DNA from: Rickettsiales bacterium | Lineage (GTDB): Bacteria; Pseudomonadota; Alphaproteobacteria; Rs-D84 | NCBI GenBank assembly: GCA_031254335.1 | Contig: JAIRUP010000011.1 | Coordinates: 9,199 to 73,198, forward strand | Direction: 5' to 3' | DNA: 64,000 bases | Shown: in pieces, positions 1-64,000 of the stretch | Numbering within the stretch: the stretch's first letter is position 1 | Layout: the number at the start of each line of letters is the position of its first letter | Notes under the pieces: model-generated | What the model was told of the DNA's origin: nothing | What the model saw: the letters and a program-made list of their open reading frames with translations, nothing else | Databases searched by the model: none | Position numbers and translations under genes: made by a program

Positions 1-21
1 GGAATAAAGTCAAAGGAAAAT

Positions 22-518
22 CTAAAAGTGGACGAGCGGGTCGGGATTGTCGATGGACCGAATCATGATGTTCATATCTTCCGTATCGCCGTATATGCGC
101 TGCTGGCACATATATTCGCAAGGCCAGTTGTAGGCTTTTTCAGTATCCAATCCAAGCTGGGCAAAGCTTTGTTCCTTGCAACTTGCCACGCAATATGGCG
201 TTCCCTGTCCCGCGCCAAGGCAGTATCTGTTCGCGCAAAAGTCGTCCAGGTCCTGTTGCGACGCAAGGCGGTGTTTCACCAAATATCCGCCATAGACATT
301 GGGTTGTCCGAACCGATTGTCGGAAGTTCTTCTAAGCATGCAAAAGCAGTTTAATCCGTCCCCGGCCGGGACAAGCTTTGTCAGCAGCTGGTATGTTTTG
401 CCGTCGGACCAGCCCATCATTAATCCGAAAGACGGAGTGGAAACAAGCGCGGATATTAAGAAAACGCGCAGAAATCTAGAGAGAGAGAGAGAGAGAGTTG
501 TAGGTTTGTGTATTTCAT
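22..518 (-). CDS. Cys-rich secreted protein, family member A (body frame 22..477; upstream ATG 518 out of frame across (CT)10)
   Basis: Track ORF 22..420 stays open upstream without ATG/GTG/TTG, through a signal-peptide-like RFLRVFLISALVSTPSFG, up to the repeat. ATG 518 is 41 nt (21+20) from that frame. Shares NCFC, FC..YC and CY..C cysteines and the C-terminal P.PLV(R/H)F with the ORFs at 15539 and 20164. Confidence 0.6.
478..497. repeat. (AG)10 = (CT)10 dinucleotide tract in the coding sense of gene A
   Basis: Read directly: tct(ag)10ttg. The + strand ORF 299..520 translates it as ERERER. Confidence 0.95.
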
Positions 519-524
519 AGTGTG

Positions 525-533
525 ATTATATCA
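525..533 (-). promoter_or_regulatory. Extended -10 element TGATATAAT, 6 nt upstream of ATG 518 (leaderless geometry)
   Basis: Minus strand reads tatgatataat-cacact-ATG. The same TATAAT-N6-start geometry occurs at 16057, 21890 and 35513. Confidence 0.45.
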
Positions 534-540
534 TAAAAAG

Positions 541-568
541 TAAGAAGTAAGAAGTAAGAAGTAAGAAG
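541..568. repeat. Tandem heptamer TAAGAAG x4
   Basis: Four perfect tandem copies read directly. In minus sense they lie immediately upstream of the gene A -10 element, covering the -35 region. Confidence 0.9.
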
Positions 569-571
569 GGG

Positions 572-591
572 TGTGTCTATTATAATAGACA
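572..591 (+). terminator. Perfect 20-nt palindrome GTGTCTATTATAATAGACAC followed by TTTTATTT
   Basis: Perfect inverted repeat plus T-rich run on the + strand. Same design as the hairpin at 50665..50680. No obvious + strand gene upstream, so its function is uncertain. Confidence 0.35.
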
Positions 592-597
592 CTTTTA

Positions 598-745
598 TTT
601 ATTACCTGCTATCGCAGGCCTTATGACCTGGATTCCAGCCTTCCCCCACCCACGACCTGCGCTGCACTTCGTTTGCTCGGTCGCGGCCCCCGGGGTCGCT
701 GGAATGACGGCGGGGAGGGGGGGCAGGCCCGACCATGACAAACGA
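598..745. repeat. Copy of the TTACCTG...CCCGACCATGACAA intergenic hairpin module, split by a ~110-nt GC-rich self-complementary insert
   Basis: The flanks ttattacctg (598..) and cccgaccatgacaa (729..742) match the modules at 16066..16110 and 63855..63905. The interior contains paired segments TTCCAGC/GCTGGAA and CGACC/GGTCG, and C-rich/G-rich runs. Confidence 0.4.
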
Positions 746-746
746 G

Positions 747-1679
747 TCAGCGGACTTCGTTATAGAGTTCCAGGATTTTTTTCGCGCTGTGGCGAAGCTG
801 CTTCGCCTCGAACGAATTCATTTTGGGATATATCGTTTCAATCACTCCGTCGCGTCCGATTATCCTTGGCAATGAAAACGCGACAGGTTCCTCCAAGAAT
901 CCAGCCGTCAGAATCGATGTCGGCAACAGCTTTTTCGCGTCCGTTATAATCGCGCCGACCAGCTCCGCCGCCGCCGCGCCGATGCCGTCCCAGGTCGCGT
1001 TCCGGCCCCTTATAATCGAATAAGCCGCGTTCACCGTCTTATGCGTTATGGTATCCATAACCGCAGGCGTCAGCGGGATTTTCGCCTGAATGCAGAAATC
1101 TTCCAGCGGCACGCTTCCGACCGTCGCGCCCGACCAGTTCAGGACTTCCGAATCCCCATGCTCGCCCACCACGAACGAATGGATGGACTTGTGCGACACG
1201 CCCGTCAATTTCGACAGCAACGACCGAAACCTCGCGGAATCAAGCAGCGTTCCCGTTCCGATTACCCTTGTCGCCGGAAGGCCCGAGATTTGCGTTATGA
1301 TTTGCGTCATGACATCCAGCGGATTCGTAACGGGGACCAATATAACCTTGTTCGGGTCGACGACCGCCATCAATTTCGGGACTATGTCCAGCATGTTCCG
1401 CGCGTTCCGCTCGACCAGTTCGGTGCGCGACTCGCCCGGTTTTTGCTTTGCGCCCGCGGTTATTATCACTATATCCGCGCCCTTAAAATTTCCGTATTGC
1501 CCGGCCTGTATCGTTATATCCCCGCCGAAGACGCTTGCGTGCGTAAGGTCTTCCGCGACCGCTTGGCTTTTCTCGGGCTCTAAATCGAACAGCACGATTT
1601 GGGACACAAGGCCCGTATTCATAAGGTCGCGCGCGATTGCGCCGCCCACGCTGCCCGCGCCCACAATTCCTATTTTCAT
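747..1679 (-). CDS. ldh: L-lactate dehydrogenase
   Basis: 310 aa. GAGSVGG Rossmann N-terminus, ITAGAKQKPGESR (Gln at the LDH/MDH discriminating position), and a GEHGDS motif. Confidence 0.88.
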   Translation of the reverse strand: MKIGIVGAGSVGGAIARDLMNTGLVSQIVLFDLEPEKSQAVAEDLTHASVFGGDITIQAGQYGNFKGADIVIITAGAKQKPGESRTELVERNARNMLDIVPKLMAVVDPNKVILVPVTNPLDVMTQIITQISGLPATRVIGTGTLLDSARFRSLLSKLTGVSHKSIHSFVVGEHGDSEVLNWSGATVGSVPLEDFCIQAKIPLTPAVMDTITHKTVNAAYSIIRGRNATWDGIGAAAAELVGAIITDAKKLLPTSILTAGFLEEPVAFSLPRIIGRDGVIETIYPKMNSFEAKQLRHSAKKILELYNEVR

Positions 1680-1718
1680 CTTTTGACTTCCCTCATCCTA
1701 TGTGTCATTATATCATAA

Positions 1719-2702
1719 ATGCTTCCTTTAAGGAAAACGATTTTGACGATTCTTTTGGCCGCTTCGCCCATCATGGCGAACGCGGACGACGGCGATTTCG
1801 ATTACAACAGATGGAACACCATCCTGAACCAAGTGCAAGAATCCGCCATAAAAGCCAAAATCTCGAACGACACCATAAACGCCGTAATCCAGAACGCCAG
1901 CTTTATCCCCCGCGTCGTCCACCTTGACCGAAACCAGCCCGAATACAAACTTACCACCACCGAATACCTTGACCGCATGATTAACAATCAGCGCGTGGCC
2001 GAGGGCAAAAATATGATGCGCGAGTATCCGACCCTTCTCTCGCGCGCCGAAAAGGAATACGGCATTCCGAAGCAGCTTATCGTCGCCTTTTGGGGACTTG
2101 AAAGCAATTACGGCAAGTTCAAGGCCAGCTTCGTTTTGTCCGACGCCTTCCTAAGCCTGATTTACGACGGCCGGCGCGAGGGATTCTTCAAGAGCCAGCT
2201 GCTTAGCCTTATGAAGACCGCCGACAAGTCCCGTTTGGACATTACACAAATCGAAGGCTCCTGGGCCGGCGCGATGGGACATTTCCAGTTCATTCCAACC
2301 ACTTTGGAACAATACGGCGTCGACGGAAACCGCGACGGAAGAATCGACATAATCCACAGCGTGTCCGACGCCATGATGTCCGCCGCGAACTACCTTTCCA
2401 AGCTGAAATTCGACAAGTCCAGCCGCATAGTCCGCGAAGTGTTTCTGCCCGAAGGATTCAACGCTTCGCGCTATGACACCAAGACGAAAAAGACGCTTTC
2501 CGAATGGGCCGCGCTTGGCATTCGCTTGGTCGACGGGACGCCGCTTCCGCATTCCGACATGCAGGCGGGCCTGTTCGCGCCGGAAGACATGGACGGCCGC
2601 GCTTGGCTTACATACGACAATTTCGACAGAATCAAACGGTGGAACAATTCCAACAACTATGCGCTGGCCGTCGCAATTCTTATGGATAAACTGAAACAAT
2701 AG
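1719..2702 (+). CDS. Lytic murein transglycosylase (MltB/SLT_2-type)
   Basis: 327 aa with signal peptide. WGLESNYG, GAMGHFQFIP and NYALAV motifs are typical of this family. Confidence 0.85.
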   Translation: MLPLRKTILTILLAASPIMANADDGDFDYNRWNTILNQVQESAIKAKISNDTINAVIQNASFIPRVVHLDRNQPEYKLTTTEYLDRMINNQRVAEGKNMMREYPTLLSRAEKEYGIPKQLIVAFWGLESNYGKFKASFVLSDAFLSLIYDGRREGFFKSQLLSLMKTADKSRLDITQIEGSWAGAMGHFQFIPTTLEQYGVDGNRDGRIDIIHSVSDAMMSAANYLSKLKFDKSSRIVREVFLPEGFNASRYDTKTKKTLSEWAALGIRLVDGTPLPHSDMQAGLFAPEDMDGRAWLTYDNFDRIKRWNNSNNYALAVAILMDKLKQ

Positions 2703-2713
2703 AGGAGAGAAGA

Positions 2714-3445
2714 ATGAAAAACATGAAAATAATCGGCGGCGCGGTCGCCGTTTTAATCATCGCGGGGGCAGTGTATGCGCTTTGCGGGTCCGACAGCAAT
2801 GTCATATCCGTAAGCGGCGAATGCAACATGAAGGTTCAGCGCGACAAGCTGCGCGTGCGGTTGCAAATCCGCTCGTTGGACAAGAACGCCGCCGTGTCGC
2901 TTCGCAATGTTCAGCTTGCCGCGGACGAAGTCGCAGGCCGCATCAAGAAAATCGACGACCCCACGATGGAGATTCAGACCAAGCGCGTTTCCAGCAACGA
3001 AGAAACAACCTGGAACAACAATACCCGCGTAGTTTTGGGCATTCGGTCCGAAGTCCTTCTTGAAATAACCACCGACCGCAAGGAAACTTTGACCGCCGTC
3101 CTTAACACCGGCGAAGGCGCAAGGAACACCGAGATTCTGCCGCAGGGAATGTCGAACTTTTCGTCCCCCGCGGTCATAGCCGCCGCGACGGAAGAATGCC
3201 TTAAAGCCGCGACAGAAAACGCGCGCGCCAAGGCCGAAGCGATTGCGCGCGCCGACGGGCGCAGGCTTGGACGCCTTGTCGTCGCGCGGCTTGGCGGGAT
3301 GGATTCGGATGACGACGCCCCGGTGCTTTACAGGGCCAAGGCGTTAAGCGCGCCGTCCAGTTTCGCCGAGTCGGCGGGCGATTACATCCAATCCAGCGAC
3401 GGAGATTTGTCCCTTTCCGTCGGCGCGGTTTTTCGCATAAGATAA
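2714..3445 (+). CDS. Periplasmic protein, SIMPL/DUF541-like
   Basis: 243 aa, N-terminal membrane anchor or signal. Overall resemblance to SIMPL-domain proteins is recalled from memory only. Confidence 0.5.
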   Translation: MKNMKIIGGAVAVLIIAGAVYALCGSDSNVISVSGECNMKVQRDKLRVRLQIRSLDKNAAVSLRNVQLAADEVAGRIKKIDDPTMEIQTKRVSSNEETTWNNNTRVVLGIRSEVLLEITTDRKETLTAVLNTGEGARNTEILPQGMSNFSSPAVIAAATEECLKAATENARAKAEAIARADGRRLGRLVVARLGGMDSDDDAPVLYRAKALSAPSSFAESAGDYIQSSDGDLSLSVGAVFRIR

Positions 3446-3601
3446 ATAAGCTGAAATATGCGAAAAACTCGTAAAAACCGCCCTGTTATGCATAATCTGC
3501 TATAATTAGGAGTGATTAGTCGGGTTTAATTATAATTTTCCTTGATTTTTTATTATTAAATGTCATAATTTACCTGTAATTATAGGAAAACGGGGTTTAT
3601 T

Positions 3602-4720
3602 ATGGACAGCGGGAAATTCATAGATACTGGGAAAGGCTATATGGCGTTTTCGCCGACCAAACTGGAAATCGTGGGGCAGGGGTTGCGGTTGGATAGTCTT
3701 CAATCCGTGATAGAGCGCGCAAATATCGCAATAGGCGAGCTGCGGGCTTTGGAAAAAATGCTTCCGAATCCTGAATTGCTGACCGAACGATACGCAATGA
3801 AGGAATCCGTGCTGTCATCCCAGATAGAGGGAACGCAATCCACCCTGGCGGAGTTTATAGAGAACGAAGACGAATCCGATGTAAGCATAGATGTCATGGA
3901 AGTACGGAATTATTTCAATGCGCTGGAATTCGGCGTGAAGAATATAAAAAATCCAAACGGTTTGCCGCTTTCATCAAGGCTGCTTCGAGAATGCCACAGC
4001 ATTCTTATGAAAGGCGTGCGCGGCGGGGAGAGCAATAAAACTCCGGGAGAGTTTCGCGCATCCCAAAACTGGATTGGCGGAAGCAGGCCGTCGGACGCGA
4101 AATTCGTCCCGCCGGTATTCGGCGAGGTATCGGATTTGATGGGAGATTTGGAAAACTATATCCATAATAATTCCCAGCCGAATCTTGTAAAGGCGGCCCT
4201 GATGCATTATCAATTCGAGACAATACATCCGTTCCAAGACGGAAACGGCCGCATAGGACGGCTGCTTATACCATTGTTTCTGATAGACAGAGGCATTCTG
4301 AATTCCCCGACATTATATATCAGCCTTTACCTGAAACAAATGCAGGGGGAGTATTACGACCGACTTATGTCCGTCAGGACCGGCGGCGACTATGACAGAT
4401 GGGTGGAATTCTTTCTGGTAGGGGTCGTCAAGGTCTCAGAGCAGATAATGACGACTACCAAAAACATAATCGCACTTGAAATCAAAGACAGGAATTTGGC
4501 GAAAACAGGGAATGAAATCAAATTATTGGAATTCCTTCTGACGAGGCCAATCATAACGATAAAAGAAGCGCAGGAAAAACTAGGCGTTACAAACGCGACC
4601 GCAGGCTCGTTGGTAAAAAAGCTGGAAGGCAAGGGGATACTGGTTCAGACAAATAAAAAGAAAAGGTATCGCAAATACGCATATAAGGAATACATAAACA
4701 TCATCGACGCCGGGCTGTAA
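3602..4720 (+). CDS. Fic family protein (AMPylase-type), class II with intramolecular inhibitory motif
   Basis: Fic motif HPFQDGNGRIGR; N-terminal SSQIEG fits (S/T)xxxE(G/N); C-terminal wHTH-like tail. The gene and its upstream region are visibly more AT-rich than the flanks. Confidence 0.9.
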   Translation: MDSGKFIDTGKGYMAFSPTKLEIVGQGLRLDSLQSVIERANIAIGELRALEKMLPNPELLTERYAMKESVLSSQIEGTQSTLAEFIENEDESDVSIDVMEVRNYFNALEFGVKNIKNPNGLPLSSRLLRECHSILMKGVRGGESNKTPGEFRASQNWIGGSRPSDAKFVPPVFGEVSDLMGDLENYIHNNSQPNLVKAALMHYQFETIHPFQDGNGRIGRLLIPLFLIDRGILNSPTLYISLYLKQMQGEYYDRLMSVRTGGDYDRWVEFFLVGVVKVSEQIMTTTKNIIALEIKDRNLAKTGNEIKLLEFLLTRPIITIKEAQEKLGVTNATAGSLVKKLEGKGILVQTNKKKRYRKYAYKEYINIIDAGL

Positions 4721-4792
4721 TTATAATTTGACTTTGGCGGCATTTCCCGCATAATTAGCCTATGATTTAACAAAATCAAAGAGGATTACATT

Positions 4793-5692
4793 ATGGCCAT
4801 GACGACCATGGGCGAGTTCGAGACCAGACTTGCCAAAGGAAAAGCCGAACGAAAGGCCTTTCTTAAACTGCGATACAAGGTCTTCGTCGAGGAAGAGGGC
4901 AAGAAACCGTCCGAGGAAGAAAAAAAGGCCCGGGAAGAAACCGACAGCTTCGACAAATACGCCGAATACATGCTGGTTTTCCACAAGAAGAAAGTAATCG
5001 GCGGATATAGAATCATAACCAAAAAGGCCGCCGACGAAAACGACGGATTCTACACCGAAACAGAATTCGACATTGCAAAGGTCAAAAAAATCCGCGGAAA
5101 CATCGCCGAGATGTCCCGCGCCTGCATCGCGAAAAAATACCGCGAAAACCAGCTGGCAATCAGCATGCTGTGGCTGGGCCTTGGCAACTATATATTAAGG
5201 AACAAAATCGTGGCAATGTTCGGCGTCGCATCGTTCGTGGGCCTTAAACCCGTCGCCAGCGCGCAGGCTTTGTCGTATCTTTACTACAACAGCCTTGCGC
5301 CGAAATCCGTCCGGGCCAAGGCTTTGCCGGGGAAATTCGACCGCATGGACATCCTTCCAAAGGAATATGTCGACGAGGAAAAGGCGTTCGCGGAAATGCC
5401 GCCTTTGGTCAAAGGCTATCTTCGCCTTGGCGCGGAATTCGGGCAGGGCGTGTTCATGGACGAGCCTTTCAACTGCTATGACATTTTCGTGACCCTGCAA
5501 ACCCGCAAAATCAGCAAGGTTTATCAAAAAAGATTCCTTGGCAACGAAGCCGCGCTGGACCATCTGATTATCGAAGACGGACTGATTAAGACCGGCGCGA
5601 AGACCACCGCGAAAATTCTGAAAATGCCGTTCGCCGGGATTGCGCTGGCGGCGAACTTCATCCTGAACAACAAGGCGGAAGATGAGAAATAA
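4793..5692 (+). CDS. olsB: Ornithine-lipid N-acyltransferase OlsB-like (hemolysin-like GNAT)
   Basis: 299 aa. The N-terminal FETRLAKG..LRYKVFVEE and the acyltransferase core resemble OlsB. Translationally overlapped by a PlsC-type gene. Confidence 0.7.
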   Translation: MAMTTMGEFETRLAKGKAERKAFLKLRYKVFVEEEGKKPSEEEKKAREETDSFDKYAEYMLVFHKKKVIGGYRIITKKAADENDGFYTETEFDIAKVKKIRGNIAEMSRACIAKKYRENQLAISMLWLGLGNYILRNKIVAMFGVASFVGLKPVASAQALSYLYYNSLAPKSVRAKALPGKFDRMDILPKEYVDEEKAFAEMPPLVKGYLRLGAEFGQGVFMDEPFNCYDIFVTLQTRKISKVYQKRFLGNEAALDHLIIEDGLIKTGAKTTAKILKMPFAGIALAANFILNNKAEDEK

Positions 5693-6524
5693 TATGATGG
5701 GGATAAAGAAATTTTTCGGTGGAATGCGGTTCTTCGTCTGGTTCGCTTGGAGCATACTGAACGCCCCGCTGTTCATAATATCGTCCATGCTGCCGCCCAA
5801 TTCGCGCGTCGGAATCCTGCGATTCTATATGAAGAACTCATACCGCGTGTTCGGGTTCCGCGCGCGCCGCATCGGCGATGTCGCAAAGGACAGGCCCCTT
5901 ATGATTGTCTGCAACCATATCGGATGGCTGGAACTTTTCGCTTTGCCAAGCGTCGCGAAGGTATCCTTCTTCGGCAAGGCCGAAATTAAAAGCTGGCCGG
6001 TTTTGGGCTGGATTGTCGGCGCGCTCGGCGTCGTCTATGTGGACCGCAGGCCCCAGCATGTGAAGGAATCCCTGGCCGCCGTCAATTGCGCCATGAAATG
6101 CGCGGCGCACCCAATCGCGCTTTTCCCCGAAGGCACCACCAGCAACGGCGCGTATATCAAAAAATTCAAGTCGTCCCTGTTCAATTTTTTGGAACCGCAG
6201 CTTGCGGGCCAGGGCGGAAATGTCGCAATCCAGCCCGTAGTTCAGATTTACAGATACCCGGACGGACGCCTGATTCCCGACAAGGATTTGGCCGACAATT
6301 ACGCCTATTTCAACAACGACTCGGTCGAATACGGCCCCCAGGCAGAGGTTCAGCGAAACGGCGTCGCAATCGCAATCAATATCATGGCGCGCGGCGGGAT
6401 TTTGGTGGAGTATCACTTCCTTCCCGTCGTCGATTTGTCGGGCGTTCACGACCGCAAGGCCTTGGCGGAAAAGTTGCAAAAGATTATAGCGGATAAGTAT
6501 AAGGAATTAAGGGCAGGGGCATAG
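5682..6524 (+). CDS. olsA: Lyso-ornithine lipid O-acyltransferase OlsA-like (PlsC family)
   Basis: 280 aa. NHIGWLE and FPEGTTSNG acyltransferase motifs. Overlaps the olsB end by 11 nt (alternative ATGs at about 5694/5697). Confidence 0.7.
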   Translation: MRNNMMGIKKFFGGMRFFVWFAWSILNAPLFIISSMLPPNSRVGILRFYMKNSYRVFGFRARRIGDVAKDRPLMIVCNHIGWLELFALPSVAKVSFFGKAEIKSWPVLGWIVGALGVVYVDRRPQHVKESLAAVNCAMKCAAHPIALFPEGTTSNGAYIKKFKSSLFNFLEPQLAGQGGNVAIQPVVQIYRYPDGRLIPDKDLADNYAYFNNDSVEYGPQAEVQRNGVAIAINIMARGGILVEYHFLPVVDLSGVHDRKALAEKLQKIIADKYKELRAGA

Positions 6525-6525
6525 T

Positions 6526-6578
6526 CCCCCCCACCGAAACCGCTTTGCGGTTTCGACTCCCCCACAAGGGGGGAGTTA
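6526..6578. repeat. Double-hairpin palindromic element, intergenic copy
   Basis: cccccccaccGAAACCGctttgCGGTTTCgaCTCCCCCacaaGGGGGGAGtta, starting 2 nt after the olsA stop. Near-identical copy at 21099..21155. Confidence 0.85.
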
Positions 6579-6587
6579 ACAAGTCAA

Positions 6588-6839
6588 TTATTCATAGAGT
6601 TTGCAATAGACGGTTTCGTCTTCCTTCACCATGCTGGCGAAGGAATTGCCGCCGTCGGACATGACCTTGTCGTCGATTGCCCTGCAATCTTCCTTGGCCG
6701 TCGCCTCGTTGTTCATGCGGCATTTGCCGTCTTCGACCGTGCCGAACTGCTCGCAGGCTTCATTGAAATTCGGGTTGGCATACGCGACGCCGAACGACAT
6801 GGCGGCAACGACGGGAACGATTAAAAGTTTTTTGTTCAT
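6588..6839 (-). CDS. Small secreted Cys-containing protein (hypothetical)
   Basis: 83 aa, signal peptide MNKKLLIVPVVAAMSFGVAYA, 4 Cys, AAGGAG Shine-Dalgarno. N-terminal similarity to ORF 61358..61690. Confidence 0.6.
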   Translation of the reverse strand: MNKKLLIVPVVAAMSFGVAYANPNFNEACEQFGTVEDGKCRMNNEATAKEDCRAIDDKVMSDGGNSFASMVKEDETVYCKLYE

Positions 6840-6901
6840 GACGGACTCCTTTTTTAATGGGTTGCCCCATCATATCATAAAACAGAAATTCGTTCAAGGG
6901 A

Positions 6902-7393
6902 CTAAGAACATTCCTCGTCGGACCAGCACTGGAACTGCGTCGCCAGGGACACGCTGAAATTGCCGTTCTTTTCCCGCCTTAGATACACCGAAAAATTCCG
7001 ATTGTCTTTCAGCGACATATCCACCCGCATATTCTTCCCTGTTTCGGGATTGAACACGCACGCCTTGTCGTCCGCGATTTCGCACAAATTCTTCCGCCTG
7101 TTCATATACAAATCGACAATCGTGTATTTATAGTCCTTGCCCGCCAGATACGACAGCGCGTTCTTCATGTCTTCCGAATATTTCAGGCCGACCTTTTTGC
7201 AAAGGTCCGGCTGGTTCCTTATCACGCACGCCACCACCGTATCGAACACGCACATCGGGTCGTCCGCGCGGCCCACGCACTCGCCGTCCTTCGGCGACAC
7301 CGACACGGTTCTTTCCGCGAAGTAGTTCTCGGCGGAGAACGCCGAAAAAGGAAGAAGGAAGAAGGCAGAAGCAAGAAGTAGTGATTTCATCAT
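6902..7393 (-). CDS. Secreted hypothetical protein
   Basis: 163 aa, signal peptide MMKSLLLASAFFLLPFSAFSA, several Cys. Lies 19 nt downstream of the M23 gene on the same strand. Confidence 0.6.
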   Translation of the reverse strand: MMKSLLLASAFFLLPFSAFSAENYFAERTVSVSPKDGECVGRADDPMCVFDTVVACVIRNQPDLCKKVGLKYSEDMKNALSYLAGKDYKYTIVDLYMNRRKNLCEIADDKACVFNPETGKNMRVDMSLKDNRNFSVYLRREKNGNFSVSLATQFQCWSDEECS

Positions 7394-7411
7394 TTTGTTT
7401 TCCTTGGTTTA

Positions 7412-8464
7412 TTATTGCTCATAAAGGCTTTCCGTGTCAATAAGTTGTCCGCCGTAATACAATTCGAAATGCACATGCTGCGCGACATGGTTCCCGTAAT
7501 GCGGACGCACATCCTGCGTCGTTCCGATTACTTCGCCCGCGCCGACATGGTCGCCCACATTCAGGCCGTCCCGCGCGCGGACATAAAGCATGCGCGCCTG
7601 GCTGCCGTTGTCGTTCTGTATAACCACCTGCGCCAAACTCGGGTCGCTTGCATACACACGCGAAATTCGGACAATTCGGCCGCTGAAAAACGAGGGCATC
7701 GCCGTTCCGGGCGCGGGCGGACGGCCACCCGGCATTATGTCCGTTCCCGCATGGTCGCGGTTGCCGTGTCCGCGCCTTGCGCCGATATGTCCGTCGCCTC
7801 CGCCCCATTGCGGGCCGCGGATGGCTATATTAAATCTGCGGATGACTTCAAGCGCGACTTCGCGCGCGCCGCTGTTCCAAAGAGGGGTATTTTCTATTGG
7901 AACGACCTGCCGCCTTTGGCCCGGGCGCACCGTTATGGATTCGGGATGGAAGCGATTGCCTTGGCGCGTAGTCGGGCGCGTCGGCCTTGCCGCCGCCGGT
8001 CTTTCGACTTCCGGCGCGATTTCGGCCCGGATGTCCGGGACCGTTCCCGCCGTCATCGCGCTTTCTATAAATCCGTCCGGCAATCTTATGTCCCCGGACA
8101 AGCGCACCACGCGGCGCACATCCTCCGCCGGGACTTTTATGCGGCGGCAGGCGATTTCCTCGAAATCATGCGCCGTGCCGTAAAGCACCGCCATAAGCGG
8201 CCTGATAAACGACAGGACAACGAACATCAAGGTGAGGTTCCGCAAATTGTTCACGATATTCATTTTCGAGCCGCGAATCAGCGCAATCGCCCAGCCCGCA
8301 AGCAGCAGGCCCGCGATTATATAAAGCAAAACCTGGAATTCGCCTAGAAACTCGAAAACGCTATTGATAAAGCAGCCGCGGTCGCTTACGAAAAAATCGC
8401 CGCCCACGATTTCGGCTTGGACCCCGCTTTCCCATAAATGCTGCAAGATTTGGTCGTTCGTCAT
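7412..8464 (-). CDS. Membrane-anchored M23 family metallopeptidase
   Basis: 350 aa. Two hydrophobic helices near aa 45-95. C-terminal M23 motifs HAGTD and HVHFE. Confidence 0.8.
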   Translation of the reverse strand: MTNDQILQHLWESGVQAEIVGGDFFVSDRGCFINSVFEFLGEFQVLLYIIAGLLLAGWAIALIRGSKMNIVNNLRNLTLMFVVLSFIRPLMAVLYGTAHDFEEIACRRIKVPAEDVRRVVRLSGDIRLPDGFIESAMTAGTVPDIRAEIAPEVERPAAARPTRPTTRQGNRFHPESITVRPGQRRQVVPIENTPLWNSGAREVALEVIRRFNIAIRGPQWGGGDGHIGARRGHGNRDHAGTDIMPGGRPPAPGTAMPSFFSGRIVRISRVYASDPSLAQVVIQNDNGSQARMLYVRARDGLNVGDHVGAGEVIGTTQDVRPHYGNHVAQHVHFELYYGGQLIDTESLYEQ

Positions 8465-8486
8465 TTCCCTCTCTCGAAAAGACGGA

Positions 8487-9110
8487 TTAGATAAGGCCCT
8501 TCAACGCGTCCGGGAAATCGAACTTGTCGTCGTCGGCACCGTTGGCCGGGCCGCCCGCCCAGTCGAAAAGATTCGGGCCGCCCGGCTCCGCCTTGCCTTT
8601 TCGCCGCTTGGTTCTGAAAGGAATCACATTCAGCAGGTCGGACACGCCCTTCGCCGTTTTCTTTATCAGGCTTTCATTGATTTTCTCGAAGTCGTCGTCC
8701 GAAAGGCCGCCCATTTCCTCGGCCAGGTCATGCACAGACTGCGGGAATTCAGAGTCCGGCTCTTTCGCCGCCGATTTCACGACGGACGGCGCGGGTTCCG
8801 CTTCGGAAAGAGGGCTTATATCGCCCAAGATGTCTTCAAGGTCGTTGGAGACGGAGTCGGATTCGGCCGAGATTCCCCGGTCTTCGCTATCGCTTCGCCG
8901 TGGAATGACATTATTTAATTTGCTTAATTTGCCTATTATCGGTTTGGATTCGGCGACCGGGATTTGGGCTTGGTCCACGGGAATTCCGAACAGAATCGTG
9001 TCCCGGGGCAATTTAAGGGCCGCGCGGACATCGTCAAGGGCGCGCTGTATATCGGCCGGCTCGAATCCTTCGCCGCAAGAAATATACACTACCTGAGCCT
9101 TCATTCCCAT
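8487..9110 (-). CDS. Acidic hypothetical protein (likely start at ATG 9104)
   Basis: 207 aa. Small N-terminal domain, then a Ser/Asp/Glu-rich, probably disordered region. TGTGATATAAT promoter and GGGGA Shine-Dalgarno upstream. First gene of a minus-strand cluster. Confidence 0.55.
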   Translation of the reverse strand: MGMKAQVVYISCGEGFEPADIQRALDDVRAALKLPRDTILFGIPVDQAQIPVAESKPIIGKLSKLNNVIPRRSDSEDRGISAESDSVSNDLEDILGDISPLSEAEPAPSVVKSAAKEPDSEFPQSVHDLAEEMGGLSDDDFEKINESLIKKTAKGVSDLLNVIPFRTKRRKGKAEPGGPNLFDWAGGPANGADDDKFDFPDALKGLI

Positions 9111-9180
9111 TTCCCCTTATTTCAGACATTATATCACATTTGGGTTGACTTGCTAATCAATTTTTTTGCAAATTATAGGC

Positions 9181-9402
9181 ATGCAGGATACAAAACAGGA
9201 AATCTTCAAGGAACTTGACAGGCTGGAAGACGCCGCCGCGGCCCTTCTTGACGCCAAAAGGAATTCCGGCCGCCAGACCGACCTTGAAACCGCAATCCTT
9301 ACCCGGCAGGTTCAGTCGCTTTCCGCCGCTTCCGAGCGCGCCAATTCCTATATCAATGAAGCCGTTTCGATTCTTAAAAAGCTGAAAAAGGCGAAGCAAT
9401 GA
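9181..9402 (+). CDS. Small coiled-coil protein upstream of zapA (DUF4164/ZapB-like)
   Basis: About 73 aa from ATG 9181 (track ORF starts at TTG 9166). Heptad-like charged sequence. Stop overlaps the zapA start. Confidence 0.5.
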   Translation: MQDTKQEIFKELDRLEDAAAALLDAKRNSGRQTDLETAILTRQVQSLSAASERANSYINEAVSILKKLKKAKQ

Positions 9403-9686
9403 GCACCGTGGCACTTAAAATCGTCAATCAAAATTATGTCATCGGGTGCGAGGACGGACAGGAAACGCGCCTTCACGCGCTGGCCCGCGTCGTCGATTCC
9501 AAGGCGCGCGAAATCCTGAAACAGGTCGGACCGCTGCCGGAAGACACCCTTTTGGCGACGACCTGCATCGTTCTGGCGGACGAGCTTTCGGGGCGCGCCG
9601 AAGGCGGCGTCAGCGACGAAGACATCGAACAGATTCTAAAACGCATAAAGCAAATCACAAAAAAGCTGAGTCAGGGAGGCAAATAA
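9399..9686 (+). CDS. zapA: Cell division protein ZapA
   Basis: 95 aa. KIVNQNYVIGCEDGQE..L..LA..VD pattern typical of ZapA. Confidence 0.7.
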   Translation: MSTVALKIVNQNYVIGCEDGQETRLHALARVVDSKAREILKQVGPLPEDTLLATTCIVLADELSGRAEGGVSDEDIEQILKRIKQITKKLSQGGK

Positions 9687-9687
9687 A

Positions 9688-10059
9688 ATGATTATAGGCT
9701 TGGGAAACGACATCGCCGTATGCAGCCGTTTTTTGGAATGGACCGACTTCAAGAAGGGCCGGATTTTCACAAAGAAAGAGATGGAGCACGCCGCGCAGGA
9801 CAACTGCAACGAAGAGAAACATCTGGCGAAATTCTGGGCCGCGCGCGAGGCTTTCGTAAAGGCCCTTGGCACCGGGTTCGACGACGGCATCGCCTTCACG
9901 GATGTGTCGGTGCTTCATGACGAGCGCGGCGCGCCCGAGCTGCTGATTGCGGGAGAGGCGAAAAAGATTCTGGCCGCGAAATCGAAGGACGCGAAAGTTT
10001 ATCTGTCCCTTTCCGACGACGGCGACTATGCGCTGGCCACGGTTATTATAGAAGGGTGA
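9688..10059 (+). CDS. acpS: Holo-[acyl-carrier-protein] synthase
   Basis: 123 aa. The MIIGLGNDI N-terminus, WAAREAFVKALGTG and SLSDDGDYA motifs match AcpS. Confidence 0.85.
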   Translation: MIIGLGNDIAVCSRFLEWTDFKKGRIFTKKEMEHAAQDNCNEEKHLAKFWAAREAFVKALGTGFDDGIAFTDVSVLHDERGAPELLIAGEAKKILAAKSKDAKVYLSLSDDGDYALATVIIEG

Positions 10060-10061
10060 TA

Positions 10062-10090
10062 AAAAATAAAGGCCAATATTTTTTGAGTTC
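10062..10090. terminator. A/T hairpin AAAAAATA-loop-TATTTTTT between convergent genes
   Basis: Its arms match the outermost arms of the 150-nt hairpin elements (aaaaaatat...atatttttt gag) but have no interior. Confidence 0.4.
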
Positions 10091-10093
10091 TCA

Positions 10094-10813
10094 TTATCTT
10101 GCGAGCGTCCGCCTGAAGTTCAATATTTCCAACGCCTCGTCGTTCGAGATTTTCCTTTCGTATTCAAGGTGCGGCGACCAGTAGTCGCGGAAGACGCGGG
10201 TTATATAATGCTCGCCAACCTTGTCGAATTCGCCGTATCCGTTGCGCGCGTATTCCGACGCGAAGCCCGCGATTATTTCGCGCTTCGATTCATAAGTGCA
10301 TTCGTTCTCCGCGCCGTCGTGATACTTGAAGTCGACGATATACGGCTTGTTCGCAAGAGTCCCGAACCGGACGCTGTGCAATCCGCGGTTCACAACTATG
10401 TTCCGCCATTCGTATGTCCGCCGCATCCACAGCGGGTCGATGTTCAGAATGTCCAAAGTTTCCTTGTCCATGGAAACCGCTTCCGCGCCGATATATTTCA
10501 TAAGGCCGACTTCGCCGGGCTTGGCGTCGCGCTCGACCAGATTCACCTTTGCGCCGGCGCGCAAATGCAAATCCAACATGAACGGGTATCTGTCCATAAA
10601 CGGATGCGCGGTTTCCGGCAATTCGCCCAAGCCGTTGTCGCAAACGACGGCCAGCGGTTCTTTCATGTAGCCCTTGCATTCCGGGATGAAAGGATAGACA
10701 GGCCCGTCGGTTTTTATATATGAACGAACCAAATCCATCATCGGATTTTTCCTGCCGCCGAACCCAAGTCCAAACCAGCCGCCGTGTTTGCGCCCATCAA
10801 TGAATATCGGCAT
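10094..10813 (-). CDS. Hypothetical protein (no recognisable family)
   Basis: 239-aa ORF with normal composition. The opposite-strand ORFs are Arg-rich shadows. Sits 3 nt downstream of ORF 10817..11053. Confidence 0.6.
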   Translation of the reverse strand: MPIFIDGRKHGGWFGLGFGGRKNPMMDLVRSYIKTDGPVYPFIPECKGYMKEPLAVVCDNGLGELPETAHPFMDRYPFMLDLHLRAGAKVNLVERDAKPGEVGLMKYIGAEAVSMDKETLDILNIDPLWMRRTYEWRNIVVNRGLHSVRFGTLANKPYIVDFKYHDGAENECTYESKREIIAGFASEYARNGYGEFDKVGEHYITRVFRDYWSPHLEYERKISNDEALEILNFRRTLAR

Positions 10814-10816
10814 TCT

Positions 10817-11053
10817 TCACCGTCCCCGGCGCGCGGCAAATTCTTCCGTGAAATGCTGCGTCCACCATTTGTGGGAAGACTCCGCGAGCTCTTTGGTGCA
10901 GTGTCCGAATTTTTTTATGGTTCCAAATTCCATGCGCTTGAAATTATAAGGCAGTTTCACGCCGAACAGCTCGCCGTCCGGGTCGTGTTCGATGGGACCA
11001 AGCCGCGCGGCCAGATATTCCTGCAATGTGGGTTTCTTGAATATATTGAACAT
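10817..11053 (-). CDS. Small hypothetical protein, first gene of a two-gene unit
   Basis: 78-aa ORF, tightly coupled to 10094..10813. Confidence 0.5.
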   Translation of the reverse strand: MFNIFKKPTLQEYLAARLGPIEHDPDGELFGVKLPYNFKRMEFGTIKKFGHCTKELAESSHKWWTQHFTEEFAARRGR

Positions 11054-11111
11054 GTCTGTATCCTTTGGTTTCTTAACTGGAATATAACATAGGTTTTTGT
11101 TTTGTCAAGCA

Positions 11112-11135
11112 TATTATTCTTAATTCGGAATAATA
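11112..11135. promoter_or_regulatory. Inverted repeat TATTATTC-N8-GAATAATA in a divergent promoter region (candidate operator)
   Basis: Read directly, between the divergent genes 10817..11053 (-) and 11177..12445 (+, HTH N-terminus). Confidence 0.35.
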
Positions 11136-11176
11136 CAGCCTATAAATTGAGAAAATACTTGATTTTTCAGTGAAAA

Positions 11177-12445
11177 ATGCTTAGTATTGTTCTTAAAAAG
11201 GAAGAAGCGGTGCAGTTTATGGATGTTTTGACGGCGGCCAAAAAGTGGAGCCTTACCGAGCGGCGCGTTATCGCCTTGCTTCGCGCGGGGCGCGTCAAGG
11301 GCGCGGTCAAGAACGGACACAGCTGGCAGATTCCGTCCGACGCGGTCAAGCCATACGACAAGCGCGCCAAATATTCCAGATATGAAAAGCCCGCGCGCCG
11401 CAGCGTCGTCGCCGGAATCGACACCGACATCGGCCGCGACTTGGCCGCCATTCTTACCGACAATAATTTCGAGGTCATCGGATTCAAGCGCGCCGAATGC
11501 GCGGACGCGAAATCCGCAGCCGCCAAATGCGCCGCGATAAACGGCTTTATCGACGGCTTCGCATTCGTGAATTTGGACTCCGGCGCGGACATCGCCCAAT
11601 CCCTTGTGCGCGACATACTGCCCGCGCACGCGATGGCAGAGGGGCTTATCGATAAAATGAATTACCAATCCGGCATGGTTCTTATCAATTCCGCCGCGTC
11701 CCCCGCGCGCGCCGCGCACGAAGACATCGTAAAATCATGGGCGCCGAAACTTGCCCAGATTGCCGGCACGCGAATCAATTCCCTTACCATAACCGGCGGC
11801 GCGGCGGGCGCGGGCGACACATTGTATATGTCGCGCGAAATCGCGGACGAAGCCTTTCTGCTGATGACGCGGCATTCGCGCACCACGGGTTCCTCCGTCT
11901 TTTCCGACGGCGGCGCGATTGCAATCGACAAGTCCGGCCAAAGCGAGGACCTGGACAACGGCCAGCTTTACGCATGGATTCACAAGTCCTTTTCCGACAT
12001 CAAACCGGGCGGCCATGTTTGGGCAATATCGACCATGATGGACAACGAATGGACCGACGACGCGATGGAACGCCAATTCAAGCGGGACAATCTGGACGCC
12101 GTCCAACGCGGCGTCAAACTTACCCGCATTTTCATATTCAGCCGAAAAAACGCCCGCCGCTTCAAGGACAATCCGAACATCGTCGTGTATATTACGAACG
12201 CGAAGGCCGAGACTTTGTTCGTCGATATGGACGAGCTGCGCAAAAAGCATTATTCGCTGCTGCGCGAAATCGGCGACGGATGGATTGCCTTCGGCGACGA
12301 CAGGCTGTTCATGGACATAATCGGCTGGGAATACGGCAGGCCGCGCGCCTACCTTACCATCGACAAGAAGACCATCGCGGCCAAGAAAAAAATCTTCGCA
12401 GAGCTTAAAAAACTTTCCGTCCCGCTGAAAACGGTTGTGAAATAA
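11177..12445 (+). CDS. HTH (excisionase/MerR-like) - Rossmann-like - unknown C-terminal domain fusion protein
   Basis: 422 aa. N-terminus LTAAKKWSLTERRVIALLRAGRVKGAVKNGHSWQIP looks like a HTH_17-type DNA-binding domain. VVAGIDTDIGRDLA is an SDR-like glycine motif. The C-terminal 150 aa is unassigned. An alternative start is ATG 11219. Confidence 0.6.
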   Translation: MLSIVLKKEEAVQFMDVLTAAKKWSLTERRVIALLRAGRVKGAVKNGHSWQIPSDAVKPYDKRAKYSRYEKPARRSVVAGIDTDIGRDLAAILTDNNFEVIGFKRAECADAKSAAAKCAAINGFIDGFAFVNLDSGADIAQSLVRDILPAHAMAEGLIDKMNYQSGMVLINSAASPARAAHEDIVKSWAPKLAQIAGTRINSLTITGGAAGAGDTLYMSREIADEAFLLMTRHSRTTGSSVFSDGGAIAIDKSGQSEDLDNGQLYAWIHKSFSDIKPGGHVWAISTMMDNEWTDDAMERQFKRDNLDAVQRGVKLTRIFIFSRKNARRFKDNPNIVVYITNAKAETLFVDMDELRKKHYSLLREIGDGWIAFGDDRLFMDIIGWEYGRPRAYLTIDKKTIAAKKKIFAELKKLSVPLKTVVK

Positions 12446-12449
12446 TTGC

Positions 12450-12469
12450 ATTTGGTGGATGGTGAGGGA
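12450..12469 (-). repeat. Duplicated 3-prime fragment of tRNA-Val (att-like direct repeat)
   Basis: atttggtggatggtgaggga is identical to 12627..12646, which covers the CCA end, the acceptor 3-prime strand and part of the T arm of the intact tRNA. Confidence 0.75.
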
Positions 12470-12629
12470 TTGGCTCGACCTTAGGCCTGCGCCGCATTCG
12501 TTCGCGCTCGAACTTCGCAAGCTCGTTCTCGCTGACTCATTGTCGAACCCCTCGCCGCTTCGCGGCTCATGGGGTTCTCGAAACCCACATATTCACCAAA
12601 TTTCCATAACCGCAAGGGTTATTGAAATT

Positions 12630-12705
12630 TGGTGGATGGTGAGGGACTCGAACCCCCGACCCTTTCGATGTAAACGAAACGCTCTACCAACTGAGCTAAC
12701 CATCC
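12630..12705 (-). tRNA. tRNA-Val (anticodon UAC), CCA encoded
   Basis: Reverse complement GGATGGTTAGCTCAGTTGGTAGAGCGTTTCGTTTACATCGAAAGGGTCGGGGGTTCGAGTCCCTCACCATCCACCA folds as a cloverleaf: 7-bp acceptor stem, anticodon loop TTTACAT, TTCGAGT T-loop. Confidence 0.9.
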
Positions 12706-12755
12706 GGTCGGCTTATTTTACTGGAATTTTCGGAAAAGTCAAATATACTTGCGGA

Positions 12756-14027
12756 ATGTTCGATAATAACGACACCATTTTCGCTTTGTCTTCCGGGAAT
12801 CCCCCGGCGGGCGTCGCCGTCACAAGGATTTCGGGAAGCGGGTTGGAAAAATTATTTTCCGATTTGACGGGAATCGCCGAACCGGCGGCGCGCCATTTGT
12901 ATCTTGTGAAAATTCCGAATGCGGACGATGTTCTGGCCGTGTATTTCAAGGCTCCGAATTCCTTTACGGGCGAGGATGTCATCGAGATTCATTCGCACGG
13001 TTCCGACGCCGTGATTCAGAAAATATTCGCGCTTCTTAAAACACGCGGCGCGCGTTTGGCAGAGCGCGGCGAATTTTCCGCGCGCGCTTTCCTTAACGGC
13101 AAAATGGATTTGCAGCAAGTCGACGGCTTGGCCGATTTGATTCACGCCAAGACCGAGCAACAACGGATTCAGGCATTCGCGGCATACACGGGCGAGGGTT
13201 CCCGCCTGTATCATTCCTGGCGCGCGCGCTTGGTCAATGCGACCGCCAACCTTGCCGCCGCCGCGGAATTTCCCGAGGACGAATTGCCGGGAGGATTGGT
13301 CGCCGGCGCGCTTAAAGAAATTCGCGCGCTCGCCGACGAAATCCTTAAACATCTTGGGACATACGCTGCCGGCCGCGCCATCAGGTCGGGATTCCGCATA
13401 GTTCTCGCGGGAAAGGTGAACGCCGGAAAGTCCAGCATGTTCAACGCTTTGCTTGGAAGCTCCCGCGCCATTGTTTCCGAAACCCCGGGCACCACGCGCG
13501 ATTTCATAACGGCAGAAATCGACATCGGCGGGTATTTGGTGGAACTGATTGACACGGCGGGACTCCGCGAAACCGAGAATGAAATCGAGAATGCGGGAAT
13601 AGAAAAATCGCGCGATTTGATAACAGGGGCGGACCTTGTGATAAGCGTCATCAATCCAAAGGATGAGATACCGGGTCGCGGCTTCGCCTTGCCCGGTATG
13701 ACAGTGAAGACACACTTGGATTTGTATTCGGACGCCGATGTGTCCGTCAAGACCGGGCAGGGTATGGAAGATTTTATTTCCAGGATTAAAAACGAAATAA
13801 AAGGCAAATTGGAAACGCGCGAGCCCGCCGTCGTTTCAAATGAAAAGACCGCCGAGCTGCTGCGCGCCGCCGCCGATTATTTGCGCGCCGCCTTGGCGGA
13901 ACCGGTGCCGGAGCTTGCCGCGGAGAATGTCCGCCTTGCGGCGGATGCGCTTGGAAAAGTTCTTGGCGAAGTCGATTTCGACGAGATTCAGTCCGCGATT
14001 TTCGGGCGTTTGTGCTTGGGGAAATAA
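12756..14027 (+). CDS. mnmE: tRNA modification GTPase MnmE
   Basis: Starts at MFDNNDTIFALSS. Has GKVNAGKSS (G1), DTAGLRE (G3) and the C-terminal CLGK. The upstream part of track ORF 12459.. runs through the tRNA and is an artefact. Confidence 0.9.
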   Translation: MFDNNDTIFALSSGNPPAGVAVTRISGSGLEKLFSDLTGIAEPAARHLYLVKIPNADDVLAVYFKAPNSFTGEDVIEIHSHGSDAVIQKIFALLKTRGARLAERGEFSARAFLNGKMDLQQVDGLADLIHAKTEQQRIQAFAAYTGEGSRLYHSWRARLVNATANLAAAAEFPEDELPGGLVAGALKEIRALADEILKHLGTYAAGRAIRSGFRIVLAGKVNAGKSSMFNALLGSSRAIVSETPGTTRDFITAEIDIGGYLVELIDTAGLRETENEIENAGIEKSRDLITGADLVISVINPKDEIPGRGFALPGMTVKTHLDLYSDADVSVKTGQGMEDFISRIKNEIKGKLETREPAVVSNEKTAELLRAAADYLRAALAEPVPELAAENVRLAADALGKVLGEVDFDEIQSAIFGRLCLGK

Positions 14028-14096
14028 ACCCAGGAATTCATACAAATAAACATGGCGCGACTGTTTTCTTATACTCCTTGAAAACAGGAGGGAAAA

Positions 14097-14333
14097 ATGA
14101 CTCACAAAGATGTTTGGGACATGATTGAAATGATGGCCGTGAAACACGGCAAGACCGTTTCGGGACTTGCGCGCTGCGCGGGCCTGGACGCGACGACATT
14201 CAACCGCAGCAAACGGTTCACCAAGCAGGGACAGGAACGCTGGCCGTCGACGCACAGCATTTCCAAAATCATGATTGCGACGAACTGCTCATTAATGGAC
14301 TTGATGAAGATTTACTTCAAGTTGAAAAAATAA
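14097..14333 (+). CDS. Small HTH (XRE/phage-repressor-like) transcriptional regulator
   Basis: 78 aa. MTHKDVWDMIEMMAVKHGKTVSGLARCAGLDATTFNRSKR pattern. Paralog at 50689..50952. Confidence 0.65.
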   Translation: MTHKDVWDMIEMMAVKHGKTVSGLARCAGLDATTFNRSKRFTKQGQERWPSTHSISKIMIATNCSLMDLMKIYFKLKK

Positions 14334-14373
14334 GCGCATTGACAGGCCGGTTCGCGTCGTCTAACATATTCGC

Positions 14374-14988
14374 ATGACAGAATTCTTGGATATTTACGAC
14401 GCGAACGGAAATTCAATCGGGCAGGCCGACCGGGTTGTGGCGCACGCTTTCGGGCTTTGGCACAAGACCGTCCATTGCTGGATTGTTTGGGACGGCAAGC
14501 TGGTTTTCCAGCGGCGCGGCGGCCGGGTCGGCGTGCGGCGCGACAACCTTTACACCACCGCAAGCGGGCATATCGCGGCCGGTGAAACCGTCGCGCAGGC
14601 CTTCGCGCGCGAAGCTCATCAGGAAATCGGAATCCTTGTGCGCGAGCCGAAATTCCTCGATGAATTCGTTTGGGTGAAAGACATGAAGAAGGCCGACGGC
14701 AGCGTCGTCCGCGACCGCGCTTTTTCCAATGTGTTCTGGGCGCGCTGGGACGGCGCGCTTGAAGACTTCAAGTTCAACGACGGAGAGGTTCATTCCGTCG
14801 TCGCAATCGATTTGGAAAAATTCATAGAATGGTCGCGCGCGGCGGCGGGCGAAATTTCCGGCGTGGAATGGGACGGGAAGACCGTGCGCAAAGTCAAAGT
14901 CGCGGCGGAAGATTTCCTGCTTAACGAAGGCGAAACAATCCATCGCAAATACGGCAATGTCGCCGATATGATAAAGGCCGCAAAATGA
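14374..14988 (+). CDS. NUDIX hydrolase
   Basis: Nudix box GHIAAGETVAQAFAREAHQEIGI. Confidence 0.85.
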   Translation: MTEFLDIYDANGNSIGQADRVVAHAFGLWHKTVHCWIVWDGKLVFQRRGGRVGVRRDNLYTTASGHIAAGETVAQAFAREAHQEIGILVREPKFLDEFVWVKDMKKADGSVVRDRAFSNVFWARWDGALEDFKFNDGEVHSVVAIDLEKFIEWSRAAAGEISGVEWDGKTVRKVKVAAEDFLLNEGETIHRKYGNVADMIKAAK

Positions 14989-15545
14989 AAGAGCTTTACA
15001 AGCTGGTGGAAGAGCAATCCAAGCATTACGACAAATATGAGAAAGTCTTCGAGGGGCAGACTTGGAAATACCACCTTAAACCCGTAATCGACAATGCGGT
15101 CAAGTTCGCCAAAGAGCGCGGAGGCGACGCCGAAGTCGTGGAAATCGCCGCGCTGTTCCACGACTGGGCGAATCTTGTGGATTTCGAGAAATACAGCGAG
15201 GTTCATCACATCGCCGGCGGCGATTTGGCCGAACCCATTCTCTTGCAAGCCGGTTATTCCCGGGACTTTATAGACAAAGTCAAAAAGTGCATTTTCGCCC
15301 ATCGCGGAAGCGTCGCGAAGAAAAAGGAATCCATAGAGGAAACATGCCTTGCGGACGCCGACGCAATCGCGCATATAGAGAATCTGTTCCAAATGATAAT
15401 GTGGATGGGACAATGCGGGCGGCCGATAGAAGAGGCGAACGAATTCCTTAAAGGCAAAATCACGCGCGATTTCGCTAAATTAAGCGACGCGGGCAAGGAT
15501 TATATCCGCGATAAATACGAAGCCGCGATGAAGATTTTTTATTGA
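14985..15545 (+). CDS. HD domain protein
   Basis: 186 aa. AALFHDWAN (HD motif) and a later H..D cluster. Start overlaps the Nudix stop. Confidence 0.7.
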   Translation: MKELYKLVEEQSKHYDKYEKVFEGQTWKYHLKPVIDNAVKFAKERGGDAEVVEIAALFHDWANLVDFEKYSEVHHIAGGDLAEPILLQAGYSRDFIDKVKKCIFAHRGSVAKKKESIEETCLADADAIAHIENLFQMIMWMGQCGRPIEEANEFLKGKITRDFAKLSDAGKDYIRDKYEAAMKIFY

Positions 15546-16050
15546 GGGTTGGGGCTGTCAAATCTGACCAGGGGCGATGGATTCGCGATTGAATCCGCCA
15601 TGTGCTTCAAGGCCGCCGGGTCTTTCGAGAACTTGTTGCACGCAACATAGCACGGACGCTCATGGATGTTCAGATTCGGATCATTTACGCAGGCACTAAT
15701 GCATGCGCCCATTCCCGGTCCGGGATTGTCTTCGCAGAATACGCTGCCGCAATAATATGTCCTATCATGTCCTGTTAGTTGTCCGGCATATACCATGAGG
15801 CCGCCGTATTGATTGAACTGTCCCGTCGCGCCGTCTTCGCGCTTCAATCTGCAAAAGCAGTTGTAGCCGCTTTTGTCATTTCCGCCTTCAAGACGGACAA
15901 TTATATGCTGGATACCGTATTTCGCGCCGTTATAAGTTATGTCGTATTCTCTTAATTCATAGGTGGCGAGGGCGGGGGACGATATTACGATTAGCGCGCA
16001 AACGCGCAGAAATCTAGAGAGAGAGAGAGTTGTAGGTTTGTATTCTTCAT
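15539..16050 (-). CDS. Cys-rich secreted protein, family member B (body frame 15539..16015; upstream ATG 16050 out of frame across (CT)7)
   Basis: The track ORF starts at TTG 15847, but the frame is open upstream through GYNCFC (family motif) and the signal-peptide-like RFLRVCALIVISSPALA to the repeat. ATG 16050 is 35 nt (21+14) from that frame. Confidence 0.6.
16016..16029. repeat. (AG)7 = (CT)7 dinucleotide tract in the coding sense of gene B
   Basis: Read directly: tct(ag)7ttg. The + ORF 15963..16259 translates it as ERER. Confidence 0.95.
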
Positions 16051-16056
16051 ATAAGG

Positions 16057-16065
16057 ATTATAGCA
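16057..16065 (-). promoter_or_regulatory. Extended -10 TGCTATAAT, 6 nt upstream of ATG 16050
   Basis: Minus strand reads TTGACC-N18-TATAAT-ccttat-ATG. The TTGACC lies inside the hairpin module at 16066..16110. Confidence 0.45.
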
Positions 16066-16110
16066 TTACCTGGGTTCTCGGGTCAAGCTCGACCATGACA
16101 ATTTTTATTT
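16066..16110. repeat. Intergenic hairpin module ATTACCTGG..TCGGGTCAAGC.CGACCATGACAATTTT
   Basis: Homologous to the reverse complement of 63855..63905 and to the split copy at 598..745. Stem GGTCGAG/CTCGGG-type around a TCAAGC loop. Confidence 0.5.
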
Positions 16111-18196
16111 ATCCTATCACTAGATTTTTGGAATTGGCGTCAAGGTCTACCATTCCGCCGGGCTTCGTTTTCCCGGACAGGATAAGGTCCGCGATTTTGT
16201 CCTCTACCTCCGTCATAATCAATCGCTTCAACGGGCGCGCGCCGAATGCCGGGTCATAGCCATGCTCGGCCAGCCATTCCACCGCGCGTTTCGATGTGTG
16301 AAGCGACAGGTTTTTTTCCTGCAACCGTTTTTCCAGATTGCCCAGCTGTATTTCCACAATGTCGTCCATGACTTTGCGCGAAAGCGGCTGGAACATTATG
16401 ACTTCGTCTATTCTATTCAGAAATTCCGGGCGCAGGCTGCGTTTAAGCAACGCCATCACCCCGTCCGTATCGTTCGGGTTTTCCAGCAGCAAATCAGAAC
16501 CCAGATTGGAAGTCATTATTATAATGGTGTTGGAAAAATTCACCGTGCGGCCCTGTCCGTCCGTAAGGCGGCCGTCGTCAAGGACTTGCAGCAGCACATT
16601 GAAGACATCGCGGTGCGCCTTTTCGATTTCGTCGAACAGCACGACCTGATACGGCCTTCTCCGCACGGCTTCGGTAAGCGCGCCGCCCTGCTCGTAGCCC
16701 ACATATCCCGGAGGGCTGCCGATTAGGCGCGACACCGAATGCGGCTCCATATATTCGCTCATGTCAATCCGCACCATCGCGGAATCGTCGTCGAACAAAA
16801 GTTCCGCGACGGCCTTCACCAGCTCGGTTTTGCCGACGCCGGTCGGCCCCAAAAACATGAACGAACCCTGCGGCCGCCTGCTGTCGGACAGGCCCGCGCG
16901 ACTGCGCCGGATGGCGCGCGCGATAACGCCAAGCGCGTTGTCCTGGCCCACCACGCGCTTCGCCAGCTCGCTTTCGATTTTCAATAATTTCGACTGCTCG
17001 TCTTCCGATAATTTTTGCACGGGTATGCCGGTCCATTTGGAAATCACCTGTTCGATATGTCGCGCGCCGACGGTTTTCAGGTCTTCGGAACTGTTCTTTT
17101 CAAGCCGCGCGATTTTCGCCGTCAGCTCCGGGATTTTTCCGTTCTGCAAGCCGCCCGCCGCCGCGTAATCGCCGCGCCGAACCGCGCTTTGCATTTCGGC
17201 CTTGGCCGCGTCAAGTTCCTCTATCGCGCCCGCCAGGCCCTTCATGTTTTCGCGCTCGGTCTTCCAGGCCGCGGTCATGGCCGCCGATTCCTTTTCGATT
17301 TCCGCGATTTGCTTTTCAAGCTCGGCCAGCCGTTTTTTAGAGTCGGCGTCCTTTTCCTTTTTCAACGCTTCGCGCTCTATCTTCATTTGCGTCAGGCGGC
17401 GGTCGGTTTCATCCAGCTTTTCGGGTTTCGACGCGATAACAATGCGGACGCGGGCGGCGGCTTCGTCAATCAAGTCAATCGCCTTGTCCGGCAGGAACCT
17501 GTCCGAAATGTATCTGTCCGACAGGCGCGCCGCCGCGACCAGCGCGGCGTCCGAAATGCGCACGCCGTGATGGCCTTCGTATCTTTCTTTTAGTCCCCGC
17601 AGAATCGAAATCGTGTCTTCCACCGTCGGCTCGTCCACGAAAACGGGCTGGAAGCGGCGCGCAAGGGCAGGGTCCTTTTCGATATACTCGCGGTATTCGT
17701 CTAGCGTCGTCGCGCCCATGCAATGAAGCTCGCCCCGGGCGAGCATGGGTTTCAGCATATTGCCCGCGTCCATTGCGCCTTCGGCTTTGCCCGCGCCGAC
17801 CACCGTATGAAGCTCGTCTATGAAAAGAATTATTTTGCCGTCGGAATCTTTGACGGCGTTAAGGACGCCTTTCAGCCGTTCCTCGAATTCGCCCCTGTAT
17901 TTCGCGCCCGCCGTCATCGCGCCCAAATCAAGCGACAGGATTTTTTTGCCCAGCAGGTTTTCCGGCACATCGCCCGAGACTATGCGGCCCGCAAGGCCTT
18001 CGGCGATGGCGGTTTTTCCGACGCCCGGCTGGCCGATTAAAACGGGGTTGTTCTTGGTGCGGCGGGTCAGGACCTGAATCGCGCGCCGAACCTCGTCGTC
18101 GCGGCCGATTACCGGGTCAAGTTTTCCCTTCGCGGCAAGCGCGGTAAAGTCCGTCGTGAATTTTTCAAGCGGGTTTATATTTTCATGTTCTTCCAT
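16109..18196 (-). CDS. clpB: ClpB-type AAA+ disaggregase lacking the N-terminal domain
   Basis: About 695 aa from [14 protein letters not shown] (GAGG Shine-Dalgarno 5 nt upstream). Two Walker A motifs ([16 protein letters not shown]) and a coiled-coil M-domain. The sequence begins where NBD1 normally begins ([20 protein letters not shown]). Confidence 0.9.
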
Positions 18197-18240
18197 TTGC
18201 GCCTCGTTTTGATTTATTTTATCAAAAATACCACGCCTTA

Positions 18241-18269
18241 TAAATAGGGAACCAATCCGCCTTGTCAAG
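18241..18269 (-). promoter_or_regulatory. Sigma-32-like heat-shock promoter CTTGACA-N13-CCCTATTT upstream of clpB
   Basis: Minus strand reads cttgacaaggcggattggttccctattta, about 45 nt upstream of ATG 18196. Resembles the RpoH consensus CTTGAAA-N13-15-CCCCATnT. Confidence 0.5.
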
Positions 18270-18333
18270 AGGCGGTGAAAAAAGTATTGGCTTCGGCGGT
18301 TGGATTTTTCTATAATGCCGGAAAGGAAGCAGA

Positions 18334-18477
18334 ATGTTCAAAACGAAACCATTGAAGAATTATTCGGATTTCATAGCATTGCGCAAGAATCTTAGATGTT
18401 CATTTGATCACCGCGACGATTCAAAAATTTACAAAAAGCCGCGGTTTGTGCGTATTATCAAAAAAAGATTTGATTGA
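18334..18477 (+). CDS. Possible 47-aa basic peptide upstream of the methyltransferase
   Basis: ATG preceded by TATAAT and an AGGAAG Shine-Dalgarno. [49 protein letters not shown]-rich. No homology recognised. Confidence 0.25.
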
Positions 18478-18504
18478 AGAGCTGGCCCCGTATTTATCGG
18501 ATGA

Positions 18505-19341
18505 ATGATGGATTATGTGAATAAAGTCTTTAACGAAGATGTGATGGAAACCCTCAAAAGGATTCCTGACAATTCCGTCGCAATGATTTTTGGCGACCCT
18601 GATTATAATGTCGGCATAAACTATGCCGGCGCGAGATACACAAAAAAATGGAACGACTATATCGATTGGTATATCGCATTGACGAAAGAATGCATGCGCG
18701 TGTTAAAGCCGGACGGAAATTTATTCATGCTAAATTATCCTAAGCAAAATTCATATCTGCGGGTAAAGTATCTTGACGACAATGCATATTCGGTGAACGA
18801 TTATGTTTGGGTTTATAATTCCAATGTGGGGATGTCGAACAATAAACTAACGACGGCGCACAGGTCGCTGCTGCATGCCACAAAAAGCAAGAATAACAAA
18901 TTTTACAAAGACGCTGTCGCTGTTCCATATCAAAATCCGACGGACAGGCGGATTATGCGAAATATCGCAAATGGAAGCAAAGGCAGAATGCCGTATTCCT
19001 GGTTCTATTTTGATTTGGTAAAGAATGTATCCAAAGAAAAAACCTTTCATTCCTGCCAAATCCCGCAAAAGATGGTTGAAATGCTTATAAACGCGACGAC
19101 TGTTGAAAATGATTTGGTGCAAATCCTATTCGGAGGTTCCGGCGGGGAAATCATTTTGGCGAAAAATATGAATCGCCGATTCGTATCCAGTGAAATTCAC
19201 AAGCCTTATTTCGATTTGATAACAAAACGATTGGAATCAGGCGGAGATATTCCAAAAGTTCTTAAATTAAATTTGCACAAGAACAGAAAAGTGGATGACA
19301 AAACAAATTTATTTAATGAAAAATTGTTATTGGTGGCTTAA
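18505..19341 (+). CDS. DNA methyltransferase (N6-adenine/N4-cytosine, beta class)
   Basis: 278 aa. Motif IV FGDPDYN (DPPY-type) precedes motif I FGGSGG. Markedly AT-rich relative to neighbours. Confidence 0.85.
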   Translation: MMDYVNKVFNEDVMETLKRIPDNSVAMIFGDPDYNVGINYAGARYTKKWNDYIDWYIALTKECMRVLKPDGNLFMLNYPKQNSYLRVKYLDDNAYSVNDYVWVYNSNVGMSNNKLTTAHRSLLHATKSKNNKFYKDAVAVPYQNPTDRRIMRNIANGSKGRMPYSWFYFDLVKNVSKEKTFHSCQIPQKMVEMLINATTVENDLVQILFGGSGGEIILAKNMNRRFVSSEIHKPYFDLITKRLESGGDIPKVLKLNLHKNRKVDDKTNLFNEKLLLVA

Positions 19342-19343
19342 TA

Positions 19344-19796
19344 ATGGCCACCATACATTTCATGCACGGATTCATCGCTTGTGGCAAAAGCACTTATGCC
19401 AAAAAGCTGGCGCGGGAGCTTGGAATTCCAAGGGTCGCGCGGGACGATATTTGTATGGAAATCAAAGGCAGGCCGATATTCGAGTTCGACACCGAGACGC
19501 GGAGAGAACTTATGGACATGACCCGCGCCAGGGTTGCGGAAATCGTCAAGGACGGCAAGGATGTCGTTTTCGACATGGGCAACTGGACGCGGGCTTCGCG
19601 CGACGAAAACAGGAAATGGGCGAAGTCCCTGGGCGCGGATTATAAATTTTACAGCATGAAATGCACGCCGGAAACCGCATTGAAAAGGTCGGCGGCGCGC
19701 GATGACGGATACCCGCCGGAGCGTTTCGCCGAACAATTCAAACGGTTCGAGCCCATGCAGGCCGACGAGGAATTCGTGGAAGTTGATTCGGAATAA
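19344..19796 (+). CDS. P-loop kinase-like ATP-binding protein (AAA_33/zeta-toxin-like fold)
   Basis: 150 aa. Walker A GFIACGKST at the N-terminus. Starts 3 nt after the methyltransferase stop. Confidence 0.65.
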   Translation: MATIHFMHGFIACGKSTYAKKLARELGIPRVARDDICMEIKGRPIFEFDTETRRELMDMTRARVAEIVKDGKDVVFDMGNWTRASRDENRKWAKSLGADYKFYSMKCTPETALKRSAARDDGYPPERFAEQFKRFEPMQADEEFVEVDSE

Positions 19797-19802
19797 AAAA
19801 AA

Positions 19803-19824
19803 GGGGGCCGAAAGGCCCCTTTTC
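19803..19824 (+). terminator. Rho-independent terminator
   Basis: GGGGCC-gaaa-GGCCCC followed by TTTT, immediately after the stop at 19796. Confidence 0.8.
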
Positions 19825-19914
19825 GATTATACCAAAACCGGCACGCCTTCAAGTAAAGCCGCCCGCATGAAAAAAGTGTTGGCATTACATCTCGTTTGAT
19901 ATTATAATGTTTCT

Positions 19915-20024
19915 TGAATCCAAAGGGATTTGGGTTCGGGACCTTCAAAAAGTCCATCACTAAACGGTATATAAAAATGTGCCGTATCCGCTGGGCAATA
20001 AAGCGGCGCGTATGCGCCTTTTTT
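19915..20024 (+). ncRNA. Candidate small RNA (own promoter and terminator)
   Basis: TTGGCA-N18-TATAAT (19879..19908), four short hairpins, then GGCGC-gtat-GCGCC plus T6 at 20005..20024. No credible ORF. Confidence 0.35.
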
Positions 20025-20030
20025 ATTGTT

Positions 20031-20158
20031 TCCCCTGCCAAAGGTCGGGGAGCCGCCAGTTATACAACAGGGGCAACCCAAAGACCGGCGGGGTCATTTT
20101 AGTGATGATTTTTTGAACTCTCCCGACCGCCAACTTCCCGTTGGCGGTTTTTTCTAAA
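20031..20158 (+). promoter_or_regulatory. Structured leader with pseudoknot potential and a terminator, upstream of Cys-rich gene C
   Basis: Interleaved pairs CCCCUG(20032)/CAGGGG(20068) and CCGCC(20053)/GGCGG(20087). GGUCGGG(20043)/CCCGACC(20122) overlaps the terminator ACCGCCAAC-loop-GUUGGCGGU+U6 (20126..20153). Confidence 0.35.
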
Positions 20159-20163
20159 AAAGG

Positions 20164-20619
20164 GTGAAAAAAATCATAAGCAAAAAAATCTTTTTTTTCG
20201 CGGCGGCCGCCGCCATATTCGCGGCGCAAGGGCAATGCTTCGCCGCAAACGACTATGAAATCAAATATAGGATGGTGGAAATCGGCGGCGGATACAACTG
20301 CTTTTGCGGCCTTGAAAGAAAATCGGACGGCAAAACAGGCGGATTCAACCAATACGGCAAATTCATACCCAAGCTCAATCTTGCGGCAATGACCCAAAAT
20401 GAACTAGAATCATTCTGCGGCACACAATATTGCGAAGGATTAGTAGGCCAAAGTAATGGCTATTGCATGCAAGATTGCACAAACGGGCGTCCAAAGGTTT
20501 TTCCCAAATTAGAAGACCGGGTTTGTTATGTCCAGTGCAATAAGTTCGAGAAAAATACCGATGCCATGGAATTTATGAAGGGTTCCATAGACCTGCCTAA
20601 TCCGCTTGTCCGGTTTTGA
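20164..20619 (+). CDS. Cys-rich secreted protein, family member C (intact)
   Basis: 151 aa. Signal peptide MKKIISKKIFFFAAAAAIFAAQGQCFA, then YNCFCGLERKSDGKTGGFNQYG, FC..YC, YC..C, CY..C, ending PNPLVRF. Confidence 0.75.
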   Translation: MKKIISKKIFFFAAAAAIFAAQGQCFAANDYEIKYRMVEIGGGYNCFCGLERKSDGKTGGFNQYGKFIPKLNLAAMTQNELESFCGTQYCEGLVGQSNGYCMQDCTNGRPKVFPKLEDRVCYVQCNKFEKNTDAMEFMKGSIDLPNPLVRF

Positions 20620-20629
20620 CATTCGATTT

Positions 20630-21883
20630 TTATTTGCTTAAATAATTCACGGGGTTCAGAGCGCGGGTGCCTTGGCGAAGCTCGAAGTGAAGCTGCGGGC
20701 TGGATACCTTGCCCGTCGCGCCCGCGCTTCCGATTTTCGCGCCGCGCGCGACCGTTTTGCCGCGCTCGACCAGTATCGTGTCAAGGTGTGCATAGACCGT
20801 CATGAAATTGTCCGCGTGCTTTATGATGACCAAGTTCCCAAGGCCCTTGATTTCGTTCCCGGCGTATGCGACGACGCCGTTCTCCGCCGCCGACACGGGG
20901 TCGCCGCGCACGGCCTTGATATTGATTCCGTCGTTGTAAAGCCCGTTCGATTTCGCGCCGAATTCCGACAGGATTATGCCATGCAAGGGCCAGGCGAATT
21001 TCTTCGCAGAGCGCGGCGGGACTTTTGGAAGGCTTGAAACACTGGCCGGCTTTTTCACGGCGATTGGCTGGGCTGTTGGAGTTGGTTCGGTTTTTTGACC
21101 CCCCACCGAAACCGGCGTTTCAGCCGGTTTCGACTCCCCCGCAAGGGGGGAGTTAGCAGGGGGTGTATCCGCAATGGGGGAGTTATTTGTTAATTGAATC
21201 TGGGCGGGAAGGACAAGTTTTTGGCCGACGCTTAATGCGAACGGCTCCTTCAAATCGTTCATTTGCGCGAGGCTGTTCAAGTCCATTTGGTAAAGCCGCG
21301 AAATCGAATAAAGCGTTTCGCCCTTCGCAACCGTATGCACGAACTGGCTTGGCAAAAACAGCCGGCGGCCCGGGTTCAGCGCATAGGGCGGTTCCAGCTT
21401 GTTCGCCGTGATAAGGTCGCGCAGCGGGACATTGTGCTTACGCGACAGGCTGTAAAGGGTGTCCCCGGCCGCGACGGTTATAATGCTTTGCTGTTGCGGC
21501 ACTGTTTGGACCGGCGCGGGAGCTTCGGCGCGCTTCGGCACAATCAGCACATCGTCTTCGCCGCCGTCTTCCTTCGCCACGGGAACGGGCGGGGCGGGCG
21601 GGTCATAGTCCGACAATTTCCCGGTCGTGTAATAGTCCGATTTCGCGGAAGTGTTCACAGGTTTTTGGACTTGCGCCAGTTGTTGATAGTCCGAGATTTT
21701 TCCGGTTTCGTATTTAGGTTTTTCGGAATAGGGATTCGCCCAGAAACTTCCGGCCCCGCCTTCGTCCGCCTTCACTTCGTTACGGCGCGACTCCGGCGCG
21801 GCGGGTTTGCCGGTAATCGATTCCCGTATGTCGCACGCGGTTGTCAAAAACAGTGCCGCCAAAGCGACCATGACCTTTTTCAT
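20630..21883 (-). CDS. nlpD: LysM-LysM-M23 murein hydrolase activator/peptidase lipoprotein (NlpD-like)
   Basis: 417 aa. Lipobox LFLTTAC; two LysM repeats (ITVAAGDTLYSLSRKHNV.., HTVAKGETLYSISRLYQM..); C-terminal M23 domain (GINIKA.., LHFELRQG). Confidence 0.85.
   Translation of the reverse strand: MKKVMVALAALFLTTACDIRESITGKPAAPESRRNEVKADEGGAGSFWANPYSEKPKYETGKISDYQQLAQVQKPVNTSAKSDYYTTGKLSDYDPPAPPVPVAKEDGGEDDVLIVPKRAEAPAPVQTVPQQQSIITVAAGDTLYSLSRKHNVPLRDLITANKLEPPYALNPGRRLFLPSQFVHTVAKGETLYSISRLYQMDLNSLAQMNDLKEPFALSVGQKLVLPAQIQLTNNSPIADTPPANSPLAGESKPAETPVSVGGQKTEPTPTAQPIAVKKPASVSSLPKVPPRSAKKFAWPLHGIILSEFGAKSNGLYNDGINIKAVRGDPVSAAENGVVAYAGNEIKGLGNLVIIKHADNFMTVYAHLDTILVERGKTVARGAKIGSAGATGKVSSPQLHFELRQGTRALNPVNYLSK
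21099..21155. repeat. Double-hairpin palindromic element inserted in frame in the nlpD-like gene
   Basis: ccccccaccGAAACCGGcgtttcaGCCGGTTTCgaCTCCCCCgcaaGGGGGGAGtta. It encodes ANSPLAGESKPAETPVSVGG in the linker between the LysM and M23 domains. Confidence 0.85.
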
Positions 21884-21889
21884 ATCAAT

Positions 21890-21898
21890 ATTATATCA
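21890..21898 (-). promoter_or_regulatory. Extended -10 TGATATAAT, 6 nt upstream of the nlpD-like ATG 21883
   Basis: Minus strand reads tatgatataat-attgat-ATG. Confidence 0.45.
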
Positions 21899-22044
21899 TA
21901 AAATAAAGGAAGATGGAAGAAGGCAGAAGGAAGGGGCCGGGGGTGACGATATGGGGAAGGGCCCGGGGGGGGGTGACACATTATTTTATGCTTGCCTTGG
22001 CCGCTTGAAACTTGCTAATCTTCAAGAATAGAAGGGAGAATTTC

Positions 22045-22659
22045 GTGGCTATGATTCCACCGGGCTTTGTCATGTCCAGGATTTTGGCGCTTGTTTTGGC
22101 CGCCATGCTTAGCGTCGCGTTCGCCCTTTGGCTTGCTTTGGACAGCCTGTTCCCGCTATCGAAAAAGCAGATTTTCTTCATGGCCGAACAGGAGCGCTTC
22201 ATAACCGTCGCCCCTTATTTCCCGAACACCAAAAACCTTGAACAATTCAAGGAAAACTTCATTCGGCAATACATCAACGAACGGCTTAGCATTCTTCCAA
22301 ACGCCGCCGCCATGGCGCGCAGATGGGGCGCGGCGGGGCGCGTCCGCGCCTGGTCCAGCCCGGAAGTTTATCGCGAATTCTCCGCCGAACCCATGACAGC
22401 CGCCGTTTTGCAAGCGGAACCCTTTTGGTCGACCCGCATTTATTTCCTTGGAAATCCGACGCCAAGGGGCCAGGACCGCTATGCCGTCGGCATCAGAAAA
22501 ATAAGTGAATTAGACACTGGACAGACCGAGGCAAAAATCTTTACAATAATCCTTAGGTTAGAGTTCCAAAGCGACATGGTCGTCAGATGGGAAGACAGGC
22601 TTAAAAACCCATTCGGCGTAGTCGTTTCAGAATTCCGAATTGAAGAGGCATCAGAATGA
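22045..22659 (+). CDS. virB8: VirB8-like (TrbF/ComB8-type) T4SS inner-membrane protein
   Basis: One N-terminal TM helix, FIRQYINERLS-type segment, and the VirB8 signature NPFG near the C-terminus (RLKNPFGVVVSEFRI). GGGAG Shine-Dalgarno lies 6 nt before GTG 22045 (ATG 22051 is an alternative). Confidence 0.7.
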   Translation: MAMIPPGFVMSRILALVLAAMLSVAFALWLALDSLFPLSKKQIFFMAEQERFITVAPYFPNTKNLEQFKENFIRQYINERLSILPNAAAMARRWGAAGRVRAWSSPEVYREFSAEPMTAAVLQAEPFWSTRIYFLGNPTPRGQDRYAVGIRKISELDTGQTEAKIFTIILRLEFQSDMVVRWEDRLKNPFGVVVSEFRIEEASE

Positions 22660-24146
22660 AAAAAATATTCGCGCTTATCGCCTTGGCGGCCTGCTGTTTT
22701 TCGGCGCAGGTCGCTTCGGCAAATTTCGGCGTTCAGGCGGCTTGGGACAATCCCGAAGCCAACATGGCCCCCGGAAGCGTCAAGCCCGGATACGCCCAGC
22801 TTAGCTGGTCGCCCGGAACAATCCTTACCATCCGCCTGCGGAACGGAATGGTGACCATGATTAACCTTCCCGAGGGCGAGGAAATCGCGACCGCGGACAT
22901 CGGAAACAGCGGCCTGTTCGAAATACCCGACAACCTTCAAGGCAAACGCTCGTTCATGGTTACACCCATGCCCGACAACCAAGGGTCCGACACAAACCTG
23001 ATTGTCGTCGGACGGTCCGGCAACAAGTATGTGTTCTATCTGCGCTCGGAACCCGCGAACTCTTCCGAAATCACTTATTCGCAGGTCGATATTTCAGTCG
23101 AGGGCCAGCGCGGCGCGCTGGGCGCGGCGCGGAACGGCGGCGGCATGGCCTCGCTTACCAGCAAGCCCGTTTCCAAGGGCGGTGTCAGTTTCGACGGCGA
23201 CGATTACAGCTGGATTAAAAGCATGAAAATCGACCCGTCCGAATTCCGCTTCGACCTGGACATCTTCGTCCCGAACCCGGACGACTATGTCATCGCGCCC
23301 GAACGCGTTTGGCGCGACAGGATTTTCACCTATATCGATTTCGGCGACAAGGTAATCGCAATGACCCAGCGGCCAGTCGTCAGCGTTCTTATCGAGGGCG
23401 GCGAGTCCCCGGTCGGATTCCGAACCGACGGACCCGACGGACGGCTGCTGATTGTCGAAGCCGTCGGCGACATGGTTCTTCGCTCCGGCCAACGCATAGT
23501 CTGCATCAAGAAACGCGCGAAACCGTTCCTGATTTCCAACAGCGCGCAGGTCATGGCTTTGGCCGAGGCCAATGTCGTCAGCCGCATGAACGCCGGAATG
23601 TCATTCAACAGTTCGGTCTATGGCGGCGTGCCGATGGGCGACATGGGAATTGGCATGGGCGGATTCGACAATTCATGGCAGGGCGGCGGAATGGGAATGA
23701 TGCCCGCGAACATGATGTATGGCGACCCTTCGATGATGGACACGGGAAGCAACAATGTATTCATGCCGGGCGGCGGCTCCGCTCCGCGCGTGACGGCGGG
23801 CGCGTATCTGCCCAACCGGGACATCCCCATTGTTTCAAGCAACCAAAAGGGCGTTGCGGTGGAACTGCAATCGGATACTTCGGTGAAAGCACTGAACGAT
23901 TATTGGAACAAGCTGCTTGCGAAGTTCTCGTCCGACACCGGCCAGGGAATTCTCGCGCCGTATGCTTCCAAGGTGTTTTTCGCGGTTGACGAGCAGGGAG
24001 TCGGCTCGCTCGGGACCGGCACGGCGACCGGGCGGCTGTATCGCCTTCGCATAGGGCCGATGTCCGGGATAGACGAGGCGCAGACGCTTTGCAATCAGCT
24101 TGCCAAATTCCAAGGCACCGCGTGCAATGTCGTCCGAATACAATAA
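22656..24146 (+). CDS. virB9: VirB9-like (TrbG/ComB9-type) protein with Gly/Met-rich linker and C-terminal SPOR domain
   Basis: Signal peptide; N-domain (ILTIRLRNGMVTMINLPEGEEI..NLIVVGRSGNKYVFYL); C-domain (PERVWRDRIFTYIDFGD..VVSVLIEGGESPVGFR..GRLLIVEAVGDMVLRSG). The last ~98 aa have the SPOR pattern (LYRLRIGPMSGIDEAQTLCNQL). ATGA overlap with the virB8-like gene. Confidence 0.78.
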   Translation: MKKIFALIALAACCFSAQVASANFGVQAAWDNPEANMAPGSVKPGYAQLSWSPGTILTIRLRNGMVTMINLPEGEEIATADIGNSGLFEIPDNLQGKRSFMVTPMPDNQGSDTNLIVVGRSGNKYVFYLRSEPANSSEITYSQVDISVEGQRGALGAARNGGGMASLTSKPVSKGGVSFDGDDYSWIKSMKIDPSEFRFDLDIFVPNPDDYVIAPERVWRDRIFTYIDFGDKVIAMTQRPVVSVLIEGGESPVGFRTDGPDGRLLIVEAVGDMVLRSGQRIVCIKKRAKPFLISNSAQVMALAEANVVSRMNAGMSFNSSVYGGVPMGDMGIGMGGFDNSWQGGGMGMMPANMMYGDPSMMDTGSNNVFMPGGGSAPRVTAGAYLPNRDIPIVSSNQKGVAVELQSDTSVKALNDYWNKLLAKFSSDTGQGILAPYASKVFFAVDEQGVGSLGTGTATGRLYRLRIGPMSGIDEAQTLCNQLAKFQGTACNVVRIQ

Positions 24147-24152
24147 GGAGGG

Positions 24153-24311
24153 ACAAAAAATCCAAACTCGGTTTTTCGTTTTCGGATTAAATCCCCGAAT
24201 GACACATCGAAAAACCACCCGTCGCGGCGGCGTTACAGGCCAGACGCCGGGTGGTTTTTCTTGGTCCTCGACGATTTCCTCTCGAAAACGCGACCTCGCT
24301 AGGATTTTTTG
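24153..24311 (+). repeat. Extended hairpin element E1 (~150 nt) plus T-tract, between the virB9-like and virB10-like genes
   Basis: Outer arms AAAAAATCC/GGATTTTTT, conserved blocks TTTTCGTTTTCGG and CTCGAAAACGCGA, central 13-bp stem GAAAAACCACCCG/CGGGTGGTTTTTC, then TTTTTTGAG. Confidence 0.65.
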
Positions 24312-24335
24312 AGTTATTTATAAGGCAAGGCAGAA

Positions 24336-26666
24336 TTGAGCAAGATAACGCAATATTTTCAGAATGTAAAAAAGTCCAGTCCGGCTTTGATGCGCTGGGC
24401 GCTGCTTGGCATCGCCGCCATGCTGCTTGTCATATTCATTTTCGTTATATTGCCCGGGACGAAAAATCCGCAGGGGACGCCATCCAATACCGCCTCGAAC
24501 ATAACCGCCAGGCCGGAATCCGCGACGCTTGCGGGAACGGTCGGACAGGAAACCAAGGTCGCAATCGAAATTTCTTCCGCCAATGAAATCGAGATTTTCG
24601 ATGTTCGTTTGGAATCCGTGGACAGCGGCCTTAAAATGAACAATACATGCGCCAGCCTTCAACGAATATCGAAAGACATCCCGTGCCAAGTCAATTTGAC
24701 ATGGACGCCCGCGTCCGAAACAGTCGGCAGGTCCGCGAAGGTTCTTATCGAATACGGCGCGGTCGGCGCGCCGAAAGACGCGGCGATTACGCACGCGATT
24801 TTGGTTTCCATGAACGCGGATGCAAAGGAAGAAGTAATAATAGAAGAAAAATTTTCAGAATCCAAACCGTCGGAAGAAGATATTATCGCGGACTTCTTGA
24901 AGGACGATTCCCCCGCGCCTGTTCAGAATGAAGAATCATTCGAAGACGATTATGCCGACGACGATTTTTCGGACGACGGCCTTTCGGGCGGCTATGATTA
25001 CGACGACGGCGCGGCTTTGACATTCGACGATTCCATCGTTCCGGACGACGGCGACGCGTGCTATCGCTTCGCTTTCGTCGGATACAATGTGTCCGGGCAA
25101 AAGGCCGGATGGATTCGCCCGCACAAAGGCCAATATCTTTTCCATCCGTTTTCCGACACCAAATGCAAAAAGCCGACCGGCATATATAATATGGACACCG
25201 GCTTCATACACGACATCAAGGACCGCTCGAAGAAAATCGGCTCGGATGCCGAACGGGTCCGCGACGCCCGGACGCTTCGCCGCAATATCCAAGTCCCAGA
25301 GCTTAGCAATCCGCCGCAGCAAAAGCAGGTGAATCGCGCGCAGCAATTGACGGGCGACCTTCCCGCCGCCGCGGGCGGCCATGTAAGTTTGGTTTCCACA
25401 TCGCCGGAACGAAGCGAGCTTGTGCCGTCTTCAAAGAGCGGAAACGACGCCATCATTTCTTCCGCAAAACCGTATGACCGCAGGTATGTCCTTCGCCAGT
25501 TCAAGCCCATTCCCGCCACAATAGTAAGCGACATTCGCGTGGACCAAAGGATTCACGACCTTCCCATCGTCGCAACCGTGGAACGGAATGTCTATTCCGA
25601 CAACGAGCGCACCATAATAGTTCCCGTCGGAACAATGCTGCTTGGATATGTCGACGACACCGTCAATCTTCCCGGACCTTATAAAACCATCGGCCGCATA
25701 ACCGTCTGCTGGTATCAGATGATACGGCCCGACGGCGTCGAATTCCATTTGGGCAACGATTGCAGCGTTTATGCCGCCGACAGCCAAGGGCGCGTAGGCG
25801 TGCCGGGCCGCGGCTCGACCGATTACTTGGAAGAAATAGTCATTCCGATGGCGGCGGGTTTGGTTCCCGCGGCGGTCAATCTTGTCGCGCCGATTTCAGA
25901 CCGCTTTGTAAATCAAATCGACCTTAACAACAACACCGTCACCCAAAGCGGGCAGATGCGTTCGAGCGAACTTGCAAAGCAGGAAATCATAAAGTCGTGG
26001 GACAAGGTTTCGCAACGCCTTTTCATGGACATGATGGACAACCTGACGCCGCCTTTCACGATTCCCGCCGGCACGCGCATAACCGTCCTTTCAAGCAAGG
26101 ACCTGATAGTCAACTGGGACAGCGACAAACTTGGCGACGGCAACGCCTATACCCCCAAACCGACCAAGCGCGGGACGCCTCCCAATTTCTCGCAGAACAA
26201 GGAAGAGCTTGTCGGGCAGGTAAGGTCGACGACGGTCGGTCCCGACGGCAAGATTATCTATGACACGCAAAGCCCGTTCCTTCAATCCTTTATGAACCAG
26301 GCCAACCAATACCAATCCCAATATCAGGCCCAGCAGGGCGCGTATTGGAACCAGCAGAACACCGCCGCCGCGCAGGGCAATGTCGACGAATGCGGCAACA
26401 ATAGGTATCTTAACCTGCGGTATATTCCGGGAACCTGCACCATAATGAGCCCGTCGGCCAAGGCCCCGGCACCCGTTCAGGCAATGGAAGACGCGATGTA
26501 TGGCGGAAACCTTACGGCCGGGCCGGGCGGACTTATGTGCGACGACGGAACGCCGCCGGATACATACGGCTGCTGCCCAAGCGCGGGCGAAGAGTTCGTG
26601 AACGAAGACGGCGGGATTTGCTGTTTGATTTCCAGCCCCGACGAATGCTTCCCGCCCCTAATGTAA
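24336..26666 (+). CDS. virB10: VirB10-like (TrbI/ComB10-type) protein with long N-terminal extension and Cys-rich C-terminal tail
   Basis: 776 aa. TM helix near aa 20-40 and an acidic low-complexity region. TrbI/VirB10 core (IPATIVSDIRVD..IVATVERNVYSD..IIVPVGTMLLGY..RPDGVEFHL..DSQGRVGVPG). The last ~90 aa contain 9 Cys. Confidence 0.75.
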   Translation: MSKITQYFQNVKKSSPALMRWALLGIAAMLLVIFIFVILPGTKNPQGTPSNTASNITARPESATLAGTVGQETKVAIEISSANEIEIFDVRLESVDSGLKMNNTCASLQRISKDIPCQVNLTWTPASETVGRSAKVLIEYGAVGAPKDAAITHAILVSMNADAKEEVIIEEKFSESKPSEEDIIADFLKDDSPAPVQNEESFEDDYADDDFSDDGLSGGYDYDDGAALTFDDSIVPDDGDACYRFAFVGYNVSGQKAGWIRPHKGQYLFHPFSDTKCKKPTGIYNMDTGFIHDIKDRSKKIGSDAERVRDARTLRRNIQVPELSNPPQQKQVNRAQQLTGDLPAAAGGHVSLVSTSPERSELVPSSKSGNDAIISSAKPYDRRYVLRQFKPIPATIVSDIRVDQRIHDLPIVATVERNVYSDNERTIIVPVGTMLLGYVDDTVNLPGPYKTIGRITVCWYQMIRPDGVEFHLGNDCSVYAADSQGRVGVPGRGSTDYLEEIVIPMAAGLVPAAVNLVAPISDRFVNQIDLNNNTVTQSGQMRSSELAKQEIIKSWDKVSQRLFMDMMDNLTPPFTIPAGTRITVLSSKDLIVNWDSDKLGDGNAYTPKPTKRGTPPNFSQNKEELVGQVRSTTVGPDGKIIYDTQSPFLQSFMNQANQYQSQYQAQQGAYWNQQNTAAAQGNVDECGNNRYLNLRYIPGTCTIMSPSAKAPAPVQAMEDAMYGGNLTAGPGGLMCDDGTPPDTYGCCPSAGEEFVNEDGGICCLISSPDECFPPLM

Positions 26667-26820
26667 AAAAATGAAAGTGCAATGTTTCAAAATCGGTCTA
26701 TATCGCCCATTATCTTCGCAAAACCGACGCCTCGCGGACGCATCAGTCCAGACTCGGGTCGGTTTTGCTGGATTCCGGGCAATCTATCCTCGATTTTGCG
26801 ATTGCACTAACATTTTTTTG
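26667..26820 (+). repeat. Extended hairpin element E2 plus T-tract, directly after the virB10-like stop
   Basis: Arms AAAAAAATG/CATTTTTTT, GTGCAAT/ATTGCAC and CAAAATCGG/CCTCGATTTTG, central GCAAAACCGAC/GTCGGTTTTGC. Compensatory changes relative to E3. Confidence 0.7.
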
Positions 26821-26851
26821 AACTTATAATATATAAGAAGGAGTGCTTGAA

Positions 26852-26983
26852 ATGAAAAAGACTTTGGTTTTGTTTATTTTGGTTCTGGCGGTTATAGGGA
26901 CGATTGCTTATTTCGCAATGGCTCAGGACGACGGGGACGCCATACCGTGCCATGAAATAGAAATCGCAGAGGTGGAACAATGA
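26852..26983 (+). CDS. 43-aa single-TM micro-protein
   Basis: AAGGAG Shine-Dalgarno. MKKTLVLFILVLAVIGTIAYFAMAQDDGDAIPCHEIEIAEVEQ. Stop overlaps the ATG of the next gene (ATGA). Confidence 0.4.
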   Translation: MKKTLVLFILVLAVIGTIAYFAMAQDDGDAIPCHEIEIAEVEQ

Positions 26984-27360
26984 AGAAAATATTGGCTATT
27001 TCTTTGATTACGGCGGGATTTTGCGCTGGCGCTTCGGCAAAAGAGCCGTTGCTTTTCCTTCCCAATTTCGAGGATGTTCCCGCCGCCGCGGGCTGCGCGG
27101 CCGACGAAGGGTTCCTTTTCTCTGTTCCAGAGGGCAAGATTGTCGAAACCGTAGTGCGTTGCGAAAAATCCATGACTCGCCGCGCTTTTCAGCGGTTTTA
27201 CAAGGATTCCATGAAGGGGCTTGGTTGGGAAATCGTCAAAGACGAGTCCAAAATCCAGGAATTCGTCCGCGAGGGCGACATCCTTAGCATCGAAATTTTA
27301 TCCGCCGAGCCGGTAGAGGCCCGGTTTTCCATGTCTCCTGTCGATAAGGAGCAGGAATAA
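26980..27360 (+). CDS. Secreted hypothetical protein
   Basis: 126 aa, signal peptide MKKILAISLITAGFCAGASA. Confidence 0.6.
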   Translation: MKKILAISLITAGFCAGASAKEPLLFLPNFEDVPAAAGCAADEGFLFSVPEGKIVETVVRCEKSMTRRAFQRFYKDSMKGLGWEIVKDESKIQEFVREGDILSIEILSAEPVEARFSMSPVDKEQE

Positions 27361-27421
27361 TTTCAGTTGCAAAACGAATTCCAAGTGCTAGAATTTTGGC
27401 TAATTCACCGTAAGAGGCTAT

Positions 27422-28579
27422 ATGTCCATACAATATAAAAGGCTGATGAAAAAGCTGATTTCCTGGTCCGGGCTGGTATTCTTCGCGCTGGCCGCAGTCA
27501 TGCTTTACTGGCAGCTGTCCCACTATTCGCTTATGGAGATTCTGCATATTCTTTGGAATATTCCGCCGCGCAACCTTTTCCTGGCCTGCGTCGCCGCGTT
27601 CTTCGGCTATGTCGCCTTGTCGTTCTACGATTATCTCGCGCTGCGATACATAGGCCGCATGGTTTCGTGGTGGAAATGGATGCTGGCCGGAATGCTGGGC
27701 TTCGCCATCAGCAACAACGCCGGCCACGCCGTCATTTCCGGCGGAAGCATTCGATACAGGCTTTACACCCGCTGGCGCATAAAGGCGTCCGAAATCGTCA
27801 AAATGGTCGGGTTTTCCGGCTTCACTTATTTCATCGGCTGCATATCGATAGTCACGGTCGCGTTCTTCATGGTCCCGCGCGAGACATTCAGCGGCGAAAT
27901 CATGGGCGGCGTCGGCATGAACCTGTTCATGGCGTTCTGCCTGGCCAGCCTGCTGCTTTATTTCGGCGGCTCGCTTTTCTATCGGAAAAAAATCAGAATC
28001 TTCAACCTTAAATTCAGGCTGCCGAATTTTTGGACCGCGATGTGGCAGGCCATAATCGGCATGACCGACAGCGTTCTGGCCGGGCTTGTGCTTTATTCGA
28101 TATTGTCCGCGTTCGTCGATATTCCCTTCATGACATTCATCAGCGTTTTCGTCATCGCACAAGTCGTCGGCGTGTTCAGCCAGGTTCCCGGCGGAATCGG
28201 AGTATTCGAGACGATGTTCATGCTTGCGATGCCCGAGCTTGCGGGCGGGTCGAACGCCGCGCTTTTCGCAAGCCTTATCGCCTACCGCATAATATATTTC
28301 CTTCTGCCGCTGCTTGGAATCGGCGGCGCGTTCGTCGTCTACGAATACATACTGCGGTCGCGCATGAAACGATGGATAGAGGAAGCCAAAGCCGCCAGCG
28401 TGCGCGCCGGGCATATAGCCGCCGCGCCGTTCGTCGCGGTGTCGCACGGAGTCTATAACATAACGCACAGGCATAAAGGCGACGCGACAATCAGGCGCGG
28501 CGCGCGCGCGACCAAGGTCCGCGCCGAACCCGGCCCGCGCCGGGGCCTGCGCTGGCTTAAAAAATCAAACAAAGATTAA
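27422..28579 (+). CDS. Polytopic membrane protein, lysylphosphatidylglycerol-synthase TM/flippase-like (UPF0104) domain
   Basis: 385 aa with about 8 predicted TM helices. The N-terminal pattern resembles the MprF flippase region. No synthase domain is present. Confidence 0.65.
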   Translation: MSIQYKRLMKKLISWSGLVFFALAAVMLYWQLSHYSLMEILHILWNIPPRNLFLACVAAFFGYVALSFYDYLALRYIGRMVSWWKWMLAGMLGFAISNNAGHAVISGGSIRYRLYTRWRIKASEIVKMVGFSGFTYFIGCISIVTVAFFMVPRETFSGEIMGGVGMNLFMAFCLASLLLYFGGSLFYRKKIRIFNLKFRLPNFWTAMWQAIIGMTDSVLAGLVLYSILSAFVDIPFMTFISVFVIAQVVGVFSQVPGGIGVFETMFMLAMPELAGGSNAALFASLIAYRIIYFLLPLLGIGGAFVVYEYILRSRMKRWIEEAKAASVRAGHIAAAPFVAVSHGVYNITHRHKGDATIRRGARATKVRAEPGPRRGLRWLKKSNKD

Positions 28580-28642
28580 ACTTGACAAAAGGCCCCATAT
28601 GATTAAAATGGGGGACGCAGAAATAAAAAAAGGAAAACTTAA

Positions 28643-28810
28643 ATGTCAAAGATGAAAATACTTATGAATATGCTCAAAAAGAATCCGAAGGTCCTGTTGT
28701 TTGTCGTGCCGCCCGCCTTGGCAATCACGATTTTATACAAGGCGCAGAGCGACAACTATAAAAACGACTTGAAGAAAAGAATAATCAACGCGGTCAAGCG
28801 CGCGCGATAA
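28643..28810 (+). CDS. 55-aa single-TM micro-protein
   Basis: TTGACA-N16-TAAAAT promoter at about 28581..28608, AGGAAA Shine-Dalgarno. MSKMKILMNMLKKNPKVLLFVVPPALAITILYKAQSD.., followed by a strong terminator. Confidence 0.35.
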   Translation: MSKMKILMNMLKKNPKVLLFVVPPALAITILYKAQSDNYKNDLKKRIINAVKRAR

Positions 28811-28829
28811 TAAAAAGCCGTCCGCAAAA

Positions 28830-28857
28830 AGCCCCGGCTTGACCGGGGCTTTTTTTT
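28830..28857 (+). terminator. Rho-independent terminator
   Basis: AGCCCCGG-cttgac-CCGGGGCT followed by T7. Confidence 0.8.
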
Positions 28858-28885
28858 ATGCTGTAATCATCAAAAGGGGGCGGAC

Positions 28886-29755
28886 ATGAGCGACGCAATT
28901 TTCATAGACATCGGGTCAAGCACCATCAAGGTTTATTCCAAATCCGCGGACGGCGCGCTGGATTTGACCGACGAAAAATCGATTCTTTTCAAGGACGGAT
29001 TCACGCAGGACGCCGGCGTCGCGGCGCACAATATAGACGCGCTGCTGGAATACTTGGAACAATGGCGCGGGCGGAATGTCCGAACTTTCGCAACGGGAAT
29101 TTGGCGCGAGCTCCCGGCCGCGCAGGCGAAAAGCCTTGGCGAAAACAGCCCCGTCGGATTCAATATAATTTCGCACGACGACGAGGCGCGCTATCTGAAA
29201 CAGGCCGCGGACCTGCCGTTCGCCGGCAAGAAGGCAATGGTTATAAACATGGGCGGCAAAACCACAGAAATCGTTTCCGTTCTGCCAAACTTTGATACCA
29301 AGACGCAGCTCTTAAAAATCGGCGTCGCGGACTTGCTGAACCAATTCCCGAATGTGAACGAGGAAATCTCCGGCGCGAGCATCGAAGAGATGGAAAAATT
29401 CGTCCGCGACAAACTGGACGCCGAACAATTCGACACCGATTACGACTTCGCGCTTTTCACGGGCGAGCTGCGGTTCGAGAAGCTGTCCGGCTATCCATTG
29501 GAACCGAACGCGCAGTTTTCCGAAGCCAACCATCCGTTCCAAGTTTCAATCGACGGCTTCATCATTGGCACGCGCAGGATATTCTTCGACATGACGATGT
29601 CGGAACTTCGCGCGCTTATGCCGAAAAATCCAAACTGGATGAGCGGCGCGCGGCCTGGCGCGGTTCTTCCGCTTGCGATTTTCAACCGCGCGAAAATCAA
29701 AGCCATCGTTCCCAGCGACTTGAATCTTATCAACGGAGTTGTCAAAGATTTCTAA
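28886..29755 (+). CDS. ASKHA-superfamily (Ppx/GppA- or actin-like ATPase) protein
   Basis: 289 aa. The N-terminal phosphate-1 motif FIDIGSSTIKVY and a later NMGGKTTE resemble Ppx/GppA-type nucleotide-binding folds. Confidence 0.5.
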   Translation: MSDAIFIDIGSSTIKVYSKSADGALDLTDEKSILFKDGFTQDAGVAAHNIDALLEYLEQWRGRNVRTFATGIWRELPAAQAKSLGENSPVGFNIISHDDEARYLKQAADLPFAGKKAMVINMGGKTTEIVSVLPNFDTKTQLLKIGVADLLNQFPNVNEEISGASIEEMEKFVRDKLDAEQFDTDYDFALFTGELRFEKLSGYPLEPNAQFSEANHPFQVSIDGFIIGTRRIFFDMTMSELRALMPKNPNWMSGARPGAVLPLAIFNRAKIKAIVPSDLNLINGVVKDF

Positions 29756-32700
29756 AATCTGTAAGATATTCCGGCGCGGGCGTTGAAGCCGTTTATCTCG
29801 TCGCTTGACCGCAAGGAAAACTTCGCGTCCAAAGTCAAAGATTCGCGGACGCTTCCGACCATTCCGAAACCATATTCGAAATACGAGCCGACCATTCCCA
29901 ATTTCGGCTGCTCCATTTCGCCGATTCTGTTTTTGGAGTCGCCGGACAGGTTCCAATTATAAAGCCCGGAAAGAAAAACATTCACCGATTCCATCCCGAA
30001 TATCAGCGCAAGGCCCGGCGCGACATTCGCGCCGTCCACATAGCTTGAATACATTTCTATATCGCCGTAATTCGACATCCATTCGCGCCCGCCGAAGTGG
30101 TTGTAAGACGCCATAAAATTCGGCTGGACAATCGTGTATCTCATCACGCGCATGTCATAGGCGATTTTTCCCGCCGCGCCGACGAACCAGTTGTCGACGG
30201 AATCCTTCGCGCCCCCGACATCAATCTCGGTGTTATAGAATCCGTTATACGCCATAAGCGCGCCGATGAATTTCCCGTTCGTCCAGGTGCTTTGGATTCC
30301 GATTTGCCCGCCGTTCTGCGTCATTTCGACGCCGCTCCATCTCTGTTTGCCGCCGTTATAGGCCATGTAGAGCGTCGGCACCCATCGCCAGCTTTTTTCC
30401 CCGCCAATCAGGACGGACGCGGTGTCCAGGCCCGCGATTATTCCGTATAAATTGCTGTCCGCCTCGTCCAAGCCGCCGCCAAGTTTCAGTTTTTCCGCGC
30501 CGCCATAGGCCTTGACCCAGACGCCCTTCTGGTGTTCCTGGAACTGCCACGGCGCATACTTGCACATCAGGCATTCGTCGCTGTCAAGGAACACATGGTC
30601 GAACATGACGCCCGCGACAAGACCCTGCGACAGCATCATCGCGTTCGTCGATACCCCGCCGCGCAAGGCCTGCGGATTTCCGCCTTGCAGCCGAAGCTCG
30701 TAATTTCCGCTTCCAAGCGACACAAGCGAATATTCCCCCGCCGGAGTCATTATGGAATCCGCCGACGCCGCGAACATAATCGCGGGGTCGTAGTTCGGCG
30801 AGCTCATTATATTGAACGGCACGACCGCCGAGCGCGGAGAATTCAGCAAATTGATTTCATCCAGCATGACAACCGCGTCCATCGCGTAAATGTCGGCTAT
30901 GCCCGACGCCGGGTCGCCGTTCACTATCAATTCGCCCGGCGCCGCCGTTCCGCTGAAAACAAACTGGTCGGAGCGCGCGTTCCGCGCGTCCAAATCCACC
31001 GAGAATTTCGCAATGCTGTTCACCGGATTGTCCAAGACCGAAAAGATTGCGAACTTGCCCGCGAAATTGTGCGTTTGGATTGCTCCGTCCATCGAATTCA
31101 CAAGCGCGTTGTCGCCCATGACAAGCGCGCCGCTGGTTGCGATGTATGTTCCGCCGCCCGCGCCGACATTAAGGGCGACATTGTTTATGAACAGCGTGGA
31201 ATCCGACAGGACCAAGTCGCCGCCCGTAAGTCCGCCGCTTGGCGCAAGGCCTTTGACATAGGCGACCGCGTTGTTGCCGATTACCGTGACTCCGCCCGTT
31301 TTTTGCAGCACATCCGAATAGACGGCAAGCCCCGCGCCCCGGGCGACAATATAACCGTCGCTTTGATTGACTTTGCCGAATGTTCCGCCCGACGACGCGG
31401 GCATGGAATCGGTCGGATTCAGCCAAATCGCGCCGCCCGCGATGTCCAGGAATCCCGTCGAATACAGATTAATCGTCGCCGATTCCCCGATTATGTCGCC
31501 CGGATTCAACTTCAAGCCGCCGTATATGTTGACGGTGCCGCCGGTTATGTTCATGACCGCGCTGTCCAGCTTGTCGGCGTTCAGATGCCAGTTCAGGATT
31601 CCGCTTTGGATGTTGTTCGTTCCGCCGAAGAACATTCCGTAAGCATCGACGATTCCATTGGTCTGCAAGAATTCGCCGAGATAGTTCGAGTTGTCCGCCG
31701 ATTCCGCCAATATGAAATCCGCCGGACTATGCTTGGCGATTAGCGCGCCGGCCGTTCCCGCAATGCCGCTGCCGAAGAACAGAATCCCGCCGGTGGAAAT
31801 CAAGGTTATCGTTCCCGCGTTGTATATGTCGTTCGCGCCGGTGCTGTCGGCATTCCCGCTGAAAATCATGTTCGCGCCCTGCGCGACGCTTATGTCCAGC
31901 TGGCTTCCCGCCGCGTTGTAAATCGCGCCGCCAAGGCCGCCCGCCGTATTGCCCGTGAAGTTCATGTCGTGGTCGCCCGAATATATCGCCGTGGTTTCGG
32001 ACGAACTTGACGAGTCGTGGTAAATCGCGCCGCCGTTCCCGCCCGCGCTGTTTCCGACGAAGGAACCGCCGTGCTTGTTTATAGTCCCCGTATTGTAAAT
32101 CGCGCCGCCGTCGCCGCCCGCGGAATTATTCGTGTAATCCAGATTGGTGCTTGTCGTGCTTCCCGCCGCGATGTTCGCCGCGCCGCCGTTCCCGGTCGAG
32201 CTGTTGTTTTGCAGCGCAAGGTTCGAAAGCGTCGCGCTTGAACTTGCGTTGTCCATATAGATGACCGCGCCGCCGCGGCCGGAAGAATCCAAGGCGTCCC
32301 GAACGGTCAAATCCTGCAATGTGAAATATGTATCGTCGTTCTCGATGTCGAACAGGGACTGCCCGGTTTCGCCGTCCGTCGAATTCAATCCCGACAGAAC
32401 GGCCGTTCTTGTTCCGGCAACCGCGCCATGGACCGAGAATGTCCCGTCGGCCATAACTCCCAAATCCCCGTCGTTCTGATAAATTTCCGCCGCGCCGATT
32501 TGCCACGAGCGCGCGACCGCGTCCGACATCCCGGCCGCCGCCGCATTCGAATCAAGCTCGTTCACATCGTTCAGCACAAGGACAAGGGACGACGGATTGT
32601 TCGGAACGCTAATCATTCCCGTCGATGTCCCGCCCGGATTCGTAGTCGTCGAGGCCGTGCCGCCGTTAGGGTCGGTCGTGCTTGAACCGCCGCCGTTCGG

Positions 32701-35496
32701 GTCCGTGGTCGTAGTGGTCGAGCCGCCGCCGTTCGGGTCGGTCGTGTTTATCGTCGTGTCGCCGCCGGGATTCGTGTTTATCGTTGTGCCGCCGCCGCTT
32801 GGCGGGACTATGGTCGTGGTCGTTCCGCCGTTCCCATCCGGGCCCACATCGACCGTCGTGCCGTCGGGCAGGGACGCGCTTCCGCTGCCGCCCGCCGGGA
32901 CATCGACGACCGTTCCGCCCGGCTCGCTTGTTATGGTGCTGTTTCCGTCCGGGTCGGTCACAACCGTTATCGTGTTGCCCGCGCCGTCGTCCGTCGTGCT
33001 TGCGGAGCTTCCGTCGGGATTCGTCGTCGTAGTCGTCGTGCTTCCGTCCGGGTTCGTCGTGGTCGTAGTCGCGCCGCCGCTCGGGTCGGTCGTCGTAGTC
33101 GTGGTTCCGCCGCCCGGATTGTTCGTGGTCGTCGTCGTGCCGCCGCCGGAATCCACGGCGGACGAAGAGCTTCCCGAACCGCCCCCGCCGCTGGGCACGC
33201 TGTCAAGCTGGACATACTGGTTGTTCACGGTCGTAATCGTGTATGTTCCGTTGGAAGTCGCGACGAACTGCGACAAGCCGTTTTGGAAATCCAGGACATC
33301 GCCGTATATTATGCGCATGGTTCCGGTAATAAGGCCGTCCGCGTCATTCACATAAATTTTCCCCAGATAATTTATCGTGCCTCCGCCGTTCGCGACATTC
33401 AGCGAGTCCGCCGAAAGCCCGCCCTGGTTATTTCCGATTTTGAACGAAAGCGACGCGGTCGCGTCGGCCCCAAGATTCAAGAAATTATACTGCTGGTAAT
33501 TCGCCGACGAATTCGCAAGGTCTATAAGCGAGCCGTTGTAAAAACCGTAAGCCGTGCCGCCGGTATAATCGGCGCTTCCCAATATGACGCCGCTATTATT
33601 GAAGCCGATAGAGTTCGACTGCCCGTTCGATATGTCGTTTTGCAGATTGTAAAGCGCGCCGCCCGGCATGCCCGCATTGAATCCGACCGTCGCGCCGCTT
33701 CCCATGAAATTTATGCCCGCGTCCGCGATGGCCGCGGCCCGGCTTATGGAAATCCTGTTGCTGGACACGGCCGTGAAGTTCATGGCCGAATCCGACAGCA
33801 TATCGGCGTTGAAATAGAATGTATCCTGGCTGCTGCTTACATTCGCCGTGCCGCCGATATTGTTTTGCCCGCCGAACATAAGGCCCTGAACATTGACGAC
33901 GGCCCCGGCCGCATTGTTGAAGACTCCCGCGAAGCCCGTGCTTTGACTGGCCGCGTTCAGGTTCAGGGTGGTGCCGGATTCCTGATTTATGGTTCCTATG
34001 CCCGCGATTCCGTCGTTTATGTTCACGGTGCCGCCGCCGGTTATGTTTATGGCGGCGGTCGCCGAATCCTGGTATATTCCGGGGCCGTTCGCAAAACCCG
34101 CCGCATAATTGTTCAGGAAATTTATTCCGCTTGCGCCGGTATTCAGATTAATCACTCCGTTCCCGGAATTGTAAATCGCACCGCCGAACAACGCGCCGTT
34201 CGCGTCGAACAATGTCCCGTCCGCTATGTTCACGACGCTTGTCCCCGGATAATTGTTCCCGGAAGTATTGTAAATCGCGCCGCCGCCACCGCTTGCATAG
34301 TTGTTCGTGAAGCTGCCTGAAATATTTACGACTATATCGGCCTGGCCCGCCTGGATATTGTTGTAAATCGCGCCGCCGAATCCGGCCGACTTGTTGCTGT
34401 CGAACGGCCCCGATATATCGAATGTTATATTTCCGCCGTAAGGCGAATACTGGTCGCCGACCGCATTGTAAATCGCGCCGCCCTGCGCCGCTACATTGGA
34501 ATAGAACGAGCCGACCAAATTCACATTAACGGCGGTGTTTCCGCCGTTTATTTCGGTCGCAACCGCGCCGCCGAACGCGGCCTGGTTCTGTGTGAAGACG
34601 CCGCCCGCAATATCGAAATTGTTCGCGGCGGGGGCGTTTCCATTCAGGACTCCGTTATAAACCGCGCCGCCCATGCCGGCCGCATAATTCTGGTAATAGG
34701 TATAGCCCTGTGCGCTGAAATCGTTCGACACGCCCGCGCCGCCCGCGTTATTGCCCATGAAATAAATCGCGCCGCCGTTCTGGGACGCCCTGTTCATCGC
34801 CAGATAATGCCCGTTCGTCCCGGTGTCGTCCACAACCGCAAATGTTCCGCCGCCGTTCTGCGAATTGTTCGACGCCATATAGACCGCGCCGCCGCTTGCC
34901 GCGGCATTGTTTGCGAAGTCGTTGTCGGTCAGAACATACGAATTGTCGCCGCCGCTTTGCATTTGGGAATTCACGGACACCGCCGCGCCGTTCGCAGACG
35001 ACGAGTTGTTATAGAAATAAGTTCCCGCGACCGTAAAATTATGATTGCCAATACCGTTTCCCGCAAATGCAACCGCGCCGTTCGCCGCGCCATAGACCGT
35101 AAGATTCGAGATGCTCGCGCTTATGTCGTTATTCCAGCCGGGCGCGAAGGCAAGGGTATATCCCCCCATAATCAGCGCGGTTCCGTCCGGCGTTCCTCCA
35201 TAACTGTTTATGCTTAGGGCGGGGCCGGAAAACGGATTCAGCGCGTTCGCCAGAATTATTCCGTAATCGCCTTTGGAATCGATGGCGGTTCCGACGACCG
35301 TTATCGAGCCATCGCCGCCGTTCCACGCGTCCGCAAAGTCCGCGGAAGTCGCGGCATCCGCCGCGTCCGCCGCGCGGACCAAGCAAAAACATACCATGCC
35401 CGACAATAATACGGCCGAGAATCTCATGATTAATAATATAAAAAAACGGCGCGGAATTTTATAGGTAGCTATTCTCAGATTAATTTCCCTTTCCAT
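29752..35496 (-). CDS. Autotransporter adhesin with polymorphic-membrane-protein (PMP) repeats
   Basis: 1914 aa. Dozens of GGA(I/V)Y(N) and FxxN motifs. Central Thr/Gly/Asn/Pro-rich block (TTTTTNPDG-like repeats). C-terminal beta-barrel ending ISYRF. The signal peptide probably starts at Met-24 (35427). Confidence 0.85.
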   Translation of the reverse strand: MEREINLRIATYKIPRRFFILLIMRFSAVLLSGMVCFCLVRAADAADAATSADFADAWNGGDGSITVVGTAIDSKGDYGIILANALNPFSGPALSINSYGGTPDGTALIMGGYTLAFAPGWNNDISASISNLTVYGAANGAVAFAGNGIGNHNFTVAGTYFYNNSSSANGAAVSVNSQMQSGGDNSYVLTDNDFANNAAASGGAVYMASNNSQNGGGTFAVVDDTGTNGHYLAMNRASQNGGAIYFMGNNAGGAGVSNDFSAQGYTYYQNYAAGMGGAVYNGVLNGNAPAANNFDIAGGVFTQNQAAFGGAVATEINGGNTAVNVNLVGSFYSNVAAQGGAIYNAVGDQYSPYGGNITFDISGPFDSNKSAGFGGAIYNNIQAGQADIVVNISGSFTNNYASGGGGAIYNTSGNNYPGTSVVNIADGTLFDANGALFGGAIYNSGNGVINLNTGASGINFLNNYAAGFANGPGIYQDSATAAINITGGGTVNINDGIAGIGTINQESGTTLNLNAASQSTGFAGVFNNAAGAVVNVQGLMFGGQNNIGGTANVSSSQDTFYFNADMLSDSAMNFTAVSSNRISISRAAAIADAGINFMGSGATVGFNAGMPGGALYNLQNDISNGQSNSIGFNNSGVILGSADYTGGTAYGFYNGSLIDLANSSANYQQYNFLNLGADATASLSFKIGNNQGGLSADSLNVANGGGTINYLGKIYVNDADGLITGTMRIIYGDVLDFQNGLSQFVATSNGTYTITTVNNQYVQLDSVPSGGGGSGSSSSAVDSGGGTTTTTNNPGGGTTTTTTDPSGGATTTTTNPDGSTTTTTTNPDGSSASTTDDGAGNTITVVTDPDGNSTITSEPGGTVVDVPAGGSGSASLPDGTTVDVGPDGNGGTTTTIVPPSGGGTTINTNPGGDTTINTTDPNGGGSTTTTTDPNGGGSSTTDPNGGTASTTTNPGGTSTGMISVPNNPSSLVLVLNDVNELDSNAAAAGMSDAVARSWQIGAAEIYQNDGDLGVMADGTFSVHGAVAGTRTAVLSGLNSTDGETGQSLFDIENDDTYFTLQDLTVRDALDSSGRGGAVIYMDNASSSATLSNLALQNNSSTGNGGAANIAAGSTTSTNLDYTNNSAGGDGGAIYNTGTINKHGGSFVGNSAGGNGGAIYHDSSSSSETTAIYSGDHDMNFTGNTAGGLGGAIYNAAGSQLDISVAQGANMIFSGNADSTGANDIYNAGTITLISTGGILFFGSGIAGTAGALIAKHSPADFILAESADNSNYLGEFLQTNGIVDAYGMFFGGTNNIQSGILNWHLNADKLDSAVMNITGGTVNIYGGLKLNPGDIIGESATINLYSTGFLDIAGGAIWLNPTDSMPASSGGTFGKVNQSDGYIVARGAGLAVYSDVLQKTGGVTVIGNNAVAYVKGLAPSGGLTGGDLVLSDSTLFINNVALNVGAGGGTYIATSGALVMGDNALVNSMDGAIQTHNFAGKFAIFSVLDNPVNSIAKFSVDLDARNARSDQFVFSGTAAPGELIVNGDPASGIADIYAMDAVVMLDEINLLNSPRSAVVPFNIMSSPNYDPAIMFAASADSIMTPAGEYSLVSLGSGNYELRLQGGNPQALRGGVSTNAMMLSQGLVAGVMFDHVFLDSDECLMCKYAPWQFQEHQKGVWVKAYGGAEKLKLGGGLDEADSNLYGIIAGLDTASVLIGGEKSWRWVPTLYMAYNGGKQRWSGVEMTQNGGQIGIQSTWTNGKFIGALMAYNGFYNTEIDVGGAKDSVDNWFVGAAGKIAYDMRVMRYTIVQPNFMASYNHFGGREWMSNYGDIEMYSSYVDGANVAPGLALIFGMESVNVFLSGLYNWNLSGDSKNRIGEMEQPKLGMVGSYFEYGFGMVGSVRESLTLDAKFSLRSSDEINGFNARAGISYRF

Positions 35497-35512
35497 CGCG
35501 GAAAAGTCGCGC

Positions 35513-35518
35513 TATAAT
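35513..35518 (+). promoter_or_regulatory. TATAAT hexamer 6 nt upstream of GTG 35525
   Basis: gcTATAATcgggaaGTG read directly. Same N6 geometry as three minus-strand genes. Confidence 0.35.
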
Positions 35519-35524
35519 CGGGAA

Positions 35525-36847
35525 GTGAAAAAGTTTCCGCTTGTCTTCATCGCGCTCGCCTTCTTCGGATTTTCCGCCGAAGCGGCCCCCGGCATGCGCG
35601 AAATCAACGACACCGAAATCGAGACCGTCGTCGAAAAACTCATACAGCCAATCGCGCGCGCCGCGAAAATCCCCGACAGGCGGCTTCGCGTCCACATCAT
35701 AGCCGACAACGACCTGAACGCGTTCGTGTCCAGCGGCGAGGACATATACATATACGCCGGAACAATCATGAAGCTGGAAAACCCGAACGCCTTCCAAGCC
35801 GTCGTCGCGCACGAGCTTGGACATATCATCGGCGGCCATTACACCAACATGATGTCGCGCGTGGAAAAAGAGCTTGTCGCGGCGATTATAATGCAAAGCC
35901 TTGGAATCGCGCTTCTCGCGATAAACCCGGAGGCGGGCGCAGGCGTCATGATGGGCGCGCCGGGAATCACGCAATCCAACCTTATGGCGTTCTCGCGCGA
36001 CGAGGAAAGGCTGGCCGATATGACGGGCCTCGGGCTTTTGAAGTCCGCGGGCCTCCCGCGCGGCGGATTCATAGAGATGATGGAAATCATGCACGGCCAG
36101 AATGTCTATATAGAAAACGCGAAGAACCATTCCCAGATAAGCCATCCGACCACCGCGGAACGCCTTATGAACGGCAGGCAATGGATTCTTAAAAACGGCG
36201 GGGACGGCGGAGAGCTTCCGAAGGATTTGGTCCGCGAATACCAGATGGCGCGCGCCAAACTTATCGGATACCTGCAATCCGAAAAGTCCGTGCAGGACTT
36301 GTATCCCTCGAAAAACTCCGTCGCCGCGAAATACGCGCGCGCGATTTCCGACCTTAGGCGCAGCAAGCTGAAAACCGCGCTTAAAACCGCGCAGGAACTT
36401 TCCAAGGCCGACAAAAGCAACCCTTATTTCTTCGAGCTGGCGGGCGACATATACATGCAGACCGGGAAATATTCCGACGCGATAGAATCCTATGAAAAAT
36501 CGCTTTCGCTTTTGGAAGACGAATCCATGCAGATAAGCGCGGCGCTCGCGCTTGCCTTGGTCGAGCGGAACGAAAAGGACGACGCGGCGGAAGCGACCCG
36601 CAAAGCCAAGCGCGCGCTGATTCTCGCCGGCCCGTCGGCGAAGCACAACCCGTTCCTTTATTTCATTTTGGCGCGGGCATACGCGTCGCAAAATATGCAG
36701 GGTCTTTCCGACTGGGCGACGGCGGAATACAACTGGTCGCTTGGAAAAAAGAAGGAAGCGAAAAAATTCGCCGAGCGCGCGAAGAAAGTCCTTCCCGCGG
36801 ACTCCGCCGAATACAAAAAATCCGAAGACATTTTAAGGAAGGAATAA
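35525..36847 (+). CDS. M48 family metallopeptidase with TPR region (BepA-like)
   Basis: 440 aa. Signal peptide, HELGHIIGGH zinc motif, C-terminal TPR-like repeats. Confidence 0.8.
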   Translation: MKKFPLVFIALAFFGFSAEAAPGMREINDTEIETVVEKLIQPIARAAKIPDRRLRVHIIADNDLNAFVSSGEDIYIYAGTIMKLENPNAFQAVVAHELGHIIGGHYTNMMSRVEKELVAAIIMQSLGIALLAINPEAGAGVMMGAPGITQSNLMAFSRDEERLADMTGLGLLKSAGLPRGGFIEMMEIMHGQNVYIENAKNHSQISHPTTAERLMNGRQWILKNGGDGGELPKDLVREYQMARAKLIGYLQSEKSVQDLYPSKNSVAAKYARAISDLRRSKLKTALKTAQELSKADKSNPYFFELAGDIYMQTGKYSDAIESYEKSLSLLEDESMQISAALALALVERNEKDDAAEATRKAKRALILAGPSAKHNPFLYFILARAYASQNMQGLSDWATAEYNWSLGKKKEAKKFAERAKKVLPADSAEYKKSEDILRKE

Positions 36848-36956
36848 CCTTGTTTTTTTACAAGGCTTTGAATGTCGCCTGTAATTATTCCTTTTGACTT
36901 TTCGCCGGATTGAATGATAAAATTCACCGTTCATAGAACTACAAAAGGAGATTTTT

Positions 36957-37976
36957 ATGGCAAACAAGAAAACCCGCGTCGCAATCAACGGCTTCGGCCG
37001 CATAGGCCGAATGGTCCTGCGCGCTTATATCGAGTCGGGGCGGAAAGATTTGGAATTCGTCGCAATCAACGATTTGGCTCCGATGGAAAGGTCCGCGCAC
37101 CTCTTGGAATTCGACTCGGTCCATCGCAGATTGAAGACGCCGGTCAAACTGACGAAAACGGGAATCAGCGTCGGCGGACAGAACATAACGATTGTAAGCG
37201 AGCGCGACCCGAAAATGCTTCCGTGGAAGAAAATGAACATCGACATAGTCATGGAATGCACGGGAATTTTCACCAACGCCGACAAGGCGCGGGTCCATTT
37301 GGAAGCCGGCGCGAAGAAAGTCCTGGTGTCCGCCCCGTCGGACGGCGCGGACGCGACGATTGTTTTCGGCGTCAATGAAAAGACCTTGAAAAAATCGCAC
37401 AACATCATCTCGAACGCTTCCTGCACGACGAACTGCCTTGCCCCGGTAGCAAGCGTCATAGACGACAACTTCGGAATCGTGAACGGATTCATGACGACGG
37501 TGCATTCATACACCGGCGACCAAAGACTTGTCGACACCGACCACAGCGGCGACCTTAGGCGCGCGCGCGCGGCGGCGGTTTCCATGATTCCGTCCAAGAC
37601 CGGCGCGGCGAAAGCCATCGGCCTTGTGCTGCCGAAATTGTCCGGCAAACTGGACGGCGCGGCCATCCGCGTCCCGACGCCGGATGTCTCGGTCGTGGAA
37701 TTGGTCGTGAACCTGAAAAAGAAAACGACGGCGGAATCCGTGAACGCGGCCATAAAGAAAGCAAGCGAAGGCGCAATGAAAGGCATATTGGGATATTCGG
37801 ATTTGCCATTGGTCTCGGTGGATTTCACCGGCGACGCAAGGACTTCGATTCTGGACGCCGCGCTGACGAAGGTCATTGACGGCAACCTGCTTCATATCAC
37901 AAGCTGGTATGACAACGAATGGGGCTTCTCGAATAAAATGTGCGACACCGCCGCCGCCATCGGAAAGCTGCTTTAA
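36957..37976 (+). CDS. gap: Glyceraldehyde-3-phosphate dehydrogenase
   Basis: 339 aa. INGFGRIGR N-terminus and the active-site SNASCTTNCLAP. Confidence 0.92.
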   Translation: MANKKTRVAINGFGRIGRMVLRAYIESGRKDLEFVAINDLAPMERSAHLLEFDSVHRRLKTPVKLTKTGISVGGQNITIVSERDPKMLPWKKMNIDIVMECTGIFTNADKARVHLEAGAKKVLVSAPSDGADATIVFGVNEKTLKKSHNIISNASCTTNCLAPVASVIDDNFGIVNGFMTTVHSYTGDQRLVDTDHSGDLRRARAAAVSMIPSKTGAAKAIGLVLPKLSGKLDGAAIRVPTPDVSVVELVVNLKKKTTAESVNAAIKKASEGAMKGILGYSDLPLVSVDFTGDARTSILDAALTKVIDGNLLHITSWYDNEWGFSNKMCDTAAAIGKLL

Positions 37977-37985
37977 GCAAAAAAA

Positions 37986-38011
37986 AGCCCCGCAAAAGCG
38001 GGGCTTTTTTT
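37986..38011 (+). terminator. Rho-independent terminator
   Basis: AGCCCCGC-aaaa-GCGGGGCT followed by T7. Confidence 0.85.
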
Positions 38012-38124
38012 ATCGCTGCGATTTACTTTTTCATTATGAGGCAATGATACAAATCGTCCCCACCCCGATTGGTCATATCGACTTCGTCAAATGAAAGTTG
38101 GGTGTGTGTTTCTTTCCAAAAATG

Positions 38125-38379
38125 TTATCTTTTCAGCTGCTTCATGACTTCGTTATAGAATGTTTCGAGCTGCGGCGCGCCAAGCATAAGCCCGTATATC
38201 TTGTCCGCGGCGGCTTGCTCCAAATTATCCAAAGCCATCGGGACAAGCAGCGGTTTCAGATTTTTCGTCCCCGCTTCGATTTCGCCGTCGATTTCGGACA
38301 GCCGCTTGCTGACGGGGTCGCCCGGAAATTTCTCTATGAAGAGTTTCGATACGCTCAGCATCTCGGAAGTAAAATCCAT
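38125..38379 (-). CDS. Small hypothetical protein downstream of speB
   Basis: 84-aa ORF, 9 nt after the speB stop on the same strand. Non-biased composition. Confidence 0.45.
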   Translation of the reverse strand: MDFTSEMLSVSKLFIEKFPGDPVSKRLSEIDGEIEAGTKNLKPLLVPMALDNLEQAAADKIYGLMLGAPQLETFYNEVMKQLKR

Positions 38380-38388
38380 TGTTCGCTC

Positions 38389-39255
38389 CTATCGTTTTTT
38401 GCCCTTGCCCATCATGAAGAGCATTTCCATCGCAAGGTATGCCGCGACATTCGTCGACATTCCCGAAGCGTCCAGATTCGGCGAAAGCTCGACCAAATCC
38501 GCGCCGACTATATTATATCTTCCGCCGCCAAGCTCGCGCACCCAGCCCATCAATTCATTATACGACAAGCCGCCCGGGACGACGGTTCCCGTGCCGGGCA
38601 TTACGGACGGGTCAAGGCAATCCACATCAACCGAAACGAAAATGTTCTTGCCGTAAAGGTCCGCAATCCCCGAAAAATTATATATAACAGTTCTGTTCTT
38701 TTCCATAAAATCCCATTCGGATTTCGCCGCCGACCTTATGCCGACCTGCCTGATGTTCTTAACCGGGACGAATTCGGATATGCGGCGCATGACGGTTCCG
38801 TGCGAAAGCGATTCCCCATAGACTTCGTCCGCCATGTCGCCGTGCGCGTCGAAATGCACGACCGCCAAGGTCTTCGGGTCATAGAACTCTTGAATCGCCA
38901 TCATCGCGGGCAAGGTTACAAGGTGCTCGCCGCCGATTCCGAAATATCTTTTCTTGTCCTTGTAAATTTCCGCGACGGTTTCCTGTATCAAGGGCAGGGC
39001 CTTGTTCTTGTCTTTGGACAAGTCCAGCTCGCCCGCATCGAAGAAATTAAGCGCGTCGTCCATGGTCTTGCCGAAGTGGAAGGAATTCTCTTCGATTTCG
39101 CGGGACGCCGGGACTATTGCCGAATATGCGAAGCGCGTTCCGGGGCGGTTCGTGGTCGTGCCGTCGAACGGAAGGCCGACCATGACGGTTTCGGCATGGT
39201 CGTAATCCGGCGCGCTTCCAATAAAATTTTTACTCTTGAACGGGCCTTTCAGCAT
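38389..39255 (-). CDS. speB: Agmatinase/arginase-family ureohydrolase
   Basis: 288 aa. Motifs GIGGEH, FDAHGDM, VSVDVDCLDPS..PGTGT..PGGLS. Confidence 0.8.
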   Translation of the reverse strand: MLKGPFKSKNFIGSAPDYDHAETVMVGLPFDGTTTNRPGTRFAYSAIVPASREIEENSFHFGKTMDDALNFFDAGELDLSKDKNKALPLIQETVAEIYKDKKRYFGIGGEHLVTLPAMMAIQEFYDPKTLAVVHFDAHGDMADEVYGESLSHGTVMRRISEFVPVKNIRQVGIRSAAKSEWDFMEKNRTVIYNFSGIADLYGKNIFVSVDVDCLDPSVMPGTGTVVPGGLSYNELMGWVRELGGGRYNIVGADLVELSPNLDASGMSTNVAAYLAMEMLFMMGKGKKR

Positions 39256-39363
39256 TGAGGTTTGTCCTTATGTTATTGAATTTATTGTCAATAATAAACT
39301 AAAAATAACATAATTCAAGAAATATTATATTGATAATAATTCCCAGTTTGATATAATACTTTC

Positions 39364-39501
39364 GATACGAGGAGTTCTCGCGTCGGGGAGTCAAAGACCT
39401 CTTGGAAACTCTTGCCTTTGGCAGGAGGGTAGCGAAAGCTACACTATTTCCAATAGTCTTTGAACCTCCTGCCACTTTCTTCGAGAGTGGCTTTTTCTTT
39501 T
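39364..39501 (+). ncRNA. Structured RNA element A (riboswitch-like leader or sRNA)
   Basis: Follows TTTGATATAAT (39347..39357). Helices: GAUACGAG/CUCGCGUC, AAAGAC/GUCUUU, UUGCC/GGCAG, GUAGC-GAAA-GCUAC, and CUAU/AUAG with loop UUCCA pairing to UGGAA. CCUCCUGCC is complementary to GGCAGGAGG. Terminator GCCACU..AGUGGC+U5. Homolog at 50973..51112. Confidence 0.6.
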
Positions 39502-39520
39502 AACCGAACAGGAGGAATTC

Positions 39521-39673
39521 ATGGAATACAAAAAAGCGCCCGCCGCGCATACGGTCGTGAAGGAACTGAAAAAACTCATGGATAGGATGAGGAACGACAT
39601 GGTGTTCCTTGCGATGGTGGAAAGCATATTGGAAAAAACCGACGAACGCTGGACCCCGCCAAAGAAGAAATAA
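39521..39673 (+). CDS. 50-aa hypothetical protein downstream of RNA element A
   Basis: AGGAGG Shine-Dalgarno 6 nt upstream. MEYKKAPAAHTVVKELKKLMDRMRNDMVFLAMVESILEKTDERWTPPKKK. Confidence 0.4.
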   Translation: MEYKKAPAAHTVVKELKKLMDRMRNDMVFLAMVESILEKTDERWTPPKKK

Positions 39674-40015
39674 TCGGAGTATATTGATAAAAACTGGCGC
39701 AAGTCATAAGGTTATTCGCATAAAAAATAATTGTCTTGATATGTCGCCAATGGGGTGCTAGTCTATGGGCGTATTCGGGCGGCTCGCCCGGGTATGCCAA
39801 AAGAACAACAAATATGCCGAGATTCCCCGGTCAAGCCGTGGAATGACAGGCTGAAAAACGAAAAAAAAGGGTGCGGATGTCTATAACAAGGCTCTGTTCA
39901 ATGTCGTCGGCGCGGTTTTACTTCGCGCTTATTGCCGGAATGACGAAAGTCCGAGGCAATCGCGGCACAGCCCAAATTTCCGTTCATAAAACAAGCAGAT
40001 ACAAAGGATTATATC

Positions 40016-41833
40016 ATGCCAAAACAAGTATATGTGGATGCTGTCCACCCGGAGGAAGTCCGTGTTGCCGTAGTTGACAACAACAAAGTAGCCGACTTCG
40101 ATGTAGAAACAACCACAAAACCCCAAATCAAGGGCAACATTTACCTTGCCAAAGTCGTTCGGGTCGAACCGTCGCTTCAAGCGGCTTTCGTCGAATACGG
40201 CGCGGGCAAAAACGGCTTCCTTCCGTTCTCGGAAATCCACCCCGACTATTACGATGTCCAGGCACAGGACAAGAAAGCCATGATGGAGTCCGCCCACGCC
40301 AACATGGTCGACGACGACGACGACCAGGACGAGGAAAACTCGGAATTCGTCGAATACGACGACAACAGCGCGGGCGAAGACAACAAGGAAATCCTGAAAC
40401 GCATGCGCGAATACAAGATTCAGGATGTCATCAAGCCAAAGCAAATCATGCTGATTCAGGGCGTCAAGGAAGAGCGCGGTCAAAAGGGCGCGTCCATGAC
40501 GACATACCTTTCGCTGGCCGGTCGGTTCGCGGTCTTCATGCCGAATTCCCGCAAGCGCAACCTTTACGGCATTTCCAAAAAAATCGGCGGCAAGGAAGAG
40601 CGCGCGCGCCTGCGCGACATCCTGCACGGCCTTAAAATTCCGCGCGGCATGACGGTCGTCCTCCGCACCGCGGCCGCGGGCGCAAGCAAGGACGACATCG
40701 CGAAGGACTATGAATACCTTACATCGCTTTGGAACGAAATCAGGCAGCAGACATTGAAGTCCGTCGCGCCGGCAATCATACACACCGAAGACTCGCTTCT
40801 GCGCCGCGTCGTCCGCGACTTCATATCGGACGAAAGGGATGTGCTTACCATCCAAGGCGACGAGGCCTTCGAGCAGGCGCAGGAATACTTCAAGATGATG
40901 CACGGCACCGCGCCCAAGAACCAAATAGTGAAATACGAGGACAAGGTTCCGCTTTTCGTAAAGGTGAACATCGAGCAAAGGCTTGAAGGACTTCACAAGC
41001 CCGAGGTGAATCTTCCGTCCGGCGGCAGCATCGTCCTGAACCAGACCGAGGCGATGGTCACAATCGATGTGAACTCGTCCCACGCGATAAAGGAAAAGAA
41101 CATCGAGGAAACCGCGCTCAACACCAATTTGGAAGCGGCCGAGGAAATCGCAATCCAGCTTCGCCTGCGCGACATGGCCGGAATCGTCGCCATCGATTTC
41201 ATCGACATGGAGGACGAGAAGAACCGCCGAAAGGTCGAGGCCCGCGTCCGCGAGCTTATGAAGCGCGACCGCGCGCGCACCCAGGTCGCGAAAATCAACA
41301 ATTTCGGCGTGCTTATGCTGTCGCGCCAGCGGCTTCGCAGCAGCTTCATCGAAAGCTCGTATGTGCAATGCCCGCACTGCACGGGGACCGGCGTCGTGCC
41401 GTCCATCCAGACCGCGTCCGTCATAATCTTCCGCCACTTGCAGGAAAAGATGATGAACAAGGCCATGAAGAAAATCGCGATTTCGGTTCCAAGCGATGTC
41501 GCAATCTATCTTCTGAACCAAAAGCGCGAGGACCTGTCGAAACTTGAATCGGAATACGATGTGGATGTGGTCGTCCTTGCCGACGACTCGCTGTCCAGCA
41601 TAAACCAGTATCAAATCATGAGCGTGCCGCTTGACTACAACGACGACGACGCGCTGCGCGCGAATGAACCCGCCGGGAACACTCCGAAGAAAAAATCGCC
41701 CGAGCAGCAGGCCGCGAAAAAAACCGTAATCGACACGCCGGTCCATCGAAGCGGCCGACGCCGCAGGGGCCGCAACAAGAATTTCCAGCAACAGCAGAAG
41801 AAGCAGAGTTTTTGGAAAAAGCTGGTCGGATAA
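40016..41833 (+). CDS. rne: Ribonuclease E/G
   Basis: 605 aa. S1-domain N-terminus (IKGNIYLAKVVRVEPSLQAAFVEYG) with an acidic insert, catalytic core (VTIDVNS, GIVAIDFIDM) and a basic C-terminal tail. About 300-nt upstream untranslated region. Confidence 0.85.
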   Translation: MPKQVYVDAVHPEEVRVAVVDNNKVADFDVETTTKPQIKGNIYLAKVVRVEPSLQAAFVEYGAGKNGFLPFSEIHPDYYDVQAQDKKAMMESAHANMVDDDDDQDEENSEFVEYDDNSAGEDNKEILKRMREYKIQDVIKPKQIMLIQGVKEERGQKGASMTTYLSLAGRFAVFMPNSRKRNLYGISKKIGGKEERARLRDILHGLKIPRGMTVVLRTAAAGASKDDIAKDYEYLTSLWNEIRQQTLKSVAPAIIHTEDSLLRRVVRDFISDERDVLTIQGDEAFEQAQEYFKMMHGTAPKNQIVKYEDKVPLFVKVNIEQRLEGLHKPEVNLPSGGSIVLNQTEAMVTIDVNSSHAIKEKNIEETALNTNLEAAEEIAIQLRLRDMAGIVAIDFIDMEDEKNRRKVEARVRELMKRDRARTQVAKINNFGVLMLSRQRLRSSFIESSYVQCPHCTGTGVVPSIQTASVIIFRHLQEKMMNKAMKKIAISVPSDVAIYLLNQKREDLSKLESEYDVDVVVLADDSLSSINQYQIMSVPLDYNDDDALRANEPAGNTPKKKSPEQQAAKKTVIDTPVHRSGRRRRGRNKNFQQQQKKQSFWKKLVG

Positions 41834-41878
41834 TGACAGAAATTGCGCCAAGGATTTTTGGAACCAAGGTAAGATAAT

Positions 41879-42691
41879 ATGAAATTCAGTAAAATTTTCG
41901 TGCCGATTGCGGCCGCTTCGCTAAGCCTGGTTTATTCCGCGACGGTCTTTTTGGGACAGGACATGCTGCTGTTCAAGCCCAAGAAACAGAACCCCGTCGG
42001 CGCGGATGTCGCTCCGCCGCAGTTCAAGAAAGTCTTCGCAAAGACCATGGACGGACTGTCGCTCCGCGCGAATTATTTCGAGGGCGGCGCGGACAAACCC
42101 GCGATACTTTACAACCACGGGCAGTCGTATAACATAGACAAGCTGGCGTTCGTGATGAGGCCGTATATAGAGGCGGGCTTTCCGGTCTATATGACGGAAT
42201 ACCGCGCGTATGGCGGAAATCCCGGCAAATATTCCGAAGCCGGCTTCGTTCTGGACATAGCCGCCGGATGGAATTTCCTTCGCGGCGAGGGCCATGAAAA
42301 AATAATCGTCCACGGTTTTTCGATGGGCTGCGCGCACACCGCGCGCTTCGCCGCCGAACACAAGCCGCAAGCCGTCATCTTGGAATCGTCGTTCGAGAAT
42401 CTCGCGCAGGCGACCCGCGCCGCGACCAAGCTGCCGCTTGCCGCAAATGTCCTGAAATACAAGATGGACACCGCGGGGCACGCGGCGAAAATCAGCGCGC
42501 CGACCTTGGTCATGCACGGAAGCGCGGACAAGAAAGTCCCGATAGAGCAGGGCCGCAAAGTTTTCCAATCGGTCCCGCACGCCGACAAGGAATTCGTCGA
42601 GATTCCCGACAGCGACCATTATATCTATACCAAAGGCTCCATCCAGAAAATCATAACCTGGCTTTCGTCCAGGGGCCTCGATAGATGCTGA
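41879..42691 (+). CDS. Alpha/beta hydrolase
   Basis: 270 aa. N-terminal TM/signal, nucleophile elbow HGFSMGC, later HGSAD and DH. Confidence 0.75.
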   Translation: MKFSKIFVPIAAASLSLVYSATVFLGQDMLLFKPKKQNPVGADVAPPQFKKVFAKTMDGLSLRANYFEGGADKPAILYNHGQSYNIDKLAFVMRPYIEAGFPVYMTEYRAYGGNPGKYSEAGFVLDIAAGWNFLRGEGHEKIIVHGFSMGCAHTARFAAEHKPQAVILESSFENLAQATRAATKLPLAANVLKYKMDTAGHAAKISAPTLVMHGSADKKVPIEQGRKVFQSVPHADKEFVEIPDSDHYIYTKGSIQKIITWLSSRGLDRC

Positions 42692-42700
42692 ATTAAAAAA

Positions 42701-42720
42701 CTCCCCCGCAAGGGGGAGTT
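42701..42720. terminator. Bidirectional hairpin CTCCCCCgcaaGGGGGAG between convergent genes
   Basis: Flanked by A6 and T-containing runs. Identical in design to hairpin 2 of the double-hairpin element. Confidence 0.65.
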
Positions 42721-42739
42721 GGTTATTGCGTTTTTGTCC

Positions 42740-44377
42740 TTAGTGCGCGAAGTGGCGCGTATGGGTTTTAATCATGGCGATTCCGCGTTTGTCCGCGGCT
42801 TTGATAACCGCCGGGTCGTTCTTCGAGCCGCCCGTCCAGATAACCGCGCTTCCGCCGTGCTTTGCGAAAACTTCCACGCAGTCCGGGAACGGGAAGAAGG
42901 CGTCAGACGCCATGACAAGCGGGGCGACCGCGTCGGCGAGATGGAGCTTCGCGGCGATATTGATGAGCCTGCCCGCGATTTTTCCATGGCTTCCCTGCAT
43001 CTTCATCATTCTTTTGATTGCGATTTCGAGAGAGTCTATGCGGCTTTGCTGGCCGGTTCCGACGCCGACAAGCTGCGTCCCGCGGCCGATGATTATGCCG
43101 TTCGATTTCGTCGGCTTGCACGCGCGCCACGCGAACATCATCGCTTCCATCTCGTCCGGCGTCGGGCGGCGTTTGGATACGATTTCCAACTTGTCGTAAA
43201 GTTTCGTGTCCCTTTCCTGGGCAAGCATTCCGCCGTCCAGGGCCTTGTATATCAGGCCGGACGGAATCTCATACGATTCGGGCTGGACCACAAGGCGCAG
43301 GTCCTTTTTGGTTTTAAGGACCATCAATGCCCTGCTGGAATATCCCGGCGCGATTATGCATTCGACGAAGTGCTTTTTGATATTGACTATTTCCTCGGCG
43401 GTCTCGCTGTCCACCGGGCGGTTGAACGACATGATTCCCCCGAACGCCGACAGCGGGTCGCACGCGAACGCCTTCTGATAGGCTTCCAGCTGGGTTTCGC
43501 CGAACGCCGCGCCGCAGGTGTTGTTGTGCTTGGCGATATTGCACATCGGCTTGTCCTTCGCGAATTCCTCGATGAATTTTTTCGCCGCGTCAAGGTCCAG
43601 ATAATTGTTGTATGACAACGCCTTGCCGTGAATCTGCCGGGCGTTGATGGCAAGCCCTTTGCCGCCGTCCGTCTTGTTCAGATACAGCGCGCCCTTTTGG
43701 TGCGGATTTTCCGCATACCTGATTTCGGTGTCCACTTTTTCAAGCGGTATGGTCTTCTTTTCCGGGAACTGCTCGTAGTTCAGATAATCCGCGATAATCG
43801 AATCATAATAAGAAGTATGCCCGTAGACCTTGGCCGCCAGAGCAAGGCGGAATTCTTCCGTAATGCCGCCGTCCTGCAAGCCGGAAACCACGGACGCATA
43901 GTCGCGCGGGTCGGTTATCACAAGGACATCCTTGTGGTTTTTCGCGGCGGCGCGAAGCATGGTCGGCCCGCCTATGTCTATGTTCTCGATAATCTTCGGG
44001 TCGATTCTTTTGTTCGCGGGCTTCTTGATGTCGGCGGCGACTTTCTCGAACGGATACAGGTTGCAGACGACGATGTCGATTGTTCCCGCGCCCAGGTCCG
44101 CCAGGTCCTCCATGTGTTCCTTCTTGCTTCGGTCGGCGAGTATGCCGCCGGTCACCATCGGGTGCATCGTCTTCACGCGGCCGTCCATCATCTCCTTCAT
44201 GCCGGTGTATTCCGAGACATCCTTGCACGGGACGCCTTCCTTGCGAAGTGTCTTGGCCGTGCCGCCGCTGGAAATTATGTCGTATCCAAGGCCGACCAGC
44301 TCCCATGCGAAATCCACGATTCCCGTTTTGTCGAACACGCTCAGCAGCGCGGTTTTTGCTTCATGTTTTTTGTTCAT
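42740..44377 (-). CDS. purH: Bifunctional AICAR transformylase / IMP cyclohydrolase
   Basis: Starts at MNKKHEAKTALLSVFDKTGIVDFA (MGS-like domain), followed by the AICARFT domain. The upstream 190 codons of the track ORF overlap purL and are an artefact. Confidence 0.92.
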   Translation of the reverse strand: MNKKHEAKTALLSVFDKTGIVDFAWELVGLGYDIISSGGTAKTLRKEGVPCKDVSEYTGMKEMMDGRVKTMHPMVTGGILADRSKKEHMEDLADLGAGTIDIVVCNLYPFEKVAADIKKPANKRIDPKIIENIDIGGPTMLRAAAKNHKDVLVITDPRDYASVVSGLQDGGITEEFRLALAAKVYGHTSYYDSIIADYLNYEQFPEKKTIPLEKVDTEIRYAENPHQKGALYLNKTDGGKGLAINARQIHGKALSYNNYLDLDAAKKFIEEFAKDKPMCNIAKHNNTCGAAFGETQLEAYQKAFACDPLSAFGGIMSFNRPVDSETAEEIVNIKKHFVECIIAPGYSSRALMVLKTKKDLRLVVQPESYEIPSGLIYKALDGGMLAQERDTKLYDKLEIVSKRRPTPDEMEAMMFAWRACKPTKSNGIIIGRGTQLVGVGTGQQSRIDSLEIAIKRMMKMQGSHGKIAGRLINIAAKLHLADAVAPLVMASDAFFPFPDCVEVFAKHGGSAVIWTGGSKNDPAVIKAADKRGIAMIKTHTRHFAH

Positions 44378-44391
44378 GTCTTCTTCCTTTT

Positions 44392-47300
44392 TTATCTGGT
44401 AAAGTGGTTGTTTGCGGAGGCGAACATTTGCAGCCACGGCATCGCGGCCAAGTCGCCCGGCGTCCAAAGTTTGACGCCCGGATTCCAAGCCCATTGGTGC
44501 GGCAGAATCGCGCGCTCGGGGTGCGGCATCATGGCGACTATGCGGCCGTCCATCGACGCGATTCCCGCGACGCCCATATAGCTGCCGTTCGGATTCCCGG
44601 GATACTGTTCGTATGCGTATTTCAGAACGATTTGATAGTCCCTGCCGAAACGGATGTTGGATAAATCGAACTTGCCTTCGCCGTGCGCGACCCAAACCGG
44701 CATCGCGATTCCGGACAGTTCGCCGAGCATGACCGAGCTGTTCGCCGGGATTTGCGTCGAAACGAACGCGGACTCGAATTTGCCGGAATCGTTCCTTTGC
44801 ATCGGGGAAGGCTTGCCGCCGATAAGCCCAAGCTCCATAAGAACCTGGCATCCGTTGCAAACGCCCAGAATCAAGGTGTTTCCGCGTCCATAGAAATTCA
44901 TGAGGGCGTCGTTCGCGCGCGCGTTGTATTTGAATTTCGCGGCCCATCCCCTTCCCGCCGCGAAAGCGTCCGCGTTCGAGAATCCGCCGGCGAATATCGC
45001 CATGTCGGCGTCGGTGAGATTTTCGCGGCCTTCCATAAGGTCGGTCATGGTTATGTCGCGGACGGCGTCGAATCCGCCCATCTTGGCGGCGTATTGCATT
45101 TCGCGGTCGCCGTTCACGCCCTTGTCGCGGATGACGGCGGCGGTCGTTTTTCTTTTCGCGTTTTTATTGATGTTGATGTATTTCAGGCCGCGCGTCATGT
45201 CGTCCACGACAAGCGGCTGCTTGAAGATGTTCGCCCTGCGTTCCTTGGCGCGCTTGTTCTGGAATTTTTCCAGCTCGGCAGAGGGGCGCATCCAATCTTC
45301 GCGCAGGCTGTCGATGTCCAGGCTGATTGGCCTTTCGTTCTCGCGCACTATTTCCAATTTGCGCTCCGGGATTGTTTCGCCGATTCTGGCCGCCATGTTC
45401 TTCATGAAGTTGTATTTCGGGTTGAAGAGTATCTCCTCGAACCTGGCCGTGTCCTTTTTGGCGACCTGGACGATGACGCCCGGATTTTCCGAGAACATTT
45501 CCGGGTGCATGTCGTCGGAAAGCGACCAAAGTTTCACGCCGCCTTTTGTGTTGGCGAATGTCATTTCAAGAAGCGCGGTTATCATTCCGCCGGAAGATAT
45601 GCTGTTCCCCGCGAGAATCAGGCCTTCGGAGAGCGCGGCTTGAACGGCCTCGAACGCGTCCTTGAAATGCTCGGCGCTTCGGACATCGGGCGACTCGCCC
45701 CCGACGAATCCAAGCGACTGCGCCAAGGCCGAGCCGCCGAGGTTCATCGACGCGAACGACATGTCTATTTGATATAGCACGGATTCGGTTTTCGCGTCCA
45801 TGACCGGCAGGACTTTTTTCTCGATGCCTTGGACGGTTCCGCCGGACGAGATTATGACGGTTCCGGGCGCGCGGGTCTTTTCGCCCGCGACCGACTGCGT
45901 CATGGAGAGCGAATCCTTGCCGGTCGGGACGGTTATGCCGAGCGAAAGGCAGAAATCGCGCACGGCAAGGACGGCGTCATACAGGCGCGCGTCTTCGCCG
46001 GGATTCCTGCACGGCCACATCCAGTTCGCGGAAAGCGCGACGCCGGAAAGCCCGTCTTTAAGCGGCGCGAATATAAGGGGCGTCAGCGCGTCCGCGATTG
46101 CAAGGCGCGAGCCGGACGCGGCGTCGATAAGCGCGGCGACGGGCGCGAATCCCACGGCCTCGGCGACACCCGCGTCCGTGTCCAGGTCGAATTTCGTGAT
46201 TCCGTATTTGCAAACCGGAAGCTGCAATTCGCCAACGCACGGCTGCTGCGCGACAAGGCCGGTGACGCTGCGGTCGACCTTGTTCGTCATCCAGTCCCTG
46301 CTTCCGACCGAAGTCATGGACAGGACATTTCTAAGGTTTTCCTCGAAATGCCCGTTGCTGCAAACGGCGTCCGCGAATTCGTGCTTTACGCGCGAATCCT
46401 TCATGATGGTTTTCGGGGGATTCCTCAGGATTGATTCAAGGTCCATGTCCACGGGCTTGTCGCCGTCCGCCTGTTCGAACGCGAATTTGAGGTCGCCGGT
46501 AAGCTCGCCTATGACGAAGGCCGGGCAGCCCTCGCGCTTCGCCGTCGCAAGGACTTTTTTCACATCCGCTTCGTCCACAAGCAGGCCTTCGCGCTCCTGC
46601 GATTCGTTGCTTATGATTTCGCGGGCGGACATGGTCTTGTCGCCGACCGGGAGGCGGTCCATGTATATTTTTCCGCCGGTTTTCTCGACCAGTTCCACAA
46701 GGCAGTTGAAGTGGCCGCCCGCGCCGTGGTCATGGACGGATACGATTGGATTTTTCGCGGATTCGGCGCAGGCGCGTATGACGCGGAACACGCGGTTCTG
46801 CATTTCGGCGTTGTCGCGCTGGACGGACGCGAAATCCACGGCCTTGGTGGTGGCGCCGCTGTTCAGGGACGCGGCCGAACCGCCGCCCAGGCCGACAAGA
46901 TAGTTCGAGCCGCCGAGCAGGATGATTTTCTGGCCGGGCTTCACGCGGCTTTCGTCCTTCTTCATGAATTTCTCGTTCACATATCCGACGCCGCCGGCTT
47001 GAAGGATGGGCTTGTTGTATCCCCAGTTGATTCCGTTTTCGGAATGCTCGAATGTGAAGACGCGCGCGTTTGTAAGGGGCTGTCCGTATTCGTTGGCGTA
47101 ATGGAACGCTCCGTCGGTTCCCTCGGTCAGAATCTGCTGCGGCGAGGAATAAAGGTATTCCTTTTTGCTGTCCAAAGGATTTGTCATGATGACAAGCGTT
47201 CCCGAAAGCGGGACAGACCCGTGTCCCACGGACATGCGGTCGCGGATTTCGCCGCCGGTGCCGGTCGCCGCGCCCGGAAAGGGCGACACGCCGGTCGGAT

Positions 47301-48078
47301 GGTTGTGCGTTTCGGCTTTAAGCGTCCAGCCGACGCGGATTGGTTTTTTGACCATTTCGCCGTTTTCATTCGGCGACCATTGGACCATGTCCATGCTGTC
47401 CATGACGGCGGCGTTGTCGCCGTAGGCGTTTTTCACATTGCCCTTGTAGCCGGTCGCGGAAGATTTGTCGAGCGTCGTTTCCTTTATCATCTGGAACAGG
47501 GTCTTGTCCTGTCTTTTGCCGTCAATCCAGAATTCGCCGTTGAAAATCTTGTGGCGGCAATGCTCGGAATTGGCCTGGCAGAAACCCATAAGCTCGGCGT
47601 CCGTAAGGGACGCGCCGCGCGCCGCCGCGTATTTTTCCAAATATTCTATTTCCTCTTCCGAAAGGGCAAGGCCGTGCTCCTTGTTGTAGCCGCGGATGTC
47701 TTGGATATGCTTTATGGGCTGGGCTTCGCGGTCGATGTTGAAGATATCCTGTCCAAGCATCGGATAGACGCTTTGCAGCATTCGGTCGAATTCGGGATTC
47801 GTCTCGTCCGCGCGGACATAGCTTTCTATGCGCGTGATTCCGTGGACGCCCGCGGCCCGGGCGATTTCCGTCGCGGATGTCGAGAACGGCGTCTCGCGTT
47901 CCCTGCGCGTCCCGACGAACGAGAAGTTTTCGGCGATTCTGTCGGAATCGTCGTATTCGCCGTTCGTAAGGTATTCCAGCTTTTCTATGTATTCCTTGGA
48001 CAGCTTGCCGTTATGCTCCGCCGCATAAACCAGCTTGGAATTTCCGTTGTTCCTGAAAAAATGTATGTTCCTTGCCAT
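44392..48078 (-). CDS. purL: Phosphoribosylformylglycinamidine synthase, single-chain large type
   Basis: About 1228 aa from MARNIHFF. Contains an N-terminal PurS-like region, duplicated AIRS domains and a C-terminal glutaminase (GVCNGCQ, HPER). Confidence 0.92.
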   Translation of the reverse strand: MARNIHFFRNNGNSKLVYAAEHNGKLSKEYIEKLEYLTNGEYDDSDRIAENFSFVGTRRERETPFSTSATEIARAAGVHGITRIESYVRADETNPEFDRMLQSVYPMLGQDIFNIDREAQPIKHIQDIRGYNKEHGLALSEEEIEYLEKYAAARGASLTDAELMGFCQANSEHCRHKIFNGEFWIDGKRQDKTLFQMIKETTLDKSSATGYKGNVKNAYGDNAAVMDSMDMVQWSPNENGEMVKKPIRVGWTLKAETHNHPTGVSPFPGAATGTGGEIRDRMSVGHGSVPLSGTLVIMTNPLDSKKEYLYSSPQQILTEGTDGAFHYANEYGQPLTNARVFTFEHSENGINWGYNKPILQAGGVGYVNEKFMKKDESRVKPGQKIILLGGSNYLVGLGGGSAASLNSGATTKAVDFASVQRDNAEMQNRVFRVIRACAESAKNPIVSVHDHGAGGHFNCLVELVEKTGGKIYMDRLPVGDKTMSAREIISNESQEREGLLVDEADVKKVLATAKREGCPAFVIGELTGDLKFAFEQADGDKPVDMDLESILRNPPKTIMKDSRVKHEFADAVCSNGHFEENLRNVLSMTSVGSRDWMTNKVDRSVTGLVAQQPCVGELQLPVCKYGITKFDLDTDAGVAEAVGFAPVAALIDAASGSRLAIADALTPLIFAPLKDGLSGVALSANWMWPCRNPGEDARLYDAVLAVRDFCLSLGITVPTGKDSLSMTQSVAGEKTRAPGTVIISSGGTVQGIEKKVLPVMDAKTESVLYQIDMSFASMNLGGSALAQSLGFVGGESPDVRSAEHFKDAFEAVQAALSEGLILAGNSISSGGMITALLEMTFANTKGGVKLWSLSDDMHPEMFSENPGVIVQVAKKDTARFEEILFNPKYNFMKNMAARIGETIPERKLEIVRENERPISLDIDSLREDWMRPSAELEKFQNKRAKERRANIFKQPLVVDDMTRGLKYININKNAKRKTTAAVIRDKGVNGDREMQYAAKMGGFDAVRDITMTDLMEGRENLTDADMAIFAGGFSNADAFAAGRGWAAKFKYNARANDALMNFYGRGNTLILGVCNGCQVLMELGLIGGKPSPMQRNDSGKFESAFVSTQIPANSSVMLGELSGIAMPVWVAHGEGKFDLSNIRFGRDYQIVLKYAYEQYPGNPNGSYMGVAGIASMDGRIVAMMPHPERAILPHQWAWNPGVKLWTPGDLAAMPWLQMFASANNHFTR

Positions 48079-48089
48079 GACGCGGCTCC

Positions 48090-48890
48090 TTACCTTACGA
48101 TTGTTCTTTTCTCGTTGCTTATCCTGTTCGTTATGATGATTTGGCCTATGTTGCCGGTCTCGACAAGGTTCAGCATGGATTCGCATTTGACCGCCATGCC
48201 GTCCGTTATTACTCCGGCCTCTTTAAGGGCGGGATAATTGTCCTTGGTTATTTCGGGTATGATTTCTTTTTGCAAATCCAAAACGCCCGGGACATCCGAA
48301 AGCATATAAAGGCTTACATCGTAAAACCTGCCCGTTTCCTTCGCGACGGCTTCGGCGACATGGTCGGCGTTGGTGTTCATGACATTGCCCCGGTCCTTCA
48401 ATACCGTAAGGCAGTGTATCACCGGGGACATATTATATTGAAGAATCTGTTGGATGCTTGAAACATGGACGCAGCCCGGATAAACCCTGCCGACGAATCC
48501 GTAATCGACTTCGTTCCCGTCCTTGTCCTTGTCGACGGGCATCTGTTCCGAATTGACGAGAATCCCCGTCTTGTCGTGGCCGAGATAGACCGTGTTGTCC
48601 CCGCAAAGCCCGTTCAGGGTGTTCGCGATGTCGCGGTTGATTTCCAAGACGACTTTTTCGACGACATTCAAGACCGGCTCCGGCGTTATGCGAAGCCCGT
48701 TGTGGGTCGCGTTCAGAATGCCTTGTTTTTTAAGCTCTTCGGATATAAGGACGCCCGCGCCGTGGCTGAGGAGCTTGTATCCGGGAAGCGCGTGGAAATC
48801 TTGGACGGTTTCCGCGAATTCCGTTTTGTTCTCGTATTTCTTGCCGCTGATTTTAACAATGCTGAGCGCCGGTTTTTTAACTTCGGACAT
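48090..48890 (-). CDS. Amino-acid kinase family protein (acetylglutamate kinase-like)
   Basis: 266 aa. SIVKISGKK nucleotide-binding N-terminus, SHGAG, and a C-terminal ITDGM pattern. Exact substrate is uncertain. Confidence 0.6.
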   Translation of the reverse strand: MSEVKKPALSIVKISGKKYENKTEFAETVQDFHALPGYKLLSHGAGVLISEELKKQGILNATHNGLRITPEPVLNVVEKVVLEINRDIANTLNGLCGDNTVYLGHDKTGILVNSEQMPVDKDKDGNEVDYGFVGRVYPGCVHVSSIQQILQYNMSPVIHCLTVLKDRGNVMNTNADHVAEAVAKETGRFYDVSLYMLSDVPGVLDLQKEIIPEITKDNYPALKEAGVITDGMAVKCESMLNLVETGNIGQIIITNRISNEKRTIVR

Positions 48891-49044
48891 ATATTGGCCT
48901 TACAGGTTTGTTCTCTCCAACCCCCGGCTTATTTGGAAGTTATACCACCCGAATATATTTTTGTCAAACACTATTATTTGTTATTGTAAATCGGGAAAAT
49001 ACGATATAATCTTTGGTGTCTAGCGACAAAAAAAGGAATAAAAA

Positions 49045-50634
49045 ATGATAAAGAACATTTACGAGGTTCTGGCGGGCGCGTGCCAATCCAACGCCGCCAA
49101 CACTTTCTTTGTGCGTCCGCAAAAAACCTATGCCCAGCTGCTCGGCATGGTCCAGAAACGCGCCGTGAAACTGGCGAAGAAATACGGCGTCAAAAAAGGC
49201 GACACCGTCGCCTTGCTTTCCGGCACCAGCGCGGAATTTTTGGTGTCCTATTTCGCCATACTGTCGCAGGGCGCGCGCGCGCTGATGCTTGACACCGGCC
49301 TATCCAAGGCCGAACACGAAAGCATGATGAAAATCGCCGAGTGCAAGCTGGCCCTTGCGCAGAAAAGCTATTTTATCGAGGGCAGCGAAACCAAGATGGC
49401 GGACATCGAGGAACCCGATTCCGAAAGCGAATCCGAATTCCGCGCCGCCGATGTGGTCCGCGAGGACATCGCCCAGATTTCCTTCACATCCGGCACGACC
49501 GGCGTGCCGAAAATCGTGCCGCTTACGCACGGCAACCTTGTGTCCCTGGCCGAGGGCGCGCTGATTTACGGCGCGGTCATAAAGCCGGGCTTCATGTTCT
49601 ATGGATTCCTGCCGCTTTACCATATATACGGCGTCGTGATAAACATAATCGCGCCGATTGTGCTTAAATGCTCGCTTCTGATTCAGCCGGTCTTGAATCC
49701 AAAGGAATTCTTGAAGGACTTCGCCGAATACAAGCCGCATGTCATCCCGGCCGTGCCGCGCATTTGGGAGGGATTCTATAAAAAAATCATTTCCAGCGCG
49801 AAGGAAAAGAAGAAATACACCATTATGCGCGTCGTTCTTGCCGCGCAGGGATTCTTGAAACTTGTCGGCCTTGGCTCTCTCGTCAAAAAGGTGAAGGCCC
49901 CGGTGCATGAAATCTTCGGCGGGCGCGTCAGGCTCCTTGTTTCCGCGGGCGCGACATTGAAGCCGTCCGTTCGGAAATTCTTCGAGCGTTTGGACTTCGT
50001 CGTCGGCGACTGCTATGGCCTGACGGAAACGACCGGCCCCGGGAACTTCAACTTCAAGTTCAAGATGGAGGACGGCAGGACGAATTGGGCCGGGCCGCTT
50101 CCGGGAAACAAAATCAAAATCCACAATCCCGACAAGAGCGGCGTCGGCGAAATCTGGATTAAGGGCAGCCTTGTCATGAAGGGCTATCTGAACAATCCGG
50201 CCGCGAACGCCGAGAGCTTCGAGGACGGATGGTTCAAGTCCGGCGACCTTGGCGTCATCGATTCCAAGGGCCGCCTGACGGTCAAGGGCAGACGGAAGCA
50301 GATTATCGTTCTGGACAGCGGCAAGAATGTCTATCCCGACGAGTTGGAGGATTTGTATCTGCAAAACGACGACATCCTTGCGGCCGCCGTGTTCGAGCGC
50401 GTGATTAATGGCAAGACCGTCGCATACGCGGTGTTCCAGGTCGCGCCCGGGACGACGCTTGCGAAAGTGTCGCAGCTGATTAAGGTGTCGAACCTTATGA
50501 TTGCGCCGTATAAGTGGGTCAGCCATTTCGCGATTACGGAGGACGAGCTTCCGCAGACATCGGCGAAGAAGATAAAGCACTTCGAGATAAAGAAGATGCT
50601 TGACGCCGGCGCCTTCCCGCTGCGCGAGGAATAA
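49045..50634 (+). CDS. AMP-dependent synthetase/ligase (long-chain acyl-CoA synthetase-like)
   Basis: 529 aa. AMP-binding motif SFTSGTTGVPK, YGLTET, GWFKSGDLG, and the terminal SAKKIKH lysine. Confidence 0.85.
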   Translation: MIKNIYEVLAGACQSNAANTFFVRPQKTYAQLLGMVQKRAVKLAKKYGVKKGDTVALLSGTSAEFLVSYFAILSQGARALMLDTGLSKAEHESMMKIAECKLALAQKSYFIEGSETKMADIEEPDSESESEFRAADVVREDIAQISFTSGTTGVPKIVPLTHGNLVSLAEGALIYGAVIKPGFMFYGFLPLYHIYGVVINIIAPIVLKCSLLIQPVLNPKEFLKDFAEYKPHVIPAVPRIWEGFYKKIISSAKEKKKYTIMRVVLAAQGFLKLVGLGSLVKKVKAPVHEIFGGRVRLLVSAGATLKPSVRKFFERLDFVVGDCYGLTETTGPGNFNFKFKMEDGRTNWAGPLPGNKIKIHNPDKSGVGEIWIKGSLVMKGYLNNPAANAESFEDGWFKSGDLGVIDSKGRLTVKGRRKQIIVLDSGKNVYPDELEDLYLQNDDILAAAVFERVINGKTVAYAVFQVAPGTTLAKVSQLIKVSNLMIAPYKWVSHFAITEDELPQTSAKKIKHFEIKKMLDAGAFPLREE

Positions 50635-50664
50635 TTTTATAAATACCCGCATCGTTTATAAAGC

Positions 50665-50690
50665 GTCCATTATAATGGACACTTTATTTT
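50665..50690 (+). terminator. Palindromic hairpin GTCCATTATAATGGAC plus T-rich run
   Basis: Read directly, 30 nt after stop 50634. Same design as 572..591. Confidence 0.55.
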
Positions 50691-50952
50691 ATGCCGGTTC
50701 GGCGCTGGCTTTGACCTTCGGATAAAGCGCGGCGAATTCCATAAAGTCGGTATCCGTCGCTTTCAGCATTCTTGCAATCGTCTCCATTTTGGGCCATGAC
50801 ATGACCGTTTTGCCGCTCTTGCTTTTGACCACCCTTCTGCACGGATTGAATATCGTGCCGTCCAAACCCGACAATCTCGCCAATCTGAACGGACTCATAT
50901 TTTTGGTCTTTGCGAACAGGTCTATCATGGCCCATATTTCATCGTGCGTCAT
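50689..50952 (-). CDS. Small HTH (XRE/phage-repressor-like) regulator, paralog of 14097..14333
   Basis: Starts at MTHDEIWAMIDLFAKTKNMSPFRLARLSGLDGTIFNPCRR, with a GGAG Shine-Dalgarno upstream. The longer track ORF start (51015) would run through a terminator. Confidence 0.65.
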   Translation of the reverse strand: MTHDEIWAMIDLFAKTKNMSPFRLARLSGLDGTIFNPCRRVVKSKSGKTVMSWPKMETIARMLKATDTDFMEFAALYPKVKASAEPA

Positions 50953-50972
50953 TGAGGTTTCTCCTTTTGCGC

Positions 50973-51112
50973 AAAGAAAAAGCCACTTTATAAAAAGTGG
51001 CAGGAGGTTGAACAACTATCAAAACAATAGCGTAGCTTTCGCTACCCTCCTGCCGAAGCAGAAGTTGTTTTGAGAGGTTGTTCACACCCCGACGCGGACA
51101 GCCGTTCGCGTC
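50973..51112 (-). ncRNA. Structured RNA element B (homolog of element A)
   Basis: Follows TTTGATATAAT (51119..51129, minus). Identical core GGCAGGAGGGUAGCGAAAGCUAC and AACCUCCUGCCACUU. The other helices are changed in a compensatory way (GAACAAC/GUUGUUC, CAAAACA/UGUUUUG, UCUGC/GCAGG). Terminator GCCACUUU..AAAGUGGC+U5. Confidence 0.6.
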
Positions 51113-51153
51113 AAAATCATTATATCAAATCAGGAATTTTTATCAATATAAAT

Positions 51154-51684
51154 TTATCTTTGATAGGTCGCGGTTATTTGCGTTGCGTGCAGGGCGTGCG
51201 CTTTGATGATTTCTTCCGCTTCCGCCGGTGTGTCGCCGTCCATGATATGAAGCGTTTCAACATTCAGCGCGTATAAGGTGAAAATGTAAAAATGCTTCCC
51301 GGAACCCGCGGGCGGGCATGGCCCGTGATAGCCCGGCGCGCCGGAATCTCCGGCGACCTCGCGGATTGGCGGAACAAACGCTTCTCCCTTCGTGAAGCCT
51401 TGGACGGTTGCGGGTATGTCTATGACAATCCAATGATAGAATCCGTTCGGCCGCGCAGCCATCGGGTCGTGCATCACAAGCGCGAAACTTTTCGCGCCCG
51501 CCGGGGCAACGCCCCATGATAAATCCGGCGAGATGTTCGACCCGTCGCATTCGTATGCGGCCTGGTCGGCAATCATGCTCTCGCCTTCGGATATTGTGTC
51601 GCTGGAAAGCTCCCACGCGCGCGCATCGGGAATCAGCGCGAACAGAAACGAAAGCAAAAATATGAATTTTATAATCTTCCCCAT
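51154..51684 (-). CDS. YbhB/YbcL family Raf-kinase-inhibitor-like (PEBP) protein
   Basis: 176 aa. Signal peptide, then the motifs SPDLSW, FALVMHDP, YHWIVIDIP, GPCPP, HFYIFTLYAL. Confidence 0.85.
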   Translation of the reverse strand: MGKIIKFIFLLSFLFALIPDARAWELSSDTISEGESMIADQAAYECDGSNISPDLSWGVAPAGAKSFALVMHDPMAARPNGFYHWIVIDIPATVQGFTKGEAFVPPIREVAGDSGAPGYHGPCPPAGSGKHFYIFTLYALNVETLHIMDGDTPAEAEEIIKAHALHATQITATYQR

Positions 51685-51785
51685 GATTTCATAATGACAT
51701 TATTGAAGAATTAATTCATTAGGACTGTTGTCCAAATTATTTGGATTTTTTGCTTGCCATCCGCAGCCTTGGCGAAGGATGGTCC

Positions 51786-52439
51786 TTACCAGCCAAATTT
51801 ATATAAGAAGCCCATGCGGGGTTCGATATTTTGGACATTGCCGATAAGCGCGAATTCCGGCCCTTTGTTCCCAGTTCGCCCAAGGCTTTGGAATTTGATG
51901 TTAAGGTCCACATCGAACCGGCTGGTTATTATGAATCTTGTCCCAAGTTTCACCTGATACGAAAACGCCAGGTCATCGCTTGAAGAACTGTCGGCATAGC
52001 TTGTATAGATTTTGCCGCCCACGGTGCAGTTCGCGCATTTGAATTCCATGCTGTTCGACCAGACGGCGTATCCGATTCCCGCGCCCGCATAGGGCCGGAC
52101 GAAGTTCCAATATGTTTTCCCGTAAGTCGCGCCGAAAATCAAATATGCGTTGGTCGCGTTGCTTGTCTGGTGTTCGGACATAATCGTGATGTCCATTCCG
52201 CCGGCCTCGAATTCAAGCGCGACGCCGTCGCCCGCGTTGTATCCGAACGCAAGCGCCGCGCCCCGGCCGCCCAGTTCCAGTTCCTTGAAATGGTTGGGGC
52301 CGTAAGCAATCATGCTGTAATTCGGCCATACCGCGTAAAGCCCGACGGACCAGTCGCGCACCGGCGCGGATTCGTTTTCGTCGGCGAAAGCATAAACGGG
52401 GGAGAGTAAAATAAATAACGCGGGTATGATTTTTTTCAT
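51786..52439 (-). CDS. Outer-membrane beta-barrel protein (OmpW/OMP_b-brl-like)
   Basis: Starts at MKKIIPALFILLSPVYAFA. Alternating beta-strand pattern, C-terminal YKFGW. ATGA overlap with the rnc stop. Confidence 0.65.
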   Translation of the reverse strand: MKKIIPALFILLSPVYAFADENESAPVRDWSVGLYAVWPNYSMIAYGPNHFKELELGGRGAALAFGYNAGDGVALEFEAGGMDITIMSEHQTSNATNAYLIFGATYGKTYWNFVRPYAGAGIGYAVWSNSMEFKCANCTVGGKIYTSYADSSSSDDLAFSYQVKLGTRFIITSRFDVDLNIKFQSLGRTGNKGPEFALIGNVQNIEPRMGFLYKFGW

Positions 52440-53065
52440 AATATTTTTCTCAATAGTTCCTCGGCGGCGGAAAGCGTCGCGGATTTTTTGGAATGCCCGC
52501 CGCCTTTCGCCGTTTTGCCGCCCGCGCGGACTTCCACATTGAACACGGGATTGTGCGACGGGCCGCTTTCCTCCATGAATACATAAACCGGCAGAGTTCC
52601 GAAATTCTTTTGGCATAATTCTTGAAGCGTCGTTTTCGCGTCCTTTGGCGGCGCCGCGAATTCCGCCGCGACCGGCCTTAAAATCCCGCGGACGATTCCG
52701 CGCGCCGCGTCCCATCCGCCGTCTGTGTAAATCGCGCCCAAAACCGCCTCGAAGCCGTCGGCCAGGACGCCCGTTTTGTTCCCCGCGGTAAGGTGCGAAT
52801 GCCTTATTTTCGGGAACAGGCCCAAGTCTTCGGCTATTTTTCCCAATGTCGCGGTCGAAACAAGGCTGGCGTGCCTTTGGGCCAGCGCGCCCTCGGGCTC
52901 CGCCGGGAACATTTCGCCAAGCAGTTCCGCCGCCGCGAGTCCAAGCACCCGGTCGCCTAAAAATTCCAGCCGCTCGTTGTTGTCCGCCCCGTCCGCGCCG
53001 CTTTGCGTAAGCGCGCGCTCCAATAATTTTTCATCCTTGAATTCATAACCCAGCACCGACGCCAT
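52436..53065 (-). CDS. rnc: Ribonuclease III
   Basis: 209 aa. Signature NERLEFLGD, and a C-terminal dsRBD. Confidence 0.9.
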   Translation of the reverse strand: MASVLGYEFKDEKLLERALTQSGADGADNNERLEFLGDRVLGLAAAELLGEMFPAEPEGALAQRHASLVSTATLGKIAEDLGLFPKIRHSHLTAGNKTGVLADGFEAVLGAIYTDGGWDAARGIVRGILRPVAAEFAAPPKDAKTTLQELCQKNFGTLPVYVFMEESGPSHNPVFNVEVRAGGKTAKGGGHSKKSATLSAAEELLRKIL

Positions 53066-53970
53066 CAGCGGACTCCAAGTCCGAACCGCTCGAACCGCAG
53101 CTTGTGCGGCCAGTTCCAGACGGCCAAAAGCGGCGAGTAATAATTATGCGAATAGAATATGAACCACGCCTTTCCAATCAGGTTGTCGCGCGGAACGAAT
53201 CCCAGACTCGCGCGCGAGTCTTCCGAAGAATCACGGTTGTCGCCCATGAAGAAATATTTCCCGGCGGGAACCGTGAAGACCTGGGTGTTGTCGTATCGGC
53301 CGCCTTCGCTCATCTTTATAATATTGTGCTTCTTTCCGCCTGGCAGGGTTTCCACATACAGCTCTCCCGTCTGAATCCGGCATTCGTCCGGGCGAAGCTG
53401 GCAAATCGCGTCGGCCTTGTATTCGATTGTGAATCCGTAATCGACGGGCTTGTTGTCCTCGAAAATCCGGTTGCCCTTGATTACCATTATGCGCCCGCTC
53501 GATTGGTCGACGCGCTGGAAGCCGACGCCGCGAAGCATCTGCGGCAAGACGGCGACGACATATTTGCCGACGCGCTCGCGCTCCACAATCTGGCCGTTAA
53601 TCCAAAGCCGCCCGCTGCGCATCTGGACGGTGTCGCCGGGAAGCCCGACAAGCCTTTTCACATAGTCCATGCTGTCGTCCGGCGTCCTGAACACTATGAC
53701 ATCGCCGCGGCTCGGCTGCGACCGCTCGAAAAATCTGCCGTCGAACATTTTCCACGAGCCGAACGGGAATGAATAGCGCGAGTATCCATAGCTCCATTTT
53801 TTGACGAACAGATGGTCGCCGACCTCCAAGGTCGGAATCATGCTGCCGGACGGAATATTGAACGGCTCCAACAGAAAGCTGCGGAACAATATGGCGATAA
53901 GTCCGGCCCAGACTATGGTATTGAGCCAATCCTTTACGCTGCCTTCGTCCTTTCTGTATCTTCTTCTCAT
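53065..53970 (-). CDS. lepB: Signal peptidase I
   Basis: 301 aa. SGSMIPTL (catalytic Ser), KRLVGLPGD (Lys box), GDNRDSSEDSR. Confidence 0.9.
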   Translation of the reverse strand: MRRRYRKDEGSVKDWLNTIVWAGLIAILFRSFLLEPFNIPSGSMIPTLEVGDHLFVKKWSYGYSRYSFPFGSWKMFDGRFFERSQPSRGDVIVFRTPDDSMDYVKRLVGLPGDTVQMRSGRLWINGQIVERERVGKYVVAVLPQMLRGVGFQRVDQSSGRIMVIKGNRIFEDNKPVDYGFTIEYKADAICQLRPDECRIQTGELYVETLPGGKKHNIIKMSEGGRYDNTQVFTVPAGKYFFMGDNRDSSEDSRASLGFVPRDNLIGKAWFIFYSHNYYSPLLAVWNWPHKLRFERFGLGVR

Positions 53971-54037
53971 GTGGCGGTCCTTTTGCTAGGGTTAAGAATA
54001 CCCCCGGCGGCAGCGTTTTGCAACTTGTTTTTTCCGC

Positions 54038-54066
54038 TTGATTTTTCGGGGCCAAGACCTTATAAT
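54038..54066 (+). promoter_or_regulatory. Sigma-70 promoter TTGATT-N17-TATAAT upstream of rplY
   Basis: Read directly, about 68 nt upstream of ATG 54134. Confidence 0.55.
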
Positions 54067-54133
54067 CCGCCGCATGCAGCGTATCACCCTTGGAGGACGC
54101 GCATAAAACGAAAAAACCAGAAAGGACAACGCA

Positions 54134-54877
54134 ATGGCAAAAATATCATTGAATGTCGGAATCCGCGAGCGAGTTGGCAAGGGGGCCAGCCGCAAAAACC
54201 GCACCAGCGGCTTGATTCCGGGAATAATATACGGCGAGAAAAAAGCGCCGACCCCTATTGAAATCAACTCGAAGGAATGGGTGGAGCTGATTAAAAAGCC
54301 GGGCCTTCGGACGAAGCTGTTCGAGATAAAGGCCGGAAAAAACACCGAAGACGCGATGCTTGTCGATATACAATATCATTCGGTGTCCGACAAACCGATA
54401 CATGTCGACTTCAAGCGCATAGACGCGAAAAAGCCGGTCGGCGTCAGCGTCCCGGTCCGCTTGGTCAACGAAGCCCTTTCGGTCGGCGTGAAAGCCGGCG
54501 GCGTGGTGAACTTCTCGGTCCGCCAAATCGCGCTTGTGGCCAAGGTCGACAACATTCCCGAATACATAGAGATAGATTTGTCGGCGATGAAAATCGGCGA
54601 CGCCGCGCACGGCAAGGACATAAAATTGCCGTCGGGCGTGTCCCTTGGGCTTCACCAGGCCGACCTTGCGTTCGTCGCGATTACGGGCAAGGAAGAAGAG
54701 AAGGAAGTCGCCCCTGCGGCCGCTTCCGTCGCCCCTGCCGCCGGTGCCGCCGCAGCCGCCCCGGCCGCTGCCGCCGGCGCGAAACCCGCCCCGGGCGCGG
54801 CTCCTGCCGCGAAACCGGCTCCGGGTGCCGCACCGAAGGCCGCCGCGCCAGCCGCGAAACCCGCCGCCAAAAAGTAA
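54134..54877 (+). CDS. rplY: 50S ribosomal protein L25/general stress protein Ctc with Ala/Pro/Lys-rich tail
   Basis: 247 aa. N-terminal L25 fold (RE..GKGASRKNRTSGLIPGIIYG). The C-terminal 55 aa are AAPAAKPA repeats. Confidence 0.85.
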   Translation: MAKISLNVGIRERVGKGASRKNRTSGLIPGIIYGEKKAPTPIEINSKEWVELIKKPGLRTKLFEIKAGKNTEDAMLVDIQYHSVSDKPIHVDFKRIDAKKPVGVSVPVRLVNEALSVGVKAGGVVNFSVRQIALVAKVDNIPEYIEIDLSAMKIGDAAHGKDIKLPSGVSLGLHQADLAFVAITGKEEEKEVAPAAASVAPAAGAAAAAPAAAAGAKPAPGAAPAAKPAPGAAPKAAAPAAKPAAKK

Positions 54878-54897
54878 TTCTCTTTGGCATACAAACC

Positions 54898-54925
54898 AGC
54901 TCCCCTTATCGGGGAGCTTTTTTAT
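54898..54925 (+). terminator. Rho-independent terminator
   Basis: AGCTCCCC-ttatc-GGGGAGCT followed by T6. Confidence 0.85.
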
Positions 54926-54991
54926 TTTATGATTCCGTTCCTAGTGCAATAAATCTTATGCGCCGCTAATCTATCCGAAAAGGAGCGGAGC

Positions 54992-55684
54992 ATGGACAAG
55001 CCATACATAAAAATCACGAAGGACGGGCCCTATATGGTTCAGGGCCTGAGCAAAATCTCGGAAAAGGTAATCCTGACCGACGACAACGGAATCTCGGTCA
55101 AATACGGCGACGGGCAAAGTTTCCAAATCAATGCGGACCCGGTCGCGCTCTGCCGCTGCGGCAAATCCCAAAACGCCCCCTTCTGCGACGGAAGCCATAT
55201 AGAGGGCGGATTCGTCGGGACCGAAACCGCGCCGAAAACGCCCATCATGAAGAACGCCGAAATCTTCAAGGGGCCGAACCTGAACCTTGCGGACAACGAG
55301 AAATACTGCGCCTTCGCGCGGTTCTGCGACGCGGGCGGAAGGATTTGGAACCTTGTCATGGCGGGGGGCGAAATAACCGACAAGCTGGCGATGAAGGAAG
55401 CGAACCTTTGCCCGGCGGGCCGCCTTATGGCGTTCACGAAATCGGGCGAGGCATTGGAAAACAAATACGACCCGGAACTTAACATGATAGAGGACGGGGG
55501 GCTTAAAATCAGCGGCCCGCTGTGGGTGAAAGGCGGCATAGTCGTCGAATCCGAAGACGGCACGACCTATGAAGTGCGGCAGAAGCAGACGCTTTGCCGG
55601 TGCGGCGCAAGCGGAAACAAGCCGTTCTGCAACGGCGCGCACGCGTCCGTCCGCTTCCACGCGCATAAAGCCCCGCACGAATAA
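54992..55684 (+). CDS. CDGSH iron-sulfur domain protein
   Basis: Two CDGSH-type motifs: CRCGKSQNAPFCDGSH and CRCGASGNKPFCNGAH. Confidence 0.8.
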   Translation: MDKPYIKITKDGPYMVQGLSKISEKVILTDDNGISVKYGDGQSFQINADPVALCRCGKSQNAPFCDGSHIEGGFVGTETAPKTPIMKNAEIFKGPNLNLADNEKYCAFARFCDAGGRIWNLVMAGGEITDKLAMKEANLCPAGRLMAFTKSGEALENKYDPELNMIEDGGLKISGPLWVKGGIVVESEDGTTYEVRQKQTLCRCGASGNKPFCNGAHASVRFHAHKAPHE

Positions 55685-55738
55685 ATTTGCAACTTGATTT
55701 TTTTTATTGTATGATTGGTTTGCAACGAAGGACAAATC

Positions 55739-56794
55739 ATGAACTGGGTCTTATTGGCCATGCTGGTCGTGGGCATATTGAAATTCGGACAGGCTTTGCT
55801 TGCGCCGCTTCTGGTCGCGGTCTTCATATGGTATCTCTTGAACGCGGTCGCGGAATATTACCGCCGGATTTTCACGGTGAAGAATCCCGTGGCCGCGACA
55901 GTCGGCTCGTTCGCGGCGGCAATCGGAACATTCGCGATATTCGCCCTGGTCTTCCTTGTGAACATCCGCCCCATATCAAGCCAGTTCCAGGAAAAGCTGC
56001 CGCTAATCGAATCCAAAATTTCAAGCCTGCTTCACTATGTCGCGGACAATTTCGGAATCGCCACGGACTTCGCCTGGATGCCAAGCATCCAAAGCGTCGC
56101 GGTGTCGGTCGGGTCAAGCGTAGCCAACCTGGCCGCAAGCGTCGGAATCATAATGGTCTACCTGCTGTTCCTTTTTATAGAGCAGGGGACATTCCGCAAC
56201 AAGTTCAAGAAACTCTTCGATTCCAATGAAAAATACGCGCGCTGGCATAAGATAATCTCGAAAATCGACGCGGGAATAAAACGCTATCTGTTCGTCAAAA
56301 CCGCGATTTCCCTGGCGACCGCGACAACCTCGTACGCGCTGATGTCCGCGGCGGGCATAGACCTCGCGCTGTTCTGGGCGTTCCTGATTTTCATGCTGAA
56401 CTATATCCCGACATTCGGCTCCATCGTCGCGGTGTCGCTTCCGGTCTTGTATGCGTTCGCCAGCCTTTCCCTTCCGGCGGCGGTATGGATGACGGGCGGA
56501 TTGATTGGAATACAAATCCTGTTCTCGAATATTATCGAGCCGCGGATTATGGGAAGGACGCTGAACCTTTCGACGCTTGCGATATTGGTGAACCTGGTGT
56601 TTTGGGGCATGCTGTGGGGCGCGGTCGGGATGTTCTTTTCGGTGCCGCTCTTGGTCGCGGCGTTCATAGTCCTAAGCCACCTGAAACCAACGCGGCAAAT
56701 CGCGGTCCTGATGTCGGCGAACGGCGACCTTCCGGACGACACGGATTCGACGCCGGCCAAGCCCGCGCCGAAACCCAAAAAAAGCAAATCCTAG
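55739..56794 (+). CDS. AI-2E family transporter (PerM/UPF0118)
   Basis: About 351 aa from MNWVLLAMLVVG, with about 8 TM helices. NYIPTFGSIVAV and the IIEPRIMG motif are typical of the family. Confidence 0.8.
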   Translation: MNWVLLAMLVVGILKFGQALLAPLLVAVFIWYLLNAVAEYYRRIFTVKNPVAATVGSFAAAIGTFAIFALVFLVNIRPISSQFQEKLPLIESKISSLLHYVADNFGIATDFAWMPSIQSVAVSVGSSVANLAASVGIIMVYLLFLFIEQGTFRNKFKKLFDSNEKYARWHKIISKIDAGIKRYLFVKTAISLATATTSYALMSAAGIDLALFWAFLIFMLNYIPTFGSIVAVSLPVLYAFASLSLPAAVWMTGGLIGIQILFSNIIEPRIMGRTLNLSTLAILVNLVFWGMLWGAVGMFFSVPLLVAAFIVLSHLKPTRQIAVLMSANGDLPDDTDSTPAKPAPKPKKSKS

Positions 56795-58686
56795 AAATGC
56801 TTGGTTAGGCGGGTAGAAACGCCGGTGCCGAACTTGTTCAGCTCGTAAAACCACTCGATTTTAAGTCCCGTATCTATTTGCAGATTGCGGTTTATGAAGA
56901 CCGTGAAGCGGTTGCCGAATCCCGCGCTTCCGTATCGGCGCGTCGCCGCGTTCGCAAAAATTTCCAAGTTGTCCTTCCCGAACGACAAGTATTCCGCGAG
57001 CCCGAATTTCATCCCGGCCGATTGGAATTTCGAATTCAAATCCGCGGTCGCAAAAAGATAGACCAGGTCGCCATCGCCGCTTACGACGAAGCTTTTTCCG
57101 AAACCGCCGTCAAGGCCGAACGCGACGCCGTCGCGCCGCCAGGTCTTCACATCCTTGAAAGACCAGAATCCCGCGCCCGCGCTCCAAGACCAGCCGTCAA
57201 ACAGCGCGACTTCCGGGTTCATCGAAATCAAACTCGCGAATGTGAACCGCTCGAACAAGACGCCTTCGGTCCCAAGCGACCCTTCAAGTTCCAACGCGCT
57301 TATCTCCGACCATTTGTTCATGCCGAAATCGTCGTCCATGAACCTGTGATACGCCGGCGAAAAACCAAGCAGGGCGCGGCCGCCGAAATTGTCGGCCGCC
57401 GCGCCCATATACGCCGACATTATCCTGTGCGTATCGAACGCGGGCTCCAATTCCGGGGCGTCGTCGAAGACCGGCCCCAAGCCCCGCAGCGCGCGGCGCG
57501 TATAAATCAGCTCGAAACTTTTTTCGCGCATTTCCTCTTCGGTTATATTCCCGTGCGCAAGGTCGTATTGATTCATATCGAACAAAACCTCGACCACCCT
57601 CGCGCGCGACCGAAGGTCGGGCAGGCCGTCCAAGTCCTCTATTTTCTTGAAGTTTTTGACCGCGGCTTTCTCCTCGGGCGTCAATTCGTTCCAGCGCGAG
57701 GTAATCCTGGCCTGCATGGAAAGGCGGAGCTTTCCGCCCTCCACCATCGGTTCCACCGCGCGCATGACTTCGGTCGGGAAGACGGCGACGCCCCGGTTTT
57801 CCTTAATCAGCGGATTCGCGACGCGAAGCAAATCGACAAGCGCGCTGCTGCAATTCACATCCATGAAATAATAATCGGCATAGACATAGGACAGCTCCCA
57901 AATGTGCTGCTTCAAGAACTCGACCTGCTCGGGCGACAGGTTCAGCCTGAACTCTTGAAGGTTGCGGTTGTCGATGATTCCGTAAATCTTGATTTTCTCA
58001 TAATACGGCGCGACCGTCCAGATTCCCGGGTATCCGCCCGTAAAGCCCTGGACCGCGAAGACCAGCGCATTCGATGTATCCGGGGTCACCGCCGCGAAAT
58101 TCACGGTCGGGCTGCCGAAGACATTGTCGTCCTGGTCTATGCGAAGGAAGGTATGCCCGAACATGCTCGACGGATTGCCAAGCGTATTGGACGCGAAGAC
58201 GACCGACGCGGAATCGCCAAGCATCCTTGCGCGCCATTGCTCGTAATTCGGGCATCCTACGCGCGGGAAAGAAGTCCCAAGCGCGGTTTCAAGAAACGCG
58301 AGCCGCGCCGGATACGCGCAGGTCGGGTGCTGTTTAAGGAAACTGGATTTATATCCGTTCTTGAATTCGCGCTCGAACATCCTGGGCGAAAAATACGGCT
58401 CGTAAAATCCGCGGATTGTGGCTTCCAGCTCGGCCTCGGGGTTTTTCCGCCCGTCCTCGGCCAGCCAGAATTCCGGGTCGGTTATGACGGACGAACCGCC
58501 GGTAAAATGAAGCAGGGCGCGCCACGATGGGTGCGACGCAAGGTTCTGCTCTTTCGCGGCGGCAATCAGGGAATCAATCCTATCCGCGCGCGCGGCATGG
58601 CCCGCAACCGGGATAAAAAGCGCGAACAAGACGACAAGAATTTTTTTCATAAGGCGCAGTATAGACCGCCGTTTCCCATCCGTCAA
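56791..58686 (-). CDS. DUF4105 (Lnb N-terminal periplasmic domain) protein
   Basis: Signal peptide MKKILVVLFALFIPVAGHA (likely true start 58650). The FGHTFLRI motif is typical of DUF4105. The C-terminal half looks beta-rich. Confidence 0.7.
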   Translation of the reverse strand: MTDGKRRSILRLMKKILVVLFALFIPVAGHAARADRIDSLIAAAKEQNLASHPSWRALLHFTGGSSVITDPEFWLAEDGRKNPEAELEATIRGFYEPYFSPRMFEREFKNGYKSSFLKQHPTCAYPARLAFLETALGTSFPRVGCPNYEQWRARMLGDSASVVFASNTLGNPSSMFGHTFLRIDQDDNVFGSPTVNFAAVTPDTSNALVFAVQGFTGGYPGIWTVAPYYEKIKIYGIIDNRNLQEFRLNLSPEQVEFLKQHIWELSYVYADYYFMDVNCSSALVDLLRVANPLIKENRGVAVFPTEVMRAVEPMVEGGKLRLSMQARITSRWNELTPEEKAAVKNFKKIEDLDGLPDLRSRARVVEVLFDMNQYDLAHGNITEEEMREKSFELIYTRRALRGLGPVFDDAPELEPAFDTHRIMSAYMGAAADNFGGRALLGFSPAYHRFMDDDFGMNKWSEISALELEGSLGTEGVLFERFTFASLISMNPEVALFDGWSWSAGAGFWSFKDVKTWRRDGVAFGLDGGFGKSFVVSGDGDLVYLFATADLNSKFQSAGMKFGLAEYLSFGKDNLEIFANAATRRYGSAGFGNRFTVFINRNLQIDTGLKIEWFYELNKFGTGVSTRLTKHF

Positions 58687-58753
58687 GCGCCGGAAACTTT
58701 TTGTCTTGCGGGGCGATTTTTAGATGCTATAATCGCGGACAAAGAGGAATACC

Positions 58754-59311
58754 ATGGAAGAAATTCAGATACTATACATAATAGCGGGCGCAATCGGATT
58801 TCTGCTTGCCGGGATTTGGGGCGCGGTCGCCGGAGTCGCGAAGAAGACGGACGCCGCGAACAAAATCGCGTCGCACAACGGAACGCTGCTTAAAAGCATC
58901 GCGGCGAACATTGCGACATACAACCAGCAGGATTCATTCATAAACAATCTGGATATAGTCTATCAGGAACTCGCGCACACGCTCGCGCCGATTCTGAAAA
59001 CGCTTGAAATCCAGCCGCGCCAAACATTCGAGCATAATATTTGGCGGATGACCGGCGGGCTCGTCGACGCCAAGGACAAGAATCCGTTCGTCTTGGAACA
59101 GCTGCGCCGCAACATCAAACTTGACGCGGAATTCGCCAACAATGTGGAATCATTCATGTTCAAGGCAAGAAAAATGCTTGAAAAGATGCAGTCCGTCGAC
59201 CCGGACGGGATTTTAAGCGCGGCGTTTTCGGACGGCCTGCTCGGCCAGACGACAACGATTTTTTCAAGCGCGCAGCAGCTTGCGGCGGCGTCCAAAAATG
59301 ACCATAATTAA
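58754..59311 (+). CDS. Membrane-anchored hypothetical protein
   Basis: 185 aa. One N-terminal TM helix; the remainder is helical with no recognised family. Confidence 0.5.
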   Translation: MEEIQILYIIAGAIGFLLAGIWGAVAGVAKKTDAANKIASHNGTLLKSIAANIATYNQQDSFINNLDIVYQELAHTLAPILKTLEIQPRQTFEHNIWRMTGGLVDAKDKNPFVLEQLRRNIKLDAEFANNVESFMFKARKMLEKMQSVDPDGILSAAFSDGLLGQTTTIFSSAQQLAAASKNDHN

Positions 59312-60644
59312 GCCCGGAATTTCAGAGGAAACAATCCGGGAAATATCCAAAATCCGGCAAGAGCCGGAATGGCTGCTCGACTGGCGGCTGTCCGCATTTT
59401 CGGCATGGAAAAAAATGACGGAGCCGCATTGGGCCGAGATAGATTACGAACCGATTGATTACGACGCTTTGCAATACTTCAAGTCCTCCGCGCCCGCCGC
59501 GCCCTCGGACGACCTGACCGCGATTTACGACCGTCTGAAAATTCCAAAGCACGAGCAGGCCGCGCTTATGGGCATGGCCGTCGATGTCGTGGAAGACTCG
59601 GAATCCGTGAACACCTCGCTGTCCGAGGAATTGGCCGCGCGCGGAATAATTTTCCTTCCGTTCTCGAAAGCTGTTTTGGAATATCCCGACTTGGTGCGCG
59701 AAAATTTGGGTTCCGTCGTCGGCGCGACCGACAATTTTTTCGCGGCCCTTAATGCCTCCGTATTCTCCGACGGGACTTTCGTCCATGTTCCGGCAGGCGT
59801 CAAATGCCCGGTGGATTTGGCAAGCTATTTCCGCATAAACACCGCGAATATCGGCCAGTTCGAGCGGACGCTTATAATCGCCGAACCGGGCGCGGAGCTG
59901 TCCTATCTGGAAGGTTGCAGCGCGCCGCGCCGTCCCAACCACCAGCTTCATTCCGGCGTCGTGGAAGTCATAGTCAAAGACGGCGCAACCGTGAAATATT
60001 CCACGGTGCAGAATTGGTTCGCCGGGGACAAGGACGGGCGCGGCGGAATCCTGAACTTCGTATCCAAGCGCGGACGCGTCGGCAGAGACGCGAAGCTGCT
60101 TTGGACGCAGCTGGAAATCGGAAGCGCGAAGACTTGGAAATATCCGTCCAGCATCCTCGCCGGCGAAAACGCGCATTCGGATTTTTATTCGCTTGCGATA
60201 ACGCGCGGAACGCAGCAGGCCGACACCGGCACGAAAATGGTTCATATCGGGAACAATTCGACATCCAACATAATGTCCGTCGGCGTCGCGTTGGAAAATT
60301 CGAAGCAGACATTCCGAAGCCTTGTATCCTTTTCGCCGAACACGGTCGGCGCGAAGAATGCCAGCAACTGCGACACGAAAATCATCGGCGACTTTGCGGT
60401 TGCGAACACTTTGCCCACAATCCTGCATTCCAACGGCGAGAATGTTTCGGGGCACGAGGCGGCGACCTCGGCCATTTCAGACGCCGCTTTATTTTATCTT
60501 GGCGCGCAGGGGATAAACCGCAACGACGCGACCGCGCTCATAGTCGGCGGAATGGCCGCGCCGGTTCTGTCGCGGCTGCCTATGGAATTTTTGGTGGAAT
60601 CAAAGCACCTTATAAAACTAGCGTTGGAGAACGAGCATGCTTGA
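59298..60644 (+). CDS. sufB: Fe-S cluster assembly protein SufB
   Basis: Starts at MTIIKPGISEETIREISK. The conserved SufB core (LEGCSAP, KYSTVQNW) is present. Confidence 0.9.
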   Translation: MTIIKPGISEETIREISKIRQEPEWLLDWRLSAFSAWKKMTEPHWAEIDYEPIDYDALQYFKSSAPAAPSDDLTAIYDRLKIPKHEQAALMGMAVDVVEDSESVNTSLSEELAARGIIFLPFSKAVLEYPDLVRENLGSVVGATDNFFAALNASVFSDGTFVHVPAGVKCPVDLASYFRINTANIGQFERTLIIAEPGAELSYLEGCSAPRRPNHQLHSGVVEVIVKDGATVKYSTVQNWFAGDKDGRGGILNFVSKRGRVGRDAKLLWTQLEIGSAKTWKYPSSILAGENAHSDFYSLAITRGTQQADTGTKMVHIGNNSTSNIMSVGVALENSKQTFRSLVSFSPNTVGAKNASNCDTKIIGDFAVANTLPTILHSNGENVSGHEAATSAISDAALFYLGAQGINRNDATALIVGGMAAPVLSRLPMEFLVESKHLIKLALENEHA

Positions 60645-61299
60645 AATAAAAAACCTGAGCGCGTCCGCGGGGGACAAAAAAATCATAAGCGGTTTTTCGA
60701 TGTCAATCGCGGACGGCGAAACCCTTGTCCTTCGCGGAAAAAACGGAATCGGCAAATCGACGCTGGCCGCCGCCGTCATGAACGACCCGGCGTTCCATAT
60801 AACGGCGGATGAAATCAAATTCGACGGGCGCGATTTGTCGCTGGATTCCGCGACGACCCGAGCGTTGCTTGGCATTTATTACGCGCCGCAGAACGCGCCG
60901 GAAATTCCAGGCCTTACGCTTTCGTCCTTTTTCAAGCATTCCATGAACGCGCGGAAAAAAGTGAGCGACAAGCAGGAAATTTCCGCCGGAGAATTCTTCG
61001 AGAAGCTGAACGCCGCGCGTTCAAGCCTGGACATTCCCGAAAGCTGGCTCGCGCGCAGCGTCAATGTCGGATTTTCCGGCGGCGAAAGAAAGCGCGCCGC
61101 GCTTCTCGGCCTGAAACTCGCCTCGCCGAAACTCGCCATACTGGACGAGATAGACGCGGGCGCGGACGCAAGCCTCCAAAAACTAATCGCCGGAACAATA
61201 AACGAAATGCGCGCGGCTGGGACTTCGTTTTTAATCATCTCGCACCAGGAAAACTTCATAAAGCTGCTGGACAATCCCCGCACGGTGAATTTATTATGA
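60637..61299 (+). CDS. sufC: Fe-S cluster assembly ATPase SufC
   Basis: 220 aa. Walker A GKNGIGKST, ABC signature FSGGERKR, Walker B ILDEIDAG. Confidence 0.9.
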   Translation: MLEIKNLSASAGDKKIISGFSMSIADGETLVLRGKNGIGKSTLAAAVMNDPAFHITADEIKFDGRDLSLDSATTRALLGIYYAPQNAPEIPGLTLSSFFKHSMNARKKVSDKQEISAGEFFEKLNAARSSLDIPESWLARSVNVGFSGGERKRAALLGLKLASPKLAILDEIDAGADASLQKLIAGTINEMRAAGTSFLIISHQENFIKLLDNPRTVNLL

Positions 61300-61317
61300 A
61301 ATTATAAGCAAACAAAA

Positions 61318-61342
61318 AACCGCCCGGAAGGGCGGTTTTTTG
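61318..61342 (+). terminator. Rho-independent terminator
   Basis: AACCGCCC-ggaa-GGGCGGTT followed by T6. Confidence 0.85.
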
Positions 61343-61357
61343 TTTGCCGATATAATA

Positions 61358-61690
61358 TTACAGGCTAAGCGAGGCGCCGCAGGTAACGCTTGGGGCGATG
61401 CTTGGGTCTTCGCCATAGCCGCGGTTGACCGTATAGCCGTCCTTGGCCGCGCCGGTATAGCCCATCACATTCTCCAACGCGGTAACCTTGGCCCAGCAGG
61501 CGTCCACAGTCGCCTGAATGCCCAATTTGCATTCCGTGACATAGTTCACGCTTTCGCCGACTTCACCGCCGACGGCCACGCACGCGCTGTTGAAATTTCC
61601 GATTGCGTTGTTCGGTTTCGGTGCCGCCGCGACGGCCGCGCCCATTCCCATAACCGCCAGAACCGGCAGAATCAATAGTTTCTTAGTCAT
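61358..61690 (-). CDS. Small secreted Cys-containing protein (hypothetical)
   Basis: 110 aa. Signal peptide MTKKLLILPVLAVMGMGAAVAAA, AAGGAG Shine-Dalgarno. The NFNSAC motif is shared with ORF 6588..6839. Confidence 0.6.
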   Translation of the reverse strand: MTKKLLILPVLAVMGMGAAVAAAPKPNNAIGNFNSACVAVGGEVGESVNYVTECKLGIQATVDACWAKVTALENVMGYTGAAKDGYTVNRGYGEDPSIAPSVTCGASLSL

Positions 61691-61820
61691 TTTTCACTCC
61701 TTTTTATATGAAAAACCTTCCTTGCATTCCAATAATACAAAAATTTTAAGCACCGGGTCAAGCCTTTTATGGTATAATATAAAATAATGAAATGAACAAT
61801 GGACCCCGGCCTCCGCCGGG

Positions 61821-63695
61821 GTGACGGGGCGGATGAAAGCACTTGAAAGGATTTTGCGGGAAAAGGGCGCGCGCCTGCACAACTGCGGGCCGCGCCGCCG
61901 CGGGATGAATCCCGCGCCCATGCACGCGCTGCTTCCGTTTTCCAAGCGGCGCGGAATCTTCGCCGCCGCGTTCAGGATTTTCTCCCCAATCGTCATGGTC
62001 GGCTCGGTCCTTATATTCGGCTATATAATGCTTGTGTTCACGCAGATGCCGTCCCTTGACGCCATGCTTACCGAAACGCGCACGCCAGCGATAATAGTGG
62101 TCGACAGAAACGGTTATGAAATCCGCAGCTTCGGCCGTCTTATGGGCGACCCGATAACAACGAAGACCGTTCCGCATTATGTTTGGCAGTCAATCGTCGC
62201 CACCGAAGACAAGCGGTTTTTCGAGCATGGAGCAATCGACCTTTACGGCCTTGGGCGGTCGGTATTGCGCAATGTGTCCGCGGGCCGCGTGGTCCAGGGC
62301 GGAAGCACGATTTCACAGCAGCTTGCGAAAAACCTTTTCCTTGGATACAAGCGGTCCGTCACCCGCAAACTGCAAGAGCTAATCCTCGCGTTCTGGCTTG
62401 AAGAAAGATTTTCCAAGGAACAAATCCTTGACCTTTACATGAACCGCGTGTCCCTGGTCAAGGGCATGCGCGGCATAGACGCCGCCGCCCGCGACCTGTT
62501 CATGAAGACCGCGGACGAGCTGACGCTCGCCGAGTCCGCCATGATAACCGCGATGCTGAAAGCGCCGACGACATACAATCCGTCGCGCCATCCGGAAAAC
62601 GCGGTGCGGCGCGCGCGGCTTGTCCTGACCTCGCTTAAAGACCAGAAATACATTTCCGCGGAAGAATACAAAAAGGCCCAGGCCCAGCTGGACAATTACA
62701 AGCCCGCAATCCGCCAGGACGAGAACATTTACAGATACTTCGCGGACTTCGTGGTCGACGATGTCCATTCGCGGTTCGGCGGCAATATAAATTCGGACAT
62801 GATAGTCCACACCACTTTGGACAGCCCGCTTCAACAGCGCGCCAGCCGCGCGCTTAACAGAAAAATGTCCGAGTCCGCCGACAAGGGCGCGGGGCAGGCC
62901 GCGCTTGTCGCAATGGAAAAGGACGGCGCAATCGCCGCCATGGTCGGCGGAAGGGATTACCAGGCCAGCCAGTTCAACCGCACGACCGCTCTCCGCCAGC
63001 CGGGTTCCGCATTCAAGTCCGTGGTGTATCTGGTCGCGCTTGAACGCGGAATGCAGCCGGGCGACACCGTGTATGACGAGCCGTTCGGAATCGGCGACTA
63101 CAACCCCAAAAACTATAACGAGAAATATTACGGAAGCCTCAGCCTAAGCTCGGCCTTCGCGAAGTCCGTGAATTCCGTGCCGCTGAAACTGACGCAGGAA
63201 TTCGGATTGGACACGGTGCTTAAAATGGCGCGCAGGCTTGGCGTCGGGACGAAGCTGCGCCGCGAATATTCGACCATCCTGGGCGCGTCCGAGATGTCGC
63301 TTATCGAGCTTACGACAATGTATGCTGTGATTTTCAACGGCGGGCAGTCGGTCATTCCCTATGCCGTGAATTTCATAACGGACAGCTATGACAAGGTGCT
63401 TTACACGCGCACGCCGTCCAAGCCCGCCCAGCTGCTTGGCGCGACCACTATCGAGGAAATGACCGCCATGCTTGCCGAAGTCGTCAAAAGCGGAACCGGG
63501 CGGCGCGCGAATGTCCCCGGCAAAACCCGCGGCGGAAAAACCGGCACAAGCCAGAACTCGCGCGACGCATGGTTTATCGGCGCGACGGACGCGATGACAA
63601 TCGGGGTTTGGGTTGGAAACGACGACTACACGCCCACAAACGGCATCACCGGCGGCACCTTGCCCGCCGAAATCTTCCGCTCCGTCGTGGAATAA
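61821..63695 (+). CDS. mrcA: Class A penicillin-binding protein (PBP1A-type transglycosylase/transpeptidase)
   Basis: GT51 motifs ATEDKRFFEHGAID and GGSTISQQLAKN. Transpeptidase motifs SAFKS (SxxK), SVN, KTGTS. The exact start is uncertain (GTG 61821 or downstream ATGs). Confidence 0.88.
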   Translation: MTGRMKALERILREKGARLHNCGPRRRGMNPAPMHALLPFSKRRGIFAAAFRIFSPIVMVGSVLIFGYIMLVFTQMPSLDAMLTETRTPAIIVVDRNGYEIRSFGRLMGDPITTKTVPHYVWQSIVATEDKRFFEHGAIDLYGLGRSVLRNVSAGRVVQGGSTISQQLAKNLFLGYKRSVTRKLQELILAFWLEERFSKEQILDLYMNRVSLVKGMRGIDAAARDLFMKTADELTLAESAMITAMLKAPTTYNPSRHPENAVRRARLVLTSLKDQKYISAEEYKKAQAQLDNYKPAIRQDENIYRYFADFVVDDVHSRFGGNINSDMIVHTTLDSPLQQRASRALNRKMSESADKGAGQAALVAMEKDGAIAAMVGGRDYQASQFNRTTALRQPGSAFKSVVYLVALERGMQPGDTVYDEPFGIGDYNPKNYNEKYYGSLSLSSAFAKSVNSVPLKLTQEFGLDTVLKMARRLGVGTKLRREYSTILGASEMSLIELTTMYAVIFNGGQSVIPYAVNFITDSYDKVLYTRTPSKPAQLLGATTIEEMTAMLAEVVKSGTGRRANVPGKTRGGKTGTSQNSRDAWFIGATDAMTIGVWVGNDDYTPTNGITGGTLPAEIFRSVVE

Positions 63696-63698
63696 GGA

Positions 63699-63851
63699 CA
63701 AAAAATATAAGCGCAATTTTTCGTTTTCGGTCTAAATCGCCCACTACCGGCGGGAAACCGGCTTCGCAGGAGCGGCAAGCCTAGCGCGCGCCGGTTTCCC
63801 TTGGTATTGAACGATTTATCCTCGAAAACGCGATTGCGCTAATATTTTTTG
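63699..63851 (+). repeat. Extended hairpin element E3 plus T-tract, directly after the PBP1A stop
   Basis: Arms AAAAAATAT/ATATTTTTT, GCGCAAT/ATTGCGC and CGTTTTCGG/CCTCGAAAACG, central GGGAAACCGG/CCGGTTTCCC, then TTTTTTGAG. Confidence 0.7.
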
Positions 63852-63854
63852 AGT

Positions 63855-63905
63855 CTTATTAAAATTGTCATGGTCGGGCTTGACCCGACCATCCAGGTAA
63901 TAATC
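63855..63905. repeat. Intergenic hairpin module (reverse orientation copy)
   Basis: The reverse complement reads attattacctggATGGTCGGGtcaagCCCGACCATgacaatttt, homologous to 16066..16110. Confidence 0.5.
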
Positions 63906-64000
63906 ATTTTCCATATTTAACTTGAAACCGAGCGCATAAACGCAAACTGTTCCCGGTGCAAAAAGGACTTGAAACTTTTTGTCCAAGCACCCCGCGCGCG

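Follow-up and report, generated by a model that had tools for sequence, protein, structure and literature searches.

Paired CT-repeat tracts in the signal-peptide codons of two divergent Cys-rich orphan genes point to probable phase variation in an uncultured proteobacterial lineage

Two members of a small Cys-rich protein family, gene A and its paralogue B, each carry a CT dinucleotide tract inside the codons of a predicted signal peptide, and in the assembled consensus both tracts (n = 10 in A, n = 7 in B) leave the gene OFF with an equal offset. We consider it probable, from their organisation, that A and B are simple-sequence contingency loci under slipped-strand phase variation. The anatomy of the tracts, their frame arithmetic, the conservation of the module that surrounds them and the orphan status of the family can be read directly from the DNA of the window, by which we mean the whole 64,000-nucleotide stretch analysed. 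This genome is known from one public contig of 73 kb and from the Logan k = 31 contigs of a single run (SRR14710927, an accession that no indexed paper mentions), and the window is chromosomal, with genes for GAPDH, PurL, MnmE, ClpB and Ldh/Mdh.

Results

A CT tract separates the gene A start codon from an intact body

Read on the minus strand, gene A presents in order the promoter element TGATATAAT (533..525), the spacer CACACT, an ATG at 518..516, six codons, (CT)10 and the codon AGA at 477..475. The features of the locus are the following.

573..592, no strand assigned: perfect 20-nt palindrome GTGTCTATTATAATAGACAC, 5' of the gene A promoter, with one weaker copy at 50663..50682
534..568, minus: heptamer array (CTTCTTA), four perfect copies and one degenerate, abutting the gene A -10 box
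525..533, minus: extended -10 box TGATATAAT, 6 nt 5' of the ATG, leaving no room for a Shine-Dalgarno sequence
498..518, minus: start ATG (518..516) and six leader codons AAA TAC ACA AAC CTA CAA (515..498), MKYTNLQ
478..497, minus: (CT)10 tract, encoding LS repeats if in frame; n = 10 is OFF
462..477, minus: 16-nt flank AGATTTCTGCGCGTTT, with the same letters in paralogue B
456..458, minus: TAA terminating the 20-codon ATG frame at n = 10
22..477, minus: body of 151 codons, the signal-peptide remainder RFLRVFLISALVSTPSFG followed by a mature Cys-rich domain of about 130 aa with the C-terminal motif SIDNPxPLV(R/H)F

The frame that begins at AGA is open to a stop at 24..22 and is closed upstream by a TAA at 528..526, which lies within the TATAAT box. 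Between that TAA and the tract the body frame contains no ATG, GTG or TTG, and its first canonical start past the tract is the ATG at 420..418, beyond the signal peptide. The tract begins 21 nt after the ATG and the distance from ATG to AGA is 41 nt, which places the body, at n = 10, in the -1/+2 frame relative to the ATG; the product of the ATG frame at this length is MKYTNLQLSLSLSLDFCAFS (stop TAA 458..456). The initial annotation had described the (CT)10 tract, the closed upstream frame, the 20-codon ATG ORF and the 41-nt distance, and on our reading of the minus strand each of these, with its coordinates, was confirmed. Its expectation that n = 9 or n = 12 would fuse the ATG to the body likewise agrees with an in-silico frame table, in which the frame is restored at either number.

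The heptamer array at 534..568 is a possible second, transcriptional repeat switch. The gene A promoter region (513..571) shares 71% identity over 59 nt with the promoter of a LysM/M23 lipoprotein gene (21878..21936), in which the heptamers are degenerate, and because this degenerate version sits at a housekeeping-like gene, the array may instead be an ordinary promoter element. The palindrome GTGTCTATTATAATAGACAC is possibly an operator, or a bidirectional terminator downstream of the Ldh/Mdh gene. A further 'heptamer repeat' reported by Tandem Repeats Finder at 7344..7378 was rejected as merely the Leu/Phe-rich signal-peptide coding sequence of a 163-aa protein.

A second copy of the module lies in a divergent paralogue

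A tblastn search of the 64-kb window with the gene A body located two paralogues, B (16015..15539, minus) and C (20164..20619, plus). Paralogue B holds a second copy of the switch module, which was absent from the initial annotation.

16057..16065, minus: paralogue B extended -10 box TGCTATAAT, 6 nt 5' of the ATG (spacer CCTTAT)
16030..16050, minus: paralogue B ATG (16050..16048) and leader MKNTNLQ (AAG AAT ACA AAC CTA CAA), the last 12 nt identical to gene A
16016..16029, minus: paralogue B (CT)7 tract; n = 7 is 1 mod 3, OFF in the same frame as gene A
15539..16015, minus: paralogue B body, 158 codons and a stop, opening with the 16-nt flank of gene A
20164..20619, plus: paralogue C, in frame and without a CT tract

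As in gene A, the tract of paralogue B begins 21 nt after the ATG; past (CT)7 the module reads on as AGA TTT CTG CGC GTT T..., and the body frame has no canonical start until TTG 15847, deep in the body. The module core common to the two genes is ACAAACCTACAA(CT)nAGATTTCTGCGCG, and the gene-specific sequence flanking the tract is ...TTTTCTTAATATCC for A and ...TTTGCGCGCTAATCG for B. A and B match at 100% of the 12 nt leading into the tract and of the 16 nt that follow it, compared with 44% nucleotide and 30% amino acid identity over the other 135 aligned codons, which argues that the switch region is kept homogeneous by selection or gene conversion. All three proteins (3/3) conserve eight Cys residues, together with a C-terminal motif SI(D/A)xPxPLV(R/H)F. 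As the bodies of A and B are intact and retain the eight Cys and this motif, the tract is the sole lesion in either gene.

The signal-peptide codons of paralogue C, in the first 36 nt of the gene, contain A7, A7 and T8 runs (20167..20198), so that 3 of the 38 homopolymers of at least 7 nt in the window fall within 32 nt; through these runs paralogue C may have a homopolymer-based switch of its own.

In silico, A and B read in frame only at repeat numbers divisible by three

In the frame table, A and B are both ON only at n = 3, 6, 9, 12 and 15. With n = 1 mod 3, either gene is translated up to a TAA 6-7 codons past the tract, and with n = 2 mod 3 up to a TAG formed at the CT|AGA junction. Both OFF frames thus stop 0-7 codons past the tract and yield products of just 10-23 aa, and a change in repeat number in silico moves A as well as B from a complete protein to premature termination or back.

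Tandem Repeats Finder and a regular-expression scan found two CT/AG tracts of at least 4 units in the window, both at the homologous site of A and B. Under a first-order Markov model, 64 kb is expected to contain 7e-5 such tracts of at least 7 units and 6e-9 of at least 10 units; tracts of this length are far beyond chance. Neither a (CT)6 or longer tract nor a family member was present in 80 loci around ClpB homologues of other proteobacteria, including the closest of them, from the rumen MAG RUG11692 (ClpB 69% identity), and the exact module pattern with a tract of variable length had 0 matches in GTDB species representatives and JGI metagenome contigs, so that these collections yielded no second allele and no variant in repeat length.

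Promoter spacing points to translation from the ATG

The arrangement TGNTATAAT-N6-ATG occurs exactly at three sites in the window, namely A, B and the unrelated LysM/M23 lipoprotein gene (start 21883, minus), and tolerating one mismatch raises the count to 4, where 0.57 would be expected. Five signal-peptide genes (21883, minus; 27446, plus; 35427, minus; 35525, plus; 58650, minus) have a TATAAT-like box 5-8 nt ahead of their start codons, and there is no Shine-Dalgarno sequence before the ATG of gene A or B. The spacing of the -10 box suggests that the A and B transcripts are probably leaderless, with the AUG as their 5' end, in which case an alternative start is unlikely; that the -10-to-start spacing of A, B and the LysM/M23 gene recurs in similar form at other signal-peptide genes argues that the ATG is fixed as the start. 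By the same pattern, secreted proteins of the host organism may commonly be translated from leaderless mRNAs. Termination at the end of the 20-codon ORF followed by reinitiation was considered and rejected, since no body-frame start codon lies near the stop.

Reconstructed in frame, A and B have a long n-region, MK.TNLQ(LS)nRFLR, followed by a hydrophobic core and, by inspection, small residues at -3/-1. In gene A the core is VFLISALV and the cleavage site S-F-G|L; in paralogue B inspection gives K2/R12/R15, VCALIVISS and cleavage at A-L-A|T (...SSPALA|TYE). A Tat signal was suggested by the SRFLR motif and rejected, as the single R provides no twin arginine and no Tat model matched.

The family has no detectable relatives

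The initial annotation had called the family uncharacterised, and the searches bear this out: A, B and C have no Pfam or NCBIfam match and no sequence match in the PDB, and no relative appeared in protein sets. An A/B/C profile run against 5.8e9 protein clusters retrieved just the window's own gene A fragment, and an exhaustive HMMER scan of 1.84e9 representatives gave no relative beyond that fragment; three extra matches in the latter scan were tandem-repeat proteins with summed weak scores and were rejected on reading. The family profile had no tblastn-confirmed relative among metagenome contigs, and exact-protein look-ups for the products of gene A and paralogue C returned no match. An AlphaFold2 model built from the three-sequence alignment was of low confidence (pLDDT 61), and Foldseek gave no PDB hit below E = 0.27, which is no fold match. 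A beta-barrel outer-membrane protein, which the C-terminal Phe might indicate, was rejected on account of the small size of the protein (about 130 aa) and the helical prediction for its C-terminal half.

In public protein sets gene A is represented by truncated calls of 105 aa (P0001) and 132 aa (P0002), and B and C are absent; public gene callers cut B off at a contig end and left C uncalled in the Logan contig that spans it. With A, B and C truncated or missed in this way, such families become nearly invisible in protein databases.

Genomic context and other repeats in the window

A type IV secretion cluster (VirB8, CagX (VirB9) and TrbI (VirB10)) adjoins paralogue C. The ClpB homologue (16109..18268, minus) directly precedes paralogue B; its closest match, at 69% identity, is from the rumen MAG RUG11692, and the other close matches are from alphaproteobacterial MAGs at 60-65%, which places the host as a deeply branching proteobacterium, probably of the Alphaproteobacteria. 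The homologue is only 695-719 aa long and may lack the N-terminal domain, a typical ClpB having roughly 860 aa, about 140 aa more than the homologue in the window.

Several further observations concern repeats and secreted proteins elsewhere in the window. A G9 run at 21965..21973 (C9 on the minus strand), the longest homopolymer of the window and of equal length in a Logan contig (L083), lies between the LysM/M23 gene (21883, minus) and the virB8-like T4SS operon (22012 onward, plus) and is a candidate tract for promoter phase variation. An intergenic repeat of about 80-160 nt occurs in 3-4 copies with 61-80% identity (24151..24314, 26744..26822, 63696..63854 and, partially, 60672..60717), and two of its copies flank the TrbI/VirB10-like gene. 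An ORF of 1914 aa (29752..35496, minus), with the signal peptide MRFSAVLLSGMVCFCLVRAA from a start at 35427, contains many internal DNA repeats and has no Pfam match; judged from these features its product is likely a giant surface or adhesin-like protein. Two small secreted Cys-containing orphans with no Pfam or NCBIfam match (6588..6839 and 6902..7393, both minus) lie beside an M23 peptidase-domain protein (7412..8464, minus).

Logan contigs end at the shared module

The Logan contigs fragment around both tracts. One of them (L082, 12617..16024) ends inside the paralogue B tract, another (L084, 16016..19947) ends at the last base of (CT)7, and a third (L081, 607..6556) ends just 5' of the gene A promoter, at a position (607) that the graph of the window does not predict. 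Because a 30-mer is common to A and B, contigs from a k = 31 graph of the window alone would be expected to break at 16029 and 16000. The observed ends fall 5 and 16 nt earlier, and the k-mers that are absent, 21 in all, make up a 51-nt core, 15995..16045. Heterogeneity in unit number would account for the end at 16016 and not for that at 16024, so that length heterogeneity is neither a unique nor a full explanation of the pattern. Another sequence sharing the core in the reads, such as a further paralogue or a variant haplotype, would explain both ends, and the pattern indicates that at this module the reads contain more than the sequence of the window. Assemblers thus break contigs at switch modules that are shared between genes.

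Discussion

A model for repeat-controlled export

In order to rationalise these features we propose a model in which the extended -10 promoter of A and of B would each drive a leaderless mRNA with the AUG at its 5' end. Behind the AUG come six codons and then (CT)n, which falls in the n-region of a predicted Sec-type signal peptide. During replication, slipped-strand mispairing would lengthen or shorten the tract by CT units. Whenever n is a multiple of 3, one open frame would lead from the AUG through RFLRV, the hydrophobic core and the cleavage site into the mature 8-Cys protein, which would then be exported; at n = 1 mod 3 translation would end at the TAA 6-7 codons past the tract, and at n = 2 mod 3 at the junction TAG. 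Paralogue C would be constitutively in frame. Leaderless transcription, switching by repeat length and export of the protein are in this model predictions from the arrangement of the genes. That Logan, an independent assembler, interrupts its contigs right at the tract is a further point in favour. The proposal of the initial annotation that repeat number controls translation gains the frame logic, the second module in paralogue B and the leaderless-type promoter; actual switching remains a probable reading of these.

Alternative readings of the OFF consensus

One objection to this model is that the repeat numbers are artefacts of assembly or consensus, with the true n in frame or a mixed population collapsed, and the genes simply ON. 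There is one data set, in which the Logan contigs fragment at the tracts, and n = 10 of gene A comes from one assembly. Against this, n = 7 of paralogue B was reproduced by another assembler (Logan L084 holds the full (CT)7), tracts of 14-20 nt lie well inside the read length, two independent errors with an equal frame offset are improbable, and a mixed population would itself amount to phase variation; we therefore regard an artefact as unlikely. Somewhat less probable again is decay, in which the family is disappearing and frameshifts in slippery tracts have inactivated the genes for good. That A and B are both out of frame, that the family has no relatives and that public gene callers give truncated ORFs would all fit pseudogenes. 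Yet no other lesion is found in 151 and 158 codons, the Cys residues and the C-terminal motif are kept, promoter, ATG, tract and flanks are perfectly preserved despite 30% amino acid identity elsewhere, and the repeats are perfect and uninterrupted, contrary to the effect of decay, which together make decay very unlikely. A constitutive non-canonical start past the tract, for example the CTG at 471..469 in A and 16009..16007 in B, would turn the ATG and the tract into an irrelevant element or a regulatory mini-ORF. The CTG is conserved in both genes and gives a plausible short signal peptide (MRVFLISALV... or MRVCALIVISSPALA), and the pyrimidine-rich tract could conceivably act as an S1-binding enhancer. 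However, bacteria very rarely start translation at CTG, this one has no Shine-Dalgarno-like sequence ahead of it, the position of the -10 box 6 nt from the ATG means that the mRNA probably begins at the AUG, and the CTG falls inside the fully conserved 16-nt flank, so that its conservation is not specific. Of the readings considered here we give this one the least credence.

The other alternative is programmed recoding, with n = 1 mod 3 as the functional state and the body reached by a ribosomal -1/+2 frameshift or by RNA polymerase slippage on (CU)n, resulting in constitutive or regulated low-level expression. The OFF frame shared by A and B counts against switching in that it could hint at recoding, and chance would produce it in about half of both-OFF cases; from two genes it is not statistically significant. 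The tract flanks are conserved at the nucleotide level, a short GC hairpin begins 8 nt past the tract in both genes, and a U_UUC site past the tract could re-pair in the -1 frame. But the hairpins are not stabler than shuffled sequence (z = -1.2, -0.9) and take different shapes in the two genes, no X_XXY_YYZ slippery heptamer occurs in or past the tract, and CUC/UCU tRNAs re-pair poorly after a -1 shift. To our knowledge, transcriptional slippage in the elongation phase is well documented on long A/T runs but not on dinucleotide repeats. As in dnaX, IS transposases and prfB, the start and the body lie in different frames with a repetitive tract at the junction; unlike these, A and B have neither a slippery heptamer nor a significant stimulatory structure, and unlike in programmed frameshift genes the tracts of A and B differ by whole codons, as drifting repeats predict. 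Recoding is in our view improbable, a little more so than an artefact of assembly, and slipped-strand phase variation remains the explanation we favour.

Relation to known contingency loci

The dinucleotide unit, which the initial annotation had implied to be novel, has well-known precedents: CT repeats in the 5' signal-peptide codons of Helicobacter pylori oipA (hopH), sabA, sabB, hopZ and babA/B form a slipped-strand mispairing switch, and oipA alleles carry 5-11 CT units (PMC10564699, PMC3960876). A and B resemble these Hop genes in the CT unit, its location in the signal peptide, the LS coding, the frame-based on/off logic, a similar n and the presence of a tract in each paralogue, and sabA also has a promoter repeat that parallels the heptamer array 5' of gene A. 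Unlike the Hop beta-barrels, the A/B/C product is small (about 130 aa), has 8 Cys and shows no homology to them (no Pfam or NCBIfam match, none in the sets of 5.8e9 and 1.84e9). Its host is probably alphaproteobacterial and not epsilonproteobacterial, the promoter and start are of leaderless type, and the tract flanks are identical between very divergent paralogues. Unlike that of the Hop genes, the switching of A and B is a prediction from sequence.

The opa genes of Neisseria are multi-copy, carry (CTCTT)n in their signal-peptide codons, have most copies OFF and conserve the leader among paralogues. A and B likewise belong to a multi-copy family with repeats inside signal-peptide codons, but the repeat is a dinucleotide and not a pentamer, Opa is an 8-stranded beta-barrel, and no homology was found. 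A and B would thus work like Hop or Opa contingency genes and are members of neither protein family. For the heptamer array of gene A (534..568), a parallel exists in Haemophilus influenzae hmw1A/hmw2A, where 7-bp tandem repeats in the promoter grade expression (PMC8262952, PMC2424069). In both cases the repeats lie just 5' of the core promoter of a gene for a secreted or surface protein, whereas the gene A array touches the -10 region, has 4-5 copies only and is known from one sequence. The mechanism is therefore not new; novelty lies in the lineage of the host, in a protein family without relatives, in the leaderless-type setting and in a cassette conserved between very divergent paralogues.

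A bolder extension, which we put forward tentatively and consider rather doubtful, is that the cassette (promoter, AUG, 18 nt, (CT)n and 16-nt flank) is a portable switch module, homogenised by gene conversion across a larger divergent Cys-rich family with more copies perhaps lying beyond the window, at which the 51-nt core absent from the Logan contigs would hint. Together with the heptamer array and the homopolymer runs of paralogue C, it would then generate combinatorial variation of the secretome in a T4SS-bearing, probably gut-associated lineage from which contingency loci are not known. More radical still would be the alternative that A and B are expressed from their common n = 1 mod 3 state, by recoding at a dinucleotide repeat.

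Implications

For annotation, the lesson of these loci is that gene callers hide families of this kind and that assemblers break at the switch modules they share. If switching is true, contingency loci in the style of H. pylori and Neisseria would extend to an uncultured proteobacterial lineage and to an orphan family of small, disulfide-rich secreted proteins. The A and B proteins, which may act on the cell surface or as part of the secretome, would then be probable targets of fluctuating selection, be it by host immunity, phage or competitors.

Follow-up and report, generated by a model that had tools for sequence, protein, structure and literature searches.

How could a gene be expressed when the only start codon open to it lies out of frame with its body? 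This question is raised by gene B, one of the genes in the window (the whole stretch of DNA that was analysed, 64 kb in length), and again by a second member of the same family, gene A. In both genes a run of CT dinucleotides separates the ATG from the sequence that codes for the protein. A preliminary description had offered two ways out, namely a population that is mostly OFF or a recoding event on the repeat.

Gene B lies on the minus strand (Table 1). Its promoter consists of TTGACC and TATAAT separated by 18 nt, scored 11/12 in a promoter scan and carries a TG before the -10 element. From the start codon the gene reads ATG AAG AAT ACA AAC CTA CAA, then (CT)7, then AGA TTT CTG CGC GTT TGC, and the first base of the repeat is nucleotide 22 of the ORF. 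In the ATG frame the product is MKNTNLQLSLSLDFCAFAR*, of 19 codons. The body begins at the AGA (16015), codes for RFLRVCALIVISSPALA...GYNCFC... and is open to 15539; its frame contains one stop, at the end, against 10 stops in each of the other frames. Upstream, as far as a TAA located 9 nt before the ATG, the body frame contains no ATG, GTG or TTG, and the first of these codons to appear in it is a TTG at 15847, beyond the signal peptide. All that had been stated earlier on the sequence of gene B (promoter, ATG, (CT)7, a stop after 19 codons and a body that lacks a canonical start) is confirmed, with the minus strand as the coding strand.

Gene A repeats this layout with a longer tract. The tract of each gene is preceded by ACAAACCTACAA and followed by nAGATTTCTGCGCGTTT, after which the next base is G in gene B and T in gene A. 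Outside the cassette the two genes are 35% identical as proteins and 46% identical as DNA, and the body of each contains one in-frame stop, where at least one of the other frames has 8–10. The same window contains a third paralogue, gene C. Genes A, B and C have in common nine invariant Cys columns and, at the C-terminus, an SI-x-x-P-x-PLV-x-F motif, and their N-termini resemble signal peptides followed by a Cys-rich domain, so that an exported product is predicted. Since gene C is intact, lacks a tract and has a start and a signal peptide of its own, the family appears to be functional; and since the bodies of genes A and B are intact, these two genes do not look like decayed pseudogenes. The two tract sites had earlier been called orthologous, which is a misnomer, given that they are paralogous positions within one genome.

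Table 1. Positions in the window of the features of genes A, B and C.
Feature	Position	Strand	Remarks
Gene A, extended -10 TGATATAAT	525..533	-	6 nt, then ATG
Gene A, start codon	516..518	-	from sequence
Gene A, (CT)10 tract	478..497	-	at the codon position of the gene B tract; n = 1 mod 3
Gene A, body	22..477	-	intact; 152 codons
Gene B, TAA closing the ATG frame at n = 7	15991..15993	-	after 19 codons
Gene B, 3' flank AGATTTCTGCGCGTTT	16000..16015	-	R F L R V in the body frame; same in gene A
Gene B, body	15539..16015	-	signal-peptide core RFLRVCALIVISSPALA and Cys-rich mature domain; 159 codons
Gene B, (CT)7 tract	16016..16029	-	proposed slipped-strand switch; predicted ON at 6, 9 or 12 units, OFF at present
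Gene B, 5' flank ACAAACCTACAA	16030..16041	-	codons T N L Q; same in gene A
Gene B, start codon ATG	16048..16050	-	sole start open to the gene
Gene B, extended -10 TGCTATAAT	16057..16065	-	exactly 6 nt, then ATG
Gene B, -35-like hexamer TTGACC	16081..16086	-	18-nt spacer to the -10
Gene C, third paralogue	20164..20619	+	no CT tract; own start and signal peptide; 36–40% identity

As for gene C, its first 12 codons (20164–20200) read GTG AAA AAA ATC ATA AGC AAA AAA ATC TTT TTT TTC and contain A7, A7 and T8 runs, which are possible slippage sites; the gene itself is in frame here. Upstream of it lies a non-coding stretch of ~250 nt (19900–20153), which begins at a TATTATAAT box, closes with a strong hairpin that resembles a terminator (CCGCCAAC...GTTGGCGG, then T7), and may be a small RNA; the stretch matched no Rfam family at the gathering threshold.

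The family was searched for at the level of protein, DNA, gene neighbourhood and fold. A word-indexed homologue search with the repaired gene B returned no match, and an HMM profile of genes A, B and C, run against 1.84 billion representative proteins, recovered only the truncated ORF of gene A together with three spurious repeat proteins. This ORF comes from a single contig of 73,271 bp that is present in NCBI as well as in JGI/IMG. The DNA pattern ACAAACCTACAA-N(0-30)-AGATTTCTGCG occurred 0 times in GTDB genomes and 0 times in JGI metagenomes, and a profile-guided scan of metagenome contigs yielded 0 relatives. The surroundings of clpB, the gene that adjoins gene B, contained no family member and no CT/AG run of at least 6 units in 80 related genomes. 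The closest ClpB in GTDB, from the rumen MAG RUG11692, is 70% identical, and the other GTDB matches, from alphaproteobacteria and other Proteobacteria, are 58–65% identical. Exact look-up of the hypothetical ON products (n = 6, 9 and 12 for gene A; n = 3, 6 and 9 for gene B) found none among 15 billion proteins, and for gene C and several truncated ORFs of genes A and B an exact look-up of the encoding contigs found nothing on record. Genes A, B and C matched nothing above the cut-off in Pfam, where Elicitin reached 15.3 bits for gene C against a cut-off of 25. An AlphaFold2 model, based on a three-sequence alignment of the paralogues (pLDDT 64), consists of three strands followed by four helices and found no match with E below 0.5 when compared with the PDB by Foldseek. 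The only Rfam match in the window is a tRNA-Val. Genes A, B and C are a new orphan gene family, lineage-restricted in that the searched collections hold no relatives.

The CT tracts stand out from the sequence that surrounds them. Only two CT/AG runs of at least 5 units occur in the 64-kb window, one in gene A and one in gene B, where 0.05 would be expected (mean of 200 dinucleotide-preserving shuffles); TRF at default settings reports the (CT)10 and omits the (CT)7. The 18-mer ACAAACCTACAACTCTCT, which joins the 5' flank to the first bases of the tract, is found solely at these two sites even when 3 mismatches are allowed, against 0 expected. In an alignment of the cassettes, TGnTATAAT-N6-ATGAA..ACAAACCTACAA-(CT)n-AGATTTCTGCGCGTTT, all 28 bases beside the tract are identical. 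Between these identical flanks the tract measures 7 units in gene B and 10 in gene A, which implies that it has changed length since the flanks last matched; the earlier claim that the tract is mutable is borne out by this difference. The identity of the flanks (12 nt and 16 nt) extends to synonymous sites and rare codons: their codons are identical in 9/9 cases, compared with 21/42 for identical residues elsewhere in the gene (p approximately 0.002). Conservation of this kind exceeds what the protein would impose and needs either short-patch gene conversion or a function at the nucleotide level. Short-patch conversion among paralogous cassettes is seen in the opa and bab/sab families. The codons of the tract are the rarest in the genome, with CTC accounting for 5% of Leu and TCT for 4% of Ser codons, which suggests that the tract is kept as a repeat and not for its coding value. 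Its neighbours are also rare (CTA, 2% of Leu; AGA, 6% of Arg).

The consequences of each repeat number were derived by building in silico every allele from n = 4 to n = 12. With 6, 9 or 12 units the ATG is joined to the body and the predicted product is a precursor of 162–173 aa with a normal signal peptide, the N-terminus of which consists of MK(N/Y)TNLQ, (LS) pairs, RFLRV and a hydrophobic core. When n = 1 mod 3 a TAA stop is met eight codons past the tract, and when n = 2 mod 3 the stop is a TAG made by the last CT and AG; across n = 4 to 12, the OFF alleles encode products of 10–21 aa. In both present alleles, which are OFF, the loss of one unit would restore the ON frame (6 and 9 units). 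As the preliminary description had noted, the two copies (7 and 10 units) share a single non-productive phase, n = 1 mod 3. The locus thus carries a perfect simple-sequence repeat in its 5' coding region, ahead of the mature protein; the unit is not a multiple of 3 and leaves one productive phase and two with early stops; the repeat exceeds in length and rarity what composition would predict; and the product is predicted to be secreted. Each of these features is characteristic of contingency loci.

The layout of the promoters indicates how tightly such a repeat could control expression. The arrangement TGNTATAAT-N6-ATG has three occurrences in the window (0 expected), all of them at the starts of genes, namely gene A, gene B and a LysM/M23 peptidase gene (21883). 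There is no Shine-Dalgarno sequence; in contrast, the adjoining clpB has GAGG 6 nt before its ATG. With a -10 element that ends 6 nt before the ATG, standard sigma-70 geometry would have transcription usually begin at the A of this codon. The mRNAs of genes A and B are therefore probably leaderless and start at the AUG, judging by this promoter layout. If so, the 5' AUG would be the sole point of ribosome entry, and the tract would act as a complete switch. Pyrimidine-rich heptamer repeats occupy the -35 position in two of the three promoters of leaderless type: (CTTCTTA)x5 at 534–568 (minus strand), just upstream of the -10 of gene A, and four CTTCCTT-like copies at 21906–21933, just upstream of the -10 of the M23 peptidase gene. 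Gene B has a normal TTGACC in this position and no heptamer repeat. The heptamers could vary expression at the level of transcription, as a second layer, or could be a promoter element that these genes share.

Taken together, it is likely that slipped-strand mispairing switches genes A and B on and off, which would make them contingency loci of the oipA type. According to the mechanism proposed, each gene would be transcribed from the extended -10 promoter located 6 nt before the ATG, the mRNA would begin at the AUG, and translation could begin solely at that 5' ATG. The (CT)n, situated between codon 7 and the predicted hydrophobic core of the signal peptide, would gain or lose units during replication and shift the frame. 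Alleles with n = 0 mod 3 would then yield MK(N/Y)TNLQ-(LS)x-RFLRV..., the secretory precursor of a small Cys-rich protein, and those with n = 1 or 2 mod 3 would lead to an early stop and leave the gene OFF. The assembled consensus would have caught both loci OFF, each a single deletion from ON. We infer the switching itself from the anatomy of the loci, the phases, the intact bodies, the tract lengths and the assembly breaks described below. Its role may be to vary the exposure of an antigen, secreted or on the surface, in an alphaproteobacterium that is associated with a host or a community.

An independent view of the two tracts is provided by the Logan assembly of short reads from run SRR14710927, the k of which we take to be 31. 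The run represents the same strain, with 100% identity over 5.9 and 3.4 kb and one mismatch in 4.1 kb. None of its contigs crosses the tract of gene A or gene B. On the clpB side of gene B, contig L084 ends exactly after (CT)7; on the 3' side of the same gene, L002 ends 9 nt into the tract; and the first bases of L085, which covers the 3' side of gene A, are exactly (CT)7 and 17 nt of flank (AGATTT...). At 14 and 20 nt, neither tract reaches k = 31 in length, and a de Bruijn simulation with single alleles (A = 10, B = 7) produced no break. When gene B was given alleles of 7 plus at least 8 units, the end of L084 and the start of L085 were reproduced to the base; in the simulation, the break of L085 arises because a longer gene B allele shares 31-mers with gene A. 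For L002 the simulation places the end at 14 nt; the observed end, at 9 nt, is 5 nt short of this branch point and may reflect low coverage. The allele set A = {10,7}, B = {7} was rejected, as it predicts an 18-nt end. Three of the 10 contig ends examined fall inside the 34 nt that the two tracts make up, far above chance. These breaks give indirect support to alleles of mixed length, with PCR or sequencing stutter and thin coverage as further possible causes. Breaks in public k-mer assemblies can in this way expose hypervariable tracts without recourse to reads.

The same assembly bears on the possibility that the repeats were miscounted, with majority lengths that truly fit the frame and a consensus one unit out, owing to polymerase stutter or to the choice of consensus in assembling a metagenome. 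Stutter readily occurs at dinucleotide repeats, the sequence comes from one 73-kb contig of metagenome type, and the Logan assembly bridges neither tract. However, L084 holds all seven CT units after the 5' flank of gene B, which means that alleles of at least 7 units are present in the reads, and an allele of n = 6 at usable coverage is excluded by the simulation, in which it predicts a 12-nt contig end that is not seen. Such an error would, moreover, itself imply mixed lengths. A miscount of this kind is quite unlikely.

Alternatively, genes A and B could be frozen pseudogenes, inactivated by a change in repeat length and now decaying, with gene C as the sole working copy. Both genes are indeed out of frame, no ON allele is on record, the public annotations give gene A as truncated ORFs only (105 and 132 aa), and GC3 amounts to 0.57–0.61 compared with 0.69 in housekeeping genes. 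Decay is, on the other hand, hard to match with bodies that stay open over their full length in both genes, against the 10 stops in each of the other frames of gene B, or with the retention of all nine invariant Cys columns and the C-terminal motif in three paralogues. The promoter, the ATG and the flanks are also conserved between genes A and B, and two independent inactivations would have been needed at one engineered-looking site. We regard this explanation as very unlikely.

A programmed recoding event would make the out-of-frame state functional, either by +2 re-pairing of a tRNA on CUCUCU or by an RNA polymerase that slips by one CU unit. The preliminary description had moved towards this idea from the fact that both copies are OFF in one phase. 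Its geometry is correct, in that UCU-CUA-G shifted by +2 gives UCU-AGA, a perfect re-pairing on the dinucleotide repeat. Weiss and colleagues, in 1987, reportedly saw low-level +2 shifts in E. coli reporters. The rare codons in and beside the tract (CTA 2%, CTC 5%, TCT 4%, AGA 6%) could slow decoding, and the flanks (12 nt and 16 nt) do not differ even in synonymous positions. For the polymerase, the 9-bp hybrid would lie wholly inside the repeat. [quoted passage not shown] In a transcriptome-wide survey, however, insertions in homopolymeric runs were confined to A/T runs (PMC5574713). Two loci distributed over three phases are expected to share one OFF phase 2/9 of the time by chance, so the step from a shared phase to recoding is unsupported, the more so in view of the missing structure and slippery motif and of the assembly breaks at the tracts. 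Between 16050 and 15990 there is no slippery heptamer X_XXY_YYZ, shifty stop or A/T homopolymer (approximately 9 or more) of the known type; the CU repeat is the sole shift candidate there and re-pairs only after ±2 shifts. A frameshift-stimulating RNA structure was rejected, as folding energies were no better than those of shuffled controls (first 100 nt and 50 nt past the tract; z = -0.41, -0.70, -0.63 and -1.64). The sole downstream hairpin is a 5-bp GC stem, the loops and 3' arms of which differ between genes A and B. The repeat number differs between the copies, as in mutable contingency tracts, and the contig breaks point to length variants at the level of DNA. The identity of the flanks could equally well be explained by gene conversion among paralogous cassettes or by constraints on a leaderless 5' end. 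We know of no natural programmed +2 frameshift or dinucleotide polymerase stutter in bacteria, and consider recoding at these loci highly improbable.

A more far-reaching form of this idea takes n = 1 mod 3 as the working state, which would set a low level of full-length protein from OFF-phase DNA through tRNA-Ser or tRNA-Leu re-pairing by +2 on a leaderless mRNA, or through a polymerase that drops one CU unit or inserts two, with the identical 12-nt and 16-nt flanks as part of the signal; such a natural recoding site on a dinucleotide repeat would be without precedent in bacteria, and this form of the idea is exceedingly improbable. The view of decoding would be unchanged unless a recoding reading of such low probability proves true.

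The switching by slipped strands favoured here would take place in a chromosomal setting, since the window carries ldh, mnmE, clpB, gap, purH and purL. It also carries a VirB8/VirB9/VirB10-like cluster and a Fic protein, which fits a host- or community-associated lifestyle. Contingency loci are common in bacteria that live in this way. If the proposal is correct, small, lineage-restricted, Cys-rich secreted proteins are the likely targets of selection by a host, by phage or by the community.

Several further observations concern the neighbourhood of these genes. Where the LysM/M23 peptidase gene (start at 21883, minus strand) and the virB8-virB9-virB10-like cluster (from 22012, plus strand) diverge, the intergenic region contains the longest homopolymer in the window, a G9 at 21965–21973, which is a candidate phase-variable tract for type IV secretion genes. 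ClpB (16109–18196, minus strand) measures only 695 aa and starts where the N-terminal domain normally ends; the sequence upstream does not encode an N-domain. An island of low GC (18300–19800; 44.5% compared with ~54%), situated between clpB and gene C, encodes an N6/N4 DNA methyltransferase and an AAA-type kinase. The methyltransferase may be an orphan methylase or part of a mobile insertion, and no restriction enzyme gene is evident. The long MnmE ORF (12459–14027) overlaps the tRNA-Val gene (12630–12705, minus strand), and mnmE itself probably starts at the internal MFDNNDTIFALSSG. Between ldh and gene A (573–592) lies a perfect palindrome of 20 nt, GTGTCTATTATAATAGACAC, with a T-run after it; it is terminator-like on the plus strand and contains TATAAT, and Logan contig L001 ends ~15 nt before it. 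To the left of the window, downstream of gene A, L085 carries two adjacent genes for outer-membrane beta-barrel proteins (L085 positions 5942–7393) with a weak match to the Opacity family, less than 7 kb from gene A, and several ORFs without a Pfam match are found within the same distance. Apart from the tract at its end, the L085 locus contains no SSR.

Genes A and B can be set beside three kinds of known system. One is programmed frameshifting and transcriptional slippage, as in dnaX, prfB, IS elements, Thermus dnaX and Shigella mxiE. In these cases too a change of frame is needed between the start and the body, at a repetitive and shift-prone sequence. They rely on X_XXY_YYZ or a shifty stop together with an SD-like or structural stimulator, or on A/T homopolymers at which the polymerase slips, and signals of these types are absent from genes A and B. 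To our knowledge, none of the known cases occurs on a dinucleotide repeat or by a +2 shift. The opa genes of Neisseria, which carry CTCTT pentamer repeats in the region coding for the signal peptide, are similar in family organisation: they form a multi-copy family with a conserved 5' cassette and a pyrimidine repeat inside the codons of the leader peptide. Most opa copies are OFF in any one cell, and the 5' ends of the paralogues are homogenised by recombination. They differ in their pentamer unit and in coding for outer-membrane beta-barrels, whereas genes A and B are only two putatively switched copies, with a dinucleotide unit.

The closest known system is oipA (hopH) of Helicobacter pylori, and likewise sabA, babA and hopZ. 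In oipA, sabA and babA, CT repeats lie in the region coding for the signal peptide and slipped-strand mispairing sets the ON or OFF state (PMC10564699). As in genes A and B, the unit of oipA is CT and is located in the 5' signal-peptide coding region, ahead of the C-terminal end of that peptide; the frame depends on how many CT units are present, and OFF alleles meet early stops; and several members of a paralogous family of exported proteins are involved. The product, on the other hand, is a Hop outer-membrane beta-barrel in H. pylori and a predicted secreted, Cys-rich protein of approximately 15 kDa in genes A and B; the host genome is that of an epsilonproteobacterium in one case and of an uncultured alphaproteobacterium in the other; and the promoter layout of genes A and B implies a leaderless mRNA as a further difference. 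The CT-repeat switch proposed here is a known mechanism in a new gene family and a new lineage. If correct, it extends the CT-repeat signal-peptide switch, known mainly from Helicobacter, to an uncultured alphaproteobacterium with a VirB-type secretion system.

Follow-up and report, generated by a model that had tools for sequence, protein, structure and literature searches.

The window, a 64-kb stretch of DNA, carries an NlpD-like lipoprotein gene (20630-21883, minus strand) in which a 57-nt double hairpin is translated as part of the protein, and we asked what kind of element this is and how it came to lie within a coding sequence. The gene is intact and encodes 417 amino acids, with two LysM stretches and a Peptidase_M23 domain. 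As the first-pass annotation had proposed, the element (21099-21155, minus strand; 66% G+C) is read in frame: it codes for residues 243-262 (ANSPLAGESKPAETPVSVGG) in the linker between the last LysM stretch (residues 183-226) and the M23 domain (residues 317-411), and the frame is unbroken. The identical 1254-nt gene, element included, is present in an independent assembly of another run, so the element is no artifact of one assembler. We favor the reading that a dispersed repeat of the BoxC/triplex-motif (TM) type has been inserted in frame into this gene, and we put its probability at roughly three in four.

Read on the plus strand, the element consists of CCCCCCACC (21099-21107), hairpin 1 (GAAACCGGC / GCCGGTTTC, 21108-21131), a GA spacer, hairpin 2 (CTCCCCC GCAAG GGGGGAG, 21134-21152), and TTA, which ends it at 21155. 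On the gene-sense (minus) strand, the order is hairpin 2 (CTCCCCC..GGGGGAG), TC, hairpin 1 (GAAACCGGC..GCCGGTTTC), and the G-rich tail GGTGGGGGG, the putative third strand, of which CCCCCCACC is the complement. Thirteen nucleotides past the element lies a 17-nt near-duplicate of the 3' part of hairpin 2 (CCGCAATGGGGGAGTTA, 21169-21185, 16/17 positions), which is probably a decayed neighboring hairpin-2 module. A candidate for a decayed partner module downstream of the element (21020-21095) was rejected, its resemblance being too weak for a claim.

Copies in the window and in other genomes

A scan of the whole window found full copies only at 21099-21155 and at 6526-6578 (minus strand). The first-pass annotation had called the latter nearly identical, and it does share three identical blocks with the copy in the NlpD-like gene (CCCCCCACCGAAACCG, CGGTTTCGACTCCCCC, and CAAGGGGGGAGTTA); the two differ only in hairpin 1, at its tip and loop, where the changes include a G-C pair swapped to C-G, and at one base of the hairpin 2 loop. 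The flanks of the two copies are unrelated. With up to three mismatches allowed, the 25-nt core occurs twice in the 64 kb, versus an expectation of 0.00. The 6526-6578 copy lies between convergent genes, beginning 2 nt past the stop codon of an acyltransferase gene (5682-6524, plus strand) and ending 10 nt short of the stop codon that closes a convergent open reading frame of 83 aa (6588-6839, minus strand), and it has no terminator-like T run. Also between convergent genes is a solo hairpin-2-like module (AACTCCCCCGCAAGGGGGAGTT, 42699-42720, minus strand). This module may be a truncated member of the family; a TTTTTT run comes after it on the minus strand, so that it has the form of an intrinsic terminator for purH.

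A genome scan with GGTTTCGACTCCCCCNNNNNGGGGG retrieved nine more copies of the subfamily, at eight loci of other MAGs. The left arm CCCCCCACCGAAACC, absent from the search pattern, does not vary among the seven alphaproteobacterial copies in which it is included; the Opitutales copy has a single change in it, T for A. Six of these 11 copies (two in the window and nine elsewhere) are in frame in identified genes and four are intergenic; the genes are unrelated, and both orientations occur. The hosts elsewhere, in other uncultured bacteria, encode GlyS, RfbD, CarB, PDH-E2, and malate synthase G. At the level of sequence alignment, comparison with solved homologs shows a clean insertion in two of them: the RfbD copy has 47 residues in place of 11 of PDB 1KBZ, and in GlyS, the insert is 41 residues long and falls between positions 293 and 295 of PDB 7YSE.

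Four NlpD orthologs are without the 57-nt sequence. The linker DNA of three of them (P0002, P0003, and P0005) is unrelated, and the fourth (P0004) has a different GC double hairpin in its linker. In the L001 ortholog, the repeat family of that genome is itself represented by an in-frame copy, located elsewhere in NlpD. The insertion suggested in the first-pass annotation is thus borne out both by the further copies, in frame in five other proteins, and by orthologs in which the peptide is not shared. The boundaries of the NlpD copy cannot be mapped, because even the closest orthologs reach no more than 56-62% identity and their linkers are hypervariable; comparison at this identity revealed neither a presence/absence polymorphism nor a target-site duplication nor an insertion junction. 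A search for target-site duplications around copies in general, solo or paired, found no consistent direct repeat, only AT-rich flanks at some (..TTA, element, TTA..). A MITE would have terminal inverted repeats and a target-site duplication and be related to an autonomous element. The paired forms have inverted modules, cassettes of a DUF559 gene (see below) carry the same modules, and no short target-site duplication was seen; about 42 bp are duplicated on the flanks of one cassette (L031). Used together as one protein query, to take a census of host proteins, the six reading frames of the element gave one irrelevant match, short Pro/Gly-rich matches falling below significance. A census of stop-to-stop open reading frames in GC-rich metagenome contigs was uninformative, with 80% of elements versus 91% of random positions in open reading frames of at least 150 aa.

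We suggest that a dispersed, noncoding, GC-rich repeat landed in, or was copied into, the disordered NlpD linker, and that the 57-nt segment is this solo copy. Its survival there would be due to its length of 19 codons, to the absence of a stop in frame, and to a linker that tolerates almost any sequence; for the NlpD protein, it is most likely a neutral passenger.

Block structure and the triplex-motif class

In repeats of the BoxC/PIT/TM type, three consecutive blocks fit purine-motif triads: a C-stem pairs Watson-Crick with a G-stem, and a third strand lies antiparallel to the G-stem, as G*G, T*A, or A*A (Holder 2015, PMC4666352). The blocks CTCCCCC, GGGGGAG, and GTGGGGG of both full window copies give 7/7 Watson-Crick pairs and 7/7 triads. 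Across 11 instances (the two window copies and nine others), with about nine different block sequences, the agreement is 7/7 to 9/9. On the gene-sense strand, the G-tail repeats the G-stem in mirror order, with T in place of A. Hairpin 2 would accordingly be the Watson-Crick duplex of a putative triplex motif, with hairpin 1 as a structured insert filling its loop 2. Loop 1 (4-5 nt) is within the published limits, and loop 2, in which TC and hairpin 1 put 21-26 nt between the G-stem and the G-tail, is beyond them (ITxF, 1-6 nt; Hoyne, 0-10 nt; loop 2 of TMECO, 3 nt). The blocks also differ from the TMECO consensus, CCCTCNCCC N3-6 GGGNGAGGG N3 GGGNGAGGG (PMC4666352), so that the element belongs to a related subfamily and is not TMECO itself. 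Judged by its block sequences, the element is a long form of the BoxC/PIT/TM triplex-type repeats in which a hairpin has replaced loop 2. Elsewhere, a short form that lacks hairpin 1 is common, and among the metagenome matches listed, short forms of the superfamily are placed between Pfam domains in an MmeI-type enzyme, in DnaE, in an FAD oxidase, in GlyS, and in RsmG. BoxC and PIT repeats are reportedly also treated in Bergler 1992 and in Hoyne & Maher 2000 and 2002.

A triplex with G*G-C and T*A-T triads could form on the gene-sense strand and might do so in vivo; Holder et al. saw no triplex in vivo (PMC4666352), and RNA is reported not to form triplexes of the purine motif. Two other structures were considered and rejected. 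For a switch in which the G-tail pairs Watson-Crick with the C-stem, the placement of A and T makes the pairing poor and the triad rule perfect, and for a G-quadruplex, the long form has too few G-tracts.

At gathering thresholds, Rfam returned nothing for the element. The only matches below threshold were to whalefall-1 (RF01762), whose model aligns over its full length with both window copies (22.7 bits for the NlpD copy and 22.5 for the other) and also matches modules upstream of DUF559 genes; all scores (22.5-30.3 bits, relatives reaching 25-30.3) are below the gathering score of 37 bits. The motif has been described only from whale-fall metagenomes, as a free noncoding RNA (Weinberg et al. 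2010, PMC2864571).

Such a structure might itself be selected, as a cis-acting element in the mRNA or in the single-stranded DNA of the non-template strand, with a role in translational pausing, in mRNA stabilization or processing, or in an RNA function of the whalefall-1 type. The NlpD copy folds strongly on the sense strand (-38.4 kcal/mol, z = -4.3), and the z-scores of the two full window copies are -5.4 and -6.4 on the plus strand and -4.3 and -2.7 on the minus strand. The fold of hairpin 1 survives complete replacement of its stem across subfamilies: 24 of 33 distinct inserts, with at least 12 stem sequences, fold better than shuffles. In the L001 ortholog, this linker also contains a double hairpin with a G-tail, a different one, which is oriented alike and whose tail is read in the same frame; at most canonical DUF559 loci, the G-tail stands 0-7 nt ahead of the ATG, like a ribosome-binding site; and whalefall-1 was graded a likely RNA by Weinberg et al. 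(PMC2864571). Against a selected structure, the element is found in unrelated genes, in both orientations, and between genes, three of four NlpD orthologs are without any such structure, PIT elements have neither promoter nor terminator activity in E. coli (PMC4666352), and nothing ties the element to NlpD function. We therefore regard a selected cis-acting role as unlikely.

The DUF559 gene as a candidate partner

Repeat modules flank genes of the DUF559 type, which encode a Vsr-like PD-(D/E)XK nuclease of roughly 110 aa. Such a gene is present, abutting an element, in 9 of 120 loci selected by pattern, and at all seven loci fetched by DUF559 protein identity, the gene likewise abuts an element. 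In every one of 15 DUF559 loci, a C/G hairpin lies no more than 105 nt from the gene core, on both sides in 10 of them; the density of C/G hairpins in these loci ranges from 0.16 to 2.5 per kb, and from 0.16 to 0.7 per kb when the 13 loci of more than 1.5 kb are taken by themselves. By regex classification, 35 of 110 DUF559 homologs have repeat-encoded C-terminal tails. The orientation of the flanking modules relative to the gene is not fixed, being reversed at two loci (L139 and L157). Some cassettes occupy the same locus in related genomes (L150/L152 and L031/L041) and so look stable rather than mobile. The window itself has no DUF559 gene detectable by tblastn at 1e-3.

Four cultured genomes show the same adjacency: Azospirillum, Sinorhizobium, Deinococcus (with identical 47-nt inverted copies), and E. 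coli, where BoxC adjoins the DUF559 gene ycjD, beside fabI, at the site of the first BoxC description. BoxC-like matches average 8.9 per E. coli genome with ycjD versus 4.4 without it (P = 1.6e-5, in a spread sample not corrected for phylogeny), and they persist in many genomes that are without ycjD. The terms "ycjD" and "endonuclease" occur 0 times in Holder et al. 2015 (PMC4666352), from which the DUF559 link is absent.

The modules exist singly, as inverted pairs, or flanking a DUF559 gene. The parent unit may then be the gene plus its flanking modules, and the small elements its gene-less derivatives, in a relation that would parallel that of RAYT genes to REPs and REPINs. To our knowledge, a PD-(D/E)XK nuclease alone is not a known transposase. 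That DUF559 drives the repeats, by mobilizing or maintaining them, is for us a tentative idea, held at less than even odds. We are similarly cautious about its fuller version, in which BoxC/triplex-motif repeats, whalefall-1 included, would be gene-less derivatives of a module-bracketed DUF559 cassette whose nuclease recognizes the folded or extruded module and drives its copying or maintenance. If true, a PD-(D/E)XK enzyme would here be the basis of a partnership of the RAYT/REPIN kind, and a repeat class of open origin since 1992 would have its source; the idea would also explain why BoxC-type repeats are written into proteins across several phyla. DUF559 is a candidate partner enzyme, and the idea is directly testable in E. 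coli.

The element could instead be a REP or REPIN, mobilized by a Y1 (RAYT) transposase, of which this copy happened to come to lie inside a gene. Solo and inverted-pair forms are alike in the two cases, the intergenic copies are at the 3' ends of convergent or codirectional genes, as REPs are, and REPs are known inside genes (PMC3733652). Neither stem, however, is adjoined by a GTAG or CGTC tag (the stem flanks are ACC/GAAACCG, CGGTTTC/GA, GA/CTCCCCC, and GGGGGAG/TTA), no Y1_Tnp gene is among the called genes of the loci fetched with annotation, and the gene consistently flanked by elements is DUF559. A RAYT-mobilized REP is accordingly very improbable.

Comparison with known repeat families

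The first-pass annotation had likened the element to the Rickettsia palindromic elements (RPEs), taking in-frame insertion as their hallmark. Membership in the RPE family by descent could be argued from an in-frame palindrome in a Rickettsiales-like alphaproteobacterial MAG, with closest NlpD matches in Rickettsiales or Alphaproteobacteria MAGs and with VirB8/9/10 genes as neighbors. The element, however, measures 57 nt at 66% G+C, versus about 100-150 bp in the AT-rich genomes of RPE hosts; its family reaches Opitutales, Deinococcus, E. coli, and soil metagenomes; and its blocks obey the BoxC/TM rule. Shared descent is thus highly improbable. The likeness in behavior is real, with 6 of 11 copies in frame and two clean insertions, and the family does insert in conserved genes at permissive sites, but by sequence and size, the element belongs with the BoxC/PIT/triplex-motif repeats. 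Nor is such insertion peculiar to Rickettsia: in-frame GTAG/CGTC REPs are documented in Opitutus, Thauera, Xanthomonas, and Sphingopyxis (Di Nocera 2013, PMC3733652), so the behavior is of a known kind; for the BoxC-type family, we found no earlier report of it. Finally, an ancestral linker peptide or a chance similarity, to which the Pro/Thr/Ala-rich, variable-length linkers of NlpD-like proteins and the length of this linker (no longer than in orthologs) might point, is ruled out by DNA blocks that recur unchanged in the intergenic copy and in other genes and frames, by the chance expectation of 0.00, and by the unrelated DNA of orthologs at this position.

The preferred reading, in-frame insertion of a BoxC/TM-type repeat, means that BoxC/PIT/TM repeats, strictly intergenic in E. 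coli as reported, are translated in essential genes (those for GlyS, DnaE, CarB, RfbD, E2, and NlpD) in many uncultured lineages. Remodeling of proteins by selfish palindromes in the style of RPEs would therefore extend beyond Rickettsia and the RAYT-type REPs. One structural rule covers E. coli BoxC/TMECO, the orphan Rfam motif whalefall-1, and the long form with a hairpin in its loop, which is invisible to published triplex searches (loops of up to 10 nt). Repeat-encoded tails and inserts (...SPLxGE..., ...PPQGG..., ...SPSRGE...) also inflate or distort metagenome gene calls and protein alignments.

Like RPEs (Ogata et al. 2000, 2002), the element is palindromic and occurs both between genes and in frame in conserved genes that are unrelated to one another, where it occupies permissive sites at the surface or in linkers; roughly half of RPE copies are coding, compared with 6/11 in this subfamily. 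It differs in sequence, base composition, and size (57 nt solo and 120-140 nt as pairs, versus about 150 bp), and this contrast of size and composition is accompanied by triplex-type blocks and a much wider taxonomic range. With REPs and REPINs (Bertels & Rainey 2011; Di Nocera 2013), it shares short hairpin repeats, singlets and inverted doublets, and a single-copy gene flanked by repeats, and with GTAG/CGTC REPs, occasional in-frame copies, e.g., in DnaE2 and tRNA synthetases (PMC3733652). Unlike RAYT-type REPs, it has no GTAG/CGTC tag, and the flanked gene encodes a PD-(D/E)XK DUF559 nuclease, not a Y1 transposase. With model positions 1-56 of whalefall-1, it shares the whole architecture, in which a C/G hairpin of 7 bp closed by a tetraloop is separated by a 2-3-nt spacer from another hairpin, one that begins GA...UC, and then comes the 3' tail GGGUGAGG, whereas the whalefall-1 description carries no link to BoxC, coding regions, or DUF559.

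The closest comparison is with BoxC/PIT/TMECO. The block order is the same, a C-stem, a G-stem, and a G-rich third strand obeying G*G-C, T*A-T, and A*A-T triads, and both are GC-rich repeats, single or in inverted pairs of two types, in many phyla, with no transposase nearby; like BoxC, the element appears to be dispersed and multicopy. Unlike that of BoxC/TMECO, loop 2 of the element is a 26-31-nt hairpin instead of 3 nt, and its blocks differ from CCCTCNCCC / GGGNGAGGG / GGGNGAGGG. TMECO, near which no mobility gene was found, is reported to be always intergenic in E. coli (Holder 2015, PMC4666352), whereas the copy in the NlpD-like gene and many of its relatives are translated in frame.

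The element and its in-frame copy in an NlpD-like gene

We read the double-hairpin element at window positions 21099-21155 directly as CCCCCCACC, GAAACCGGC-gtttca-GCCGGTTTC, GA, CTCCCCC-gcaag-GGGGGAG, and TTA on the + strand. It lies within an ORF at 20630..21883 (− strand; 417 aa, two LysM stretches and a Peptidase_M23 domain) and encodes NlpD residues 243-262 (ANSPLAGESKPAETPVSVGG). The identical gene, element included, was recovered in an independent assembly from another sequencing run, and the in-frame double hairpin reported by the first-pass annotation is real. The near-identical intergenic copy that it had named, at 6526-6578, was likewise borne out: the two copies have identical blocks of 16, 16, and 14 nt in common, and their flanks are unrelated. 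Hairpin 1 differs between them only at its tip and in its loop (a G-C to C-G swap here preserves pairing), and the hairpin 2 loop differs by a single base. Stop codons lie close to both ends of the intergenic copy, which begins 2 nt past that of an acyltransferase gene and ends 10 nt from that of a convergent ORF. A 25-nt core occurred twice in the window (0.00 expected from shuffles), and both copies folded far more strongly than shuffles; an Rfam scan of the whole window at permissive thresholds returned no further copies.

A solo module resembling hairpin 2 (42699-42720) has the appearance of a terminator for purH. The purH ORF itself (42740-44947, − strand, 735 aa) has an MGS domain that begins only at residue 209; its N terminus, ~200 residues beyond the length expected for PurH, may reflect either a misplaced start codon or an extension. 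Past the 3' end of the NlpD gene, spacer positions 20043-20136 (+ strand) matched the Rfam family sRNA-Xcc1 below threshold, at 38.1 bits against a gathering score of 53 (E = 0.0043). Other repeats were also seen in the window. Two families of intergenic repeats, D7 and D12 (~46 and ~79 nt; 24151-24314, 26744-26822, and 63696-63854), lie after a VirB9-like gene and close to where the window ends; they are 61-80% identical and have no relation to the double-hairpin element. At 31500-35000, direct repeats of 33 nt and 50-90 nt (families D1-D6 and D8) form a long degenerate run that looks like a large repetitive surface-protein gene.

We then weighed insertion against an ancestral linker. The nearest NlpD orthologues are 56-62% identical, have a VirB8/9/10 neighbourhood in common, and carry linkers that differ in both length and sequence; in three of four the linker DNA is unrelated to the element. 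The fourth (10001-11263 in locus L001:261-18907, from the Rickettsiales MAG GCA_031283185.1) has a different GC double hairpin plus G-tail, the G-rich third block, in the same linker region (~10735-10800). This genome has a repeat family of its own, CCCCTTCG..CGAAGGGG (AGT-CCCCTTCGC-TGG-CGAAGGGG-TG), a variable hairpin, and then GGGGTAGTGG, with 9 copies (hairpins) in 21 kb; one, at 10118-10170, is in frame close to the NlpD N terminus (..IPLQGGGVPRSGGVV..), and another lies directly past the NlpD stop codon (11267). Together with the window copy, the copies in this orthologue indicate that such repeats entered disordered parts of NlpD more than once. Evolutionary distance to the orthologues prevents the insertion boundaries of the window copy from being placed.

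Copies in other genomes and proteins

A scan of one genome per species, with a pattern that covered the hairpin 1/2 junction only, yielded 9 copies at 8 loci; the MAGs concerned are alphaproteobacterial or Rickettsiales, apart from one of Opitutales. The left arm was CCCCCCACCGAAACC in every copy retaining it (T for A in the Opitutales copy), though it was absent from the pattern, and the loops were variable. With the two window copies (n = 11), six are in frame, in NlpD, GlyS, CarB, RfbD, PDH-E2, and malate synthase G; four lie in intergenic spacers, either between codirectional genes or at 3' ends where genes converge; and a contig end truncates one. In two cases, solved homologues were aligned and showed a clean insertion: 47 residues replace 11 residues of 1KBZ in RfbD, and 41 residues are inserted between 7YSE positions 293 and 295 in GlyS. 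Both orientations and more than one reading frame were represented. Copies in unrelated genes thus uphold the earlier interpretation of a mobile palindrome inserted in frame, in the manner of Rickettsia palindromic elements (RPEs). Moreover, inverted pairs of two subtypes, 15-45 nt apart, were frequent, and the same type A plus type B pairing is known from the E. coli repeat TMECO (Holder et al., PMC4666352).

Repeat inserts occupy one and the same surface loop, behind the ..QKYF.. motif (E. coli positions 293-295), in two distant GlyS genes (L010:3970-4096 and L119:8025-8082), pointing either to a hot spot or to an old insertion that both share. Malate synthase G of the Opitutales MAG (L009:2736-5263, − strand) is in two overlapping ORFs (4481-5263 and 2736-4556) split exactly at a cluster of repeat-derived sequence; a pseudogene, a frameshift, or a long-read assembly error in a homopolymer could explain the split. 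The CarB with a repeat at a contig end (L011:316-2190) may hold another repeat insert: a second odd stretch, ..KKPSPIGRGLGEGKGVEIPSDLSVGKEALTPRPLPRGEGA.., falls between its ATP-grasp and oligomerisation domains.

A looser pattern (CCCCCCACC N5-35 CTCCCCC N4 GGGGGG) was applied to metagenomes. Among the matches listed, most were a short form lacking hairpin 1, and a minority had a hairpin 1 of other sequence; 24 of 33 distinct long-form inserts gave stronger folds than shuffles did, and at least 12 different stem sequences were represented. Translated copies are common across this superfamily, with short forms placed within Pfam domains, or between them, in an MmeI-type restriction-modification enzyme, DnaE, a FAD-linked oxidase, RsmG, and a second GlyS, the last in the same loop as the L010 GlyS.

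Physical association with DUF559 genes

Nine of 120 pattern-selected loci contained a DUF559 gene (PF04480). In most of the nine, the 5' side reads hairpin 2, hairpin 1, G-tail, and, after 0-7 nt, the DUF559 ATG; the usual 3' side reads stop codon, C-tail (the complement, starting at or overlapping the stop codon), hairpin 1, and hairpin 2. Since this sample was chosen by DNA pattern, we also examined homologues from a protein search. Many had C-terminal tails that are repeat translations (..PPTRTARAVRPPPQGGR, TPHP..SPSRGE, PSLKGRV, and DPPSRGG), and modules adjoined the gene in all seven loci fetched by protein identity, three of which were picked because their proteins had no repeat-encoded tail. 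Every one of the 15 nonredundant loci had a C/G hairpin ≤105 nt from one or both sides of the gene core (both in 10/15), at a hairpin density over the 15 loci of 0.16-2.5 per kb (0.16-0.7 per kb in the 13 loci >1.5 kb). The module in one such locus, L139, GGGGAGG-TC-GAAACGGC..GCCGTTTC-GGGTGGGGGG, is almost that of the window subfamily.

At L031:6075-6625, a DUF559 cassette between carA and carB is flanked by a ~42-bp duplication of the carA-end/carB-start junction (4 mismatches), with the carA stop codon in the left copy and the start of the intact carB in the right. L041 has a cassette at the same position with a stop codon inside DUF559.

The association extends to cultured genomes. Modules lie beside a DUF559 gene in Azospirillum brasilense and Sinorhizobium sp. 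K101, and identical 47-nt inverted copies surround one between paaD and paaZ on a Deinococcus psychrotolerans plasmid. In E. coli, the DUF559 gene ycjD terminates at a TGA that belongs to the loop of a module hairpin, and ~200 nt further downstream the spacer that precedes fabI holds a classical BoxC repeat; the first description of BoxC was the envM (fabI) paper. The ycjD region was present in 3,378 of 5,426 complete E. coli genomes, and a 63-nt BoxC-like query matched a median of 14 places per genome. We take strain 55989 to be phylogroup B1 and strain IHE3034 to be phylogroup B2. Holder et al. counted 29 motifs in the former and one in the latter (PMC4666352). ycjD occurs in phylogroups A, B1, and C, with eefRABCD in its place elsewhere. 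In a 60-genome spread sample, confounded by phylogroup and taken without phylogenetic correction, other BoxC-like places averaged 8.9 with ycjD versus 4.4 without it (P = 1.6 × 10−5); in 877 further genomes, BoxC-like matches and ycjD were both absent.

DUF559 has a Vsr-like PD-(D/E)XK fold (nearest solved structure 3HRL, function unknown), and its clan includes a homing endonuclease. From this demonstrated association we infer a possible causal role of DUF559 for the repeats, with several caveats: module orientation is reversed in L139 and the Deinococcus locus; BoxC-like matches persist in E. coli genomes lacking ycjD; some cassettes occupy the same locus in related genomes and so look stable; and a PD-(D/E)XK nuclease alone is, to our knowledge, no transposase. 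Alternatively, the nuclease could be a parasite targeting the repeats, or the modules could be the gene's own regulatory ends. No published connection between these repeats and DUF559 or ycjD turned up in our literature search, and the link is the most novel lead here, testable in E. coli.

Relation to known repeat families

We tabulated triads for 11 instances (~9 different block sequences). The G-tail is always the mirror image of the hairpin 2 G-arm, with A retained or changed to T; Watson-Crick pairing is perfect in 10/11 (one mismatch in the E. coli copy) and purine-motif triads in 11/11. In sequence terms, mirror tail and predicted triads match the published definition of the BoxC, PIT, and TM repeats, 5'-CCCTCNCCC N3-6 GGGNGAGGG N3 GGGNGAGGG, which form a stable triplex in vitro and number 3,610 copies across 262 proteobacterial genomes, G/C-rich motifs being abundant also in cyanobacteria and Neisseria (PMC4666352). 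The window element, judged by these predicted pairings, represents a subfamily within this class in which loop 2 holds a hairpin; it is related to whalefall-1 (RF01762), whose model aligned full length to the window copies at 22.7 and 22.5 bits and scored 25-30 bits on relatives, all below the gathering score of 37. The hairpin-in-loop form was beyond the reach of published searches, which capped loop length at 6 or 10 nt. A GTAG/CGTC repetitive extragenic palindrome (REP) was ruled out because the tag is absent.

The E. coli copies were reported as intergenic without exception, and their authors never found mobility genes nearby (PMC4666352); our literature search found no report of in-frame copies for the BoxC/triplex class. 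In-frame life in proteins is itself a known behaviour, documented for RPEs and for GTAG/CGTC REPs (PMC3733652). From RPEs the element differs in size, composition, and taxonomic range.

Follow-up and report, generated by a model that had tools for sequence, protein, structure and literature searches.

Three long hairpins follow directly upon genes in the 64,000-nucleotide stretch of DNA analysed here (the window), which comes from a termite gut metagenome, and they raise the question of whether such structures serve the genes that they follow or belong to a piece of DNA that moves on its own account. The original prediction had picked them out by their shared architecture and by paired arms that change together, and had listed elaborate terminators, 3′-UTR stabilisers, 3′-derived small RNAs and a MITE family with structural constraints as what they might be. 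The last option on that list is in our view the best explanation: duplication, decay and replacement of copies are all seen. The three elements (E1, E2 and E3; Table 1) are homologous copies of one hairpin family, and this family is probably a new one, made of ~170-bp non-coding, non-autonomous palindromic repeats of the MITE/ERIC/REPIN kind and found in a small clade of termite-gut alphaproteobacteria (metagenome-assembled genomes, MAGs, labelled Rickettsiales).

Table 1. Hairpin copies of the window, the genes and stop codons beside them, and one gene end that carries no copy.
Feature	Position	Strand	Remarks
E1, full copy	24152..24323	+	between virB9 (CagX) and virB10 (TrbI); model R1 155.9 bits, E = 1.9e-27
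E2, full copy	26665..26833	+	A-run overlaps virB10 stop; model R1 168.8 bits
E3, full copy	63697..63864	+	1 nt past PBP stop; model R1 166.8 bits
Internally deleted copy, termini only	10060..10098	+	TAAAAAATAAAGG..CCAATATTTTTTGAGTTCT; weak model R1 match, E = 0.08
virB9 (VirB9/CagX) ORF	22656-24146	+	upstream of E1
virB9 stop TAA	24144..24146	+	E1 begins 5 nt on
virB10 (VirB10/TrbI) ORF	24336-26666	+	TTG start at 24336; upstream of E2
virB10 stop TAA	26664..26666	+	shared with first bases of E2
Class A penicillin-binding protein (PBP) ORF	61821-63695	+	upstream of E3
PBP stop TAA	63693..63695	+	the TAA within the family left-flank consensus TAAGGACAAAAAAT
129-codon open frame (ORF)	9688-10059 (TGA 10057-10059)		termini-only copy directly 3′
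Empty site, end of ORF 49045-50634	50634..50660	+	...GAGGAATAA/TTTTATAAATA; no element

The existence of three elements of common architecture was readily confirmed. E1, E2 and E3 align from end to end with a mean column identity of 76%, and each forms a single long hairpin on the + strand, with energies of -64 to -78 kcal/mol and z-scores of -4.9 to -8.8 against mononucleotide shuffles (in-house script). They lie where they had been placed, but their 3′ end is ~10 nt farther out and includes a conserved AT-rich tail, TTATTTATWA, which comes after TTTTTTGAG. So delimited, the unit is ~170 bp long and without a long ORF. Its terminal inverted repeats are (TAAG)GACAAAAAAT and ATTTTTTGAG(T)TTA, with a complementarity that spans the whole unit; in E1, the left end reads GACAAAAAAT, the right end ATTTTTTGAG and the tail TTATTTATAA. 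A right-arm pattern drawn from E1-E3 gave three matches in the window and none in 100 shuffles. The count of three is correct for full copies, and the window holds besides a fourth, termini-only copy. This remnant is located in a 34-nt gap ahead of a convergent gene and shares ~13 of 14 left-end bases and all 14 right-end bases with a copy of the L006 type. Two 'left-end-like' matches, at 60672 and 42296, were set aside as coincidences in coding sequence (the N-terminus of an ABC ATPase among them). Downstream of E2, a small ORF opens with an ATG at 26852. A scan of the window with Rfam gathering thresholds returned tRNA only, no family covering the elements, and a permissive Rfam scan of E3 gave matches at chance level only.

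The compensatory changes quoted in the original prediction were all found (GCGCAAT/ATTGCGC versus GTGCAAT/ATTGCAC, and CGTTTTCGG/CCTCGAAAACG versus CAAAATCGG/CCTCGATTTTG), and the signal survives in a MAFFT alignment of 16 copies for which the structure was taken from RNAalifold and not fitted by hand. Indeed, standard pairs occupy 94.3% of the 719 cells, compared with 75% in shuffles and 34-56% when the partners are slid by 1-3 columns, and none of 500 shuffles reached the covariation score. The whole unit is a single hairpin of ~45 bp whose stems vary freely yet stay Watson-Crick paired. Double-sided changes occur at 35 of the 45 pairs and helix 2 (6 bp) has no invariant pair at all, while the inner stem is found as CGTTTTCG/CGAAAACG, CAAAATCG/CGATTTTG, CAATTTCG/CGAAATTG, CGAATTCG/CGAATTCG or CAAATCG/CGATTTG; the outer A-run stem also covaries (e.g. 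AAAACCCAT/ATGGGTTTT). The central stems of the window copies are perfectly paired (11-12 bp), as had been noticed, but they do not differ completely, being alignable homologues with compensated changes. Double Watson-Crick changes were counted in 134 cells versus one one-sided (G·U) change, the copies being mutually related so that cell counts are not independent events. The unpaired motifs TTTTTC, GGTCTATA, (A/T)TCTATCC and GCGA are near-invariant. Since the stems vary while these loop motifs stay, the alignment seems to indicate that the fold is recognised and is not the product of neutral symmetrisation alone.

Beyond the window, the family was followed with a covariance model (R1) built from 16 copies, a search by which the original prediction had proposed to be checked. 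It recovered 25 non-redundant copies from 11 sequence sources, amounting to ~215 kb (the window and related termite-gut MAG contigs), and zero copies in ~45 kb from three more distant relatives. The further copies came from collection scans and from loci around VirB9 homologues. They are found in the MAG 'Rickettsiales bacterium Coa324_bin6' (L004 and L006), in a contig with a VirB9 80% identical to that of the window (L007), and in one organism of the metagenome Ga0123356, with a VirB9 identity of 74% (L009, L017, L019 and L023-L025). A 70% relative (L012) has one full copy plus left-end remnants. The host MAGs have a G+C content of 54%. Among sequencing runs, the window was met in a single DNA metagenome and in no RNA run, and L009 likewise in no RNA run. 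In the metagenome of the window, contig depth is 21 in single-copy flank versus 300-1000 over the element, on which 103 contigs were found; this difference in depth suggests ~15-45 copies at similar depth. Several contigs terminate within copies, and the hairpins account for contig breaks in termite-gut MAGs. An initial pattern, CTCGANNNNGCGANNNCNCTAN{2,4}TTTTTTGA, proved too strict on genome contigs, where it hit two true copies and gave three chance matches in Microcoleus; it matches none of five copies later found independently.

The position of the copies relative to genes was evaluated by seeking a stop codon at most 16 nt upstream of the A-run and by measuring the open frame that it closes. 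All 25 copies are located outside long ORFs. Eighteen of them lie 1-11 nt past the stop of a long co-oriented frame (122-845 codons or running off the locus), four follow a frame of only 51-71 codons, two (L023:7686 and 9784) are antisense to both neighbouring genes, and one (in L004, upstream of a divergent dnaK-like gene) has no stop. Hence, the window copies do share one orientation, 3′ of + strand genes, and all three start at a stop codon, but 'always', as first proposed, does not apply to the family as a whole: its bias towards the sense strand behind a stop is strong without being universal. The preferred placement is 0-3 nt behind the stop of a co-oriented gene. Distances between stop and A-run take discrete values of -1, -4, -7 and -10/-11; at -4, a TGA overlaps TGAC, at -7, the stop is the TAA of TAAGGAC, and at -10/-11, the native stop is followed at once by TAAGGAC or CAAGGAC. 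Protein C-termini are conserved whether or not a genome carries the element (RIQ-stop for VirB9; PPLM-stop or PPMF-stop for VirB10), and the elements therefore abut the native stop and have replaced no coding sequence. Since TAAGGAC is also present in two copies that come after no long ORF, and since a 99%-identical pair differs just upstream of GAC (GTAAG vs GGAAT), the mobile unit probably starts at GAC, with WTAAG as its preferred flank.

As far as can be judged, orientation follows the genes and not the replication strand. In L025, both copies come after two minority-strand genes and none after the '+' ORFs, which are the majority at that locus. Relative to the element strand, the GC3 skew has a negative sign in contigs of the window genome and of Coa324_bin6 and a positive one in those of the Ga0123356 genome; given this inconsistency of sign between contigs, the replication strand was rejected as the main determinant of orientation. 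Most of the after-stop copies have a co-directional gene close downstream (in L024, this concerns three consecutive genes), so they are presumably largely transcribed through, which argues against efficient termination.

The copies have multiplied recently within genomes, where they were gained, lost, truncated, recombined and nested. In the Ga0123356 organism, identity between copies from unrelated loci reaches 99% (L009:220 vs L025:4280), 90% (L019 vs L023:6273) and 85%, compared with a family mean of 62%. At the virB9-virB10 junction, the window, L007 and L009 have a full copy and L012 has a left-end remnant; in L026 (4 nt), L028 (~20 nt) and L027 (82 nt), the junction is without element. 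Because the gaps of the distant relatives are 4-82 nt, the element appears to have been inserted into a once-compact operon junction. In L025, the gene end (gene 4452-6038) that is orthologous to the empty site of the window bears a full copy and two right-end remnants, this empty/filled pair being too diverged for reading any duplication. Rearranged forms include a 96-nt copy without centre (L023:4546), with matching right ends elsewhere, and a mosaic (L024:1-137) that combines the centre of L009:220 with another outer right arm. Moreover, a 135-nt foreign insertion separates TCGATTT from GCGAC of right-arm remnants in three places. A Pfam scan of ten window ORFs detected no transposase, and no longer autonomous element with the same ends was found in the ~215 kb of these genomes.

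In the same organism, full copies are often trailed by one to three 5′-truncated partial copies. These right-end remnants keep the 3′ end (...GCGA....TTTTTTGAGTTATTTATTA), are cut variably 46-90 nt from it, and belong to other subfamilies than the full copy upstream. From such rows, we infer that new copies land on the stop-codon side of an occupied site and that the older copy loses its 5′ part, which could result from direct-repeat recombination after self-targeted insertion, from an adjacent deletion, or from 3′-primed copying halted within the hairpin. This last route would agree with remnants that are 5′-truncated and 3′-intact. Regarding the traces of insertion itself, no target-site duplication emerged from the comparison of copies: a TA at both flanks would fit many of them (TA/AGGAC...GAGTCT/TA, the slashes setting off the TA), with exceptions in L025, L007a and L024:2358. 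In the pair with the best-defined boundaries (L009:220 vs L025:4280), the left end is at GAC and the flanks differ. The hexamer ATAAGG was considered as a target duplication and rejected: in two genomes, the virB9-virB10 copy has it at either side, whereas other copies lack it, and it is probably a stop codon plus a Shine-Dalgarno sequence.

Orthologous gene ends offer another view on these dynamics. The virB9, virB10 and PBP ends are occupied in both the window and L009, and the virB9 and virB10 ends also in L007, although the PBP gene, directly behind virB10 in L009, is 35 kb distant from it in the window. This shared occupancy would fit a long retention for host benefit. None of the eight copies at these ends has its positional orthologue as nearest relative, and positional orthologues are 57-69% identical, to be compared with 62% for random family members. 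Either the copies at orthologous sites were replaced or their divergence is saturated; replacement does happen, since remnant rows are present at three L009 sites.

How do these data bear on a function for the upstream gene? A host-selected structured RNA on the gene strand, acting as an elaborate intrinsic terminator, a 3′-UTR stabiliser or a 3′-derived sRNA, was among the readings initially listed, and it appears unlikely to us. It would account for the strong covariation, for the sense orientation with stop-codon abutment in 18/25 copies, for the T6 run after the helix, and for three gene ends that are filled in three genomes despite the displacement of the PBP gene with respect to virB10; the centre of the element also resembles a small bidirectional terminator. 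However, G·U pairs are nearly absent, and on the + (gene-sense) strand, the path between C-G and T-A leads through C·A, a combination that does not pair in RNA: C·A fills 16 cells versus one variable G·U in alignment A3 (one further G·U, invariant, stands beside an internal loop) and 21 versus 5 in the model-fitted alignment A4 of 25 copies. The sense strand is also the less stable one. The minus strand, complementary to the upstream mRNA, folds better in 21/21 full copies, by a mean of 5.7 kcal/mol, and this advantage holds under RNA and DNA parameters. The C·A mismatches of the sense strand are only a partial cause, since an advantage of 2.6 kcal/mol is left to the minus strand, in 16/21 copies, when all wobble and C·A cells are set to Watson-Crick; this residue comes from the conserved internal loops, rich in pyrimidines on the sense strand and in purines on the opposite one. 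As judged from the alignments, the substitution pattern is the opposite of that expected from selection on a sense-strand RNA hairpin and argues against it. For an intrinsic terminator, the signs are mixed. There is a T6-7 run behind the helix, whose last 9 bp consist of A·T pairs made with the A-run, and the hairpin measures ~150 nt; a terminator scan flagged only the central sub-hairpin of E1, nothing in E3, and nowhere the whole element. Many copies, E1 included, separate co-directional genes that follow one another closely (in L024, this occurs three times in succession). Because E1 is inside the virB8-virB9-virB10 string, for which relatives without element have a gap of 4-82 nt, an efficient terminator seems unlikely there. 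Finally, positional orthologues that are no closer than random family members, the lack of copies in ~45 kb of the three more distant relatives, and the signs of mobile DNA (empty sites, decayed remnants, 99%-identical paralogues) all count against an RNA kept for the upstream gene.

The strand asymmetry could alternatively point to a functional bottom strand, either as a convergent small RNA ending at the T-run by the stop or as an ssDNA hairpin for an HUH/Y1-type or integrase-type recombinase. Top-strand C·A would then be bottom-strand G·U, in agreement with the higher stability of that strand in every full copy, and, read on the bottom strand, the AT-rich tail (TAATAAATAACTC) has -10-like sequences just upstream of the hairpin, with TTTTTTGTCC after it. 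We nevertheless regard this as quite unlikely: half of the energy asymmetry is loop composition, the search for a -35 element or a conserved promoter was negative, the sequence examined shows no Y1 transposase, and an orientation that tracks genes and not GC3 skew is unexpected for lagging-strand ssDNA targeting. A promoter in the right tail was rejected in particular, as its TATAAT-like boxes come with no consistent -35 element or spacing. Less probable still are neutral DNA palindromes, whose arms would be kept symmetric by gene conversion or intrastrand template switching while no fold is under selection. Quasi-palindrome correction is an established mutational mechanism, the covariation is Watson-Crick only with very few intermediates, and the mosaic copies reflect recombination among copies; yet the unpaired TTTTTC, GGTCTATA, TCTATCC and GCGA are more conserved than the stems, helix 2 is without an invariant pair, position and orientation are strongly biased, and the mismatches are asymmetric, C·A being far commoner than G·T. 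As for integron attC-like sites marking gene cassettes, points of resemblance are imperfect palindromes of ~60-150 bp at gene 3′ ends, in one orientation, with a structure kept more than the sequence and a bottom strand that folds better. Here, though, the neighbours are syntenic housekeeping or T4SS genes (virB8-9-10, PBP, the dnaK region) and not cassettes, the ends are an A-run and a T-run without RYYYAAC/GTTRRRY core sites, and no integrase gene was present among the genes examined. Gene context and end sequences effectively refute the attC reading, whose probability we consider negligible.

On balance, a selfish mobile element that depends on its hairpin accounts for the evidence better than a dedicated RNA device of the sense strand would. 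The evidence also supports the part of the earlier interpretation which held that structure is maintained and placement is non-random. For such a mobile palindromic repeat, the thing preserved would be a folded single strand recognised by its mover, as is the case of REPINs with RAYT or of IS200/IS605-type ends, and the recognised feature would not be a duplex transposase-binding sequence. The wobble-tolerant strand would be the complement of the mRNA of the upstream gene. Insertion would have a strong preference for stop-proximal sequence (left-flank consensus WTAAG/GAC, the slash marking the probable start of the unit) as well as for resident copies, and new copies may displace older ones, whose 3′ ends stay behind. 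More weakly, most copies are presumably co-transcribed, because they are mostly found between co-directional, closely spaced genes, and as 3′ hairpins they might be leaky at best (protection of mRNA ends, attenuation or an RNase III target), not a terminator dedicated to the gene. A bolder version, to which we attach only a low probability, would be a structure-dependent 'homing' element: a folded single strand handled by a putative recombinase would be placed, with near single-nucleotide precision and in sense, behind stops and into or beside resident copies, overwriting older copies whose 3′ ends are left as a fossil row. If true, this mode of targeting would have no described counterpart among bacterial MITEs or REPINs.

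Several properties of MITEs are found here, as the units are <300 bp, non-coding and multi-copy, with terminal inverted repeats and signs of recent movement. We filed the family as a 'small palindromic mobile repeat' and under no named family, since neither REP arms and a RAYT gene, which define REPINs, nor a consistent target duplication and a cognate IS, which define classical MITEs, were found in the available sequence. By analogy, REPINs seem closest in architecture and behaviour. REPINs are REP doublets that form hairpins and are mobilised by RAYT transposases (Bertels & Rainey 2011, PMC3116915), and an ssDNA hairpin intermediate has been proposed for them (PMC3116915). Like our copies, they are dispersed extragenic non-coding units of ~100 nt or more that form an end-to-end hairpin (PMC3116915); their ends are conserved, their middle varies and compensatory changes are common. 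Further shared points are clusters, tandem arrangements and half-elements ('singlets') read as defunct remnants. Unlike in REPINs, the arms of our unit are not self-palindromic short GC-rich REPs (20-40 nt), no GTAG/CGTC tag is visible by eye, the unit is longer (~170 nt), and no RAYT gene was found in the available sequence (~215 kb). Besides, our copies abut stops, whereas REPINs are reported to be randomly placed in extragenic space. SPRITE, a small AT-rich repeat with AAAA/TTTT terminal inverted repeats (2011, PMC3049150), has in common with our family its AAAA/TTTT ends and a hairpin followed by a U-rich tract near CDS 3′ ends (PMC3049150); for SPRITE, neither a target duplication nor an empty site was definable, and its co-option as a terminator has been suggested (PMC3049150). 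It differs by an 18-bp duplex in place of the 45-bp multi-helix hairpin, by its unrelated phylum and by its enrichment between convergent genes, our copies being mostly between co-directional genes and 0-3 nt from a stop; the two were set apart by description.

ERIC (or IRU, 127 bp) elements are likewise imperfect palindromes over their whole length, located in transcribed intergenic regions and known in internally deleted or expanded forms. Wilson & Sharp (2006) reportedly noted compensatory changes in ERIC and a long retention at orthologous sites of E. coli and Salmonella. ERIC has no sequence similarity with the present family (0 matches in 5,426 E. coli genomes), belongs to another taxon, and has not been reported to start at a stop codon. 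Correia elements have defined 26-bp terminal inverted repeats and a TA duplication. In our family, a TA duplication is possible but inconsistent across copies; in addition, Correia elements are mostly upstream of genes. Correia elements (NEMIS) of Neisseria are MITEs of ~100-200 bp (204 bp in the original description) that are co-transcribed with their neighbours, give an inverted-repeat RNA duplex cut by RNase III and may carry promoters (PMC10969869). Where ERIC is inserted at a gene 3′ end in Yersinia, its effect on the upstream mRNA depends on its orientation, and both ERIC and Correia exemplify co-transcribed palindromes with RNase E or RNase III effects (PMC10969869). Closer to the host order, the Rickettsia palindromic elements (RPE) are palindromic repeats of ~150 bp that occur as several families in Rickettsiales genomes (PMC10969869). 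The likeness in size, palindromy and host order stops there, for RPEs insert in-frame within ORFs and encode peptide, whereas 25/25 copies are outside long ORFs here, in MAGs of 54% G+C; RPE-1 to RPE-10 were set apart by description. QMITE2 of Coxiella burnetii resembles the family in its location, being reported chiefly from the 3′ untranslated regions of ORFs (PMC10969869).

The family is thus previously undescribed: it had no match in Rfam, a blastn search of plasmids gave no match, blastn against 5,426 E. coli genomes gave nothing at E <= 1e-3, and RPE and SPRITE are distinct from it as described. It is unusual mainly in sitting almost exactly at the stop codons of genes. The features that call for an explanation are the 0-3 nt abutment on stops in sense, the wobble bias of the bottom strand and the rows of right-end remnants. 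A left-end target on the top strand is hard to square with a bottom strand that tolerates wobble. If an insertion mechanism lies behind these features, small mobile DNA would have a novel means of reaching places in a compact symbiont genome where it does no harm; if selection does, they would illustrate how an operon such as virB8-9-10 can tolerate hairpins inserted into it. In any case, the family constitutes a clean natural data set, in which a 45-bp hairpin combines hypervariable paired stems with conserved unpaired motifs, and for annotation, it implies that hairpins are not to be named terminators or sRNA genes on sequence alone. OBLI01 contigs contain, inside a ~380-bp repeat, a distant variant that shares the inner motifs (TTTTCGGTCTAAATC...GATTTATCCTCGAAA). 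One version of this repeat is without the hairpin, and the resulting empty/filled pair displays a 9-nt replacement and not a duplication.

In contigs of the Ga0123356 metagenome organism, right-arm remnants of the hairpin element, which are truncated at the 5' end and keep the 3' end, carry a conserved insertion of ∼135 nt. The insertion point is identical across them, between TCGATTT and GCGAC, and the inserted stretch contains an oppositely oriented mini-hairpin, ACAAAAAATTCGCGTTATTAGCGGATTTTTTGAT, similar to the ends of the element itself. A further conserved motif, TCTGCGCTTCACGTGAAACAKGGAATAAGTAKTTGAA, is found behind two different element sites of this organism. In L012, the 70% relative, sites that are filled in other genomes hold only the left end of the element, and behind it come short, GC-rich hairpin repeats that belong to another family (for instance, CACCCCGCCACCCTTGGCGGGG and CCCCGTCCGGCTACGCCGGAC). 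Several OBLI01 contigs (L018, L020, L021, and L022) share a ∼380-bp repeat in which a distant variant of the hairpin is nested, and one copy of this repeat (L020, 3933-4126) has 9 nt (TTAGCACAG) in place of the ∼170-nt hairpin.

Coordinates of repeats, inserted stretches, and ORFs (adjacent features are named in the last column)
Feature	Sequence	Position	Strand or orientation	Remark
Insertion, ∼135 nt	L023	9770-9650, 11710-11590	minus	in right-arm remnants
Insertion, ∼135 nt	L009	16365-16500		in right-arm remnants
Motif TCTGCGCTTCACGTGAAACAKGGAATAAGTAKTTGAA	L023	7650-7610, 6225-6190	minus	conserved
Sites with left end alone	L012	11535-11620, 14200-14350
Distant hairpin variant in ∼380-bp repeat	L022	5820-5984		example
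Repeat ATTAAAATTGTCATGGTCGGGCTTGACCCGACCATCCAGGTAAT	window	63858-63901	+	directly after E3
Repeat ATTAAAATTGTCATGGTCGGGCTTGACCCGACCATCCAGGTAAT	window	16065-16108	inverted	directly after clpB-like gene stop
clpB-like gene	window	16109-18268	minus
∼125-nt stretches	window	39325-39448, 51026-51151	mutually inverted	11.6 kb apart
Small ORF	window	39439-39702	minus	adjoins 39325-39448
Small ORF	window	50689-51015	minus	adjoins 51026-51151
1914-aa ORF	window	29752-35496	minus	rich in internal repeats
Fic/DOC-domain ORF	window	3602-4720	+	Pfam Fic plus Fic_N

Short-read contigs stop in the middle of the hairpin, as seen for L001 (Logan contig SRR14710927_359566) and at the ends of L023 and L024, and the elements are thus a cause of breaks in the assembly of these MAGs. 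The window also holds a second repeat, ATTAAAATTGTCATGGTCGGGCTTGACCCGACCATCCAGGTAAT, smaller than the full element copies E1-E3 and with a GC-rich hairpin as its core. Behind the clpB-like gene it lies in sense orientation to the gene, as does the copy after E3. Since contig depth reaches ∼2400 over this repeat versus 21 in its flank, ∼100 copies are suggested in the metagenome.

The two inverted ∼125-nt stretches, which contain CTTTGGCAGGAGGGTAGCGAAAGCTAC and show an arm complementarity of 80-94%, may represent a shared regulatory or RNA region. Each adjoins a small ORF, and a Pfam search with the one at 50689-51015 returned no match. The internal repeats of the 1914-aa ORF include tandem units of 33 nt (32990-33180) and scattered units containing TAAATCGCGCCGCC, and its product has the appearance of a large, repeat-rich protein that is secreted or located at the surface. 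The Fic/DOC-domain protein is possibly a secreted effector or a toxin–antitoxin component. A VirB-type secretion system is also encoded in this genome.
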